From Monocercomonoides exilis PA203 (taxonomy: Eukaryota; Protista; Preaxostyla): 64,000 nucleotides of DNA. The stretch is taken from positions 434,001 through 498,000 of the forward strand of contig LSRY02000003.1 in assembly GCA_001643675.2 (NCBI GenBank). Direction: 5' to 3'. The notes beneath the pieces are model-generated. The model had not been told where the DNA came from. It saw only the letters and a program-made list of their open reading frames with translations, and ran no database searches. Both the position numbers and the translations under genes were made by a program. Below, one piece after another: positions 1-64,000 of this stretch; positions within the stretch are counted from its first letter, which is position 1; each line of letters opens with the position of its first letter.

Positions 1-2959
1 AGTGTGTATTCTTTACAAAGATTGCTGCTAAAGAAGGGAAGTTTGATGAGATCCATTCATTTGACTCTGATTCCAATGGAAGCATCTCGTCAAATTGTTG
101 TTCTCGCATGTTGATAATGGCATCAAAATTGTTCCAGCATTCAGGTGGTTTGCCTGATGTAAAAAAATAAATGATAACAGAGATAATCGCATTGAAGAAT
201 ATGGAATAATAAACAGAAAACACATAAATATTTATAGGCACATACAAAGAACTCAATAAAAAAATAAAAAAGAAAAATCATAAAAAGCATTTCCAAATCA
301 CGAAAGTTAAAAAGCAGTGGGATAAAATGTTTCGATGAATTAAACCAAAAAAAAACCGATCCAAATTAAATAGCCTACCTGCCCATTGATCGCCTATTGC
401 AACGCCAGTATTTCCAATAAAGGCAAAATGTGATTTTTTGCCAGAAGCAAAGCTTTCTCCTTCGCCTGAAGAAAGTGAATATGAAGGCTCAGAGCTAAAA
501 CAGATAACATTGAATGGTTAAAGCATGCAGTTGATATAAAAAATTTTGAGAAAAAAAAAGTTATTCCATTGAAAATTATCCATTAATGCAAGAATGTGAA
601 TAAAAATAAAATATTTAATAGAAGAATAAAGACAAAATCAAATTTTGTGTGTATTTTTGAGAAAAATTAACAATGTCAATGAAATAAACCTTTGCTTCTC
701 TTTCTCTTCTGCCACGATTCTTTCAACAATCTCGCGGCACTTCGATTTATGAGCAAGTATTTCGTCTCTGTGCTTCCAAAACATCTCGTGAGTCAGTCCT
801 TTTGCCCAAGTTTCTTCGTCATCGGCGGCTCCTGGAAGATAACTAGATGAATGAAGAATTAGAAATATGAATATCATCAAAAAGAAAGATAAATAAAATC
901 ATATAAAATTAAGAAGGAACTGAAAAAAAAGGAATAAGAAATAGAAACAAACTGAAATGGAACTCCATCTCGCCTTTGATAAGCAGTGTCTGGAATACTC
1001 GCTCGATTCCAATATTGTTTTTCCTTTTCTGCCTTGTGTGCTGCTGAACTCAAAGCATCTTCTCCTTCTTTTTTCTCATTTTCCTTTGTTTCTTCTGTTG
1101 CTTTGCACTCACAATCAGCGCTAGGCTTTGAGTAAGAAGGCTTTGAGACAGACAGAAGGACGATGGGGATGAGGTTGTGCTGTTTGCAGTGAGAGAAAAA
1201 AGACTGGTGCAAAAGCGGGCGGTTTGGAGACAGCCACTCGCAGCAAAGATAAAATGGACAGTTTGGCTCTAATAATTCTGGGGGGAATGACAATGAGGAT
1301 GATATTGACTGAATGTTTTGGTTAAAGAAAGAAAGAAAGAAAAAAGAGAGAGAGAGAGAGAAGGAAAAAATAGTGCAGAAGAAATGAAATGAAAATTATT
1401 CAAAAATAAACAAGAAAAATGTACGTTTTGAACAAAAAATAAAAGAAAAGAATTGAAAAAAAACTATTAGTTATTTTCTATCACACCATTACATCGTCAA
1501 CCCAACTATCCAATTTTGAGCATATGAGAGAATGCTCATTTAACGAAATCGATGGCGGAAGATGCAGCATCAGGGGATCGAAAGGAGGAGAAGGAAGAGG
1601 AAGGAATTCTTGAACAACAAAATGTGAGTAATCAAGAAGCGGATCATAACACGAAGGAGGAGATGCACAATAAATTGAAGAGGCAATTGAAGACGAAGAA
1701 GAAAACGATGATGAAGACGAAGACGGAGACGAAGATGAAGATGGAGATGGAGATGGAGATGGAGACGAGGTCGAGGTCGACGATGAAGTTGAAGTTGAAA
1801 TTGAAGTTGAAATTGAATCTTTTGCAAATGGCTGCTTTAGTTCCAATTCTTCAGCATCAGACAATTCATCACCATCTTCACTCGCATCAAATGTGATGAA
1901 GTCGCTCAAGTCAGAACTATCTTCAGATGGCAATTTTTCTTCAACTGTTTTGCTATCATCAAGCATTTCAGGCTTTTCATGTGGGAGTTTTCCTTTGAAA
2001 CTTATATCTTTGCATTTTGAGGACTGCCTAGATTCACCGGCTTCAATGATTTTTGATTCTGAAGTCTTCACTGTGCTGATTTCCTTATCTAAATCCTTTT
2101 CAAGTTGCTGGGTTTGGTTTTCCGCCTCACTTGCTCCGCAACTTGGGTTCACAAATCTGGAAGCTGCATCATCCTTTTCCTTTCGAAAGCTTGCATCAAA
2201 TTTTGGGCTACACGAATTAGAGTTTTTATCAATTGTAATCCTTTTATATGGCTTAATTTTTGCTTTATCAATCTCATCCCAATCTCCATCGGATTCAGAA
2301 TCTGCAATAAAAGTTACATGTTCACAACGATCAGTTTGTTCCTTGACAGCATTCACTTTTTCACTCTTATGAGGAAGATAAGTTTCATTCCCTTTATAAA
2401 TATCCTTCGATTTTTGAGATTTACGACTTTGCTTGTTATATTTACGCCGATTTTTTGAAGGAATTAAATCTTTCTCTTCATTTCCCTCTTTGAACACTTC
2501 TTGCTTGCAAGGAAACTGTATCGTAAATTTATCCATAGGAGTGTTGGATGTCTTTTTTTCTCTCAAACACTTAAAAACTCTGTTTAAAACGCAAATCCAT
2601 ATTGGGATAGTTTTTGAAAAACTATCTGGAAAAGATTTGCCTCGTTTTGTTGAATCAACAATAAAGCACCCACCACATTTAAAGGAAGAGTTCAGTAAAT
2701 GAAGGTTGAGTCTTCCAAGATTGAGAGACCAATTTCCATAATGTCCATCAGTGCTCTTAAAATAAACAGAATTTTCAAAAAAGGGTTGATACCACTGGCC
2801 GCATCGTAAGTTTGCACAAAACAGAATTTGCGGATAAAGCTTTCTTAAAAATGAAACAAAAGAACTGTCGCTATTGATACTGTTTAAAGAATCCCAAAGT
2901 TGATCTTCGTGTTTTGCTTCCTTATTTGTTTTCAGAAACACTTTTGTTGATAAGTGCAT
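1..2959 (-). CDS. RIT1: Initiator tRNA A64 2'-O-phosphoribosyl transferase (Rit1), 3'-partial; exons 2959-1487, 1308-953, 842-690, ~495-379, 153-<1
   Basis: Rit1 motifs ANLRCGQWY, YFKSTDGHYGNWS, GGCFIVDSTKRGKSFPDSFSKTIPIWICVLN and YLPGAADDEETWAKGLT. GT-AG junctions keep frame through to AFIGNTGVAIGD...FDAIIN of the C-terminal domain. Confidence 0.92.
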
Positions 2960-3950
2960 CGCATCTAATATTCTTTGACAATCAAAAAAAATAATTCTTC
3001 AATTAAAATGAAGTATTTCTCCAGTTCAAAAATTTGACTAAAATTTGTGCTTCAATTCAAAAAAATAATTTTATTTTGCAATAATTATTTGCTGCTCTTT
3101 GGAATCACTCGAGTAATTGTGAAAATTTTGAAAGCCCATATTATAATTTTTCATTTTATGAAATCAGAAATAAATATTATAGCAATAAATAAATAAAAAT
3201 TAATAATAAAAGCTTTTATGATAGATTAATAGAGATACTGATTTGACAAAAATTTCACATTTAGCTGATCTTTATTAAGATCTAATTTTCGTTCGAATTT
3301 CGATTATTATTTTATATTCTCAATGGGAACAACTGAAAAATTGTGAAAAACCGCACAACAGCTTTTTATCAGTTAATCCATTGATTATTAAACACTCCAT
3401 GGAATTCACATTGAAAAAAAAACGATGAAGACTGAAGAAAAAGTTTGATTTCGAAATGGATTAGCCATAAGAAAATTCACATGAAAATTCACAAAATAAA
3501 TATTTTTCGCTCATACGAGTGGTTTTATTATTTTTTCCCTTTCATTTCCAATGCTTGGCATTTGCAAATATCATTGAAAAGCCTGATTTGTAGTAGTTGT
3601 TGTTTGAAAAATAATAATTATATTCTCAGCTGTTTGGCATGAGCGATAAAATGAAATTCAAATATATTCAAAGCTGATTAAACTTTTCAACAAATCACTT
3701 TTTCTATTTCATATCAAAATGGACTTGAATGAGCTATGAAATAGAAAACAAGTTTTGGTTTTTTATTAGATTTTAGTATTTCCACGATTATTCATAAAAA
3801 TAACCGCAAAGCCATCATATAAAACATTTTTGGACAGCACAAATCATTTAAGAAGCTTCAAATTGAACAAAAAAAGAAAAGCAAGTTTCAGTTTCTCCAA
3901 TTTCACAAAATGCAAGTTTTTGGTTGGTGTTCTTGAATTCGTATCTCATG

Positions 3951-6900
3951 TCACTCTGCATCATTCTCTGCCATTTCTGTCAATGATTGTATCACCTCAC
4001 CCAAAGTTGGTCTGCCATCTGGCTCATCTGCCCACATCCTCTCTATCAGCTCAACCATTTCTTCTCCTTCGATTCCTTCTATCAGTGGTCGCACTCCATC
4101 TCTCATCATCTCCTGTGCTTCTTCTGCATCACACTCGCTCAAAGGCACTTCCCCTGTTGTCATTTCATGCAGAATCAGTCCAAGTGTGAAAACAATTGCC
4201 TGCTCAATTCCTTCTTCTTCCACTTCCTCATCTTCATTTCCCACTTCTGGTGCCTTCCATCGTTTCATTTCTTCCTTCTCCTTTTCATTCTCCAATTCCT
4301 CTGTCAAAACAAATATTTCATTATTTCCTTCTTCAACAAAGATTGTATATGGGCACAGCTGCCTCGCCATCATTTCCACCCTTTCATCATCAACTGAAAT
4401 CAAATGCTCAAACAGCTCTGCCACTGCCAAAACCACCTGCTTCCCATCAACAACATCCATCGCTCTTGTTCCCAGTGTGAAATTGCCTTGAACAGAATGA
4501 ATCGTTGAATGCAATGTTTTGATGTTATTTTTCTCTTTCTCTCGAAATGGCTTTTTGGCTGATATCACATTGAATGAATGAGACTGTAACACTCTTGCAA
4601 CAGAACCATCCTCAGAAAATGGTAATGGAGGATCCAAATCTGGAAGATCATTTTCGTTCAACTCAACATCGTTCATTCCTCCCAGTTCTGTCCGCTCTTC
4701 TTCATCATTGTCAATGAGAAGTGGAATTTGGCTTGTCATCCCTTCCAGCAGTGTGGATGGCATCTCACTCATCTCAATACATCCCCCATTGTTTTCCCTT
4801 CTCCTCTCAATCTTCTCCATTATTTGTCTTGCTTCTGAATCTGCTGCCTCTGCTTTTCTTTCTGCTTCCCTCAATTTCCTTCGCAAAATCACAACAACCA
4901 CAACAATAACAAACAACAGAATTATTACAACTACAATACAGCCAATAAAGGCAAACAAACTCCATTCAATGACATTTATATAAACATTTCCTCCTTCAAC
5001 AATCCTTTCATCATCTTTTGGAGGAGTAATGCTTGCATTTTTCAGAATGAATGATTGCGTTGATGAAGGAGATTCTGCATTCCCAAACAAAACAGAAACA
5101 CTCACCTCGATTTCATCTCCACAACTGCTGATGAGATCTTTTGCCACACTTCCTTCAACTTCTGTTTCTGACAAGAATCCATTTGAATCAAAATCATAAT
5201 GTTCAATCTCCTTCTCTTCTCCTTTTCTCTTCACAACTCTGAATGACAGATTGCATGGAACAAGAAGCGATCCTTTAAATGTCAGCTTCATTCTGTCTGT
5301 CTCTTCTTTTGCTTCCGCACTCTCCAGAACAGGAATGAAAAATGATGAATCCCTTTCTGAAACAATCCCTTCAAAACCGCACCCATCATTCAATATCCAA
5401 AGAGAAGTGCTATCCTTCAATCCATCTCCTCCTTTCAAACTCATCACATTCAATGTTCCAGAATCTGAACAGATGATGTTTCTTCTCAATGAAGGATATC
5501 CTTTAATGGATGGATTATTGTTTTCAAATCTTCCATCATTAACAGTCATTTCCCCTCCACTCATTGTTATTCCACCTTCTGGTGAATTCGAGATTGTTGT
5601 GTCTTTCATCAAAACAGAACTCTTCTCAACATCCACAACAGATCCATCCCATCTGCACATCTCTTCTCCCTCATTCAAATTCTTTTCATTTCTTTCCTTT
5701 GAACTTCCATCGAAAAAGCAGCTGTCTATTTTCACATCCAAACAATTCTCCACTTTCATCAATTTTCCTTTTGTGGTGTTTGAACTGACTCCACCCATTG
5801 TGCAATTTGTCAACTGAAATGTCTTTTTCATCGACAGGCACGATATCAATGATTCTTCATTTCCTTCAATTGAGATATTTTCTGTATTAAAATCTTCAAT
5901 TTTCAATTCACCACATTCATTAATATCTATCAGAGATGTTTTTATTGTTGAATTGCAAATCGTTAATAAATAAATCACTGATGGAAGTTGAGAAGAAAGA
6001 TATAATGCTGATTCTCGAAGAATAAGATTTGATATAGAGCATTCATCAAGTTGTAATTCTCCTTTTTCCATTTTTATTATGTGAAATGGAATATTTGCAA
6101 ATTCTGCATTAATTCCTTCCATCAGTTGTTTTGTAGTGAGCGAGCAATTCACAATTTCAAGAATCCCTCCCTCTGGTGATATTAATGATTCATGTTGAGA
6201 AATGAAATTCGAATCAAACACAAAATTCACTCTCGCCAATGAGACTGTTCCTGTTGTTGAAATCAAAGAATTCTTTTCACCTGTTATCTCTGATTTCACT
6301 TCAACTTCACACGTTTCTCTGCTCTTAGAGCTCAAACTCATTTCCTTCAAATTAATCTCTTCCTCAATTGCGCTCTTGGTTTCAATGTGCAACAGACTCA
6401 CATATTCCGAAGTCAGATGCATTAGTCCATGATTAATTGAGTTACAAGGAAGTGTGTTTGTTCCGCATTGTCTCTCATTCGTTCCATTCACACTGCTCAC
6501 AACAATTGTGTCACTCTGATGAATCGTCACAAATTCAATCAGATCAGTATCACTTGGATAATCACACTCATCTCTTCCAAATATTGCATTACTGCGATTG
6601 TATTTCCCTTCTCGAAGATCAAATCGAAATTGGCTTTCATTGATCTGAGATGTGATGTTGAAGCATTCAATAAAAATATCATTTCCCACTTTTGCTGTGT
6701 TCGCACTGAATTTCATCCCCATAAATGTGAAATTCAAATCACCTGTTTCCTTTGTTGTCAAATACACTCCTCCTCCTTTCCCTGAACTAATACTGCAATT
6801 GCAATTTGTGATTTTGGAGTCAATCATATTCATTGATCCAGACGATCCCAATGTGAAGTATATTGCACCTCCTTTTTCACTTTTTTCTGCTTTGTCTTCT

Positions 6901-9900
6901 GTGATGTTGCTCTCATTCACAACCAATTCGATCTTTTTCTCACTCTTTGACTCCAAAATGCTTGGCCCATTGTCACTTCTCTTTACTCCTGAAAATGATG
7001 AGTTATCAATGTTGAGATTCATTTCCTCTCCTCCTTCATTAATCTTTGTTGTTGATTCAGGTCCTTTGACCAGAAGAAGGCATCCGCCTCTTTCATTCAA
7101 CAATTTCACTCGAACATTCACCAAATGGACTGAAACTCCAGCATTGTTAATTGCAAAAATGTTGTTTCCAACGTTGCATGATTCCATCGACAAATCGTTC
7201 ACTTTTACACTACCTCCAACCACATCCGCAAACACACAATCAAATCCATTGTTCACTCCTGCTTCTGAATAGAATGAACATCCACTTATCACCAAATCTC
7301 CATTTTTGTTGGAAATAATCGTTTTGGCCGAGTTGTCAAATCCAGATTTCAGTTGGAGTTGGATATTTGTCAATTCAAGATGATCATCATTCACCATGAA
7401 ATATTCCAGTTGATCTCCAATTGCATTTTCAAAATTCAAAGTTGCTTTCACATTCTCTTCTCCCATCTTCACACTTTTTTTAATCTGATAATTGGACATG
7501 TTGAATGAATCTTGAATGATAGTTGATTCTTCAATCTGAATTGTTTTATTTCCTTCTCCCTCTTTCATGTTTTTCATCCCTTTCCACATCGTTTTGCATG
7601 GTTCTTCTTCACTCCCGCATCTTGCAACATCAAATCCACTCGATGAGATAAAAATCTCAAATGAACTGTATGGAATCAGAAACATGAATAAATCTTTGTT
7701 TGAATGCATGTTATCACTTCCAACAAACAAATTGTTATCAGCTATCATTGATGAATAATCGAACTTAAACTCATCGTTTGTTACAGAAGAATTAAAATCC
7801 TTTCCCAAAATGAACACATTCTTCCCTGTGGCTGCATTGTTATTTTCAAAAGTGACACCAACATCAAAGAGAAATGGCTTTTCATCCAAACAATTTTCAC
7901 AATCCAAATACAAGAATCCTCCTTTTCCATTGCCTGATGAAAGTGAACACGATGATGCATTTGTTGATTTAATGATCAAATTTTCATTCTCTTGCAATGT
8001 CACTTTTGAAACACCTCCTTCACCGCTCCCAGTGTTCACAATGTTTGAAAAGTTGCTGTTTTCAAACAAAACAGAAGAAGCCATCACCAATGGAGATATG
8101 ACAAATGAACAATCTGTCAAAATGCATCCCTTCAATGTGCAACTTCCAGTGGTTGTTGTTATCAACGAATATTGAATGGTCGTTGATGATCGAATCTCAA
8201 ATAAACAGGTTTCAAGTTGAAGATCTCCACTCGAAGAGATCAAGGAATTCTTGCTTGGTTCAAATTGACTTGGAATCTGTAACTTCAAAGAATACAAGTC
8301 GAGTGAGGCAGTCGATGAAATAACAGATGAAGTCGATGCTGAATTCCCTTTGATAGCCTCTTCAAAATGAATAGGCTTGTGTTTGGTATCATCTCCCTCA
8401 TTCACACATCCATCAATCACAAGTGCATCTATAAACGAATAAATATCTTCGATTGTCCCTTCATCCCTCACTTTCACTTTCCTTTCTCCAACTGTTCCAC
8501 TTCTGTCAATGTGGTCAATTCCACTTTTCATCGATTCACATGGGAATTTTTCACTTCCACATCCCAATGTGTCATGCCCACCAGTCGATACAGACACAAC
8601 CACCCACTTCAAAGAAACAAGAAACACTCGAAGATCCATTTCTCCATATTTTCCATCTTCCCCAACAAATGCATTCTCATCACTAGAATATCCCGAGTAA
8701 TCAAATGCAAAACGCTCTGTATTCACAGTGCTCACCAGACTGCTGCTCTTCACAAACATGTTCTTCCCAACTGTTGCTGAGCATCCTGAAAACGATATCG
8801 ATGACAGCTGAAATCCTTCTTCATTCAGGCTGCAGTCCAGATAAATCCCTCCTCCTTTTCCTCCATCGCTGGCATCCTCACTCACGCAGCAGGCGGAGAA
8901 GGTGGAATCACTCACCGAAAACGAGTTGGCAGAGGCAGATGAGGCGAATGAGATGCACCCGCCATTGGTGGCAGTCTGTTGGCTCAACTGTTCTGAGTTG
9001 ATGCTGGTCATGGTGCAGTTGGCGAGGGAGAGGGAGAGGGCAGGGGAGGTGGCAGAGGAGAGGACACAGCTGGTGGGGGTGGCTGTGGAGGTGATGTGGG
9101 TGATGTTGGAGGAGTTGAGGGTGAGGGGAGCTGTGAGGGAGGTGAGGTGGAAGATGCTGGGGCTGTTGAGGGCGAGTTGGGTGATTGCTGTGTGGTTGAG
9201 GGCGAGGGAGCCAGCAGTGAGGAAGAAGAGTGGAGTTTTTATAGTTATGGAGGTTGTTCCGGTGATGGTGGTTGTGTTGAGGTTGAGGGAAGGGGAGTTA
9301 TCGGAGAGGTGGAAGAGGATGGGGGTGATGAGGTTTGAGGAGTTGTGGGCGATGGCGAGGGCAGAGACCGTGAGGAAGCCCTGGGTCTGTTGGAAGAGGG
9401 CAGAAGTGGCAGATGGATCTGGTGAAGAAGATGTTGAAGAAGGAAATGAAGAAGATGATGATGTTGATTGTGATGACTGCGAATATGAGTTTGATGGTTG
9501 GGGAATGCCACTGGAGGCAATGGTGGTGGTGGCTATTCCATTTCCTGTGATTTTTGTATTTGGAGAATAAAAAGTGAGTGTTTGAAGAGGAACAAATGTT
9601 GAGGTGAGAAGAGAGAGGGAGGCATCGCTGAAGGGAGCAATGCATCCGAGAGCATACTCCACTGTGGCACAGGGGCTTTGCTGTGTTTTGCCACAGGCAT
9701 CGACATCACTTCCACCATTTGCAACGATTTTATTCTGGTTGATGATTGGAAGCCAGCTGTTGTATACAGCGTTATCAGCTGTTCCAGCATTCCATACTCT
9801 TTTCGATAGGGTTGTTGATCCACAATTCTCGAATGGAGATTGGGTGATGCTGCTGCCATTGAAGAACACATCGTTTCCTCTGCCATTAGTGGCAGTGTTG

Positions 9901-11534
9901 CCATCGAAGAAACAAAATGTGATGAATTTTATTCCGTTCATCCAGGAGTAAGTTCCATCAAAGTAAATACCTGCTCCACCGTAAGTGGAAGAAGAAGAAG
10001 TTAATTTGTTATCGATGAACAGACACTCAACGATTGAAAACTTATTCAGTTGACTTAATGGAGGCCAATAGAATGTTAAAGAACCAGCAGCATTACCACC
10101 AGTATTTGCGATGCACTTGCATTTTGAAAACAGGAATTGACCATTTGTTGAAATTGTTTGTAGCGCAAAATGCCAACAAGTTCCATAAGCGCTTGTTATT
10201 GAACAACCTTCAACTTTATTATCTGAGAATGAATAAACAGAATTTGATCGTGGGTATCTGATACAATTTGCTCCTCCGTCCAAAGCAGAGCAACTTGAGA
10301 AATTTGATTTTATGATATCAATTTTCAACAAATCTTGACATAATAACGCTCCTCCTTCCCAACAACTCGAACAGTTGAAAAATGAACAATACGTGATTTC
10401 GAGATTTGCGTATGTGCAATAAACGAAAAGTGCACCTGCTTGATCATTTCCTCCATTTGAATTATTCCATTCACACCACTCAAAGCGATAGCTATTCAAA
10501 GCAGTGAAGGACAATCTTCCAGGTGATTTTCTGTGAGTTTCATTTCCAACATGTACAACAGCAGCATTTTGTGAAGAGCGTGTTTGGTGGAGGAAAGAGG
10601 CGTTGAAGGCAGAGAGAGAAGTGGATGGGCTGTTGAGGTCGGGGAGGATGGCACCATCGATGGGGTTGTGGGTGTGGAGGAAGATGGTTGAGCGGATGGA
10701 AAGAGATGAATGAAGGGAGAAGGAGGGGATTGAATTGGTAATGATGTTGGTGGAAGAGGAAGAAGAGGAAGAAGTGGTTGAGATGAGAGGATTGAGTGAG
10801 TGTTTAGGAAGGGATGGAAGTGATAGAGGGGATTGGGGAGAGGAGATGTTGGAGAAGAGGGCGTTTGAGAGATGGAGATGGAGGTGGATTTGGAGGTGGG
10901 GATGGGATTGGTGATGGTTATGGAGAGGGGAAGGGGAAGAGGAAATGGAAGGGGAAGGGGAAGGGGAAGAAAAAGAAGATGATGTGGATGAGGATGAGGA
11001 AGATGAAGGAGAAGGGGAAAGGGAAGAGAGGGAAGCAGGAGAAAAAAGGAAGGGCTGGATGAGGGAGATGAATGAGGAGAAAGAGGAGTGGGAGATGGAG
11101 AAGGAGGCAGGGATTGGGGAGTGGGCATGTGGGAGGAGATTGTTTGGGGTGGAGAAGAGGGGGAAGGAGAGGATGGCAGGTTGGTGGGTGATGAGGGAGA
11201 AGTTTGTGAGGGCGAGGGAGGCATAGGCAGAGAGGAAAAGCGGAGATTTTGTTGCCGGGCTGACTTGGCAAGTGGAGAAGAGGATGGCGGCAGCGGAGTG
11301 GTGTTGGGCAGTGAGGAGTGGACAACCGCTGAGAGGGATGAGGTTGAGATGGGTCACACACAAGGATGAATTGATGATATTCAGACTTGTCTCAACACAT
11401 GTGATATGATTGAATATTGTATTTCCAACGTTCTCCGCTTGCCCATTGGGGACAGCGTTTTCTATTGTTTTGCATCTGGTAAGAATACACAACGTTATTG
11501 CCAATAAAAATATTGCTGTCGAATTTCCTTTCAT
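3951..11534 (-). CDS. Giant intronless type-I membrane receptor-like protein (paralog A): signal peptide, Ser-rich and beta-helix-like repeat ectodomain, TM, C-terminal kinase-like (pseudokinase) C-lobe
   Basis: 2530-aa ORF (first ATG 11534). Hydrophobic N-terminus; recurring GGA(I/L)(Y/F), FxxNxA..GxD(V/I)F and CG....PCx(T/S) motifs; TM WSLFAFIGCIVVVIILLFVIVVVVVIL followed by RRK; RWKAPE...VFTLGLILHEMTTGEVP...RPT. Confidence 0.85.
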   Translation of the reverse strand: MKGNSTAIFLLAITLCILTRCKTIENAVPNGQAENVGNTIFNHITCVETSLNIINSSLCVTHLNLIPLSGCPLLTAQHHSAAAILFSTCQVSPATKSPLFLSAYASLALTNFSLITHQPAILSFPLFSTPNNLLPHAHSPIPASFSISHSSFSSFISLIQPFLFSPASLSSLSPSPSSSSSSSTSSSFSSPSPSPSISSSPSPLHNHHQSHPHLQIHLHLHLSNALFSNISSPQSPLSLPSLPKHSLNPLISTTSSSSSSSTNIITNSIPSFSLHSSLSIRSTIFLHTHNPIDGAILPDLNSPSTSLSAFNASFLHQTRSSQNAAVVHVGNETHRKSPGRLSFTALNSYRFEWCEWNNSNGGNDQAGALFVYCTYANLEITYCSFFNCSSCWEGGALLCQDLLKIDIIKSNFSSCSALDGGANCIRYPRSNSVYSFSDNKVEGCSITSAYGTCWHFALQTISTNGQFLFSKCKCIANTGGNAAGSLTFYWPPLSQLNKFSIVECLFIDNKLTSSSSTYGGAGIYFDGTYSWMNGIKFITFCFFDGNTATNGRGNDVFFNGSSITQSPFENCGSTTLSKRVWNAGTADNAVYNSWLPIINQNKIVANGGSDVDACGKTQQSPCATVEYALGCIAPFSDASLSLLTSTFVPLQTLTFYSPNTKITGNGIATTTIASSGIPQPSNSYSQSSQSTSSSSSFPSSTSSSPDPSATSALFQQTQGFLTVSALAIAHNSSNLITPILFHLSDNSPSLNLNTTTITGTTSITIKTPLFFLTAGSLALNHTAITQLALNSPSIFHLTSLTAPLTLNSSNITHITSTATPTSCVLSSATSPALSLSLANCTMTSINSEQLSQQTATNGGCISFASSASANSFSVSDSTFSACCVSEDASDGGKGGGIYLDCSLNEEGFQLSSISFSGCSATVGKNMFVKSSSLVSTVNTERFAFDYSGYSSDENAFVGEDGKYGEMDLRVFLVSLKWVVVSVSTGGHDTLGCGSEKFPCESMKSGIDHIDRSGTVGERKVKVRDEGTIEDIYSFIDALVIDGCVNEGDDTKHKPIHFEEAIKGNSASTSSVISSTASLDLYSLKLQIPSQFEPSKNSLISSSGDLQLETCLFEIRSSTTIQYSLITTTTGSCTLKGCILTDCSFVISPLVMASSVLFENSNFSNIVNTGSGEGGVSKVTLQENENLIIKSTNASSCSLSSGNGKGGFLYLDCENCLDEKPFLFDVGVTFENNNAATGKNVFILGKDFNSSVTNDEFKFDYSSMIADNNLFVGSDNMHSNKDLFMFLIPYSSFEIFISSSGFDVARCGSEEEPCKTMWKGMKNMKEGEGNKTIQIEESTIIQDSFNMSNYQIKKSVKMGEENVKATLNFENAIGDQLEYFMVNDDHLELTNIQLQLKSGFDNSAKTIISNKNGDLVISGCSFYSEAGVNNGFDCVFADVVGGSVKVNDLSMESCNVGNNIFAINNAGVSVHLVNVRVKLLNERGGCLLLVKGPESTTKINEGGEEMNLNIDNSSFSGVKRSDNGPSILESKSEKKIELVVNESNITEDKAEKSEKGGAIYFTLGSSGSMNMIDSKITNCNCSISSGKGGGVYLTTKETGDLNFTFMGMKFSANTAKVGNDIFIECFNITSQINESQFRFDLREGKYNRSNAIFGRDECDYPSDTDLIEFVTIHQSDTIVVSSVNGTNERQCGTNTLPCNSINHGLMHLTSEYVSLLHIETKSAIEEEINLKEMSLSSKSRETCEVEVKSEITGEKNSLISTTGTVSLARVNFVFDSNFISQHESLISPEGGILEIVNCSLTTKQLMEGINAEFANIPFHIIKMEKGELQLDECSISNLILRESALYLSSQLPSVIYLLTICNSTIKTSLIDINECGELKIEDFNTENISIEGNEESLISCLSMKKTFQLTNCTMGGVSSNTTKGKLMKVENCLDVKIDSCFFDGSSKERNEKNLNEGEEMCRWDGSVVDVEKSSVLMKDTTISNSPEGGITMSGGEMTVNDGRFENNNPSIKGYPSLRRNIICSDSGTLNVMSLKGGDGLKDSTSLWILNDGCGFEGIVSERDSSFFIPVLESAEAKEETDRMKLTFKGSLLVPCNLSFRVVKRKGEEKEIEHYDFDSNGFLSETEVEGSVAKDLISSCGDEIEVSVSVLFGNAESPSSTQSFILKNASITPPKDDERIVEGGNVYINVIEWSLFAFIGCIVVVIILLFVIVVVVVILRRKLREAERKAEAADSEARQIMEKIERRRENNGGCIEMSEMPSTLLEGMTSQIPLLIDNDEEERTELGGMNDVELNENDLPDLDPPLPFSEDGSVARVLQSHSFNVISAKKPFREKEKNNIKTLHSTIHSVQGNFTLGTRAMDVVDGKQVVLAVAELFEHLISVDDERVEMMARQLCPYTIFVEEGNNEIFVLTEELENEKEKEEMKRWKAPEVGNEDEEVEEEGIEQAIVFTLGLILHEMTTGEVPLSECDAEEAQEMMRDGVRPLIEGIEGEEMVELIERMWADEPDGRPTLGEVIQSLTEMAENDAE

Positions 11535-11949
11535 ATTCCACAAGATAAACGACTTCCAAACATTACAAAAATGAAAGTATTAATTATATATGCGATCAAA
11601 TAATGATTTGTGAAAATAATAATAAATATTCACAGTTTTACATGAAAATTCGAATCATGACAAAGGATTTTATTTACTTAAAGATTGCATATTTCCTGTT
11701 TGTTACAGATGCGATTTCTGCTATTAATTTATATAAGATTTTTTATTGACAATTCTTTTCTGAGCATGTATTGTGCTTGCTGTACAATGGAAAAATGATT
11801 AAAAGTTTGATTATTTTCCCCCTTGATAAGTGAATTTATTTCTTTTTCTCATTTGTCAAAAATATTGTTTTATTTAGTTCAAGCAGATATGATAATTTTG
11901 GAGAATTAAGAAAGTGTTTTTGAACAAAAATGCTTCGCTGAATTCACTA

Positions 11950-13390
11950 AAAATGGCTGGAAGGGAGCAGAAAGATTGTTTGAGTTTGTATTTATTTGTT
12001 TTTGAATGAAATTTATTTTTTGCATTGTTTCCAAAGCAGCAAGTGGAAAAGAATGAAAATGAATAAAAGCTGGATATCTCGTGATGCAGGGTGACCATCG
12101 AGTTGAGCCAGCGAATTCATATGGAAAGTGCCCAGGGTGAAGGGACTGGGAAGGGAATTGGAGATGATATTTTCAGAAGCAAAAAAGGATATTTTTCAAT
12201 GATGATGAGATTGGAATAGAGCAAAATACATGAATTTCACATTTTTCAGAAGAGCAAGAAATCGATTAATTTGATGGAGAAACAACTGACGGAAAGGATG
12301 ATTGGAGAATCAGATGATGGAACACTTGAAAAAGGAAGGAATAATGAAATTGAATTGATAAAAACAGTTACCAATTCAATATAAAACAGAAAATTGCTTG
12401 TAAAACTGTTTAGAAGGTTTGCTGTCGTTATTTTTTTTGAAGTGATTATTAATTTTTTTATTCAGGGTGCTGAAAGAGAGAAGGATTAGATGGCTTTGAA
12501 GAAGAAAAGCCGGAAAAGTGGAAAAGAAAATGAAAGATGGGTTGATGAAGGAGAAAGCAGAAGCATACCAACCGACAAAACACAAAACAATCAAAAAGAA
12601 AGTTGACTTGTGATGAGCAGTGGAATTGAAGAAAATCTTCAATGAAATTATTTTTTTTTGGAGAAGGAGGAAGCAGTTGAGCCAGAAGCAAAGCACAGGG
12701 AGGAAATTTCAGCGAAAAGAAAAGGAAACAAAAACTAAAAAGGATGAGCAGAGGAAGAGAGAAAAGGGAAGAAGAAGATGATGATGAATAAGAGACATTT
12801 CAAAGAGGATATTGCCATTATAATCACAAGAATGAACGAACAACCGAAAAGCGAGAAAAGACTGTGTGATGGAAGTCAATGTGAAAGTTATCGAAGGAAA
12901 GGAAGAAAGAGGCAGAGAGATCAGAATGAAGATCTCTTAGCAGAGGCACATTAAAGAAAGAGAGAGAGAGAAAGAGAAGATCAAACAGACAAAAGAGATG
13001 AAAGAGAATGAATCACAAAGCAGAAACAGAAGGAGAAGAATGAAGAGCTGTGGAAGGTGAAGATGAACAGAATGAAGAACAAAGAAGAATCGCAGTGGAT
13101 GATGAAGAAAGAGGAGATCTCAAAAAGAGGCGTATATGAGGAGGAAATGATGATGAAAATGAAGGAATATTGGCAACAAAAATGGAAGCAAAATAAAAAG
13201 AGTTGCAAATGAAGAAAGAAGAAATGGGGCTGAAAAAGAAGCAGAAGATTGGATGAGCGAATGAAATGACAAAGTTCAAAAGACAGAGGCAATTGACGCA
13301 TGTTGATGAAGTCAGAGGGAAGCTGTCAGCAGAAAGAAGGAAAGAAAGAAAAGCAAATAAAAAAGAAAAACTTTGAACAAGAAAGATGAT
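11950..13390 (+). pseudogene. Degenerate purine-rich (Glu/Lys/Arg-coding-like) remnant
   Basis: Strong A/G skew like coding strands in this genome, but stops in all + frames and no recognisable domain. Confidence 0.3.
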
Positions 13391-13914
13391 AAGATAATTT
13401 TGATATGCGTGATTTTTTTCAATTTCATAACGAAAACATTCAACATTATCTGCATTTAGAGAAACATGAAAAATCAGAAACAGATGCTGTTTTTTGAGCT
13501 TGTTGAATTTTCATTCAGTTGCCAAACGGTTTGAAGGCTAAAAGCACCAACAATCTCAAATTACAAAATCTTCTTGAAATATTCTGATGTATTTCGTTTC
13601 ACTTCTAAATTTTTTATGAAATATCGAACGAACTATTCAAAAATCAACACATTACAAAAATTGATTTTATGAATTTTTGAGAAAAAGAGAATTTGAATTG
13701 GGAATCATTAGATTTTCTTGAATTTACCAAAAATAGATGAAAAATCTTCACAACATTCTTGTTTAAACAGGGATCCATAAGCTTTCAAAAAATAAACAAA
13801 AATTCTTTTCAAAATAGCAAAATAAAGTTCTGTATCAAATTGTCAAAAAAAATATCCCAAAATGAAGTCCTCAAAAGCTTCGTGAACAATTGAACAGGCA
13901 AATAAATACATAAA

Positions 13915-13917
<3 letters not shown>

Positions 13918-13946
<29 letters not shown>

Positions 13947-13995
13947 CTTCTTCTTCTTCTTCTTCTTCTTCTTCTTCTTCTTCTTCTTCTTCTTC
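13918..13995. repeat. Perfect (TTC)26 / (GAA)26 microsatellite
   Basis: Read directly from the sequence. Confidence 0.97.
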
Positions 13996-14077
13996 ATTAT
14001 TCATGAAAATCATCATACTCATTTTTGCTCCTTTCAATGATCTTTCTTTTCTTCTTCGTCTAAAGACTCCACTTAGT

Positions 14078-16011
14078 CTAATAACAATCGTCAATATAAT
14101 AATAGCTCGCCCAATCATCACCAAACAGAATCTTCGAATACACATTTGAAGACATTTCACCTGCATTCACACATTTTTTTAACAGTCCAAAATATTTTTC
14201 TTCTTCTTTGACTGTTGAATCCAAAAGATCATGAAATTGTACCTCTGTATCTTTCACTCTCTTTTCTTTCTCTTTTTTATCTTCTCTTCCCATTTCATTA
14301 TAATTGATATCTGCATCTGCATACATGGCGCAAACCGGGCAAATGCTTGGGTCACATTTTGCCTTCAGCCTTCTTCTTATACGTTCATCCTTCTTCGCTT
14401 TGACAACATCTTCTGATAAATTTGGAGCCAAATGAGCATTCAACGTGTCAATAACTCCTTCTTCTTCGCACGCCTCTGCTAACATTGCTTTTAGCTCTCC
14501 GCGCAAAGGTTGCGGAAGGCACGAGTAATTTTCAATATCTTCTTCATCAACATCCTCCCGAAGTGGACGTATTTGTGCCTCCAATGATACACAGACCCAT
14601 CCATCCAAAAATGCCTTTGCTGCCTCCAGTCTCAACTTATCATTAGTCGTGTCACAAAACAATGAAGCTATTCTTCTCATAACATCTCTTTTCATGCATC
14701 GAGTGATTGACTCATAAGTCTGCTTCACAAGGAAACATCTGATGAACATAATTGCACACATCTGAAACTTTGAAATCATTTTTTGCACACTTTGCTCTTC
14801 GCAATACAGTCCATCGATCATGTGTTGGAAGTTGGCGCCACCTGAAGAATAAATATCAGAGCAACTTGCATCCAAAAATCTGCTTCCAGGGAAAATAGCC
14901 TTCCATTCTTCTTCAGTCCAGCTTCCAAACAAATAACAAAACACCTTTTCCACAATTCTGTCCTGACAAGTTAATATATGAACAAATGCATAAATGTGTT
15001 TGGCTGAAAGCCTGCACAAGCACTCGAAGGCTTGAAATGCGATGCAGCAAATTGCACCGCGTGAGTACACAGGCGGAATCCAGTCAGAAGAATTGCATTT
15101 GGGCAATCCAGCAGAGGCTTGTTTGGAATTGAATGCATTTGGATCTGGAAGAAACGAATCAAGAGTCAAAATGTTGTTCGTTTTGACTGTCTTGCCAAAT
15201 ATCAAATAAACTCTTAGTGATGACAGTTTTTTCGTCATTTTGATTGTTTCGATAACAACAGAATGATATTTGTTTGATAAAAGGCTAAACAACCATTTCC
15301 CAACCAAAGCGCATGTGTACGCTCCAATAATTGGAGTAGCTCCTGAGAAAGACAAATAAATAAATAAATAAAAACATTTCTTGAAATGGATTTCTTCTCA
15401 CAAAAAATGAAATACCGTTATCAGCAGTTAGATATCTATAATAAGCAATTGTATTCAGGCAAATATCTTCATCGTCCTGTTCGCACAAATGACCCAGTTC
15501 GTAATCAATGTCTTCATATCTTTCCTCTTCAGAAAACAGTGAAATTGATTTTGCTAGTCTTTTCGCTGGCTTAGATAGTTTTCTCATTCTCATTTTATAT
15601 ATTCCTTCAAAAAGATCGCTGGAAAGGCATAAAATTCGGGATATTCCCCCAAGAACGCGAGCTGCCAAAACTTCGCGAGGACTTTCAACAGCTCCACAGC
15701 TGTCCTTCAATTTATTAATAATGTATTTGTGTTTAAAAGATTTGGAGAACTCATGAATCTTGGGTTTCAATAATTTTAGCAAATGATAAAATCTTATCAG
15801 CAGTGGCTCCAATTCTCCAATTTCTTTTTTCCGGATTTCTGTTGAAAAAAAAGATAAAAAATATTTGACAGTTATGAGCAAAAAATTTCAAAGAATATAC
15901 TTTTTAATAAAAACCACTTTTAAAATATTCAATCTCTTCATTCACTGTCATCATATCCATAGTTTTGAAACTATTTTTTGATGTATTTTTTAATTCTTTT
16001 GCTTTTGACAT
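14078..16011 (-). CDS. Uncharacterised, probably helical (ARM-like) protein; exons ~16011-15918, ~15839-15416, 15342-14078
   Basis: ORFs 15285-15881 and 14078-15355 join through phase-1 intron 15415-15343 (TADN-G-ATPIIG). An upstream exon MSKAKELK...EYFK joins through a phase-1 intron. No recognised domain. Confidence 0.7.
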
Positions 16012-16492
16012 GAGCATGAAAAGTATTTTTCCATCAAATTATTTATAATACAATTATGGGCAAGGATAATTGTTTTTTTTACTGATTTTCAAAATTGAAA
16101 GCGTGATTAATTGGAAATTTAAAGGAAAATATTTAGTGTTTATTTAAAAAATATAAAAGTTCAGTTCATGTTAATGCACAATGATTTGATAATAAAAATA
16201 GCAATTGTATAAAAATAAAAATAAATATGTAAAAATATCAAAAAAAATTCATGATACTAATATTTCATCAAACCACATAACTCGTATGGATAAATAATAT
16301 CGCACTTTGCTCTTTTTATTAAAAAAAAACTGAAATAAATTCCAAATTGACAACATATCAACAAATTATCATATACAAAAAGTTATTTCGTTTGATTGAA
16401 TATTTCCAATAAATAAAACATTCATTATTCCACCATGATAAAATTTTTTATTATGGGCAACTGATGGATTATGTGAATATATTGTATTAGAC

Positions 16493-16957
16493 ATGTCCTT
16501 TAAACTTCTTTGGGTAATCAGAACATTCATAACGTTGCTGCATTTTATATTTTTGCTTTGTTTGGTATTATCATTGAATAAAGGAATTTCTTTCTTCGTT
16601 GCAAACATAATTGGGACTATTTCCGTTTTTATTGAACTTGTTTTGTTTGAAACCGGTTTAAGTTGTTGCATTACAGACAGCACTCTTATTGTAATACAAT
16701 GCATATTCCATTGCTTTGGATTATTTTTTCAAGGAAGAATTTTACTATCATTAAATGATTATGATAACCAATCATGGGTATGCTCAATAACATTATGGTG
16801 TGCATTTCTAGATTTTCTTTCAAAAAAATATATTGCAAAAAATTATAAAAAATATTTGCTTCTATTTATATTAAGCTTGCTTCTTTTGATAGTTGAACTT
16901 TATTCTTTAACGTTGCATATTTTAGCAAACAGAAATTCACATATTAAGCGTACTTAA
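16493..16957 (+). CDS. Four-TM protein resembling the ciliary transition-zone protein TMEM107; probable intron 16798-16875
   Basis: RTFITLLHF, VFIELVLFETGLS...IQCIFHCFG and CLLLLIVE resemble remembered TMEM107 segments (RFLTLLAH; VELAGFLSGVS...SIGAHCSA; FCSALPAVTE). Not verified by search. Confidence 0.5.
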   Translation: MSFKLLWVIRTFITLLHFIFLLCLVLSLNKGISFFVANIIGTISVFIELVLFETGLSCCITDSTLIVIQCIFHCFGLFFQGRILLSLNDYDNQSWVCSITLWCAFLDFLSKKYIAKNYKKYLLLFILSLLLLIVELYSLTLHILANRNSHIKRT

Positions 16958-17521
16958 AATATGCTATTGATGCTAACCATTCATGATTGATAAATTATAT
17001 TTACATGGAAGCTATCATATTTATCTAACTCATTTGATTGAATAATAAAAGATTGATTTGTCCGAGAAAAAAAGGAAATTATCCGAAATTAATAAATTAT
17101 AAATCAAGTTGAATGCAATGCACTTCTTCTTTAAAGGCTGAGCCGCAACTTGTGCTCGCTAAGAAGATACAACCCGAAGTATCTGACAAGCAATTATTAA
17201 TTATCTTTTCAAAGAATGAAGGAAAATGATGTTATTGAAAGAGCGCAAATATATCCTTTGGGAAATGATAAGGAGGATTTTTTCAATATTGGAACTTTTT
17301 ATTTGTTAATAAATATATGTCTATATTTCAGAAGTAATTTTTATTCGAAAATCATTTGCAAAATATTCCAATACAAACAAGAAATGAATATCTTCAATTC
17401 TATTTTTTGAATTGCGATTTCATGTTAAATATTCAAGAGATTAAAAAAATTCATCTTTTGATAAATTTCGGAATTTCTTCAAAGATGTTGTTTTTTCACC
17501 CATACTATATTTAGCAAAATA

Positions 17522-18052
17522 ATGGAGGATCTTCAATCTTCTGAGGAAGCCGTATTTCCCGTAGATGACGTTAGAAACGTTGTTAAAGAAGTTTTTTATT
17601 AACAATTTTTACTAATATATTCACTAATTAATATGTATATATTTTTTGAAGACTGTTCAAAAAGTTCTTGAAAACCAATATTTTGAACAAGAGAAAGTAC
17701 CTGAATGGGTTGACACAATCAACAGTATGACTGTTAAAAAGCTATGCGCACTTCAAACACCCTTTAAATATATAGGTTTGTTTCATAAAGTTGTATTCAA
17801 CTATTTTTTGAATAATCGAATTTTTGATTTTTTTTTAAAAAAAAACAGTTACAACTGTTATTATGGAGAAAAAGCTCGCAAATCTTCATTGTTCATGTTC
17901 TGCCCTTTGGGATAATGTGAACGACGGTTTGAATTTTCCCAATTTTTAAATTTTTGAATATAAAAATTCTGTTTTATAAAGGAAATTTCGTTCATCCCTG
18001 GGAAAACAAGAATCTTTTTTGCTTGACAACCGTATTTGGAGTACAAATATAG
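17522..18052 (+). CDS. DYNLT1: Dynein light chain, Tctex-1 family; 4 exons (17522-17590, 17652-17775, 17849-17926, 17982-18052)
   Basis: Spliced product MEDLQSSEEAVFPVDDVRNVVKETVQKVLENQYFEQEKVPEWVDTINSMTVKKLCALQTPFKYIVTTVIMEKKLANLHCSCSALWDNVNDGNFVHPWENKNLFCLTTVFGVQI*, with Tctex motifs PFKYIV, WD..DG and WEN...C..VFG. Confidence 0.93.
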
Positions 18053-18239
18053 TAAAATAAGAAATTCATTTCAATCTTTCATTTTGCTCATTTCATTTCA
18101 TTAATAGCTAATTTTTTTTTTTTTTTAATAATTATTCAAATTATTTTTTTACATCACTTGATCGATGAACTCGAACTCATGCCTCACAAAGAAATAATTC
18201 GAATAGATTACGAGACTTGTAAATTATAAAAGAATATTT

Positions 18240-21200
18240 TTACTGTGAAAAGCAAAGAATAACGTTACGAAGCATTTCAGAAAACAAGTGATAACAACAT
18301 GAAGAAAATCGAGATGATAAAAAGATATTCACAGGTGCTAAGGAATTTTTAAGGAAGTCTAAAATTTCTGAAAACTGTTTCTTTCTTAGCACAATGCAAG
18401 AGGCCTCTGATTCGCCCATGTTGCTTGCTGTTGATGATGAATGTTGATTGTGCTTCGACAGAACGAGACAAAGGAGAATGAGAATGTGAGAGAAAAGAGG
18501 AGTGATTCCAGTGTGAAACTTGACAGTCGAAGAAAGAATTCCTTCTTCTTCTACAAGATCAAACATTGTGGTATTGCGAATCGACGAATTTGAGAAGGAG
18601 TCAAAGCATTGGACCACTGAAATTATAAAAATAAAGGAAATAAGAAAAGAAAGATAGAAAAATTGAGATGATTTGGAAGATGATGGACAAATAGAGATTA
18701 TGAAAAGCAACAACAAAATTATTTCAAAAAGATATATAGCAAAAACATGAAAGCAAAAACATGAAAGCAAAAACATGAAAGCAAAATAACGTCATATCAT
18801 TTAAAAAAGTAGCCATTTCAAGAAGTTAAAATAATCATCAACAATGATTTAAAATTTTATATTTAAAATTTAAATTTAAAATAAAAATAAAATATGAAAG
18901 AAAATTAGAAAGAAAGAAAGAAAGAAAGAAAGAGGCATACGTTCATCATTAAGTGAATCCAGCACAGCTGTCTGCACTCTCTTGCATTCCCTTTGGAGCG
19001 AGTCATCTGAATCCAGCAAGTAGCTGACAAGCAGCAAAATACGTGAGCAAGCAACAGAATGCAACGGATGGAGTGTTTCGAAATGAGACAAGAGAGCATT
19101 CACAGTCGATCGAAGGAGATTTTGAACTGAAGGAAGAGAGAGAAGAACTTTCTGCTCTTTCTTAGCACCGCTTGAATTACCAGAAGCCTGTGCAGACGAA
19201 TGATAGATCAAAAAGAGCGCTGCGGTGGCAACTGCAATGCGCGCCTCAGCCACAAACACAGTTGGCAGCTGATTTGCAGAAGGAAACAGTTTTTCCTCCT
19301 CACAGCCAATTCCTGCTTTCTTCAGAACAATCTTCGCCCGCTTGAAAGAAGACATCCAGTCTGCTTTAACATCGTCGTCTGTCAAGTCAATCACAACCAA
19401 ATGATCGGGGCGTGACACCGTCTTGAGGGCAGACTGGTCGATTTTCACTTGTTCTTGTGCAGTTTCTGCCAATGAAACATCTGCTCCTCTTTCTCTATCA
19501 AATTCCTCGCTTTCATCTTTGCTCTCATTCTCAAAGTTGATCAGCCAGCTGATAAGCTCCACAAGATCCTCAAACATCATCGACGCTGCTTCTGAAAGCG
19601 GAATTTCGCCTTCATCTGCCTCTTTCTCTTCTGCTTCATTTTCATCTTCTGCTGTGTCTTCCTTCCTTTGTTTCTGAAGGCAGAACGTAAGCAGCGCAAT
19701 CAGATGATGCAAAACATTGATGCTGTTGTGTGTCTTTGGCTTCTTTTCTGGTTTTTCACATTCGCAAACAGAAATCTCTTTATTTCCTTCTTTTTCTGGT
19801 TTGTTCAGAATGTCAACACATTCCCCTTCTCCTGTAAAGTTGTACGAGAGAAGAGCAAGCTCAATGCGCGAGGCAGCTGAAGAGAGAGAAAGAGGTAAAG
19901 ATGAAGGAGAAGATGAAGATGAAGATGAAGAAGAAACAATTTCGGATGCTTTTGAGAAAGACGAAGGCAGATAAGATGAGGCAGAAAGGGAGAAAGAAGA
20001 AGAATTGTTGTACAGAAGTTGCCCAATTGGCGAAATAATTCCATTTGTTGAGAAAAGATTGCTGAATGTCTGAAGAGATGGAGAAATAGAAGACAATGAA
20101 GAAGAAGCAGAAGCAGATGAAAGATCAATTGCTGATGGCTTAGACACAACTGGCGCAAGAGCAGATTGAGCCAGCACAGTTTGTGACAGCTCCAAAATGT
20201 GTTGAATTGTCTCATCAATTTTTTGCTCTTCGTCTTTTGACAGCTCAAAACATGTCGATTTGGCTGATGTTTTCTCAGATTCATCACTTTGTGAATCAAA
20301 ATTAATGTTTGATTTTGGAGATTGAACAGATCCTGCGATTGATGATTCGTTTTCTTCTGCTGCATCTGTGGAGTTGGCTTCTTGTTCTTCCTCGTCCTCT
20401 TCCTCTTCTTCTTCTGTTGAAAACTGTTCAGACAGACACTGCAACAATCTGGCAATTGCAAAGAAGAGTCTTCCCAACAGAAGTTGCAGCTGCGACAGAA
20501 CTAAACAGATATCACTGCAGTTAATTGCATTTGTTGTGAATGGAGTATCGAAGGAAGAAGAAGAAGAAGAAGAAGAAGAAGAAGAAGAAGAAGAAGAACA
20601 ATTTGCTGAGTTTTGATTTATCAGTTGTTCATAATCAGGCAAGTTCTGTTTCAAAGATTCGGAGTATCTCATCAACTGCTTCAGTTGCGCAAAGAACAGC
20701 TGCAATTGAATGAAAGATTGCTCTTCTTCAAACATCTCAAATTCTTCCTGTTTTGCATTCGCTTCATTTGAATCATCGACCTTTGAATTATCACTAACAA
20801 ACACATTCATCAGTGCTTTGAGTATCTTCGACAGGAAATATTGTAATCCCGTTGACCCTCTTTGTCTTGCTGTCACGCTTTCCTTGATTGTGTATTCATC
20901 GTTTGACAGCTGCACATTCGACGAATCAGCAGCCGCCAGTTCATAAAGCGAGGACAGCAGAAGAGAAGCTGAGTTGAGGCAGTGGATGATCGATGAAAGG
21001 AACACAGAAACAGAACCAGAAAGGAAAGAGCCAGACAAAGCACATCCACTTGATGACTGTGAGAATGATAACAGCATTTTGGAGTTATCCCATTTGAGAA
21101 CGGGGAATAACAACAAAGAAGAAGAAGATGAGGGAGATGATGATAATGATGATAATGATAATCCCTCTTTTGTTGTTTCACTGTCTAAATTGCACAGCTC

Positions 21201-24200
21201 ACTTCCATCAACAACAGATCCCCCAGCATTCTGCACAAGTGAGGCAACAGAGTTGAGTGCAGAAACCGAATCGAGAAAAGACAAGTAGCTGTTTTCAGAC
21301 TGCCAATCGAGCGAAACCAGGCGAGTTGGATTTGTGAGGCTGCTCAGTGAGAAGTTAGCATCGTCTTTTTCAGTGGTATCAATTGCCATTGCATTTCCTT
21401 TTCCTTCTCTCTCATCAGCCATCACATTCTGCACATTCATTGAATCGTCACTCACAATCGTCATCGTCTTTTTTAACAGCGGGTCATTTGCATGTCCTGC
21501 AGGCAAGACAAGTGAAGATCCCATCTTTTCAGCCAGTAAAGAGAGAACAAGCGAGCGGAGAAGATGAAGCTCCACAGAAAACGGAGTCAGAATGAGCGAC
21601 TTTGACACGCGGCGGAAGGTCAGCTCAAACACAGACAGAACTGGAGAGCACAGACGGAATGGGAGAAGTGCAGAAGATGAAGATGAAGAAAATGATGATG
21701 ATGGAGATGATGATGAAGATGATGATAAAGGAACAATTTTAGTTGTTGATGTTGTCTGCTGAGAAGCAGAAGAATCAGGCGAAAGGGATGAAGGTGTCAT
21801 TCCTTCATCTGTGCTCTTCTTTTCCTGAATAGATGGCGAAAGGGCTCTGTCATTCTGTGTATCAGCCATTTCGCTGCTTTCCATATCTCCTCTTTCTCCA
21901 CTGCTTTCGCCCGGCTCAGCTGCCATCAATCCTTCTTCTCCTTCTCTTCCTTCTCCTTCTCCTTTTCCCTCTTCTTCTTCTTCTTCTTCTTTCTCTGCAT
22001 CTGTCTCATCCATCATTGCAGGCGTCAGCTTCGCAAATGGGTCTTCTTTGACCAACTCTTCGATGTTCTCTCTGAGAATCACCGATCTTCCCTTCACAGC
22101 AACAAACAGCGGTCTGCAGACAGATTCAACAATTCCTTTCTGTTTGGCATCGTCCAATGAAGAGGCCTCAAAACAGAGCGAAAGCGACACAGTGCGCGAC
22201 GCCTCGAACACCAGCGACAGAACAGTCGGCGAGACAAAGTGGGGCATAAGGGCAAAGGAAGGCAAAAGCGCTGGGAATGTACTTGCGAACTTCTCAGGAA
22301 CACTCTCAAAGAATGGAAATGCTGATGAAGAAGCGTTATCTCCTTCTGCAGCATCTTTATCATTGATTCTTCTTTCATTGAGAATTGACGCTTCGGGATA
22401 AGCAGCCATCAGAAACGGATACGGCGCATCGGCTGTGGAGCCGAGGGACTTCTCCTTCGAGCTCTGAATGGAAGACAGCATTGCAGGTGTGATTCGCGAA
22501 GACACCAGCATCTCCACTGCACTGTCATCAACTGAATCATCCGACTCAGCAGACTCAGCACACTCACCAATAGTCTGCCCAAAAGCATCCTGCAATTGAA
22601 TTGACCCCATTTTTTGAGTTGCCTTTTTATTTCTCTTTTCTTCCCTCTTGTTTGCAGAGCCCACAACTTCTGTCACGCTCTGCAGCACCGACAGCATCGG
22701 CACTGCACTCAGCGGGTCAGTCAGCCCATCGCACACAATCTGCGCCCCGAGTGTCTTCGTATTTCCTGCTGAAGAAGAAGAAGAAGAAGCATGTGTCACT
22801 TTCAAGGCAGGGGTGGATGCGAAGAGGAGGCGGAGCTGCGAAACGAGAGAGAGATAGTTCGGCGAGCGTGTAGTGGGACTCGAAGCAGAGGAGAAAGAAG
22901 GAGTGATTGCCTGCACCGCAAAGGCTGCTTCTTGTATCGTGTTGACGGTGCGGATGTTTTCAATGTTCAGTTTTGTGGTCAGTTCTGTGAATGACTTGGA
23001 AGATGACAAAGAAGATGAAGATGAAGAGAAGGATGATGATGATGATGAAGGAGAAGTAGAAGGAGAGTAACGATTTATTGAAAATCCGCTTGAAATTGAA
23101 GGGTGATTCATCACAGAAAGAGGAAGAGGCTTAGAAACCGTCTTCGTCTCCACATTTCTGAATCCCATTGCGTGTGCCAAGTCAGCCAGATTGAGATACA
23201 GCGAGAGATGGAGTGTGGCCACAGACGGGGCGAAGGGAGAAGAGGAAGACGAAGAAGCTGAAGTTAAATGAGGGTTTTGATGCACAGCTCTGCGGATATC
23301 CTTTGTGGCTGTGTAGAAGATTGACTGGAACTGCTCAGCAAATGACGTTGGGTGATTGATGTGCGATTCTTTTTCTTTTTCTTCTTCTTTTGTTTCTTTG
23401 GTCTCATCTTTTGTGGTTGAAGTTGAGTCATCTGCTTCTCTAATGTTAACCGTATTCTCATTCTTCTCATTTTCTTCTTTTTCTTTTTCTTCGACTCCAG
23501 TTTCTCCTGAAATGCTCTTTTCCCCATTCGTTTTCCTTCCTTCTTTCATCTCGATCAGAATCGCCATGTGCTTCAAGGAAGACAAAAGAAGTGAATATGC
23601 AATGGCTGCAGAGGGAGATTGTGTGTCCATTTGAGCAGAGCCAGGCGAAAGAGCAAAGAGAAGTGCGAAGAGGGACAAAATACGATCAGTTGCTGAGATT
23701 TCAGAAGGAGGAGGAGGAGGAGAAGAAGAAGAAGATGATGATGATGATGATGATTGTGGCAATGGTGAAAGAGAAGAGGTAGATTCAGAAGGTGATGAAG
23801 GTGATGTAGAAGGTGAAGGAGAAGGAGAAGATGAAGGAGAGGAAGGTTGCAATGGAGAAGGAGAAAGTGATGATGGCGATGGTGAAGATGAAGAAGAAGA
23901 AGGCGTATAAGCAAAATGATTCGAAGCTCCGTTTTGGCCCGACTGCTGTTGGACAAGCTTCACTTTTTGCAGCTTCTTCATCTGTTTTTTGCTCATTTTT
24001 CCTAAACACGAAATCGAATTCGCTCTATTTTTGTCTTTGCTCATCACAAACGTGATCACACCGCTGCACAACTTGCTTAGCTCTCCTTTTGTTTGAGCGA
24101 TGGACTCTTTCCCTTTCATCAGAAGTTGCATTGCACGTGAAGCGACTTCTGCATCTCTGAACAGAAGAGCGAGGCTGAGGAGGAGACGCTGCGGGATTTG

Positions 24201-27200
24201 GGAGTGGAAGAGAGAAAGGAGAGAGAAGAGGAGCTGGAGAGGAAGTGGGATGAGGCTGGATAATGAAGAGGAGGAAGGAGAAGAGGAAGAAGCTAACGAA
24301 AGAGAAGCAGAAGAATCAACAGAAGAAGAAGGAATTTGAATGAACGAGGTGACTTCACCTGAGGAAAGCAGCCAAAAGACAGCCGACTTCACTTGGCAAC
24401 AGACAGAAAATGATTGGCCGATGAGAAGGAATATTTTGGACTGCAGCGACTGATAGCTGAATGAGTAGAACATCAGGGCAGAGGCAGAGGAGGCGCTTAA
24501 ATGCAAACGAGAAGGAGAAATAGAAGAAGAAGAAGAAGACTTCGAAGAAAGCAGAAGAGTCAAGTTCTTAGCTGTGTTGAGGGTGTCTGAAGCGAGCGAT
24601 GATCCGATTGCAGAGAAGCCGCAGAGGATGAGAGAGGAGGCGATGAGGGTGCAGTCAGAGAGGAGGGTGGAGAGGAGAGTGTTGGTGTGGGAGGAGAATG
24701 TGAGTTTGTAGAGGAAAGAGGAGGAGGAAGTAAAAGAAGAAGAGGAAGAAGAAGAGGAAGATGATGATTTTAATGAAGAATTGAAGTGTTGGATGACTTC
24801 TTTGAGTGTTGATGTTAAAGGCATCAATGAAGACAATATATTCATTTGATGGTTCTCTTCTTCTTTCTCTTCTACTTTCTTTTCATCATCATTCACACCT
24901 TCGCTGAAGAAGACAGAAGAAGCAGCAGAGTCTCCTTCATTCACAAACATCCACAAAAGCAGACTGTCAATCCCCAGAAACTGACCCCATCTTCCTCGAA
25001 GTTGATCACCATTGACTTTTAAGAGAGAAGAAGAAGAAGAAATTGAAGAAAAAGAAGAAGAAGATGTTGAAGATGAGGAGGATGTTGAAATAGATGAAGA
25101 TTCAACAAGTTTTGTCAGCTCCTTCAAAATTGTTGCTTTCACATCGCATACCAACTGCTGTGAAAGAGTATTTGTTTCTCTTTTATGCGAATGTTCTTCT
25201 TTGCCAAGTGACTCAAAAGCAGAAGAACTCATCAGAAACAGAATCGCTTTGACCAGAATGGAAGATCTAAGCATCGCAGCTATATTTTTGTGTGTAAAAT
25301 TTTCAGTACAGTAATTCTCAATCACTTTTGTTTTGTCTTCATCTCCTTTTTCTCCTTCTTCACCTTCATTCTCATTTCCATTTTTTGATTCAACTGCCAT
25401 TTTTACAATCTTTTCCAGAAGCGGAAACAGACAAACAGCAAAGAAAAGAGCAAAAAGCGGTCGCCCAATTCGAAGAAGAGAGCGAACAAGGGCAATTCGA
25501 ATGAAGAACAAAGAAGAGATGGAGCGATGTGGAAGAAGATGGATAAGATAATTGAGGGATGGGTTGAAATATGATTCTGAAGAAGAAGAAGAAGAACTTT
25601 CAATTTCTCCTCCTTCCTTTACCCCCTTCTTCTTCATCTTCCTCCTCCTCATTTCCTTCTCACTCACATCTTTGATCATCGCATCCACCAATGAAAACAG
25701 AGCCAGCGACGCATAAAACGTGCTTTTCTGATGCAACCCGTCTCTTTCGCAAGCGATGCAATGAGAAAGCAACGCAGAAGGAGAAGATGCTGACGAATAA
25801 TGATTCAAATAGAGAGAAGTGTGGACAATAGACGAAGAAGCGCTGTTTGATGACAGACCAGAAAGAGAAGAGGAGAAAAGAGAAGACGGAAGCGCAACTG
25901 AATATCCAGAAAGCGAAGTGAATGCTCGTCTTCTGTCGTATTTCGAACGATGAATGCGTTCTTTGCTTTTCTTGTTCTCATTTTCACTCAATTTATCCGA
26001 TGAATCTTTCTCTCCTTTTCCTTCTCCTTCTCCCTTTCCTTCTTCTGTTTCAACTTTATCCTCCATCTCCCTATTCTTCGCCGATGCCTCGACAATTCCT
26101 TCAATATGATTGTGGAACTGCAGTTTGCGTGCTTCTTCCTCAAGCGAAGCCACAAAGCTCAGCGAAGCAGGCGACGATGACTCGTAATTGAGAGCAAACT
26201 GGGAAATAGACAGAGAACGGAGCAAGTAGAAAGGAAAGAGCGTTGGGGAGATGTCAGGAATGAAGGAGAGAAGCAGAGAAGACGCGGTGGACGGAGAGGA
26301 AGAGAGAACGCGACGCAGTTTGGACCAGTCGTATGAGGATTGGACGACATCTTCGGCTGTGAGGGATTCCGGTTGAGTGTCAGATGAATCAAAGGAGTTG
26401 GATAAAGAAGTTGTAGAAGAAGAAGATGATGATGATGTTGTTGTTGTTGTTGTTGTTGTTGAGGCTGTTGAAGTTAATGAAAAGACCTTTGAATTAGCTG
26501 ATTTCTCATCAATTTCCATTGTTTCCTTGCATTTTTCTCCTTCCACTCTTTTCTCTTCTTCTATTTCTTTCTCCTTCTCCTTCAAAGCCTCCTTCAGCTG
26601 CTTGTGGAACACATTACAATGAACAAGCCGGGCAATGGTGTGTTCGAGTGCTGCTCTGTTGATCCATGCCTGTGGAGATGTTGGGATGAGGGCAAGAGAC
26701 GCCTCAATGCAGTTGTGGCAGGCTATCAACAGCCAAACGAGAGAAGAAAAGAATAAAGAGGAAGAGGAAGAAGAGGAATTAGAAGAAGAAGAAGAAGAAA
26801 GGTTTTCTTCACTTTTCTGAGTGTTTTCAAAGTGAGAGCAAAAGAATGAAAGAGAAGACAGAAGAAAAGATGTGTACATGTTCAGGAAAAGAGAAGAAGA
26901 CGATGCATTTGGTGAGAAATCTTCGCAAATAATACTCGTAAAATGGGAGGAAGATGAAGAATGAGCCTGCAAATGCAGATTTTGCATGTGTTGATTGGAA
27001 GATAGCTTGATCGCAGTTTGGAAGGCTCTGTTTGCTGCAAAGCAGAATGAAACCAATGGAGATGAATAGTCAACACTACAATTGCAATTGCATTCTTCAT
27101 TCATTTCTGAGCCATCTCCAACAACTTGTGCATCTTTTGATGTGTTTTTGAACGCCTTCTCGAAATTCTCAATGCGCTCTGCTGAGATTGGTGATGCTTC

Positions 27201-30200
27201 CATCAGTTCATCATTCATCTGTTTGAGATATTTCTCGTCAAACTGCTCCCAGCAAGCATCATTATCATTATCATTCTCATCTTCTGTCTCTGTTTGGTGG
27301 TTTTTGTGATTTCCAATGGAAGAAGGCAGTAAAAGTCTGAGAGAATGCATTGTGCATAAAGTGAGTGCCAGTAGCAACCAGCAGCCAGGGTTGTGGGGAG
27401 ACATCGCAATTGCAATGAAACAGCAGCGCAGTGAAACAGACAGAAGAGATGAACAAATATAGCGCTTGGAGATGAGAGAAAGGAGGTCTGAATGAAGAGA
27501 AGAAGAAGAAGATTCAGAATTTGATTCAGACAACAGAGATGACAGCAACTTTGACGTGTCAAATGGGAAATTGACATGTTCCCTATTGTTTTCATGCAGA
27601 ATTCTGTTGATCTGCAATTTGATAGAGTTTATGAGACGAATAGCCTCGAAGCGGAGAAGCGATGAAATGTCAGTCCAAAGTGTGAGTGTGGATGAATACA
27701 AAGGCGAATGAACGATGCTGAGCAGAGCGGTGATTGACTTGAAAAGGAGATGGGAACGAGAAATGGAGGAGAAAGATGAACTGGATAAAGAAATGGAAGA
27801 ATAAGAGGAAGAAGAAGAATTAATCAAAGACAATTGCATCTCTCTTTGTTGATTTTGTTCCAAAGATTGGCATTCTTCAATGAAAGAACCAGAAAGCGAC
27901 AGAACGCCAGGCCTCTCATCTGAATGCTTGGCAGCGACGAATGCGAAGTCTGCAAGATACTTCTGCAGCTGATAGAACAAATGGTCAGGAATCTCAGAAT
28001 ACGAAGAAGATGCCTCTTCATCTCCTTCTTGTTGTTGTTGTTTTCTTTGTTCTTCTTTTCCTTCTTCACAATTTGCATTTCTATTTCCTCCTTCAATCAA
28101 CACTCCATCATCATCCTTTCTGTTTCTATTGATCTTCCTCGTCTTCAGCATCCTCTCACAAAACACAATCCCGTCCATTGCTGCATCTCTTGCCCAGCCG
28201 AAGAAGCCGTTTGGCACAATGAAGAGATGAATGTGTGTGTGGAGGATTCGGCATAGGCTGCTCCACAGAATTGTTTGGAGTGGGTGGATGATGAATGGCG
28301 GAAGAGCAATGTTTGCAAAGGAATAGGGAAGCGTTTGGAAGGAAATGAATGAGAAATCTTCATTTGTAGAAGAAGAAGAAGAAGAACAAGACGCTTCTGA
28401 TGCCTTTTGGATCTGCAAATTATCAGAATTTAAATGTGTTTCTTGTTTTCCCTCTTCCTCTATTCCATTTCGTGCCATTCTATTCTTCTCTTCCCTTAAA
28501 TTCTTCATTGAAAACCTCTGCACTTTCGTCAGATCTGCATCAATCATCTTCATCGCTTTCACTGCCTCTGACGAACGCCCTGCTTCAGCCATACAAATCT
28601 CATACCGGATTTGGAGAAGCACATAAAAGAAGAACAAAAGAGAAGACTGCTCAAACAAAGGAATAGAGAAAGCGGAGGAAGAGGAAGAGAACAAAGCAAC
28701 AAAGGAGAGGAGAGAACGAGGAGTGAATGAGGAAACAAGAGAAGAGGTGATAGAATTGACTGAGGCTTGCGAAAAGTTGAAGTCTTCAACTTTGAGTCTC
28801 AAAGAAGAGGAGGAGGAAGAAGAGGATGATGATGATGAGATAGAAGGAGACTTTAGAGATTCTTCTATCTGAATATATCCAATTCGTAATGCGTCTTCCA
28901 GCAGTCCATTCACACACGGGTGCTCATTTCTCAATGTTCCTTCTTTCTCTCCTTCTTTTCCTTTTCCTTCTTTTCCATCCTTCTCAATTCTATTTGTTTT
29001 CAAATGTATTTTCTGATCATTTGCATTATTTCCTTCCACAGCACTCAACATCTGCACCCTCTCACAATGTTCAGAGGCGTGGCGATAAAGTCTCATCGCT
29101 GCTTCAATTTTGCCTTCCTCTTCAAATTCACACCCAAGCAGCGCAGACAGCAGTGCATCCCAACCGAAATTCGATGGCGAAAGACGCAGAGAAAGAGAAA
29201 GGGTGTTTGAAGGGAGAAGAGAAGAGTAGGAAAGGAAGGAGTTGGTAGAGGATGCGCGAGAGGAGGAAAAGGGAGATGCAAATGAAGAAGAAGAGGAGGA
29301 GGAGGAGGAAGGTGGAAGAAGAGCAGAGCAGAAAGAAAGAGGAGAATGAAGAAAGAGAACAGATGACTTGTTCATTTCATTGAATATCGGAATCAGCTTC
29401 ACAACTTGCTTGATAATCTCTTCAAAATGATTGTGTTCTAATGAAACAGCATTTCCTGCATCTTTGTTTATCATCTTATTCACCTGAGAATCAAGAGCTG
29501 AATTATCATTGCTGTTATTGATATTATTACTATTATTATGATGATGATCTTCCGTTGCCTTCATCTGCCTTCTGCTTATCAAATCGAGCGAAATGGCGCG
29601 CCAGCCCCATTTCAATGAGTGCGAATGCTTCAGAATGTGCAGCAAGAACACAACAGAAGAGACAGAAGGCGAAAAAGAGGAGAGAATTTCATCTTCTATG
29701 ATGTCGAGTGATGAAAGAGTTGCATTAAAGGTGTTCAAAACAGATAAAATTCCATCTTTTTTGCTCATTTCTTCACCATATTTTTCATTCGAAAGCAGTT
29801 TTTTCACGATTGCAGAGGCAATTGACAGCACATCTGACAAGCGATCAGTCAATTTGAGAACAGAAAGTGTCTGCTCGCCGCTTTCTTCGTCTTCTGGCTG
29901 AAGTCGATTGGCTTCAGAGAAGAAGGAAAGGGCAGAGCGGAGAGAAGATAAGGATTCGTTGATGTCTGTGATAGGAGAGGAAGAGGAAGAAAATGAAGAG
30001 GAGGAGGAGGAGGAGGAGGAGAAAGAAGAAGAAGAAGAAGAAGAAGAAGAAGAAGAAGAAGAAGAAACAATTGAATTTGCCCCTTTAGTTTCACTCTGGC
30101 TTTCACTTTCTTTCATCTCATTAAGTTTTGTAAAAGGCAGGCTTTTATACAACTTTGATGAGAAGAACAGGAGAAGAGAAGAATAACCAGCGCCAACAAG

Positions 30201-33200
30201 AGCACGTGTATTCCCTTTGACCAACGAAAGTGCAGAGAGAAACAGCAGTTGTGGCTGGTTTTGTGGAAGAGATGGGTCAAATTGAGGGAGATGGCTTATT
30301 TTGCAGTGAGAAGAAGGGTGAAATGAAGAATTATTTGAGGTTTTGTTGGATTGAAGAGGAGAAGAAGAGTATGAAGAAGGAAGAAGAAGAGAAGTGTAGC
30401 GACGCATGAGGACGAGAATACCAGCTCCGATGAGAGAGAAAGAGAGGAGGGAAGACAAATGTGTTGGGGAAGAAATGAAAGGAGAGGAGGAAGAGGAAGA
30501 AGAAGAAGAAGAAGAAGAAGAAGAAGAAGAAGAAGAAGAAGAAGAAGAAGAAGAAGAAAGAAGTCTTTCTTTTCTTTTGGAGTCTGAAAGGACATCAATT
30601 GCGATTGAGAGAGGGTTGCGAAGTGATTTGAGGGAGAGAGAAGAATAAACATTTCTGATAGCAGAAGAGTTGCTTGATGCAATGTTAGTGGCTGATTCAG
30701 AGCTTAACTGTTGACTTGCAGAAATTGAAGAAGAAGAAGAAGCAGAGGAGGAAGAAGATGATGTTGTTGATGCTTTATCGAAAATTTGATCTCCCAATAA
30801 AACATTCATCGAAAGAGTGAACAACATTTGTATTCTGTTCAAAAGCAGTGGTTTCAGAACATAAACTCCATCAAAGTTGTTATTCTGGTTAATTTCTTTT
30901 TCTCCTTCTTCCTCTGCTTCTTTTGCTTCTGTCATATGTTTTTCATCACATTCATTATCACAACTATCTTTGTTATTCCCCTTTCTGTTCTTTCTGAAGA
31001 ATATTGCTTTCAACACAGAAGAATAAAACGAATTGACAATCTTTCTGTTGTTAGCACCTTCTGACACATGACATCCATTGAAGTTGCTTCCATTTGCATT
31101 GGAATCGAATAACTTTCTTTTTTCATTCATATTTTGATCATTTCCATTGCTTTGCCTAAGTTTTGAGCTATCTTGCTTTGTTTTTTGGTTTTTGGCCTTC
31201 TTTTCTTCGCAAATTTCTTCTTCTTTCTTTTCTATTCCGTTTTCTTCTTCATTTTCATTTTCCTCTTCTTCTTCCTCTTCTTCCTCTTTATCTTCGTCTT
31301 CATTTGTAAATATCCAACCAAAATTCGTGTTCTGATGAAGAAACAGCGACAAGTTGAGGAAAATCGAAAGAGGAGGGCTTCTCAGCTGAGAAAGAGGAAG
31401 CAATCTAACAGACTGAATGAGAGATGAATGAGAAATGGAAGAAGAAGAAGAAGAAGAAGAAGAAAATGATGATGATGATGAAGAAGTATCATTATTTTCT
31501 TCCTCTATTTCAGTCAAAACCACCAGCGGAACGGTCTCTGCCCCATTTCTCAGCAAATAATCAGCAGAAAGATTGTTCTTATGAGAAGAATTAGAATAAG
31601 ATGAAGAATAAGAAGAATTGCTATTTATTTTGTTATTACCATTATTATTCAAATCATCCTTATTCTGCTGAGCCAGCACATTCACTCCAAAAGAAACCTT
31701 TTTGTTCAGCTGAGTCGGATGGCAGTCTCTGAACAGGGAAAGAAGGCCACACAAAACAGACCAGGCGAGAAGAGAAAGAGATTGAGCAAGATAGAAACTG
31801 AGAGGGCGAGGGATGAGTGAGCCTATGAAAAGAGGAGAAAATGAGGAGGAGGAAGTGTTTTGTGGCTTTTCAGATAAAAATGATGTTTCAGTTGTTGTTT
31901 GAGGAGTTAATTGACTTGTAAATTCTCCATTTTCATTGAAAACTTCGTGACTTAGCTGATTTTCATTCAATTTGTCCTTCTTCATGCATTCAAACGCCAA
32001 CTCAAACAGATTCTCTATCGAAATCTTGTTAGACAAATTGCCTGCTCTTGTATTCACCGAAGATCTGTTGTTTGAAGAAGAAGAAGATGACGATGATGAT
32101 GATGATGAATCAGAATCACAAGAATCACAAGAAGAAGAAGAAGAAGAACAGCATTTCTTATTGTACTTCCCAAACTTCTCCATCTCCACTCCCACCATCT
32201 CTGCAATCATCACCACAGCCTCGCTGAATGCAGCGATTGCCATCAGCCAATGAGCCAGATGCGTTGCCTTTGAAAAGCAATGCATGCCAACCTCTATCAG
32301 CCACACGAGAGAAGGCAGCTGTGTCTGCTGATAGGAATACAGTAGGCAGAAGAGAGGAGAGCGGGATGAAAGAGGAAGCTGAGAGGAAAAAGAAGAATTG
32401 GAAGAACTTGAAGAATTAGAGGAAATTGAAGGATTCGAAGGATTTGAGGTATTTGTGGCTGAAGTGATGGTGGAGGGCTCAAGAGGCCGGGGAAGAAGAG
32501 GGAGAGGCAATGGGCCACGGGAAATGAAGTGAGAAGAAGGAGAAGGAGAAGAAGATGATGATGAAGGTGAAGAAGAAGTGATTGAGGAGGAAGGAGAATG
32601 AGAAGGAGGGGCAAAAGAGCTGTTATTGGTTGTGAAATGGAATGGAAGGTGTTTTGAGGAAGAAGAAGAAACAAAAGGAGAGTAATGAGACAGAATGCAG
32701 AGGATGCAGAAGAAGAGGTTGGAGTCTGTGCAAAGTTCGGAACAAACATTGGAAGAAGAAGAGAGAGAAGAAGAAGAAGAAGAGGAAAAAGAAATTGAAG
32801 AAGAAGAAGCAGAATTAGAAGTAATAACCAAATTTGATGAATTACCATTATTATTATTAACATTACTATGGCAGCATTTCTCTCCATTCATCCTCAGCAA
32901 CAATGAATCAGAAGGCACAATATCATCTGCCCCACACAAACAAGGCTGGTTGAAGTCAGCTGCGTGCAAATGGAAGAAGCTGGGCATCCATCTTTCAGTA
33001 GGAAGAAGAGAAAGAAGCTGCAAAGAAGAAGAAGATGATGATGATGATGATGAATTTGAAGAGGAAGAAGGAGAAGAGGAAGAAGAAGAAGAAGAAGAAG
33101 CATCCGTCAGTGATTTCGCCTGTTCTGGCAGTAGGAACAGCGAGTGATGGTGTGTTTTGCTCTTCTCCCAGCCGATTTTGTCTCTGATTGAGGCACACTG

Positions 33201-36200
33201 AATGGAAAGGATGTGGATCAGCTTTTGTACCTCTATGCCCCAGTTGTCCTGGCGATAGTAGACAGAACGAAGCGCCCGTTCAAGAAGCTTCAGGGAGTGG
33301 AGAAGATAAGAGAGAGAGGAAGAAGAGAAGGAGGAGGAAGAAGAAGAAGAAACAGAAGTTGATTGAGGGGTATAATCGAATGAAGAATATTTAGTCTGAT
33401 TTGTGCTGGTTGCAAAAGCAGAGGGAAGAGAAGAAGGGTACAAATAATCGCCAGACGGGTAGAAAGAGAGGGGAGAAGAGGTGACTGTGTGGATGTGCAG
33501 CTGAAGCAGAGGAGAAGATAGAGAATGCTGAGCAACCTCATAAAAAGCTGTTTTTGTGGCGTCTGTGTCAGCAAAAGGGGATTTCATTGAAAGTTTTTTG
33601 GATGAAATGGAAGAAGAAAAAGAGGAGGAGGAGGAAGAAGAAGAAGCAGTGTTCGACTTATTAGCTAAACTAATCAATTTCCTCTGTGCAAAGAAAGGGA
33701 CATCTGAATACAGCAGAAGAGAAGAAGGCAGAATGAATGGAGAAACCAATGAAGATTTGGTCATTTGAAGAAGTTGTTTGACAAATGTAACATAAGCTTC
33801 ATCATTGGTACGTCTGGCTAAGGAAGCTGATTGTAACTTGAGGAGAATAAATGTATCTGAAGAAAAGGGGATGTGGAAGAGAAATATGTGATGTGATGTT
33901 TTTATTTTGTTTTGTGAATCATTTATAAGACAGTTCAAATAAAAATAAAATAAAATGATAAAATGATAAAATAATTAAAATTGAAACAAACCATTGCGAC
34001 TGACACTTCCTTCTTCCTTTTCTCCCCTTTTTCTCTCCCCCGTGTTCATCACAGCCTGCTCCTGAAGTGTGATGTTCATCCAATGCAGCTGAGCAGCCGG
34101 CAGATGAGGAAACGAGTGGGCAAAGCGTAGGGCGATGCTTCTTTTGAATGAAGAAGAAAGAAGAGAAGAGTCTTCTTCAGCGAGAAGAAGATACTGCTCA
34201 AAGGGAAGGGACAAGAGGGAGGTGATGGAGGGATCAGAGGAAGAAGAGGAGGAAGAGGAGGAGGAAGATGAAAAAAGCCTGAAACGAGAAGAAGGATTGG
34301 AAGAAGAAGAAGATGATGATGATGATGATGATGATGAAGTGTGAATTGGAGTGATGCAAGCAAACACAGCACATTCCAATGCAAGTCGTTGGCGTGCGAT
34401 GAAAGTGGCGTTTTTAAGCAAATTGGAACTATTTGAATCACATTGAGAATGAGAAATGTTGAGAGGAAGAGGAGAAAATGAGGAAGAAGATTGAGAAGAA
34501 GAAGAAGCAGAAGCAGATGAAGAAGCAGATGAAGAATAAGCCAACGAAGCATTCATTTGTGAATTTTCTGTCTCGTTTTCTTTCAATTCCTTCTGATGCA
34601 ATGCTTTGCAATAAGACAAACGCGATATTATGAACATGTTCATCAGTTTTGTATACAAAATGGATGGAGACGCAAAATAAAGTGGCTTGAAATGCTCAGC
34701 CACGTTATCATAAAGAGGGTCTTTTAACTTTTTCCCAGAAGAATGAGAAGAAGAAGAAGGCACAACTTTTGAAGAATAGCTCGTTTTTTGCTCGTTTCCA
34801 AACAAAAAAGAAGTGATTGAATGGACAAAATCCCAAACGCTGCAAAATGCGGTGAAAATGCGGCTTGTCCAGCAGGGAAGATCAATTGGCAGTGCTTCAC
34901 CGCCAATGATCAGTCTATGTGGTTTGAAAAGTGAACTGCTCTGTGTGTTGATTGAAGTTGATTCACCTTTAGAAATATCTGATGAATTTTCAGTTTGTGA
35001 CGAAGATTTGTCTAAGGAAGATGTACAAGTTTCAGAAACAGTCGCATCAGCAGCAGCAGAAGAGAAAGAATAGGAGAAGGAAGAAGAAGAAGAAGAAGAA
35101 TCTGCTTCTGTGTCATCTGAATGGCAATCTTTGTCTTGTTGTGCTGTCCAGTTCACTCCAAACAGAAGCAGCTCAAAGGCGTCTCTGATATCTCTCTCAT
35201 ACTCACTCCCACTCAGCAGCCTTTCAAAGATCGCTTCTCTTCTGTTGCTCCTCCTCATCTCGTCGTTCTTCTTAGCCTTCTCTTTCTCTCTCTTCTCCCG
35301 CTCTGTTTCCCGCTGTGGAGTTGAATATGTGCTTGTCGTATTCAAAGTGGCTGCTGCCTTTGGACCTGCATAAACGTACTGATTACCTCCACGCCCTGGT
35401 CGAGCTGCACCTCCAGCAGCTTGCATATTTGCTTCTCTGGCGCGCCTCTTCTCTTCCTGTGCCTCCTTTGCGATGGCCTCTTGCTCTCTTCGTTTTTCCT
35501 CAAGGACCCACTCTTCTCCCTCTTTCGCTAGAGCTTCTTTCCCTTTCTCCGATCGGTATTTCCAAATAAGTCCAAGAATAAACAAAATTCCTCTTTTGCA
35601 TCCATCGCATGGATTTTGTGTAAACTCTTCATCTGTCTCGTTTGTGGTTGATTGTAAAATTGTGCTTTCTTTGCCTTTCAGATACAAATCAAATTGTGAC
35701 TGTAACATGGTGAAAAAATGGTTTTCTTTGCTTAGTTGTTTTTTACATATAGAAAATTCTTTTGATTCGATCATTAAATTAAAATTTACTGCGGCTAAAA
35801 GATGATACTGCATTGTTCCGATTAAAAATTTGGAAAAATTGTCAATAGTGCTTTCGCAATTATGATGGTGGAGAAGTTGAAGTTGAATAAGTTGTAGAAA
35901 AGTTCGATTCACCTTTGATGCAAATGCCATGAATTGTTCTTTTGTTGCAGATTGTGAAAAAGTCGTGTTTAACGGATCAAATGCATAAAAGTCGTTGGAA
36001 GATGATAACTCCATAGATTCCCAATTTATTGAGGAAAAAAAAGATGTATGACTAACTCTCTCTCCACCATTTTCAGATTTTCCAATTTGTGTGGCAGAAG
36101 GAAATATGCGTGGAAAAGTATCAAGAAACACTTCAAAAGATAAAAACAGTAAAAATATTAAATTACAGCACATGAATTCTATATTTCATACAATGAAATT

Positions 36201-36441
36201 GATTTTCAAATAGCGAGCATAATTCCTTTAAAGGTTTTTCTGAATCTTGAGAAATAAGATGTGCTTTTGTAAAAGATTTTTCGCAAGTTAGATAATCTTC
36301 TTTAAAGCTCAGTGATTTCCCCAACAATAAAAACGCTTCTTCTGATTCTCCATTTTTTGCAATTGATTTTTTACAAAGGGAAATGCATAAATCAAAATTT
36401 TGAATTGTAAGTGCCTCTTTTGCGCTTGTTAATTCTGACAT
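18240..36441 (-). CDS. SKI3: SKI3/TTC37 (superkiller complex)-like TPR protein, ~5,893 aa; exons 36441-36192, 36130-33992, 33856-18941, 18616-18240
   Basis: Three phase-1 GT-AG introns join four ORFs into a 17,682-nt CDS. TPR segments occur in TTC37 order: N-terminal AKEAL..QNFDLCISLCK..AFLLLG; FSEANRLQPEDEESG; SLRLSPSNFGW..EEEGKIEAAMRLYRHASE; AMSPHNPGCWLLLA; ASLALIPTSPQAWIN. Confidence 0.72.
18739..18786. repeat. 14-bp tandem repeat (GCAAAAACATGAAA) x~3.4 inside the last SKI3 intron
   Basis: Read directly from the sequence. Confidence 0.85.
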
Positions 36442-36657
36442 TCAAAAATTTTGTAATAGTTTATTTGATCAGAAATGAGAAAAAATCAACACTCTTTCGT
36501 TTGTCACATATGGAACGTATTTTATTGTAAGCTATTTCATCATCACAATAATATCATTGAACTCATCAGAAAAAAATTTCCCCACAATTTTCATTTGTTC
36601 TTCAATTGTTAAAAGGTTTGATCAAAAGGCAAAAACTGAAATTACTCGAAATTGAGA
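36442..36657. promoter_or_regulatory. Putative bidirectional promoter between head-to-head SKI3-like and GlnRS genes
   Basis: Only 216 bp separate the two divergent ATGs. No specific motif identified. Confidence 0.5.
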
Positions 36658-39652
36658 ATGAGCGAAGGTATTTTGATTATTACTTGTTTTTGTGAAACTT
36701 GATTATTGTGATTTTTTATACTGTATATTTTCAGCGAAGCAATGGGTTTTGTCTGTGAACTTTCTTCCAGAGGGAGAAGAAAAATCAAAAGCCGAAGAAC
36801 TTTTCAAAGAGTTTGAGTTCTCACTTTTTATTGGAGATTTTACTTAATATGTATTTCAAATTTTTTATTTCTTTTACAAATTATTTGTTACAGATTCGGA
36901 TTAATTGAAACAAAAATTGTTAAAAAGGATTTTGCACAAGTTATTCTACCTTCTCGAGATGATTGCGTAAAGGTATATTGCAGTGTTCAATGTTAACATT
37001 TGATATTAGAAAAATTATTAGGCAATTGCCGCTGTTAATCATTATCAAGTTGGATCAAAACAAATTTTGGTATCATTTGCTGATCCTGATGAAAATGTCA
37101 CCACATTGGCTCTTGACGGATTTTCAGAAGTACCAACAGAAGAAAATGTTCGAGATCTTGTTCTTCCATTTTGCAAGCCACAGTTTATAAGTATTTCACA
37201 AGATAAACGTTCTGGAAGGATAACAACACTTGTTGATATGTATGGAAAGGAAGCAAAAGTTATCAAAAAAGCCATTTCTGAAGGGAAATTCCAAACAAAA
37301 GAAGGGAAGCCAATTATTGCTAAAGAAAGCAAAAAGAGAGCAGCTCCTGTCGCAGCAAAACCGAAGCCAGAGCAAAAGCCTGCACAAAGCAAAGCAGCTC
37401 CATCAACTTCATCTTCTTCGCCTGCTCCAGTTGAAGAATTGTATGATCCTCTGGAATATGCTCTTCCAGGAATAGAAAAAGATGAGGTCTGAAATCTTTA
37501 AATTATTTTGATTTTTTCACTTTTAAAACTCCATTTTAAATATTGAAAATTCTTACATCTTATTTAACGACTATATCTATTATTTTTGTGTGTTTTTATT
37601 ATTTCTAACAAATTTTAGAAAGTCTTGCCTCAGTTTCCAAAACCAATGAAGCTGGAAACACGTGATGAGACAGATTCACCTCAAGTTCTTGCTGAACATC
37701 ACAAATGGCTCAAAGACCACAACGTCACAATTGTCACAAGATTTCCTCCAGAACCAAACGGTTTTCTTCACATCGGCCACGCAAAAGCCATGTTCCTGGA
37801 CTTCGGACTGGCGAATTTGGAGAACACGAAAGGAGATAAGTTGAAAAGCGAAGGCGCAACAGATTCATCCGTTGCAGGAATAACATATTTGAGATACGAC
37901 GATACAAACCCAAAGGGAGAGAAGCAGATTTACATCGACACAATTAAGGAGACAGTCGAGTGGATGGGCCATCGCCCGTGGAAGGTGACCTACACGTCAG
38001 ACTATTTTGACCAGCTGTACGAATATGCAATCGAACTGATCAAAAGAGGACTTGCGTATGTTGACCATACACCAAAGGCGGAGATCAAAAGACAGAAAGA
38101 CAACGCAATTGAATCGAAGTACCGCAACCGGAGTGTGGAAGAAAACCTGAGGCTGTTTGAAGAAATGCGTCTTGGCCTGTATGCAGAAGGAGAGTGCGTG
38201 CTGAGGCTGAAGATTGACATGCACCACCCGAACTTCAACATGAGAGATCCCATCATTTACCGTGTGATCTATCTGCCTCATCTGCGTTCAGGGGACAAAT
38301 GGTGCATCTACCCAACATACGACTACTCTCACTGCATCTGCGATGCCCTTGAGAACATCACCCACTCGCTGTGCACGATCGAGTTTGAGATTCGGCGGGA
38401 CTCATACTTCTGGCTGTTGGACGTGCTGCACCTGCACAAGCCAGTCGTGTGGGAGATGTCGCGGCTGAACATGTCGCACTCTGTGATGTCCAAGCGGAAG
38501 GTGAATGCGCTTGTGTCGAAAGGAATCGTGTCCGACTGGGACGATCCGCGTTTGACGACGATGATGGGGCTGAGGCGTAGAGGATTCTCGCCAGAGATTC
38601 TGCACTCGTTTGTGCGGAAGGTGGGCATCACCAGAAACGAAAATCTGATTCAGTTCAATCTGTTGGAGTATTGCGCAAGGAAGTATCTGAATGAGAATGC
38701 ACGGAGAGTGATGGGGCTACTGGATCCGATTGAAGTGGTGATTGAGAACTTTGATGAAGGACGCGAAGTCGAACGAGAGAAGGAAGAGAAGGAGAAGATG
38801 AGTCTGCACTGCGAAGAGAGAAGCTCTGCTTCTTCTTCCACTTCGGCTGGAGGCGAGTGCTGCTCGAGCATTGAACTTCTTCCTGCACCTGATTTCCCAT
38901 CACATCCAGAGTGGGGCACGCATATTCTTCCATTCACCAACCGCATATTGATCGACAGCAGCGATTTCAAAGAGGTAGATGAGAAATGGTTTTACGGGCT
39001 GGCTCCAGGGAAGGAAGTGGGTCTGAAGTATGCATACAATCTTGTGTGTACATCATATGAGAAAGACCCGAAAACAGGCAAAGTCACTTTGATCAGAGGA
39101 AAGATTGACAGAGCACGCAGCAGAAAAGTGAAAGGGCATTTGACTTGGGTTGCAATCACAGAAAAGCCATTCGATTTGCCTGTCAAGTCTTCATCAGCTT
39201 CAAGTTCAAGTTCTGCCTCTGCTGATTCTGAGTGTGTTGTCCGCATTCAGTCTCCATTAAAGTGCACTGTAAATTGCTTTGACCATCTCTTCAAGTCAGA
39301 AAACTTGAGCGAGTCGCCAAACTGGCTTGAGGAGCTGAACCCGAACAGCATTACGAGCTATCCTAATGCTGTTGTTGATGTGAGTGTGCTGCAGGGCAAC
39401 AGCAGGAGAAGAACGAACGGTGAATGTGCTTCCTCCTCTTCTTCCTCTTCCTCTTCCTCTTCCTCGGTCGTTGGGCTGAAGGAGGAAGACTGCTTCCAAT
39501 TTGAGCGTGTTGGTTTCTTCTGTGTGGATAGAGAGTCCTTCATTCCTCCATTTAGTTCGGCTTGTTCATCCGCTAAGCCTTCTCCTTATTCACCAAAGCT
39601 TGTTTTCAATAGAACTGTTTCTCTGAGGGAAGGAGAAAAGAGAGCGGAGTAA
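36658..39652 (+). CDS. QARS: Glutaminyl-tRNA synthetase with two N-terminal RRM-like domains; exons 36658-36667, 36735-36810, 36894-36972, 37022-37486, 37619-39652
   Basis: TRFPPEPNGFLHIGHAK (HIGH), VMSKRK (KMSKS), GlnRS-type YDYSHCICD and THSLCTIEF, and FQFERVGFF. All four introns are GT-AG and in phase. Confidence 0.93.
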
Positions 39653-40330
39653 TTATGTTGTTTTTTCCATTTAAATAATAAACAAATATTAGAATAAGTA
39701 TTTTCTTTTTCTTTTTATTTCGTTTTGCAAACTTTTTTAATAATTTGCTTTTTAAGTATTCAAGCTTTTTCGAGCGTATAACAAAATATGTTTGGGACTT
39801 TGCATAAGATAATGGATTTTTTTTTTCATTTTTATTCCGAATCCTCACTTTTTTAAAATGAAAAATGAAAAAAAGTGAAGGAAAAGGGAAAGTGGATAAG
39901 TGTGAATCGCAAACTGATTCCAGGAAGATGCGTGATCAGGTTGCTGTTAACTTCAGTGACTGCTTGTTCATCGTTCATCGTTTATTTATGTTGGATATTT
40001 TCTTTTAAATGGATTTTTTGAAAATTTGATAACTATTTCTTTTATTTTTTCTAAATTTGTAATTTCATTTAACAGAAATTTTTAAAAAGATAAAGATAAA
40101 GATAAATAAAAATGTAAAATTGACAGTTTAAAAATAAATTTCAGCAAAACAGAAAGCATTAACAAAAGCAAAACATAACTGCATAAAGAAAGCATTAACA
40201 TAAATGATAAAAAAAACTTTTCCAGAAATTAATATTTTCGATGTCGAATTCTCAATATTACATAAAAAATACTTTATAAAGCCAAAGAATAAAAACAAAA
40301 AATATAAAAAATAAAAAATAAAAGCTCTCT

Positions 40331-41939
40331 TCACAGCGGAAACTGCCTCGCAATTTCTTCGCACAGCCTTCTCCACTTCATCTTCATCTGGCGGTTCTGT
40401 TCGTCTTTCGTTCCGTACCCTGCTTTCTCTCTCTGCGAATTCCCCCACCCCACAATGCTCATGTGATCCCCGTCCCAAACAGGCTCGTAGAAAAACTGTG
40501 TGCACCAGGCGCTCGACCGGGCAGAGACTGATCCGTCGTTGTCGCCTATTCGGATTCCCAGCTGCTCGTCTGACGGAACAACAAACGGAACTTCATCGGC
40601 TGCTTCTTCGCTCTGCCGCCCTTCTTTCTCCTCTGCTTTTGCTTCTTCTTCTTCTGAATCATTGCTTTTGTTATCCTTTGTGCTGCTTTCTTGTTCTCCA
40701 TGTTTCTTAGCAGACGTTTTGAAATCATCTTTTTCCTCTTGAAGCCTTCTGCGTGCCTCTTCTTCTTCAAATGCTTTTATTCTGTCATAATTCCGCCGTT
40801 TGACGAATCCAAGCAAGCTGCGGTCAGTTTTCGAGGAAATGGCGCGAAAAGCAACACCACAATGAGCTTCGAACTGAAATGTTCTCATGTTGTTTATCTC
40901 GCACATCTCAGGGAACAGGTCAATAACTCCGTCACACTCAATCATCAGAAAATGGATGTTGTGAATGAATTGCTGTGGTATTATATTGTATGCGTTTTTG
41001 AGTGACTCATCTTTTGTTAATGGCTTCAATGAAGAAGATGATAAAGATGAAGGTGGTGGTTCGTGTGAAATAGAGGAGGAGGAGGAGGAGGAGGAGGATG
41101 AAAATGAGGAGGCTTTTGTAATAGTTTTTGTTGTAGACTCAAGCATTGACTGACTAACCAAAGATGATGCTGTAGTATTTGATTCCTGCATTGACAAATC
41201 CGAGCGAATCTCATCTGAATTTATTGCTTTTGAGCTTTCAAATTCTGTAACAGAAGGTATTTTCAATGAATCAAATTTATTATCGCTCAATTGCCTATAC
41301 TTCGTTTTGGATGCATTTTTGCTCTTTGAATCAGAACGAAAGGTTTTCAAAACTTTGCTTAACTCGTATCTATAGCCAACTCCAATCGGAGTCTTTTCCA
41401 ACACCCACTTTGCGACTGGTGATCCATGATGAGGTGTTGAAAAAGTTGTGATAGATGCAATATGCTATTGTGAGTTGAAAGAGAGAATTTCAAATAAAAT
41501 GATGGAAAAAAAAACATACTCTATGAAAATTCTCTCCTCGAAAATTCCACAACATTCTACGAGCATCAAGCCCACCCATCGAATGGCAAAGCAAATGAAC
41601 TTTATCAGTGTGGTATTTTTTAAGAACTTTTTCCACAAAAAGTTTCAATTGCTAGAGCAAAAAATAGAAAAAAAAAGAAAAAAGCAGTTAACAATTTTAA
41701 CCGCAAATGTAAAGGTATCAAACATGAGCCCTTTTATCAAGAGATTGAGCAAATCCGACCCAAGAATTTTCAACTGAAAAACCTTGCGAACGAAGAAAAG
41801 TTCTCAAGCCTTTGAAGACATTTAGAGAGTCAAATTTATCTCTGTTATCAACATCCAATAATAACTGAAATATAATATCTAATCTCGCTATTCCATGACA
41901 TAAAATAAAAGGATAAGTTTTGGGAATTGTCTTTGACAT
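40331..41939 (-). CDS. Alpha/beta-hydrolase triacylglycerol lipase (Tgl2 / lactonizing-lipase-like); exons 41939-41724, 41651-41520, 41464-40331
   Basis: YPFILCHG oxyanion motif, KVHLLCHSMGGLDAR (nucleophile Ser), IASITTFSTPHHGSPVA, DNDGSVS (Asp) and DHMSIVGW (His). Two phase-0 introns. Confidence 0.88.
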
Positions 41940-42615
41940 TTAAATGAAAAAATCACAAGACCACAAGTGAAAAAAAAAATTAAGATTTTTTTATGGTTAA
42001 GTAATTATTTGTTTTTCATAATATTTAAGTTCTTCGCACTCTTTTTTTCCTTCTCTTTTTTTGAAATATTTTTTTTATTAAAATAAGGAATTAAATGTTG
42101 AGAAAAACTCCTATCTGTTTTATATTTATTTATCTTATTCTTGTGACTTTCTTTAAAAGTAAATTACAACAAGCTTTCTTTTTATATTTCATGATAATTG
42201 TTCATAACACCATTTATTATTCAAATTTGGAAAACTTATTAAACAAAATAATTTATTATGAGTATTCTTAAATGGAATTCTTTTGCACAAAGTCTTCCGT
42301 TGATTGAGTATCGGAATGTAATTAAAGTTTAAACATTATTAATTATTGGTCAAAAAGGAAAAGAAATAGAACATTTATTAATATTATTTGTTTGTTAACG
42401 GAAAAATATCCGCTTTTTCGGAAAAAAAAACATCATCCAGGATAACGATTTTCGAAAAGTTGCAAATTTTATATTTTCACATTCATCGAAATTGGGTATT
42501 TTTTTCTTCAATTTTGACTATAAATCTGTCAAAGTTGACCTTAATGCAAATCATTTCACATTGGAAAATTTTCATTATCACAATTACAGTTGGTGCAAAA
42601 AATACCTGAAAAAAC

Positions 42616-42919
42616 CGATTTCACAATGACCGCAAGAGGAATAATTCTGTTAATTTTCCTCTAAAAATATATCTCATCAATACAAACTCATTTGATATAC
42701 AAAACTTTCAAAATAGCTTCATTTGTGCTCAGAAAAAAATAATTATTTAAATTTCAAAGAAATAGGATTTTGAGTTTCTCCGAAATTTCTACAATAATTT
42801 TTTTCTGAGCACAAACGAAGCTATTTAAAAAGTCTCGTTTATCAATTGAGTTTGTATTGATGAGATATATTTAGAGGAAAATTAACAGAATTATTCCTCT
42901 TGCGGTCATTGAGAAATCG
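42616..42919. repeat. Long inverted repeat (arms ~130 bp, short loop)
   Basis: CAATGACCGCAAGAGGAATAATTCTGTTAATTTTCCTCTAAA...TTTGTGCTCAGAAAAAAA is mirrored as its reverse complement at ~42793-42919, with few mismatches. Confidence 0.92.
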
Positions 42920-42969
42920 ATCTTGTCCGGTATTTGTTGCACAAACTGTTGTTTGAAGGTGAAATTTGA

Positions 42970-44845
42970 CATGTGGGTGATTATTTTTGAAATCATATCT
43001 TTTTTTGTGGTGTTAATAATTAAGTCATCCAATGTTTTTGGATACTTATTTTTACAAACAAATTCAAATTTTGTGATTATTGTTCCATTATCCGATGCCT
43101 GAGACAAATGCAAGAGACAAAATATCTCTTAAATAGCATTACTCTTTTTCAGTGCACATTTTAAACGTTCGAAACAAATTTTCAAATCGAAATATCTGAT
43201 TGTCATTAAATGATTTCAAAAATAATCACCCATATCGTAATTTTCAAACAGGTGAAATTTCGAAAGTTGGAATGAAAAATCGACGAAAATACCCTTATTC
43301 ATTTTCACCTGAAAATAAAAACAAAAGGTATTTTACAAAAAAAAATTTGACATATGGCTGATCCTTTTTGAAATCGCACTTTCGTTCGAGTTTTGATCAA
43401 AATAATAATCTCAAAGGGATTTTGAAAAAATGAACAACATCGGAAAATACAAACATATGTCTAATTTTTTTTGAGAAGTTCCTTTTGTTTAATTTTCAAA
43501 TAAAGAAAAAATTTCAAATTTTCATCGATTTTTTGTTCCCACGTTTTAAACTTCTATAAAATGAAAATAAAAACATTGTTGAGGTTTTGATATCCAATTA
43601 AGGAAAGTTTAATCCGTGGGAACAGAAATTTGATCGAAATTTGAAATTTTTTCTTTATTTGAAAATTAAACAAAAGGAACTTCTCAAAAAAAATTAGACA
43701 TATGTTTGTATTTTCCGATGTTGTTCATTTTTTCAAAATCCCTTTGAGATTATTATTTTGATCAAAACTCGAATGAAAGTGCGATTTCAAAAAGGATCAG
43801 CCATGTGATATTTTAATCACTTTCATACACTTAGCCAGTGACCGATCTATCTCAAAAAATCTTTAATAAATAATACACAATTTTTTTATTTCGAATAAAA
43901 AGTTTTCCTACTATGATTAAATCAAAGGAGTTATTGTCATATGGTTTCTATAATTTATTCCAGCATTCATAGCATGCGCCATAAAAACAAATCACTTTGA
44001 AAACATTTCGAATGACGAATACGTTTTTCCTGGAGATATACAGAAGAATATAACTCTTTGAAAATCGGTAAATAAATAAATAAATTAATAAATAAATAAA
44101 TAAAGAGAGAGATGGAGAGAGAGAGAGAGAGAATAAATATCATTTGAGATATTTTCATGAACCTTGCGTTATTTTGTTGTTTAATGTGGGTGATTATTTT
44201 CGAATCCAGATTTTTCCATTTAAAAATATCGGTTTGAAAATTCACATAGAATATTATTTCTTGAACACAAATAAGTCATTTCTTCTTTCAAAGATAATTT
44301 TTTCTTGAATAAAATCACAAACATCGTTTTTGTTTTCAACTCACTCACTTTTTTCTTTTGAATGAATAGTTCCTCAACAAAGAAATAAAACCTTTGATAA
44401 ACAAATACCCCGAAAAAAGTTATGATTTGAAAAATAATCATCCATATGTATTAATTAACAAAAAGAAACATTATTTTTTTAGAAAGTTCCCAAATTAAAA
44501 TATCCCCAAATAAATGTCCAAAACTTTGATGAAACGAGAAGAGATTTGCTTTCAACCTGAAACTGATATATCTCTGAGTATGATGTGGGTTCTTATTTTT
44601 GAAATCATTTTTTTTCTGTCAAAAGATTCGGTTGAAAATTTTTTCTTGAATATCAACAAAAGAATACTGAAAAGTGAAAAGGCTTATTAAAAAACATCGA
44701 CATCTTTATTTGAGTGAAAACATTTGTTTTTAAAACAGTTGTGATGATTTTTCAATTTGAAGACATTATCTCTTCCAAAAGACAAACAACGTTTGAAAAA
44801 TCGACACCCCGAAAAAAGTTATGATTTCAAAAATAATCACACATG
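42970..44845. repeat. Eight copies of a ~26-bp motif (consensus ATGTGGGTGATTATTTTTGAAATC) in four inward-facing pairs
   Basis: Forward copies at ~42970, 43351, 44184, 44583; reverse copies ending at ~43235, 43807, 44448, 44845. Confidence 0.85.
43351..43807. repeat. Near-perfect inverted repeat, foldback/MITE-like (arms ~193 bp, spacer ~70 bp)
   Basis: 43351-43543 is the reverse complement of 43615-43807 with only a handful of mismatches. Confidence 0.95.
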
Positions 44846-45199
44846 TTTTAGTTGAGCATGTTTTATTTTTTCAAGAAAGGATTTTCCAGATGACCTTCCG
44901 GATGACCTTTTGAGGAAGTGTGAACAGCGATTGATAATCACTTAAAAGAATGAACTGTTTTGTTTGTACTCTCCTACAAAAAGAATCTTCGAAAATTGTG
45001 ATTGCTCCACAATCCTTTTACTGATGCAGGTAAATTACAGATTAAATTGTATTTCAAATTCACAAGAGTGTGTAATTGATTTTTTTGAAATGTGATTCAA
45101 CATATTTTTGGAATTTTTTGCACTTTTGCATTCCCGAGCAGATGCAATGAAATCAAATGCAGATCAATAATACCATATCTTCACAAGATTTGCTAATTG

Positions 45200-46689
45200 C
45201 CAAAATGCGCATTTGAAAAAATTTCGTTATTTCATCCGCAAACCAAAGAAGACTGGAAGGAGAGCTATAAACATGGAGTCAGCTCCAAGTGGTGGAAAGA
45301 TACGTTGAGGTTTAATTGAAGATAAATCAGATGTTCAAAATGATTTGTTCTTTGCACATGTTTTTTATTCGTTTTTTTTTTTAAAAAAAATACATTTTCA
45401 ATTTAAGAATATACAAAAGGCTGGCTACAGAAGAAGATTATCCTGAAATTTCTTTGAAAGCGAAAAGGGTTTTGAAAGATAATCACTTTAGACACGAAAT
45501 CGGCAATTTGAAACGATAATTTTCTTTGATCGTATTTTCGTTGGGATTGATAAGTTTCTCCAGAAATTGTGAAATTGCCTTCAGAAATCGTTTTGAAGGA
45601 AATACGATAATAAAGCCATTCTCGGACACTTTGACATTTTCTGCTCTGCTGATAAGATCATTAATTTCTGTTTTTTCTTTCCGTTTTGATTTTTTCAGTG
45701 AATTTAGTTCATGCATTATAAGCAATCTATTATATATACTGATAATGCTTCCTGTACTGCATTTTGACTATTTTTGGATGCATGCTTCGATGTTTGTGTT
45801 CATGTGGCCGAATTTTGTGATGGAAATTGGATTTCTTTGTGTATTGTTGATAATTGAAATGAAAGAAGTTAGATTTTGTATACGATTTTTCATAATGCTG
45901 GACATAATATCTGTTGCTGCTGTGCTTTTATTTTTGGCTCTTGTTTCACTGAAAGCAGATGGTTTGACTTGATTTCATGTGTTGTGAATTGATCTATCGA
46001 ATATTTTTCTCTCTTTTGATAAATTTTCTTTTTTTATTTATCTCAAATTCTAAATGCAACAAACAGCACACGTATACAACATCCCATCGGCTTTGATGAC
46101 TCTGAAATGGAAAAATGTCTTTTTTCTTCCAGTTTTAAGCAATTTATTTCTTTTGACCCGTTTGGCTGCTACGATGTTTGTTCGAAACAGATTGGGATAT
46201 TACATGGAGTTGAGAGATAAAATGATAATTGTTCGTCTCATTATTGGTGCAAGTGTGATTGTATTTCCTCCCCTGATTCTGGTTCCACTTAAACTTGACG
46301 TAACAATAAATATCCATTTTGGGCTTTGCCAAATTTCTGTTGGCGCACCTGCATTTATATTGGCATGCGCTTCATTTCATGATCATCATAAATGCGCACT
46401 GGATGCTGAGAGAATTGATTGGAAATGTGAAAAGAGAGCGGTGAATCTCTTCTTTGCGATTAAGAAATTTGAGTGGCTGAGAAAGCAACTTGGCCTTACG
46501 ATGCATTGCGAGAACGATCGAGTGAAGGGTTTTGCGGAGCCTGAAGAAGAAAGATGTCGTAAAACAAAAGAAGGAATTGAAAGTATTTCGATTCAAGTGT
46601 CAAATTTGTGGAGAGACATCAAATTCGAGGAAAAGCTTCAGTTGAGAAAGAATTATTATACCTCAACAAAAAGCTCAAAATCCAAATGA
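45200..46689 (+). CDS. Multi-pass membrane protein, 5' structure uncertain, possibly degenerate
   Basis: Hydrophobic ORFs 45526-45972 and 46054-46689 can be joined by a phase-1 intron (GAT G|GTTTGA...AACAG|CA). An in-frame TAA at ~45517 interrupts the upstream continuation. Confidence 0.4.
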
Positions 46690-47062
46690 ATAAACACAAC
46701 AAACTTTAAGAAAGTGTTTTCTTCATTAATCCCCTAAAAAATGAAATTTTCACTTTTTTATTCATTCTTTTATTTATTTTTTTAAAATGTGTGTGTATGT
46801 TTGAAAGTTTTATGTATATACTTTTCTTCATTTCTTTTAAACCCAATTTTGATTAAATGAAGCTTATTTTTAACATGCAATATGTTTATTCAAAAAAGTG
46901 ATTTTTAAACGAATCTATTTCTTGCACATTTCATCAGATTCCATGAGAATGACAATTATACAAAATTTTAATTTTTGGAAAAATTCAAAATAGTATGGGC
47001 GCAAGAATTTTTAATAGGAACTTTTTTTTCTCATCCACATCCGTATCGATACACTTCCTCAC

Positions 47063-50000
47063 ATGAAAGCCACACATAGTTTTTTTGCGTTATTGTTGCT
47101 TGTTGTTAACTGCTATAATGAAGAATCGATTGCGGAAAGGCAATATCATCAAAAATGGAACAAGGAGATGCAGGAAGGCAAGATCAGCATTGCAGATAAA
47201 AATAGAGTTTACAACATTTATTTTGGCAATTCATTGAAGAAAGTAATAAAATCAGCTGACAATCGCATTTGCTGTATTCAAACAAGTCTGAATATCATCA
47301 ACGCCTCCTTGTGTGTGACCCATCTCAGCATCATCCCTCTCGCTGATTGTCCACTCCTCACTGCCCAGCACCACTCGGCTGCCTCCATTTGCTCCTCCAC
47401 TTGCCAAGTCAGCCCAGCAGCAAAATCTCCACTTTTCCTCTCTGCCCATGCCTCTATCATCCTCTCAAACTTCTCCCTCACCACCCACCAACCTGCCATC
47501 CTCTCCTTCCCCCTCTTCTCCACCCCAAACAATCTCCTCCCACGTGCCCACTCCCCAATCCCTGCCTCCTTCTCCATCTCCCACCCCTCATTCTCCTCTT
47601 TCGTCTCCCTCATCCAGCCCTTCCTTTTTTCTCCTTCTTCCCTCTCTTCCCCTTCTCCTTCATCATCCTTATCCTCATCCTCATCATCTTCTTTTTCTTC
47701 CCCATCCTCATCCTCTTCTTTTTCTTCCCCTTCCCCTTCCCCTTCCCCTTCCCCTTCCTCTTCCCCTTCCCCTCTCCATGTCCATCACCAATCCCATCCC
47801 CACCTCCAAATCCACCTCAATCTCCATCTCTCAAACACCATCTTCTCCAACATCTCCTCATCCCAATCCCCTCTATCACTTCAATCCCTTCCCTCACACT
47901 CACTCAATTCATTCATCTCAACCACCTCTTCCTCTTCTTCCACTTCCACTTCCACCAACACCAACATCAATTCAATCCCCTCTTTCTCTCTTCACTCATT
48001 TCTCTCCATCCACTCAACCATCTTCCTCCACACCCACAACCCCATCGATGGTGCCATCCTCCCCAACCTCAACAACCCATCCACTTCTCTCTCTGCCTTC
48101 AACACTTCATTTCTCCACCAAACACGCTCTTCACAAAATGCTGCTGTTGTACATGTTGGAAATGAAACTCACAGAAAATCACCTGGAAGATTGGATTCGT
48201 TTGATCTGAACAGCCATCGCTTTGAATGGTGCGAATGGGAAAATACAACTGGAGGGCCGAATCGAGGAGGAGCGCTTTATGTGGATTGTGCAAATGCTAA
48301 TCTTGCTATCACATTGTGCTCATTCTTCAATTGTTCATGCAATTGGGATGGAGGAGCATTGTTTTGTAGATATTTATTAAATGTCAACATCGCAAAATCC
48401 AATTTCACAAGTTGTTCGGCGTTACATGGAGGAGCTGCTTACGTTGGCTGGCCGCAATCCAGTTCTGTTTGGGTATTATCAGAAAACAGAGTGGAAAGTT
48501 GTTCAATATCTGGCTGGTGTGGAACTGGTTGGGAAATAGTGCTTGACGAAATGCCATCAGATGCAAAATTCTTGTTCAAAAATTGTGCCTGTGTTGCAAA
48601 TACTGGAGGTGATGCTGCTGGAGCAGTCACATTCAATTGGCTTCCACCACAAAAACCAAATCAGTGCTTGCTCCAAGAGTGCCAGTTCATCAACAACAAA
48701 GTCGAAAATCCAACTTCCTATGGTGGTGCTGGGCTGTGTTGCACAAGAACATATGATTGGATGAATGGAGTCAAATTCATCACATTCTGTTTCTTCGATG
48801 GCAACACAGCAACTAATGGCAGAGGAAACGATGTGTTCTTCAATGGAAGCAGCATCACCCAATCTCCATTCGAAAATTGTGGATCAACAACCCCATCAAA
48901 TAGAGTGTGGAACGCAGGAACTGCTGATAGCGATGTGTACAATGGCTGGCTTCCTCTCATGACAACATTCAAAATCGTGTCAAATAATGGGACAAACACC
49001 GATCTCTGTGGAATCACACAACTTAGACCATGCAAAACAATTGAGTTCGCTCTTGTTTGCATGACAGATTCCCAAGACGCCTCTCTCACCCTCCTCAGCT
49101 CAACATTTGTTCCTCTTCAAACACTCACCTTCATCGCTTCAAACATAAAAATCACAGGAAATGGAACAGAAGCCACCATTATCGCCTCCAGTGGTATTCC
49201 TCAACCAGCTTCTTCTTCTTCTTCTTCATTTTCATCAATATCAACATCTTCCTCACCAGATCCATCTGCCTCGTCTGCCCTCTTCCAACAGACCCAGGGC
49301 ACTCTCACAGTCTCTGCCCTCGCCATCGCCCACAACTCCACAAACACCATCACCCCCATCCTCTTCCACCTCTCCGATAACTCCCCTTCCCTCAACCTCA
49401 ACACAACCACCATCACCGGAACAACCTCCAATTCAATCACCACACCCCTCTTCTTCCTCACTGCTGGCTCCCTCGCCCTCAACCACACAGCAATCACCAG
49501 TCTCCCCCTCAACAGCCAAAGCATCTTCCACCTCACCTCCCTCACAAATCCCCTCACCCTCAACTCCTCCAACATCACCGATATCACCTCCACTGCCACC
49601 CCCGCCAGCTGTGTCCTCTCCTCTGCCACCTCCCCTGCCCTCTCCCTCTCCCTCACCAACTGCACCATCACCAATATCAACTCATCACAGCTGAGCCAAC
49701 AGACTGCCACCAATGGCGGGTGCATCTCATTCGCCTCATCTGCCTCTGCCAACTCGTTTTCTGTGAGCAACACCATCTTCTCCAGCTGCTGTGTGAGCGA
49801 GGATACAAGTTCTGGAGGAAGAGGCGGTGCTCTCATGATCGAGTACAAGGATGATTCAGAAGTGTCATCCACAACCTTTTCCGTCACCAATATCGTGTTT
49901 TCAGCCAACAAAGCGAGTGTCGGAAGAGATATGTATTTTGTGTGTGGATCATTTGTCGTTTCTGTGAAAGAGCCCTTGTTCGCCTTCATGACAAGCATCT

Positions 50001-53000
50001 CTTCAAAAGACAACTCGATTGTTGGACATGACAGAACAGAAGCATTCGGTGATTGGAATGTTGATTTATTCATATTTTTTGATGGTTTCTTTGACAGTAC
50101 AATATATGTGGATGGAATATCCGGAGTGGAGAGGGTATATTGTGGATTGGAGAAGGCGCCATGTTTGAATGTGAATTATGGGATGGAGCGTTTGAAGAGA
50201 ACAAATGTTAAAGAAGAGATTATTGTTATTTCAAATTCGTCTTTAACTGGATGTGTGGATGTGAGTAATATGTATGTAAAGGCCAAGGCGGAGACAATTG
50301 TGGAAATTGGGTGCCAAAGGGAAGTGAATAGCTCTGAAGAATGTGTTCTGAAATCAGGGTCGTTGACAGAAATGGAGTTCATTGGAATTGTTGTGCCATC
50401 GAGTTTTTCAAGAACAATCACATCAGTGATTGAATCAAGCACTCAAAATGGTGAGTTGCACATGAAGAACTGTGAGATGAGTGTGATTGGAGGGAAGGGA
50501 AACACAATTGAATTTTCCTTGATCAAATCGACAGGGAAGATGGTTGAACTCAACTCAGTCACGATTTCAGATGTGAAATCAACAGTCTCGTTGTTTTCAA
50601 TTTCGCTTTTCTCAGCTAATGTGAATGAAGGAGAGAATGAAGGAGAATATAAAGTGAAGTTGTTTAATTGTTCATTGATGAGATGCAGTTTTGATGAATC
50701 CTCATTTGGTGAATCTCCATTGATGATATCTTCTTCTGTTTTGTTTGAAAACAGCAACTTTTCAAATATTGTGAATACTGGAAGCGGTGAAGGAGGTGTT
50801 GCAAGAGTGACATTAAAAAATGATGAAAAACTGCAAATCAAATCAACAAATGTTTCATTTTGCTCACTTTCATCAAGCAATGGAAAAGGAGGATTTCTGT
50901 ATCTGGATTGTCAAAAATGTTTGAGTGAAAAACCATTTGTTTTGGAAGATATAAAGTTTGAGAACAACAATGCGGCCATTGGAAAGAACATGTTCATTTT
51001 GGGAAAGGATTTTAATTCTTCTGTGACAAATGACTCATTCAAATTTGATTATTCCTCGATGATAAATGATGAAACACTGTTTAAGGGGAGTGATAGCTTT
51101 CATTCAGACAAAGATTTGTTCATGTTTCTGATTCCATACAGTTCATTTGAGATATTTATCTCATCAAATGGATTTGATGTTGCAAGATGCGGGAGTGAGA
51201 AAGAACCATGTTTCACAATGTGGAAAGGGATGAAAAACATGAAAAAGGAAAATGGAAAGAAAACAATTCAGATTGAAGGATCGACAATTATTCGAGATTC
51301 ATACAATGTGTCCAATTATCAGATCAAAAAGGGTGTAAAGATGGGAGAGGAAGATACAAAAGCAACTTTGAATATAAAAAAGGCAATTGGAAGCCAACTG
51401 GAATATTTCATGGAAAATGATGTTCATCTTGAATTGACAAATATCCAACTTCAACTGTCAACTGGATTTGACAATTCAGCCAAAACAATTATTTCCAACA
51501 AAAATGGAGAATTGGTAATAAGTGGATGTTCATTCCATTCAGAAGCAGGAATGAACAATGGATTTGATTGTGTATTTGTGGATGTGATTGGAGGAAGTGT
51601 GGAAGCGAATGATTTGTCGATTGAATCATGCAATGTTGGAGAAAGCATTTTTGTCATTCACGATGTTGGAATTTCTTTCCAGTTGAAGAATGTTCGAGTG
51701 GAATCGTTGAATGAAAGCAGAGGATGTCTTCTTCTGATCAAAGGAACTGAATTAGCAACAAAGATAAATGAAGTGGATGAGGAAATGAGTCTCAACATTG
51801 ATAATTCATCATTTTCAGGAGTGAAGAGAAGTGACAATGGAGCAAGCATTTTGGAATCAAAGAGTGAGAATAAGATTTGTTTTGTTGTGAATGAGAGCAA
51901 CATCACAGAAGACAAAGCAGAAACAAGTGAAAAAGGAGGAGCGATATTCTTCACATTGGGATCGTCTGGATCAATGAAGATGATTGACTCAACAATCAGC
52001 CATTGCAGCTGCAGTGGCTCCACAGGAAAAGGAGGAGGAGTGTATTTGGCAACAAAGGAAAGAGGAGAATTGAATTTTTCGTTTGTGGGTATGAAATTCA
52101 GTGCGAACACAGCAAAAGTGGGGAATGATATTTTCATTGAATGCTTCAACATCACATCGCAGATCAATGAAAGGCAATTCCAATTTGATCTTCGAGAAGT
52201 TCATTATTCACGAATTAATGCATTATATGGAATTGATGAATGCCAGCATACAATTGACACAGATCTGATTGAATTTGTTACGATTCATCAGAGCGACACA
52301 ATCATTGTGAGCAGTGTGAATGGATCGGATGAGAGGCAATGTGGAACAAACACACTTCCATGTAATTCGATTGATTATGGACTAATGCATCTGACTTCTG
52401 ATTTCATAAGTCAAATGTTCATTGTGGAAGAGAGTGTAATTGAAGAAGAGATAAACCTGAAGGAAATGAGTTTGAGCTCGAAGAGCAGAGATTTGTGTGA
52501 AGTTGAAGTGAAATCAAGAATTGAAAAAACAAAGGATTCTTTGATTTCAACAACAGGAACAGTCTCGTTGGTGAGAGTGAATTTTGTGTTTGATTCGAAT
52601 TTCATTTCTTCTCATGAATCATTGATATCTTCTGAGGGAGGGATTCTTGAAATTGTGAATTGCTCGCTCACTACAAAACAACTGATGGAAGGAATTAATG
52701 CAGAATTTGCAAGCATTCAATTCCACATAATAAAAATGGAAAAAGGAGAATTACAACTTGATGGATGCACAATATCAAATCTCATTCTTCAAGAATCTGC
52801 TTTGCATCTTTCATCTTCTCTTCCATCAGTCATCGATTCATTAACAATTTGCAATTCAACAATTTCAAAATCTCTGATAGATGTTATTGAATGTGGACAA
52901 TTAACAATTAAAGATTTCAAAACTGACAATATCACTGTTGAAGGAAATGAAGAATCACTGATATCTTGCTTTTCAATGAAAAAGACAATTCAGTTGACAA

Positions 53001-55183
53001 ATTGCACAATGGACGGAGTAAGTTCAAAAACCACAAAAGGAAAATTGATGAAATTGGAGAATTGCACAGATGTGAAAATGGACAATTGCGTATTTGATGG
53101 AAACTCAAAGGAAAGAAATGAAAAGAATTTGAATGAGGGAGAAGAGATGTGCAGATGGGACGGATCTGTTGTGGAAGTTGTGAAGAGTTCTGTGATGATG
53201 AAAGACACAACAATCTCGAATTCACCAGAATGTGGAATAGCAACGAGAGGAGGAAATGTGATTATAGAAATGGGTTTATTTGAAAACAATAATCCCTCAA
53301 TTGAAGGATATCCTTCATTGAGAAGAAATATCATCTGCTCAAATTCAGGAACATTGAATGTGATGAGTTTGAAGGGAGGAGATGGATTGAAGGATAGCAC
53401 TTCTCTTTGGATATTGAATGATGGGTGCAGTTTTGAAGGGATTGTTTCTGAGAGGGATTCATCATTCTTTATTCCTGTGTTGGAGAGTGTGGAAGCAAAA
53501 GAAGAGACAGATAGAATGAAGCTGACATTTAAAGGATCGCTTCTTATTCCATGCAATTTGTTATTCTCAGTTGTGAGGAGAAAAGGAGAAGAGAAGGAGA
53601 TTGAACATTATGATTTTGATTCAAATGGGTTTTTGTCAGAAAGAGAAGTTGAAGGAAGTGTGGCAAAAGATCTCATCAGCAGTTGTGGAGATGAAATCGA
53701 GGTGAGTGTTTCTGTTTTGTTTGGGAATGCAGAATCTCCTTCTTCAACAAATTCATTCATTCTGAAAAATGCAAGCATTACTCCTCCAAAAGATGATGAA
53801 AGGATTGTTGAAGGAGGAAATGAGAAGAAGTCGTGGTGGATTGTTATTGTGATTGCATGCTTCATATTTATGATTTTGCTGACAATAATTGTTGTTTTGG
53901 CTATTCGATGGAGGAAGGTTAAGAATGAAGCAGAAGATCTGAGAGAAATTGTGAATGACAACATCAGAAAAGATCCGAAGGCATTTGAGATGGTGACGAT
54001 GGAGATGTCACCTGAGGAACAGTGGAGGAGAGCAGAGAGGGAGGCAGAAAAGAAGAACGATGAGAGAATTAAGAAGAGGGTGTATGAGAAAAACTTGGGT
54101 CATTCGGAGTCATCAGAGCATCTTTTGGCTGAAAGTGGATCAACTGAATACATTTTGGGGAGAGATTCAGACAAGATCCCAGAATGGATGCTGGAGAAAG
54201 ATGAAGAAGAAGAGATTAGGAACAGAACACCATCACCATCCATCTCATCCACTTCAACAACCGATTCAGATTCAACGTTTGTTCGAACAGAGAGTCTGTG
54301 TCCAACCACTTCGTCCATGTCGAATCTGGTGGATGCAATGGCGTGCTCATCACCTTATGAAAAGTTGATTGTGGATCTGAGAGATTCGTTGTTCATGTTG
54401 CTTCATGGGCGGAATGAGAAGAAGGAGCTGGCGATTGGATCATTGAAGGAGAGGGAGCTGACAGGAGCACAGACCCTGTTCTGGGTGGCGAATGGGGCAC
54501 TCCACTCGCTTGAAGATGAGGAAGACGAACTTCCCTCTTTACCGAACCTGAGTCCGCACATTGTGCTGTTCTCGGAGCACCTGGTGATCTGCATTGCCCT
54601 CCACTCGGACTTCTCATCAGGCTCAGACACCTCATCTGCATCGTCCACCTCCACCATTGTCACATCATCCTCTGATTGCTCAGCGATCAACAAGAGGTGG
54701 AGAGACACACAGTTGCCTTCATCAGCATTTGAGGATGCAGACAATCAGTTTGAGTGCTTGCGGTGGAAGGCGCCTGAATTGCAGATGAACAAGAAGATGG
54801 GAGCGACAGAGAAGTCAGTGGCATTCTCGATTGGGATGATGCTGTGGGAGTGTGTGACACTCGAGATCCCGTTTGGAGAATATGAGGCAGCGATCGCTGG
54901 GCAGAAGATTGCGAATGGGGAGAGGCCGAATGAGCGGGGAATTGAAGAGAGCATGGTGAAGAATGTGGTGAATGCGTGTCTGTCATCAGAGGCATCGAAA
55001 AGACCGACACTCGCCGAAGTGAAGAGAGAGCTGGCTGGGCTGTTTCCAGATGGGACATTTGTTGTGACGATGACAGATGCGATCATTCTTGAGGAAAGCA
55101 GCGAAGAAAGTGAAGAAAACGATGAGGGCAAGGGAAGAGAAAAAGAAGAGAAGCCAGATGTGAATGAGATGAAAGAAATATAA
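47063..55183 (+). CDS. Giant intronless type-I membrane receptor-like pseudokinase (paralog B)
   Basis: 2706-aa ORF with signal peptide and the same repeat ectodomain as 3951-11534; TM WWIVIVIACFIFMILLTIIVVLAI followed by RWRK; LRWKAPE...AFSIGMMLWECVTLEIPF...RPT. Confidence 0.87.
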   Translation: MKATHSFFALLLLVVNCYNEESIAERQYHQKWNKEMQEGKISIADKNRVYNIYFGNSLKKVIKSADNRICCIQTSLNIINASLCVTHLSIIPLADCPLLTAQHHSAASICSSTCQVSPAAKSPLFLSAHASIILSNFSLTTHQPAILSFPLFSTPNNLLPRAHSPIPASFSISHPSFSSFVSLIQPFLFSPSSLSSPSPSSSLSSSSSSSFSSPSSSSSFSSPSPSPSPSPSSSPSPLHVHHQSHPHLQIHLNLHLSNTIFSNISSSQSPLSLQSLPSHSLNSFISTTSSSSSTSTSTNTNINSIPSFSLHSFLSIHSTIFLHTHNPIDGAILPNLNNPSTSLSAFNTSFLHQTRSSQNAAVVHVGNETHRKSPGRLDSFDLNSHRFEWCEWENTTGGPNRGGALYVDCANANLAITLCSFFNCSCNWDGGALFCRYLLNVNIAKSNFTSCSALHGGAAYVGWPQSSSVWVLSENRVESCSISGWCGTGWEIVLDEMPSDAKFLFKNCACVANTGGDAAGAVTFNWLPPQKPNQCLLQECQFINNKVENPTSYGGAGLCCTRTYDWMNGVKFITFCFFDGNTATNGRGNDVFFNGSSITQSPFENCGSTTPSNRVWNAGTADSDVYNGWLPLMTTFKIVSNNGTNTDLCGITQLRPCKTIEFALVCMTDSQDASLTLLSSTFVPLQTLTFIASNIKITGNGTEATIIASSGIPQPASSSSSSFSSISTSSSPDPSASSALFQQTQGTLTVSALAIAHNSTNTITPILFHLSDNSPSLNLNTTTITGTTSNSITTPLFFLTAGSLALNHTAITSLPLNSQSIFHLTSLTNPLTLNSSNITDITSTATPASCVLSSATSPALSLSLTNCTITNINSSQLSQQTATNGGCISFASSASANSFSVSNTIFSSCCVSEDTSSGGRGGALMIEYKDDSEVSSTTFSVTNIVFSANKASVGRDMYFVCGSFVVSVKEPLFAFMTSISSKDNSIVGHDRTEAFGDWNVDLFIFFDGFFDSTIYVDGISGVERVYCGLEKAPCLNVNYGMERLKRTNVKEEIIVISNSSLTGCVDVSNMYVKAKAETIVEIGCQREVNSSEECVLKSGSLTEMEFIGIVVPSSFSRTITSVIESSTQNGELHMKNCEMSVIGGKGNTIEFSLIKSTGKMVELNSVTISDVKSTVSLFSISLFSANVNEGENEGEYKVKLFNCSLMRCSFDESSFGESPLMISSSVLFENSNFSNIVNTGSGEGGVARVTLKNDEKLQIKSTNVSFCSLSSSNGKGGFLYLDCQKCLSEKPFVLEDIKFENNNAAIGKNMFILGKDFNSSVTNDSFKFDYSSMINDETLFKGSDSFHSDKDLFMFLIPYSSFEIFISSNGFDVARCGSEKEPCFTMWKGMKNMKKENGKKTIQIEGSTIIRDSYNVSNYQIKKGVKMGEEDTKATLNIKKAIGSQLEYFMENDVHLELTNIQLQLSTGFDNSAKTIISNKNGELVISGCSFHSEAGMNNGFDCVFVDVIGGSVEANDLSIESCNVGESIFVIHDVGISFQLKNVRVESLNESRGCLLLIKGTELATKINEVDEEMSLNIDNSSFSGVKRSDNGASILESKSENKICFVVNESNITEDKAETSEKGGAIFFTLGSSGSMKMIDSTISHCSCSGSTGKGGGVYLATKERGELNFSFVGMKFSANTAKVGNDIFIECFNITSQINERQFQFDLREVHYSRINALYGIDECQHTIDTDLIEFVTIHQSDTIIVSSVNGSDERQCGTNTLPCNSIDYGLMHLTSDFISQMFIVEESVIEEEINLKEMSLSSKSRDLCEVEVKSRIEKTKDSLISTTGTVSLVRVNFVFDSNFISSHESLISSEGGILEIVNCSLTTKQLMEGINAEFASIQFHIIKMEKGELQLDGCTISNLILQESALHLSSSLPSVIDSLTICNSTISKSLIDVIECGQLTIKDFKTDNITVEGNEESLISCFSMKKTIQLTNCTMDGVSSKTTKGKLMKLENCTDVKMDNCVFDGNSKERNEKNLNEGEEMCRWDGSVVEVVKSSVMMKDTTISNSPECGIATRGGNVIIEMGLFENNNPSIEGYPSLRRNIICSNSGTLNVMSLKGGDGLKDSTSLWILNDGCSFEGIVSERDSSFFIPVLESVEAKEETDRMKLTFKGSLLIPCNLLFSVVRRKGEEKEIEHYDFDSNGFLSEREVEGSVAKDLISSCGDEIEVSVSVLFGNAESPSSTNSFILKNASITPPKDDERIVEGGNEKKSWWIVIVIACFIFMILLTIIVVLAIRWRKVKNEAEDLREIVNDNIRKDPKAFEMVTMEMSPEEQWRRAEREAEKKNDERIKKRVYEKNLGHSESSEHLLAESGSTEYILGRDSDKIPEWMLEKDEEEEIRNRTPSPSISSTSTTDSDSTFVRTESLCPTTSSMSNLVDAMACSSPYEKLIVDLRDSLFMLLHGRNEKKELAIGSLKERELTGAQTLFWVANGALHSLEDEEDELPSLPNLSPHIVLFSEHLVICIALHSDFSSGSDTSSASSTSTIVTSSSDCSAINKRWRDTQLPSSAFEDADNQFECLRWKAPELQMNKKMGATEKSVAFSIGMMLWECVTLEIPFGEYEAAIAGQKIANGERPNERGIEESMVKNVVNACLSSEASKRPTLAEVKRELAGLFPDGTFVVTMTDAIILEESSEESEENDEGKGREKEEKPDVNEMKEI

Positions 55184-55431
55184 AATGGGAAATGAGTGAT
55201 GAATGCAAAATAACAAAAATGCTATCTATTCAAGAAGGTTGCATGGAAAAGGGAGGAAAAGGGAGAAAGAAAGAAAAGAAATCAAAGGAAGAAAATCGAT
55301 GGAGTGGATGTTATCAACGAAGTTCGAGAACTTTTGAAAAGGAGAGGAGCACGAATTCAAGATGAAGTTTTATGGAGGAAGCAAACAATGAAATTTGAAA
55401 GAGTATTTTTTTTTTCTCTTGAAAATTTGAG

Positions 55432-55464
<33 letters not shown>

Positions 55465-55731
55465 TGGAAATGGTTTCTGATGATATGAAGCCAAAAGGAA
55501 ACGGGGAAATGCAAATGAAGCTTGCATCTGGGATGCGAGTTTTGATTTCACTTGATTTGTTGATTTAGATCGAAAGGTCGTGTATAAAGTTTCAGTTGTT
55601 GCTTGACTTTGGAAAGTGACGTGTGAGTTATTCAGTTCATTTTGCTTTGAGAGAGCTTTTTCTATTTACAACAACGTTTTGAGTTCACAGAGGCTCGAGG
55701 ATGTTGGGCGAGCCAATGAACATCATTATAT

Positions 55732-55860
55732 ATTTTCTCTTTTCTCTTTTCTCTTTTCTCTTTTCTCTTTTCTCTTTTCTATTTTCTATTTTCTATTTTC
55801 TATTTTCTATTTTTCTATTTTCTATTTTGTGTTTTCTATTTTGTGTATTCTATTTTGTGT
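55732..55860. repeat. Heptamer minisatellite (TTTTCTC)n grading into (TTTTCTA)n; a (TTA)n tract lies nearby at ~55433-55463
   Basis: Read directly from the sequence. Confidence 0.9.
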
Positions 55861-56823
55861 TTGAAGTGTTTTAATTTTTATTGGCTGAAAGCACCTTTCT
55901 TTTTTTTATGATTTTGTTTCATAATTTTGTTTCATAATTTTGTTTCTTAATTTCCAAAATACATGATTTTCGCAATTGTAATGTTGCAGATGTTGTTGCA
56001 TTGTCATTTGGCTGCATCTTCTTTTTGTTATTTTTTTCATAATCAGGCAACAGATTCATGAGCATTCTGTTGCATTTCGCGGTGGAAATGATTTTCACGA
56101 AGATCTTTTTTATGTACGATTTTATTTCAGAGTCTGCCATTTGTATTTTTGTTTCACACCAACACAATTTTTGATGTTTTCTGTGATAATTTATAAATCC
56201 ATTGCACCTTCTTTTCTCTTCTTTTCTTTTCTTTTTTGAGTTTATTTGATCACCAGTCAGCCTCTTTTTCAAGCACCATTTTTGTGTATTCAATCCATTT
56301 TTGCGCTTGTAATTCAATCTTTATCTCTTTCAACTCTTTTTTTACAAATTAGCAGCAATCACTTCAATTTAAGGGAAAAATTTTTGAGCATTTTTCTTTT
56401 TTACTGTGTGAAGAAGAGCTAAGGCATTGGGAATATCAAATTGATTGAATGATTAAAACAAAAAATTACCAATAAAAATAGTCCTTTTTATAAATCGATA
56501 CAATGTGATATTTTAGCTCGATAATTAAATGATGAAAAAAAACATGGGAAATTGAGTTAAAAAATAAAAGGTACAAAAATTGCTATAATTGTCGAACTTA
56601 ATGGCAAACTTAATTATTATGACAGAGCAATACTTATGAAATCCACAACTCCACATAACTTCCGATATGATTTCTATTTTTATGATTCATAGAAATTAAG
56701 CTTTATAAAAAAGGAAAGCAAGAACTGTATGAAAATTTTGTAATTACGAATTGCAAAGGATGACAGAATTGAAATGACATCCAATGAACTTATTTGTTAA
56801 TTCCATCCAATAATTGACACATT

Positions 56824-59800
56824 TCAGCGTTTTTGCTTTCCAGAAGAGCTCAAAATTGTAAAGATGCGTTCAAGCTGTGCAGATATTGCTTTATCTTTTG
56901 AAAATCGACTGATTAACACTAAAACAGAAAGATTGCCTGAACTTTCAAGCATTTTGCGCAGAGGGTGACTTCCATCTCTGCAAATCTGAGAAAAGACTCT
57001 GTGTGACACAAGAGCCGTCAGCAAATCAAGCGCCCGCAAACGGATCGAGCGAGTGTTGTGCAGAAGCAGCTGGACAAGCAGCTCTGCCAGCCCTTCGTCT
57101 GCGAGTGTTCTCGCGTGCAACTCAGATGCCAGCAGCGAGAAAAGAGGCACCACAAACTCCAGCGTGACCTGCGAGAACGGAAGTGTAAGGAGATTCAGAA
57201 GCGAGCGCAGAAGCGGCAGAGGCACAGCAGCTGCTTCGAGATCGCACCGGCGAAAGAGCTCGTCCGCCAGCAGGCACAGCTCTCCAGCCACGTCCAGCGG
57301 AGGGCTGCAGCGAAGGAGCACATCAATTGACTTGAGCAGCTCTGTGTGTTGTGCACCAGAATGCTCTCGATGCTTCTCCTCATTCGCTTTTCCTTTTGCA
57401 ACTGATTTCTGGTTTAGCGCAGATGGAAGAGAAACTGCAGAGGGAAGCTGATTTGTGTGTGCCAAACAGAAAGCAACATCGGCTCTGAGAACAGCAAGTG
57501 CTGATTTGTCTTCGACCTCACTGTCTTTCACAGGAAGCATCATCGGCAGCAGAAGAGAATGGCACTCGTCGACTGCTCTTTTGAGCCAGTTGCGCATCTC
57601 CTTTGTGTGAAGCGGGTGTGCAATGCGCTGGGAAATAGCCTTCCACACGTCGCATTCCAGCTGCAGGAGCGCAATGGACGATTCAGTGGATGGAATGGGA
57701 TGAAAAGGCAGAACAGATGGAAGGTGAAGAGAAGAAGACAGGGACATAAAAGAAGATGCTGATGGATGTTGTTTGGAGTGTGAAAAAGAAGATGAGGTTG
57801 AATGAAGATGACCAGATTGTGCTTTAAGTTTGGTATGAGAATTGATATAATCACGCGAAGCAGCATCTGTAGAAGAAGAGGAGGAGGAAGAGAAAGAAGA
57901 AGATGATGATGATGACAATGATGAAGATATTGAAGAAGAAAACGTTGAAAAGCGAGGTGTCAGTAGAGAAGACTGAGAAGAAAAAGAATATGATAAAATT
58001 GGAGCAGATGACGTGGTAGAAGAAGTGGAAGTGGAAGATGAACGTGAAGTGTGTGGAAAATCCTGTCTTTGAGACAGAGAATGCAATGAAAGAGAAGGAA
58101 GCGAGCTGCGAAGAGATTTGTCCAAAGGCAAATGTTTGCTCTGTGGAATATCTTCTTTTGAAGCAAACTGCTGCACTTTTTGAGAATCAGCGCATTTCAA
58201 TGAGTTGTGTGAGTGAATAAACGTGGGTTCCTCTGACTTGTGGAGCGAAGGAGCATCTGAATCAGACTCATTTTCAGACAGAGGCTGAGGTTGAAGCTGT
58301 GGTTGAATATGCTCCTGTGAATGCAAGTGGAAATCTGTCTCACTCAGTCGCTTCCACTCCTCTGCATTCGTCTCACTTTCTGCTCTTTCTGAATGTGTTT
58401 TGGCTTCGGCATCTCGTTCCTTTTCTTTCTCTGTTCTTTCTGCTTTCTCTCTTTCCTCTTCTTCCTTCAGATATTCTTCCGCAGCCAGCTGTTTTTCTCT
58501 TTCCATCCGCTCAGTGTCACTCTTCATCATCTGTATTGCATTCTCTCTTTGGATTCCTTCCTCCACCGCTGCGATGTCAACGACCCTTCCGAACTTCTGC
58601 TTCACCCCTTCTTTCCTGGCGCTGAGGACAGAGCTGTTTCTGAGGCGCAGCGAATGGAAGAAGTCGTCTCCTTCTCCCAGGCGCAGCCACAGCAGCTCGT
58701 GCTGTGTTAGTCTCTGCGGCGGCGTGCTTATCAGAGAAAGGCCGGTTGAAGGGCGGAGCGGAGAAATGAAGAACGGGTGGGAAAGCGCCTGGGAGGAGGA
58801 GATGCGGGAGGAAGGGGACGGGTCGAGCAGGCGGGAGAGAAGATGGCTGGAGGCGGATGAAAAACAAGGGGAGTGGAGTGGGGGTGTTGTGGAGAGTGTT
58901 TCCATTTGGCTGGATAAAAAAAAGGAAGTGTGTTTGTGAAGATGTTAAATGAATGTTTAAAATGCAATAGCAATAATGGAAAAAATAAATAAATAAATAA
59001 TAAAGCAAACTGTATTCTGTCTTCTTCGCTGTCGCAGTTGAATGGGTGCCTATTTAACAGAGTTAAAATAGGTTTTGAAGACAGTTTTTGTTTAGCAATG
59101 AAATGCACAAAACAACGGACAAACAAAAATTTCAGCATTTATTCAAGAAAAAAAGAAAAAAGAAAAAGAAAGAAAGAAAGAAAGAGAAAAGAGAAAATTT
59201 GGCAAGTATCTTAAAATACCTTCCTGAAAGCATCATAAACAGGATGATTCCAACTGAATAAAGATCGGATTTTCCCCCAACTTTGCCTCCACTCAGAGCT
59301 TCTGGGCTGCAAAATGGATGAGAACTGTATTTTCAATTTGGAGACAATAATAAAAAACGCAAAAGTCGATGAAATTAAAAGAAAAACAGGTATTGAAACA
59401 TGACGATTTTAAAAATTGGTATTTAAAAATTAAAAATAAAAAAAAAATAACTCATTTCAAACTTGCATTTGTTCTTTGTAAGAAAACCAGATTCTTTTGA
59501 AGGAACAGCAGAGAAAAACAGATCACCCAATTTCACTTCTATTTCTCCGGGCTCTGCTTCTGATAAATGGAAAAATACATTTTCAGGCTTTATGCAACTG
59601 TTCAGATGCAGTCATTTGAAAATGCGGAATAAGAGGAGATTTTAAATCAAACAACAATAACAACAACAATTTCCTCATATAAATTTCATCTTTTAAATAG
59701 CAAAGAAAATACTGATAGCACATTCTGTTCCGATGAACTGAAAAGAGTGCTTTCACTGAAAAATCAATGTAAAGAGAGATTGAAAGAAAGAAAAAAAGAA

Positions 59801-60633
59801 AGAAAGAAAGAAAGAATGTATGAAAATGAAATCGTCTGTAAGAACAAAGCAATACAAATTGAAAAGGCTATTGTCTTTGCTGCTTCAAGCGGCAAAGAAG
59901 TATTGCGCGCGAGAAGAACTTTCAGTGACTTGTAATTTTAATTTTCAAAATTGAGCAAATTTCAAAAGGGAGACAAACTCCTTCGTTGCAATAGTCCATT
60001 AAAAGAAGATGATAAGGATCAGCATCTTTTCTAGCAAACGGTTTTGCAATATGAGGATTAGTTTCTTCTTTTCTTTATAAACAAGAAAATACAAAAGAAA
60101 TATGTGCAAAGAAAAAAAATAGAATACACAATTACACGAGCCATCAAATTCCAATCGGTCTCATTAAATATTTTAAGAAGTCCTATCTTTAAAACATAAG
60201 TTTTTTTATCCTTTTCCTTTCGTCTCACCAAATAAGAACTAGAAATAATTCATAAAATAAACTAAAAAAATGAAACTCAAAACCGTCCATAAGTTCCACA
60301 TCCTTAAAATGCTCATTTTATTAAAAATTGAAAAGATAAAGCAAACCAAGATATTGAAACAACTAGATTCAATAAAAAATCAAATTCACTGAAACTTTCT
60401 TAAATATATAATTAATCACTTCAAGCTTGCTTTCTTCAATCAACCTTTTGTCTAATTTATAAAAATTAGATTTTGTAATAAGTGAAATCAGTTAGGCACA
60501 AAGCATTTCGCAAAAAGTATAATTTTCAAAATATAAATTTTCAAATAAGATATTAACAATATAAAAAGGCAATCATTATTTATTTGTATAATTTATACGC
60601 ACCAATCGATTCTTGTTGATTTTGTTGTTGCAT
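56824..60633 (-). CDS. Intron-rich Ser/Thr-kinase-fold protein, probable pseudokinase, with Ser-rich linker and helical (ARM-like) C-terminus
   Basis: Manual splicing of ~11 small exons gives YLGCGTYGRSYLV, YVLK, NPHIAK, LLMDYCNEGSL, MCYHCIKPENV, VKLGDLF, FCSPE, SDLYSVGIILFMMLSGRHPF, then LLDPSPSSRISSSQALSHPFF in the large last exon. The start exon is tentative. Confidence 0.78.
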
Positions 60634-60697
60634 GAAATTGAAAACAGCATAAACATAAATTTTCGGTACATAACATTTTTTATTTCATTTATTAACA

Positions 60698-61960
60698 ATG
60701 GGTTTAAGTCAGTTATGGATTAACAAATTCATTTCAATTTGTATATTTGTTGCATTGAGAATCATTTATGATTTGATCGACTTATTTTTAAAAGTGTATT
60801 GGCTAAAACTTAAAGCTTTTGCTTTGTTGAAACGTGATCTTGATATTTTACGATTGACTTGAAGTTTTTATTGATGATGATAATTGTATCAAATGAATTT
60901 ATTTAAATTTGTGTGCAAATAAGCAAGCGATAAACAAACGGAGTGAAAGAGATATCGTTGTAATAATGTGTGTTGATGATGCATTTTTAAAGAGAGGATA
61001 TTTGAGGAGTTTGTGATGAAATTATTGACGATTCCCCTTCCTATATTTGATGAGGATAAAGTTCAATCCTGAATAAATATTTGTATTTTTCAACTTTATT
61101 TTAAATGTATTATTCATTTATCATTAATTGTTTCACATCTTTTTTATGACAGCGTTTCTTATTCAAAGATGGTTTTTGAGGTGTGCATCAAAATTGAAAA
61201 AGTTAAGTAATTTTTGAATATGTGATGAGATTTGACGTTTTTTTCTTCTTTCCCCGTCTGAACGGCGATGATTGACTTACGTCTAATATAGATATCTGAA
61301 ATTTTGATTTTAAATATTTTGTAAAATTTTTTAAGATTTTCATTTTCAAATTATTATTATATTTTGTTTCGAAATTATTATTTTATTTTTATTTTTTTGT
61401 TAAATATTTAGGTTTGATGAAAAAAAGATGTGATGTTTGCAATGATGAAATTATCATAGGGACATCTGAAAACTGGGATAAACGTGTTAACATGAATCTC
61501 GTTACACGCCTGGATAACTGTCGATTTATGATTCTGAAATTATTTTGCAATTTTCGGATTTAATGCGACTATTTTGATAATTCTATTAACATTAAAAATC
61601 ATTCAATATCTATTTTTATATATTGATGATTTGCTCATGTATTTCTTTTGAAAGGTTTGTTTCAAATCTATATAGTGTATTTTGTTGGCGATGATGATTG
61701 ATTATGTCAGAAATATTTGATGAAGATACTAATCGGCATTGAGTCTTTCGCTCCTATCTGAGGCTTTTTTTTATTATTTGTTTTATTTTTGTAATTTATT
61801 TATTTTGAAAACATTGAAATTTTTTTTATTTATGTTTGTTAAAAATTCTATAGGTTTGACAATAAGTGTGTTTTGGAATATTTTTTTCAAAAAAAAAAAA
61901 TAAAAAAGAAAGCCCGCATGATGCAACGTTTTTATCTGAATCTGATGATTTATGGATTAT
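60698..61960 (+). pseudogene. Possible degenerate intron-rich gene
   Basis: Exon-like patches bounded by AG/GT alternate with AT-rich intron-like stretches, but my trial splices hit in-frame stops. No homology recognised. Confidence 0.25.
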
Positions 61961-62186
61961 TAATCTGTGTTTCAACTGATTGGGATTTTTAATTTTTGAT
62001 AGATAATAATTTTTTATTCCATGTATTCATTCAATTCATTATTTTTATTTTTTGTATAATTTATTTTACAAATAAAGATTAAACATCTAGTTGATTTCTT
62101 GAACATTTTTTAACTAAAAAAATTTTCAAAAGAGAATATAAACTTCTTATGGGTTCTTTTTAAAACTACAAAACGTTAAAATCCAC

Positions 62187-64000
62187 ATGTCAACTGTATT
62201 TGATTATGTTACTCAGTCGCCTCAGCGTTCGACGTCTCAGATAATGTATATTATTTTCATATTTTTGAACATCTTGTTCTTCTTTATTTAATCAATTTTG
62301 AAGTGATTCAAGTTTTTCAAATTCATCATCGAGGCGGTTATCATCTCAACAGTCTCCAAATTCTGAATTTGCAGCAAAGCTAACTTTGTCGGATGAAGCG
62401 AAAGGAGAAGAAACTTTTGAGTTTTCTTCGGAGATGCCTCCTGAAAGAGGTTCAGTGGAACAATTTCTTGAAAGCGAGACTGTGCATCTTCGTGATCGAT
62501 TATTCAGTTTGAAAACTATTCTTTAAAATGTACTTTGAACCTTCTAACTGAAATATAGCCTTTTCTGAAACCTATCTGAAGGAAATTAATCAAACACTTC
62601 AGGGAATCAAAAGATCTGTTGATAACCGGGACAGAGAAATTGCTCGCCTTAAAAAAGTTCATGAGCAAGAAATGCAGCAAAAATTGGTATTTCATCAACA
62701 TTTTTGTTGAACTTATTTATTTTTTTCAAAGCATGAAATTGAAGAACTTCAAACTTCTCTTGACAAGGAAACTGGAAGAAGAATACACATCAGGAATTGT
62801 CTTGAAAGGGCAGCAATTCAGCATGCACATGACATAGAAAATAAAGTTTGTTTCGAAATGTTGGCAAACTTAATTTTTGATAAAAATGATATTTCTTTTT
62901 CTTTCTTTTTAACTTTTTTCCATTTATAATTTGTGAAGTACGCAAATAAATGGCTTGGAATTTGCTTTGATAGCTGGAGAAAGGGAGTTAGAGATCTTCG
63001 TGAAGCTTCAATGAGAAAGCAGAAAGCAAAGACATTTCATGTTTTGTTTATGGTCAAGAAATGTTTCTCTCGCTGGAGGACTTTCACTCTATTCAATGGA
63101 CTTTCTCGTGCCAAAGATCAGTGGACAATTGCACTGGAGAAGTCTAATGCCGAGCTGGCAGGACAATACGAACAGGCAATACAGCAGCTCCAGCAGCAGC
63201 TCTTCCAAGCGCAGGAGCAGCTGCGAAAGGAAAAGGCCGACAGAACAGCTTTCCACACTGATCTGCGCAATGCTGTGTTCCGCGGAGTGACTGCGCTCAA
63301 CCAGGAGACGATGAAAGCGCTGCAAGCACGCGCTGACCTGGGTCTGGATCTTCCACCACCGCCAGGCATCGGCACAGGCTTTCCTGGCCCTTCTGTCGCA
63401 GCCGGAGGCTCAGAACGGGTGCTGCTGCAGTTGGGGATGGCAATGGCCGACGGAATAGCAGCGGCAGGAGGTCTTCCATCGTCTGGTAATGAACAGCCCA
63501 GAGCGCCATCTGACATTCCCTTTCAGCAGCAGCAAGAGGAGGAGAAGATGATGATTGAGATGCTGTCTCAGCAAAGGGCACAGCAGCCGTTTTCGCAGAG
63601 AGGAAGCGAAAGCCAACTCCCGAAAAAGAGAAAAATACGATTTGAGCAGTCAGAGCAATCAATTGCTGGTAATCCCTCAAAGAGAAAAAGCAGTAATAAA
63701 GTCAAAAAGACGCCAACGTCGCAATTGAAGAAAGATTTTATTGGATTGACTGGAAAGAAATCGAATGGAGAAAATGAAATAAAAGAAAATCGGCTGATTG
63801 CTTCTCAAAGAGGAGATGCATCCGCACAGCAAGAAAGAGAAAGAGAAATAGAAGAAAGAGGAGAAGAAGAAGAGTATCCTGGCAATTTTGGAGAGGAGCA
63901 TCTGCCTGAAGATGAGATGGCTGCTCAGAACATTCCGCAAAAAGGAGATTTGGAAGGGAAAGACGAAGAAGTTGATAGAGAGGAAGAAATGGATGAGAAT
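62187..64000 (+). CDS. POC5: Centriolar centrin-binding protein POC5, 3'-partial, at least 5 exons
   Basis: Coiled coil, Sfi1-type repeats (CFDSWR, KKCFSRWR) and the POC5 box LRNAVFRGVTALNQETM at ~63263-63315 (cf. MKKAFMRGVCALNLEAM). Confidence 0.85.

Follow-up and report, generated by a model that had tools for sequence, protein, structure and literature searches.

Class-specific leaders and tails flank a mosaic ectodomain in a giant surface protein family of Monocercomonoides exilis

Results

Two giant genes and their parts

The window considered here is a stretch of 64,000 nucleotides of Monocercomonoides exilis PA203 (contig LSRY02000003.1, positions 434,001 to 498,000), and all coordinates refer to it. 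Gene A (MONOS_3808, identical to P0121) occupies 3951–11534 on the minus strand from the first ATG to the stop codon, as read from the list of open reading frames and the translation; the open frame extends to 11543. Its product is a giant protein of 2527 aa that spans the membrane once; the annotated model is 581 aa shorter at the N-terminus. The protein begins with a type A leader, a signal peptide plus spacer (11400–11534; MKGNSTAIFLLAITLC...PNGQAENVGNTIFNHIT) that is unrelated to the leader of gene B, followed by an exchangeable ectodomain core (4986–11399), a patchwork of blocks that are 65–95% identical to gene B across about 6.4 kb. A short A-specific linker (VYINV, 4971–4985), the type A transmembrane (TM) helix (4884–4970; IEWSLFAFIGCIVVV...) and the class A cytoplasmic tail with its stop codon (3951–4883, with a kinase-like C-lobe at 3981–4298) complete the gene, all on the minus strand. 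In the structure model of tail A, the TM helix corresponds to helix 4–65.

Gene B (MONOS_3800; 47063–55183, plus strand) encodes 2706 aa in the same architecture: a type B leader of 73 aa (47063–47272; MKATHSFFALLLLVVNC...IAERQYHQKWNKEMQEGKISIADKN...), an exchangeable ectodomain core (47273–53821), delimited by blastn, global alignment and a three-way comparison, and a class B module (53822–55183), all on the plus strand. The latter consists of a linker (EKKS), a TM helix at about 53834–53905, and a tail with a kinase-like C-lobe at 54737–55033; it is 99% identical at the nucleotide level to the tail of L032, a truncated neighbour. The tails had been estimated at ~345 and ~455 aa, and the measured lengths are 344 aa for A (3954–4985, minus strand) and 453 aa for B (53822–55180, plus strand).

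The junction after EGGN

A blastn comparison of the two loci yields alignments of 81% identity over 2.6 kb and 86% over 3.16 kb, ending at 4985 in A (minus strand) and 53822 in B. A preliminary description of this DNA, made from the sequence alone, had reported more than 60 identical nucleotides at this point and an end of similarity at the next codon. Both statements hold: in the global alignment, a run of 70 identical nucleotides (A 5054 to 4985, minus strand; B 53753 to 53822) encodes the stalk up to SFILKNASITPPKDDERIVEGGN plus the first base of the following codon, such that it stops one base beyond the EGGN codon. Past the run, identity drops to 17–50%, the background level of a gapped alignment. 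The run is unexceptional in itself and was rejected as a special signal, because the A–B alignment contains other identical runs of 99, 83, 81, 79 and 70 nt, so that it ties for fifth-longest. The discontinuity at its 3' edge, in contrast, is far beyond chance. Over the final 1470 nt of the ectodomain, synonymous divergence between A and B is dS = 0.28, equal to that between A and its whole-gene duplicate (0.27), and it rises to about 1.9 (saturated) in the alignable part of the C-lobe. A second, mirror-image junction exists at the 5' end, before TSLNIIN (A 11399, B 47273), and the similarity of the two genes begins only there, directly after the type A leader.

Both reading frames are open across the EGGN junction. 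The GT that follows EGGN in gene A is no splice donor, since the frame continues for five codons into the class A TM helix (IEWSLFAFIGC), which is present in the other tail-A copies examined. When the junctions of 18 loci are compared codon by codon, sister genes are seen to carry KN(D/N)NGNVNM in place of VYINV, and A, unlike these genes, is without 18 nt between two GGAAAT repeats. EGGN is the point where homology between the two lineages ends.

Tail classes and their kinase remnant

The family comprises at least four tail classes: A and B contain a half-kinase, and C and D are basic tails without a kinase part and without a Pfam match. Class A is found in at least 85 genomic copies with 50–88% identity, on frames of 2200–4400 aa. 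For class B, all 93 scored genomic matches (of 1429 first-look candidates) show 69–98% identity, and 529 database proteins match at E ≤ 0.001. Strong database matches of both tails, as well as of the ectodomain, are all M. exilis proteins. The tail classes are discrete and each is under purifying selection: mean column identity is 66–69% for A and B, each class is 65–88% conserved among genes whose ectodomains are only 30–50% identical, and omega is 0.16–0.26 in tails versus 0.22–0.38 in ectodomains. Class C has A-like TM and juxtamembrane parts as well as an A-like leader. In class D, the class A TM helix is joined to a different cytoplasmic part.

The tails of A and B had been described as sharing only remote motifs. 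In a direct comparison, BLASTP aligns only 98 aa of the kinase C-lobe (33% identity), apart from a composition-driven match of the TM segments. The tails are not unrelated, however: the class profiles are homologous and collinear from the TM helix to the C-terminus (99.4% probability, 27% identity). The protein kinase superfamily C-lobe, from the APE motif to subdomain XI with its conserved Arg, is present in both classes. PF07714 matches above the gathering score in tail A (E = 9e-9, profile positions 157–258 only) and in tail B (E = 7e-10, positions 161–258), and the class profiles match TAK1, EphA2, TNNI3K, MLT and BTK over the same C-lobe stretch, with class A matching PDB kinases only from WxAPE onwards. 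In neither class was a Gly-rich loop, VAIK Lys, HRD or DFG found, nor any Pfam or PDB profile match N-terminal of APE; HRD and DFG are also absent at the collinear positions of the class A and B consensus sequences. Judged by these motifs, the tails are pseudokinase-like half-domains. As to a bilobal kinase fold, Foldseek aligns the model of tail A (pLDDT 61) with TKL kinases and with the pseudokinase MLKL over 190–220 columns, at TM-scores of 0.32–0.38 by query and 0.38–0.51 by target. The model of tail B is poor (pLDDT 46.7), with only the C-lobe confident.

A mosaic ectodomain, incongruent with the tails

Pfam yields nothing for the ectodomain of A at E ≤ 1 and only the kinase match for gene B as a whole at E ≤ 0.1; precomputed hits to the right-handed beta-helix profile PF13229 exist for a few family members (P0052, P0103 and P0139). 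Along the gene, the nearest partner alternates among A, B and the L002 gene, which has a class A tail. Pointing to ongoing exchange between the lineages, B and the L002 gene are 94–99% identical over A 8902–8530, where A itself differs. This stretch is part of an internal cassette of A (8218–8902, minus strand), delimited by a three-way sliding comparison and also visible as a low-identity block in the global A–B alignment, in which A has 44–59% identity to both B and the tail-A sister gene, whereas the latter two are 82–99% identical to each other.

The histories of ectodomains and tails differ, as the preliminary description had anticipated. A tree of 60 ectodomains requires at least 11 changes of tail class. 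Monophyly of tail A is rejected on the ectodomain tree by an AU test on 27 rows including deep ectodomain types (delta lnL = 396, p = 2e-83); on a shallow, star-like set of 40 rows the test is not significant (p = 0.067). A four-gamete pattern is found as well: the ectodomains of L001 and L031 are 84% identical and those of L012 and L056 52%, with 32–38% across, but the four tails pair in the opposite way at 76–77%. For the last 400 ectodomain residues, (A, MONOS_3814) and B form a supported clade. A single ectodomain type (75–90% identical over 400 aa) occurs on four tail classes; of the 120 best matches, 98 carry a tail of class B, 12 of class A, and three each of classes C and D.

Over the 300 codons that end the ectodomain, genes of different tail classes are as diverse as genes of one class, and the classes separate only within about 20 codons of EGGN. 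A conserved stalk island that could act as a recombination anchor was considered and rejected; pi at third positions is 0.36–0.46 and rises towards EGGN. The breakpoint clustering at EGGN that had been suggested is not seen among nearest-neighbour switches in class B ectodomains, where the bins at −150 and 0 hold 30 and 23 switches, respectively, and bins elsewhere 25–34. Within a class, tracts cross the junction freely, as between B and L034 (−400 to +550). B and L032 share a tract of 98–100% identity from −150 to +1300, nearly one tail module, with unrelated 3' flanks. Tails can therefore be copied too, at least within a class.

Leader, tail and flank are linked

The two ends of the genes are associated. 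The type A leader is present in six of the seven tail-A genes having this N-terminal type (besides A itself it is found in the L002 gene, L003, L004, L005 and L009, and also in class C), the seventh, L006, bearing a third leader type; the type B leader is present in all 12 tail-B genes examined. Crossed combinations do not occur among the genes scored. Fisher's exact test gives p = 5e-5, uncorrected for relatedness, on a sample of 18 genes; of the six with the A-type leader, five are close duplicates from a single chromosome. Genes whose ectodomain types are very different also differ in their N-termini and lie outside this scoring. The linkage extends to the flanks. Homology between A and the L002 gene reaches 700 nt beyond the stop codon and, on the 5' side, at least 260 nt beyond the ATG, and the stretch that gene B has in common with them is confined to 47273–53826. 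Matches between 3' flanks occur in 150 pairs within classes and in seven of 900 pairs between classes, where they never abut the stop codon. A 3' anchor shared between tail classes is rejected by this comparison.

Discussion

A probable model: stable ends and a shared ectodomain pool

The reading we favour, at a probability of roughly three in four, is that stable class-specific ends, a chassis, are combined with a shared pool of ectodomains that is overwritten by gene conversion. Genes A and B would represent two old lineages within the largest gene family of M. exilis, whose products are giant surface proteins that cross the membrane once and carry a dead half-kinase on the cytoplasmic side. 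Each of the two lineages would have retained its own 5' leader, TM helix and cytoplasmic tail, usually also its own 3' flank, and the roughly 6.4-kb middle coding for the ectodomain would be drawn from a pool common to the lineages. Patches of this middle would be repeatedly overwritten by non-allelic gene conversion, the probable molecular process, with donors that are often neighbours on the same chromosome. Because a conversion tract requires homology at both sides, conversion between lineages could not enter the diverged ends, and two cliffs would result, one at A 11399/B 47273 and one at A 4985/B 53822. Homology limitation, possibly helped by selection, is thus the probable cause of the cliffs. 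We note that the combination of TM helix and cytoplasmic part in class D needs at least one join that homology-limited conversion leaves unexplained.

The preliminary description had favoured recombination over gradual divergence, a preference that the data support, and had envisaged output modules swapped onto a shared ectodomain, a mechanism that the data do not favour. Movement of whole TM and tail modules between genes at a preferred stalk site, the EGGN codon, would account for one ectodomain type carrying four tail classes, for the B/L032 tract that nearly equals a tail module between unrelated 3' flanks, and for the composite class D; we nevertheless regard it as unlikely. Leader type and tail type vary together with more than 6 kb of shuffled ectodomain between them, the class-specific 3' flanks offer no homology between classes to anchor a replacement, nearest-neighbour switches do not peak at the junction, and tracts within a class span it, that of B and L032 having its 5' edge near −150, away from EGGN. 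A and B did not arise by swapping directly; the tail of each falls into an old class.

An origin of A and B as ordinary duplicates whose tails evolve much faster than their ectodomains is refuted by the discontinuity in dS together with the four-gamete pattern, and retains next to no probability. The collinear, profile-level homology of the tails would fit such an origin, but the same cliff appears at synonymous sites, the tails are conserved within classes despite far more divergent ectodomains, and constraint is stronger on tails than on ectodomains; the AU test is a further result in favour of recombination. It is also very improbable that the junction is an artefact, either a chimera of paralogs made during assembly or a splice site mistaken for coding sequence. 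The same combinations of ectodomain type and tail class, and the same junction, recur at many independent loci with unique flanks, the frames are open through the junction in both genes, and the 15 nt between EGGN and the conserved TM helix in A leave no room for an intron. What would fit an artefact is the highly repetitive nature of the family and its overlap with the 'unclassified repeats' of the assembly; that assembly was, however, built from Nanopore long reads (PMC8767320).

Relation to known systems

The genes of this family are those known as the 'protein tyrosine kinase' family of M. exilis, the largest gene family of the genome, with 332 predicted tyrosine kinases, 320 of which are TKL, according to the relevant passages of the genome papers (PMC6759080; PMC8767320); the unclassified repeats with which it overlaps amount to about 29 Mb (PMC8767320). 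These passages give counts and chromosomal positions, and architecture, tail classes, mosaicism or junctions were not found in them. The family makes up a large share of the genome and is, in the passages concerned, counted only as 'tyrosine kinases'. The present analysis shows a chassis that is stable at both ends around an exchangeable ectodomain, and the occurrence of one ectodomain type on several conserved tail classes.

The closest analogues are the vertebrate paired immune receptors Siglec-11/16, CEACAM1/3, KIR and LILR (PMC5701461, PMC2832619, PMC5112662), in which near-identical ectodomains are joined to different TM and cytoplasmic parts, gene conversion confined to the ectodomain maintains a similarity that ends sharply near the membrane, and genes are clustered and closely spaced. 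M. exilis shares similar ectodomains on different TM and cytoplasmic parts, as well as ectodomain-limited exchange, by analogy and not by homology. Unlike those families, to which it has no homology, its ectodomains are more than 2000 residues long and do not consist of Ig domains, its tails are half-kinases or basic non-kinase tails instead of ITIM or charged-TM tails, and it has hundreds of members with at least four tail classes. Its genes are intron-less, so that the sharp boundary is no exon boundary and exon structure cannot explain it. Gene conversion restricted to ectodomains, for which immune receptor pairs of vertebrates are the best-known case, would thereby be extended to a free-standing unicellular eukaryote.

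Presumably, the tail classes would translate binding by the same outer part into different outputs within the cell, and by analogy with paired receptors these outputs may be opposing. More tentatively, and with the odds against it, the family might be a paired-receptor-like system at family scale, in which gene conversion limited to the ectodomain displays one evolving repertoire of giant ligand-binding ectodomains on at least four intracellular chassis (two with half-kinases and two with basic non-kinase tails) that are kept distinct by selection for routing the same external cue (e.g. bacterial prey or gut surfaces) to different responses. If so, the logic of KIR, LILR, Siglec and CEACAM would have been invented independently in a mitochondrion-less flagellate.

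Compared by description, the TMK family of Entamoeba histolytica is likewise a large, lineage-specific family of single-pass TKL-type receptor (pseudo)kinases with many truncated copies in an anaerobic gut protist (PMC2880585; PMC10463195). Its ectodomains are CXXC-rich and far shorter than those of M. exilis (PMC2880585; PMC10463195, citing Beck et al. 2005), and many of its kinase domains are complete, unlike the half-kinases found here. Ectodomain exchange between tail lineages or a leader–tail chassis was not seen for TMK in the passages considered from these two papers, which are short of a full survey of that literature.

The A/B family supplies a concrete model of how such genes evolve, and a functional idea that can be tested, namely the same ligand with different outputs. 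Plasmodium var, Trypanosoma VSG and Giardia VSP are mosaic surface-protein families diversified by segmental gene conversion. They resemble the present family in the patchwork of identity tracts among many paralogs and in a variable outer part with more conserved ends. Nothing in the present data points to mutually exclusive expression or antigenic switching in M. exilis, which is regarded as a commensal (PMC6759080). The ends of its family, unlike theirs, fall into several discrete classes instead of one conserved anchor. For the roughly 800 genes of the family, this arrangement suggests an annotation rule, classification by leader and tail and not by overall similarity.

A sharp junction between two receptor-like paralogs

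In the window, which covers G000:C25:434001-498000, gene A (MONOS_3808) is a minus-strand open frame spanning 3951-11543 (first ATG at 11534, 2527 aa), and gene B (MONOS_3800) lies at 47063-55183 on the plus strand (2706 aa). In both products a signal peptide leads into an ectodomain about 2200 residues long, followed by one transmembrane (TM) helix and a cytoplasmic tail. The ectodomain has no Pfam match in A at E <= 1 and none in B at E <= 0.1. The neighbours of both genes in the window (Rit1, glutaminyl-tRNA synthetase, a CDC45-like protein) are unremarkable; a 5020-codon open frame between them (18876-33938, minus strand) has no Pfam match at E <= 0.001. A C/T-rich, low-complexity N-terminal part is 89-95% identical between A (11016-11316) and B (47356-47656), exceeding the conservation of most of the ectodomain. 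Its translation is rich in Ser, Pro, Leu and His, and the stretch may be coding, 5' UTR or regulatory. The public models (1946 and 2236 aa, respectively) begin 581 and 470 residues past the first ATG and therefore leave out both the signal peptide and this stretch.

A and B are 81% identical over 2.6 kb and 86% identical over 3.16 kb (blastn), and their similarity stops at the ectodomain codons EGGN (A 4985, B 53822). In a global alignment, a 70-nt identical run (A 5054 to 4985, B 53753 to 53822) adjoins this point, past which identity falls to background; the tails measure 344 aa (A) and 453 aa (B) and are 33% identical over 98 aa of the C-lobe. The sharp junction reported in the preliminary description is hence real. 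The run itself is not special, since other identical runs in the alignment measure 99, 83, 81, 79 and 70 nt. In a profile comparison the two tail classes prove homologous and collinear (27% identity, hhalign 99.4%). Family loci L001-L005 (tail A) and L031, L032 and L034-L036 (tail B), two clusters on one chromosome, carry the stalk variant ...ILKNASITPPKDDERIVEGGN in nearly base-for-base agreement; most other tail-A genes have ...GDEIISKGEDK-IEW. Between EGGN and the TM helix A has VYINV and its sisters KN(D/N)NGNVNM, and A lacks 18 nt between two GGAAAT repeats at this linker. As only 15 nt in open frame separate EGGN from the conserved TM helix in A, the GT following EGGN cannot be a splice donor, a possibility raised in the preliminary description.

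Incongruence of ectodomain and tail

The tails fall into classes A and B (half-kinase) and C and D (non-kinase), whose distribution does not follow the ectodomain. When 60 loci are placed on a tree by their last ~500 ectodomain residues, tail class must change at least 11 times, and well-supported branches force at least 5 of these changes. For a set of 27 rows with deep ectodomain types, a constraint that unites the tail-A genes lowers the log-likelihood by 396 units (p-AU 2e-83), and the tail-class label is clustered no more than shuffled labels. A four-gamete comparison yields 84% for the ectodomains of L001 and L031, 52% for L012 and L056 and 32-38% across; the tails pair differently, L001 with L012 (76%) and L031 with L056 (77%). 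Tails that are 75-79% identical can occur on ectodomains that are only 30-50% identical. At all codon positions of the 300 codons that end the ectodomain, nucleotide diversity is the same between A-tail and B-tail genes as within each class; the classes become distinct only at a distance of about 20 codons or less from EGGN. A sample ascertained by ectodomain, namely the 120 best among 571 matches to A's final 400 ectodomain residues, has tail B in 98 cases, tail A in 12, tail C in 3, tail D in 3 and a truncated tail B in 4.

Two of the tail-B genes, L056 and L057 (G000:C10:985124-989452 and 1004851-1009179), lie about 20 kb apart on opposite strands. Their ectodomains and tails are 100% identical and inverted, an arrangement suggestive of the two arms of a large palindrome.

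A second junction and class-specific ends

Similarity between A and B starts only at A 11399/B 47273, just ahead of TSLNIIN and 48 (A) and 73 (B) codons from the start, forming a mirror-image 5' junction. Homology between A and MONOS_3814, a neighbouring tail-A gene, extends beyond both ends of the frame, reaching at least 260 nt upstream of the ATG and 700 nt downstream of the stop; with B, both have only the internal part 47273-53826 in common. The leader (signal peptide plus spacer) is of a 48-aa A type in A, MONOS_3814, L003, L004, L005 and L009, and of a 73-aa B type in B and a further 11 tail-B genes spread over eight contigs; a third type occurs in one tail-A gene (L006). Leader identity is 44% within and 17.5% between types. 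No crossed combination of leader and tail was seen among the genes scored, a small sample made up partly of close duplicates, in which the association has p 5e-5 (Fisher's exact test, uncorrected for relatedness). Class C combines an A-like leader with an A-like TM/juxtamembrane part. The 3' flanks are similar in 150 within-class pairs and in 7 of 900 between-class pairs, in none of the 900 directly adjoining the stop codon. Taken together, the second junction, the ends common to A and MONOS_3814, the co-variation of leader and tail and the class-specific 3' flanks indicate that the ends are stable lineage markers and that the middle is exchanged.

MONOS_3814 (loci L061 and L002, G000:C25:414591-423000) is a whole-gene duplicate of A. 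It lacks about 2 kb of ectodomain matching A 6451-8530, so ectodomain length varies by whole repeat modules lost or gained.

Exchange tracts and origin of the junctions

Counted from the junction, B and L034 are 96-100% identical from -400 to +550, B and its truncated neighbour L032 98-100% from about -150 to +1300, and A and MONOS_3814 100% from +888 through the stop to +1440. Along 23 loci of class B and 15 of class A, nearest-neighbour switches are evenly distributed with no peak at the junction, and tail and ectodomain identity within classes are weakly correlated (r 0.34 and 0.54). The clustering of breakpoints at EGGN anticipated in the preliminary description was thus not found: within-class tracts crossing the junction and evenly spread switches speak against a hotspot. 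Over the part matching A 8902-8530, B and MONOS_3814 are 94-99% identical despite their different tails, and A is only 44-59% identical to either; elsewhere along the gene the closest pair among the three alternates. For the last 400 ectodomain residues, A and MONOS_3814 together with B form a supported clade. Exchange between lineages has been recent and repeated.

L032 (G000:C25:514609-518964, 16.6 kb past the end of the window; 965-aa frame) matches B at 98-100% in its tail and 150 nt of stalk (tail dS 0.028). Its ectodomain remnant is only ~84% identical to that of B and its 3' flank is unrelated, as though a single tail module had been copied recently.

We favour, with a probability of about 0.75, an explanation in which lineages would be marked by a two-ended chassis (class-specific leader plus TM helix and tail), gene conversion would keep a pool of ectodomains common to the lineages, and sharp cliffs would arise at the points where homology between lineages runs out. 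The preliminary description instead had tail modules moving between genes onto a shared ectodomain. Such cassette swapping probably contributes, as the module-sized tract shared by B and L032 and the hybrid class D suggest. As the general explanation, with a hotspot at EGGN, it is improbable: it is at odds with the mirror-image 5' junction, with A and MONOS_3814 being homologous beyond both ends and B internally only, with leader type going with tail type, and with the class specificity of the 3' flanks. The ends are better read as lineage markers and the ectodomain as the exchanged part.

The preference of the preliminary description for recombination over gradual divergence is borne out by the incongruence of ectodomain and tail and by synonymous divergence. 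The latter jumps from 0.28 over the final 1470 nt of the A and B ectodomains, equal to that between A and its own whole-gene duplicate (0.27), to ~1.9 (saturated) in the alignable part of the tails. That A and B are ordinary duplicates whose tails evolved faster is therefore very unlikely, the more so as tails form conserved classes with a dN/dS (0.16-0.26) below that of ectodomains (0.22-0.38). An artefact is likewise a very unlikely source of the junction.

Relation to known systems

In the relevant portions of PMC6759080 and PMC8767320, the family is known only as the largest gene family of M. exilis, 'protein tyrosine kinases' (332 genes, 320 TKL), which overlaps unclassified repeats. New are the linkage between leader and tail types, the second junction at the 5' end, the lack of a hotspot at EGGN and the census of kinase and non-kinase tails on a single ectodomain type. 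In vertebrate paired receptors, gene conversion keeps ectodomain-coding regions alike while the tails differ (Siglec-11/16, PMC5701461; CEACAM, PMC2832619, PMC5112662). These receptors share no homology with the M. exilis family and would be its closest analogue in presumed function; the Entamoeba TMKs (PMC2880585, PMC10463195) are a looser parallel.

Tail classes

Counts of copies refer to a genome of 82.3 Mb in 101 contigs. Class A numbers at least 85 copies in the genome, 50-88% identical and lying on frames of 2200-4400 aa, and is represented by about 54 annotated proteins. For class B, 93 of 93 scored genomic matches are 69-98% identical (of 1429 first-look candidates), and 529 database proteins match at E <= 0.001. 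Mean column identity within a class is 66-69%. The tails of A and B match PF07714 over positions 157-258 only, the C-lobe half, and in the class A and B profiles only the stretch between WxAPE and subdomain XI aligns with solved kinases. Modelled at pLDDT 61, the class A tail shows a helix made up of TM and juxtamembrane parts, a disordered region, a few strands and a lobe of helices; it matches TKL kinases and the pseudokinase MLKL. The class B model is poor except for the C-lobe. No catalytic motif was detected in either class, and on sequence grounds both are predicted to be dead half-kinases.

Classes C and D have no kinase-like part and no Pfam match in their tails. Class D (~18 genomic copies) consists of a class-A TM helix followed by a basic tail ending ...KKRKKKKKRNQKR...LLDAG (annotated proteins P0176, P0177, P0178 and P0235; e.g. 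G000:C10:1500922-1501665). Class C (3 genomic copies; P0250, P0252 and P0253, G000:C15) has an A-like TM helix and juxtamembrane motif (SPLLEKMQSQTPLLMDG); the basic tail that follows ends in GIDAF. Aberrant class-B tails are present in three annotated proteins (P0222, P0210 and P0217), perhaps through decay of the copies or errors in the gene models. One has its TM helix joined directly to the final ~70 residues of the C-lobe; two keep the N-terminal half of the tail and then change to an acidic low-complexity end.
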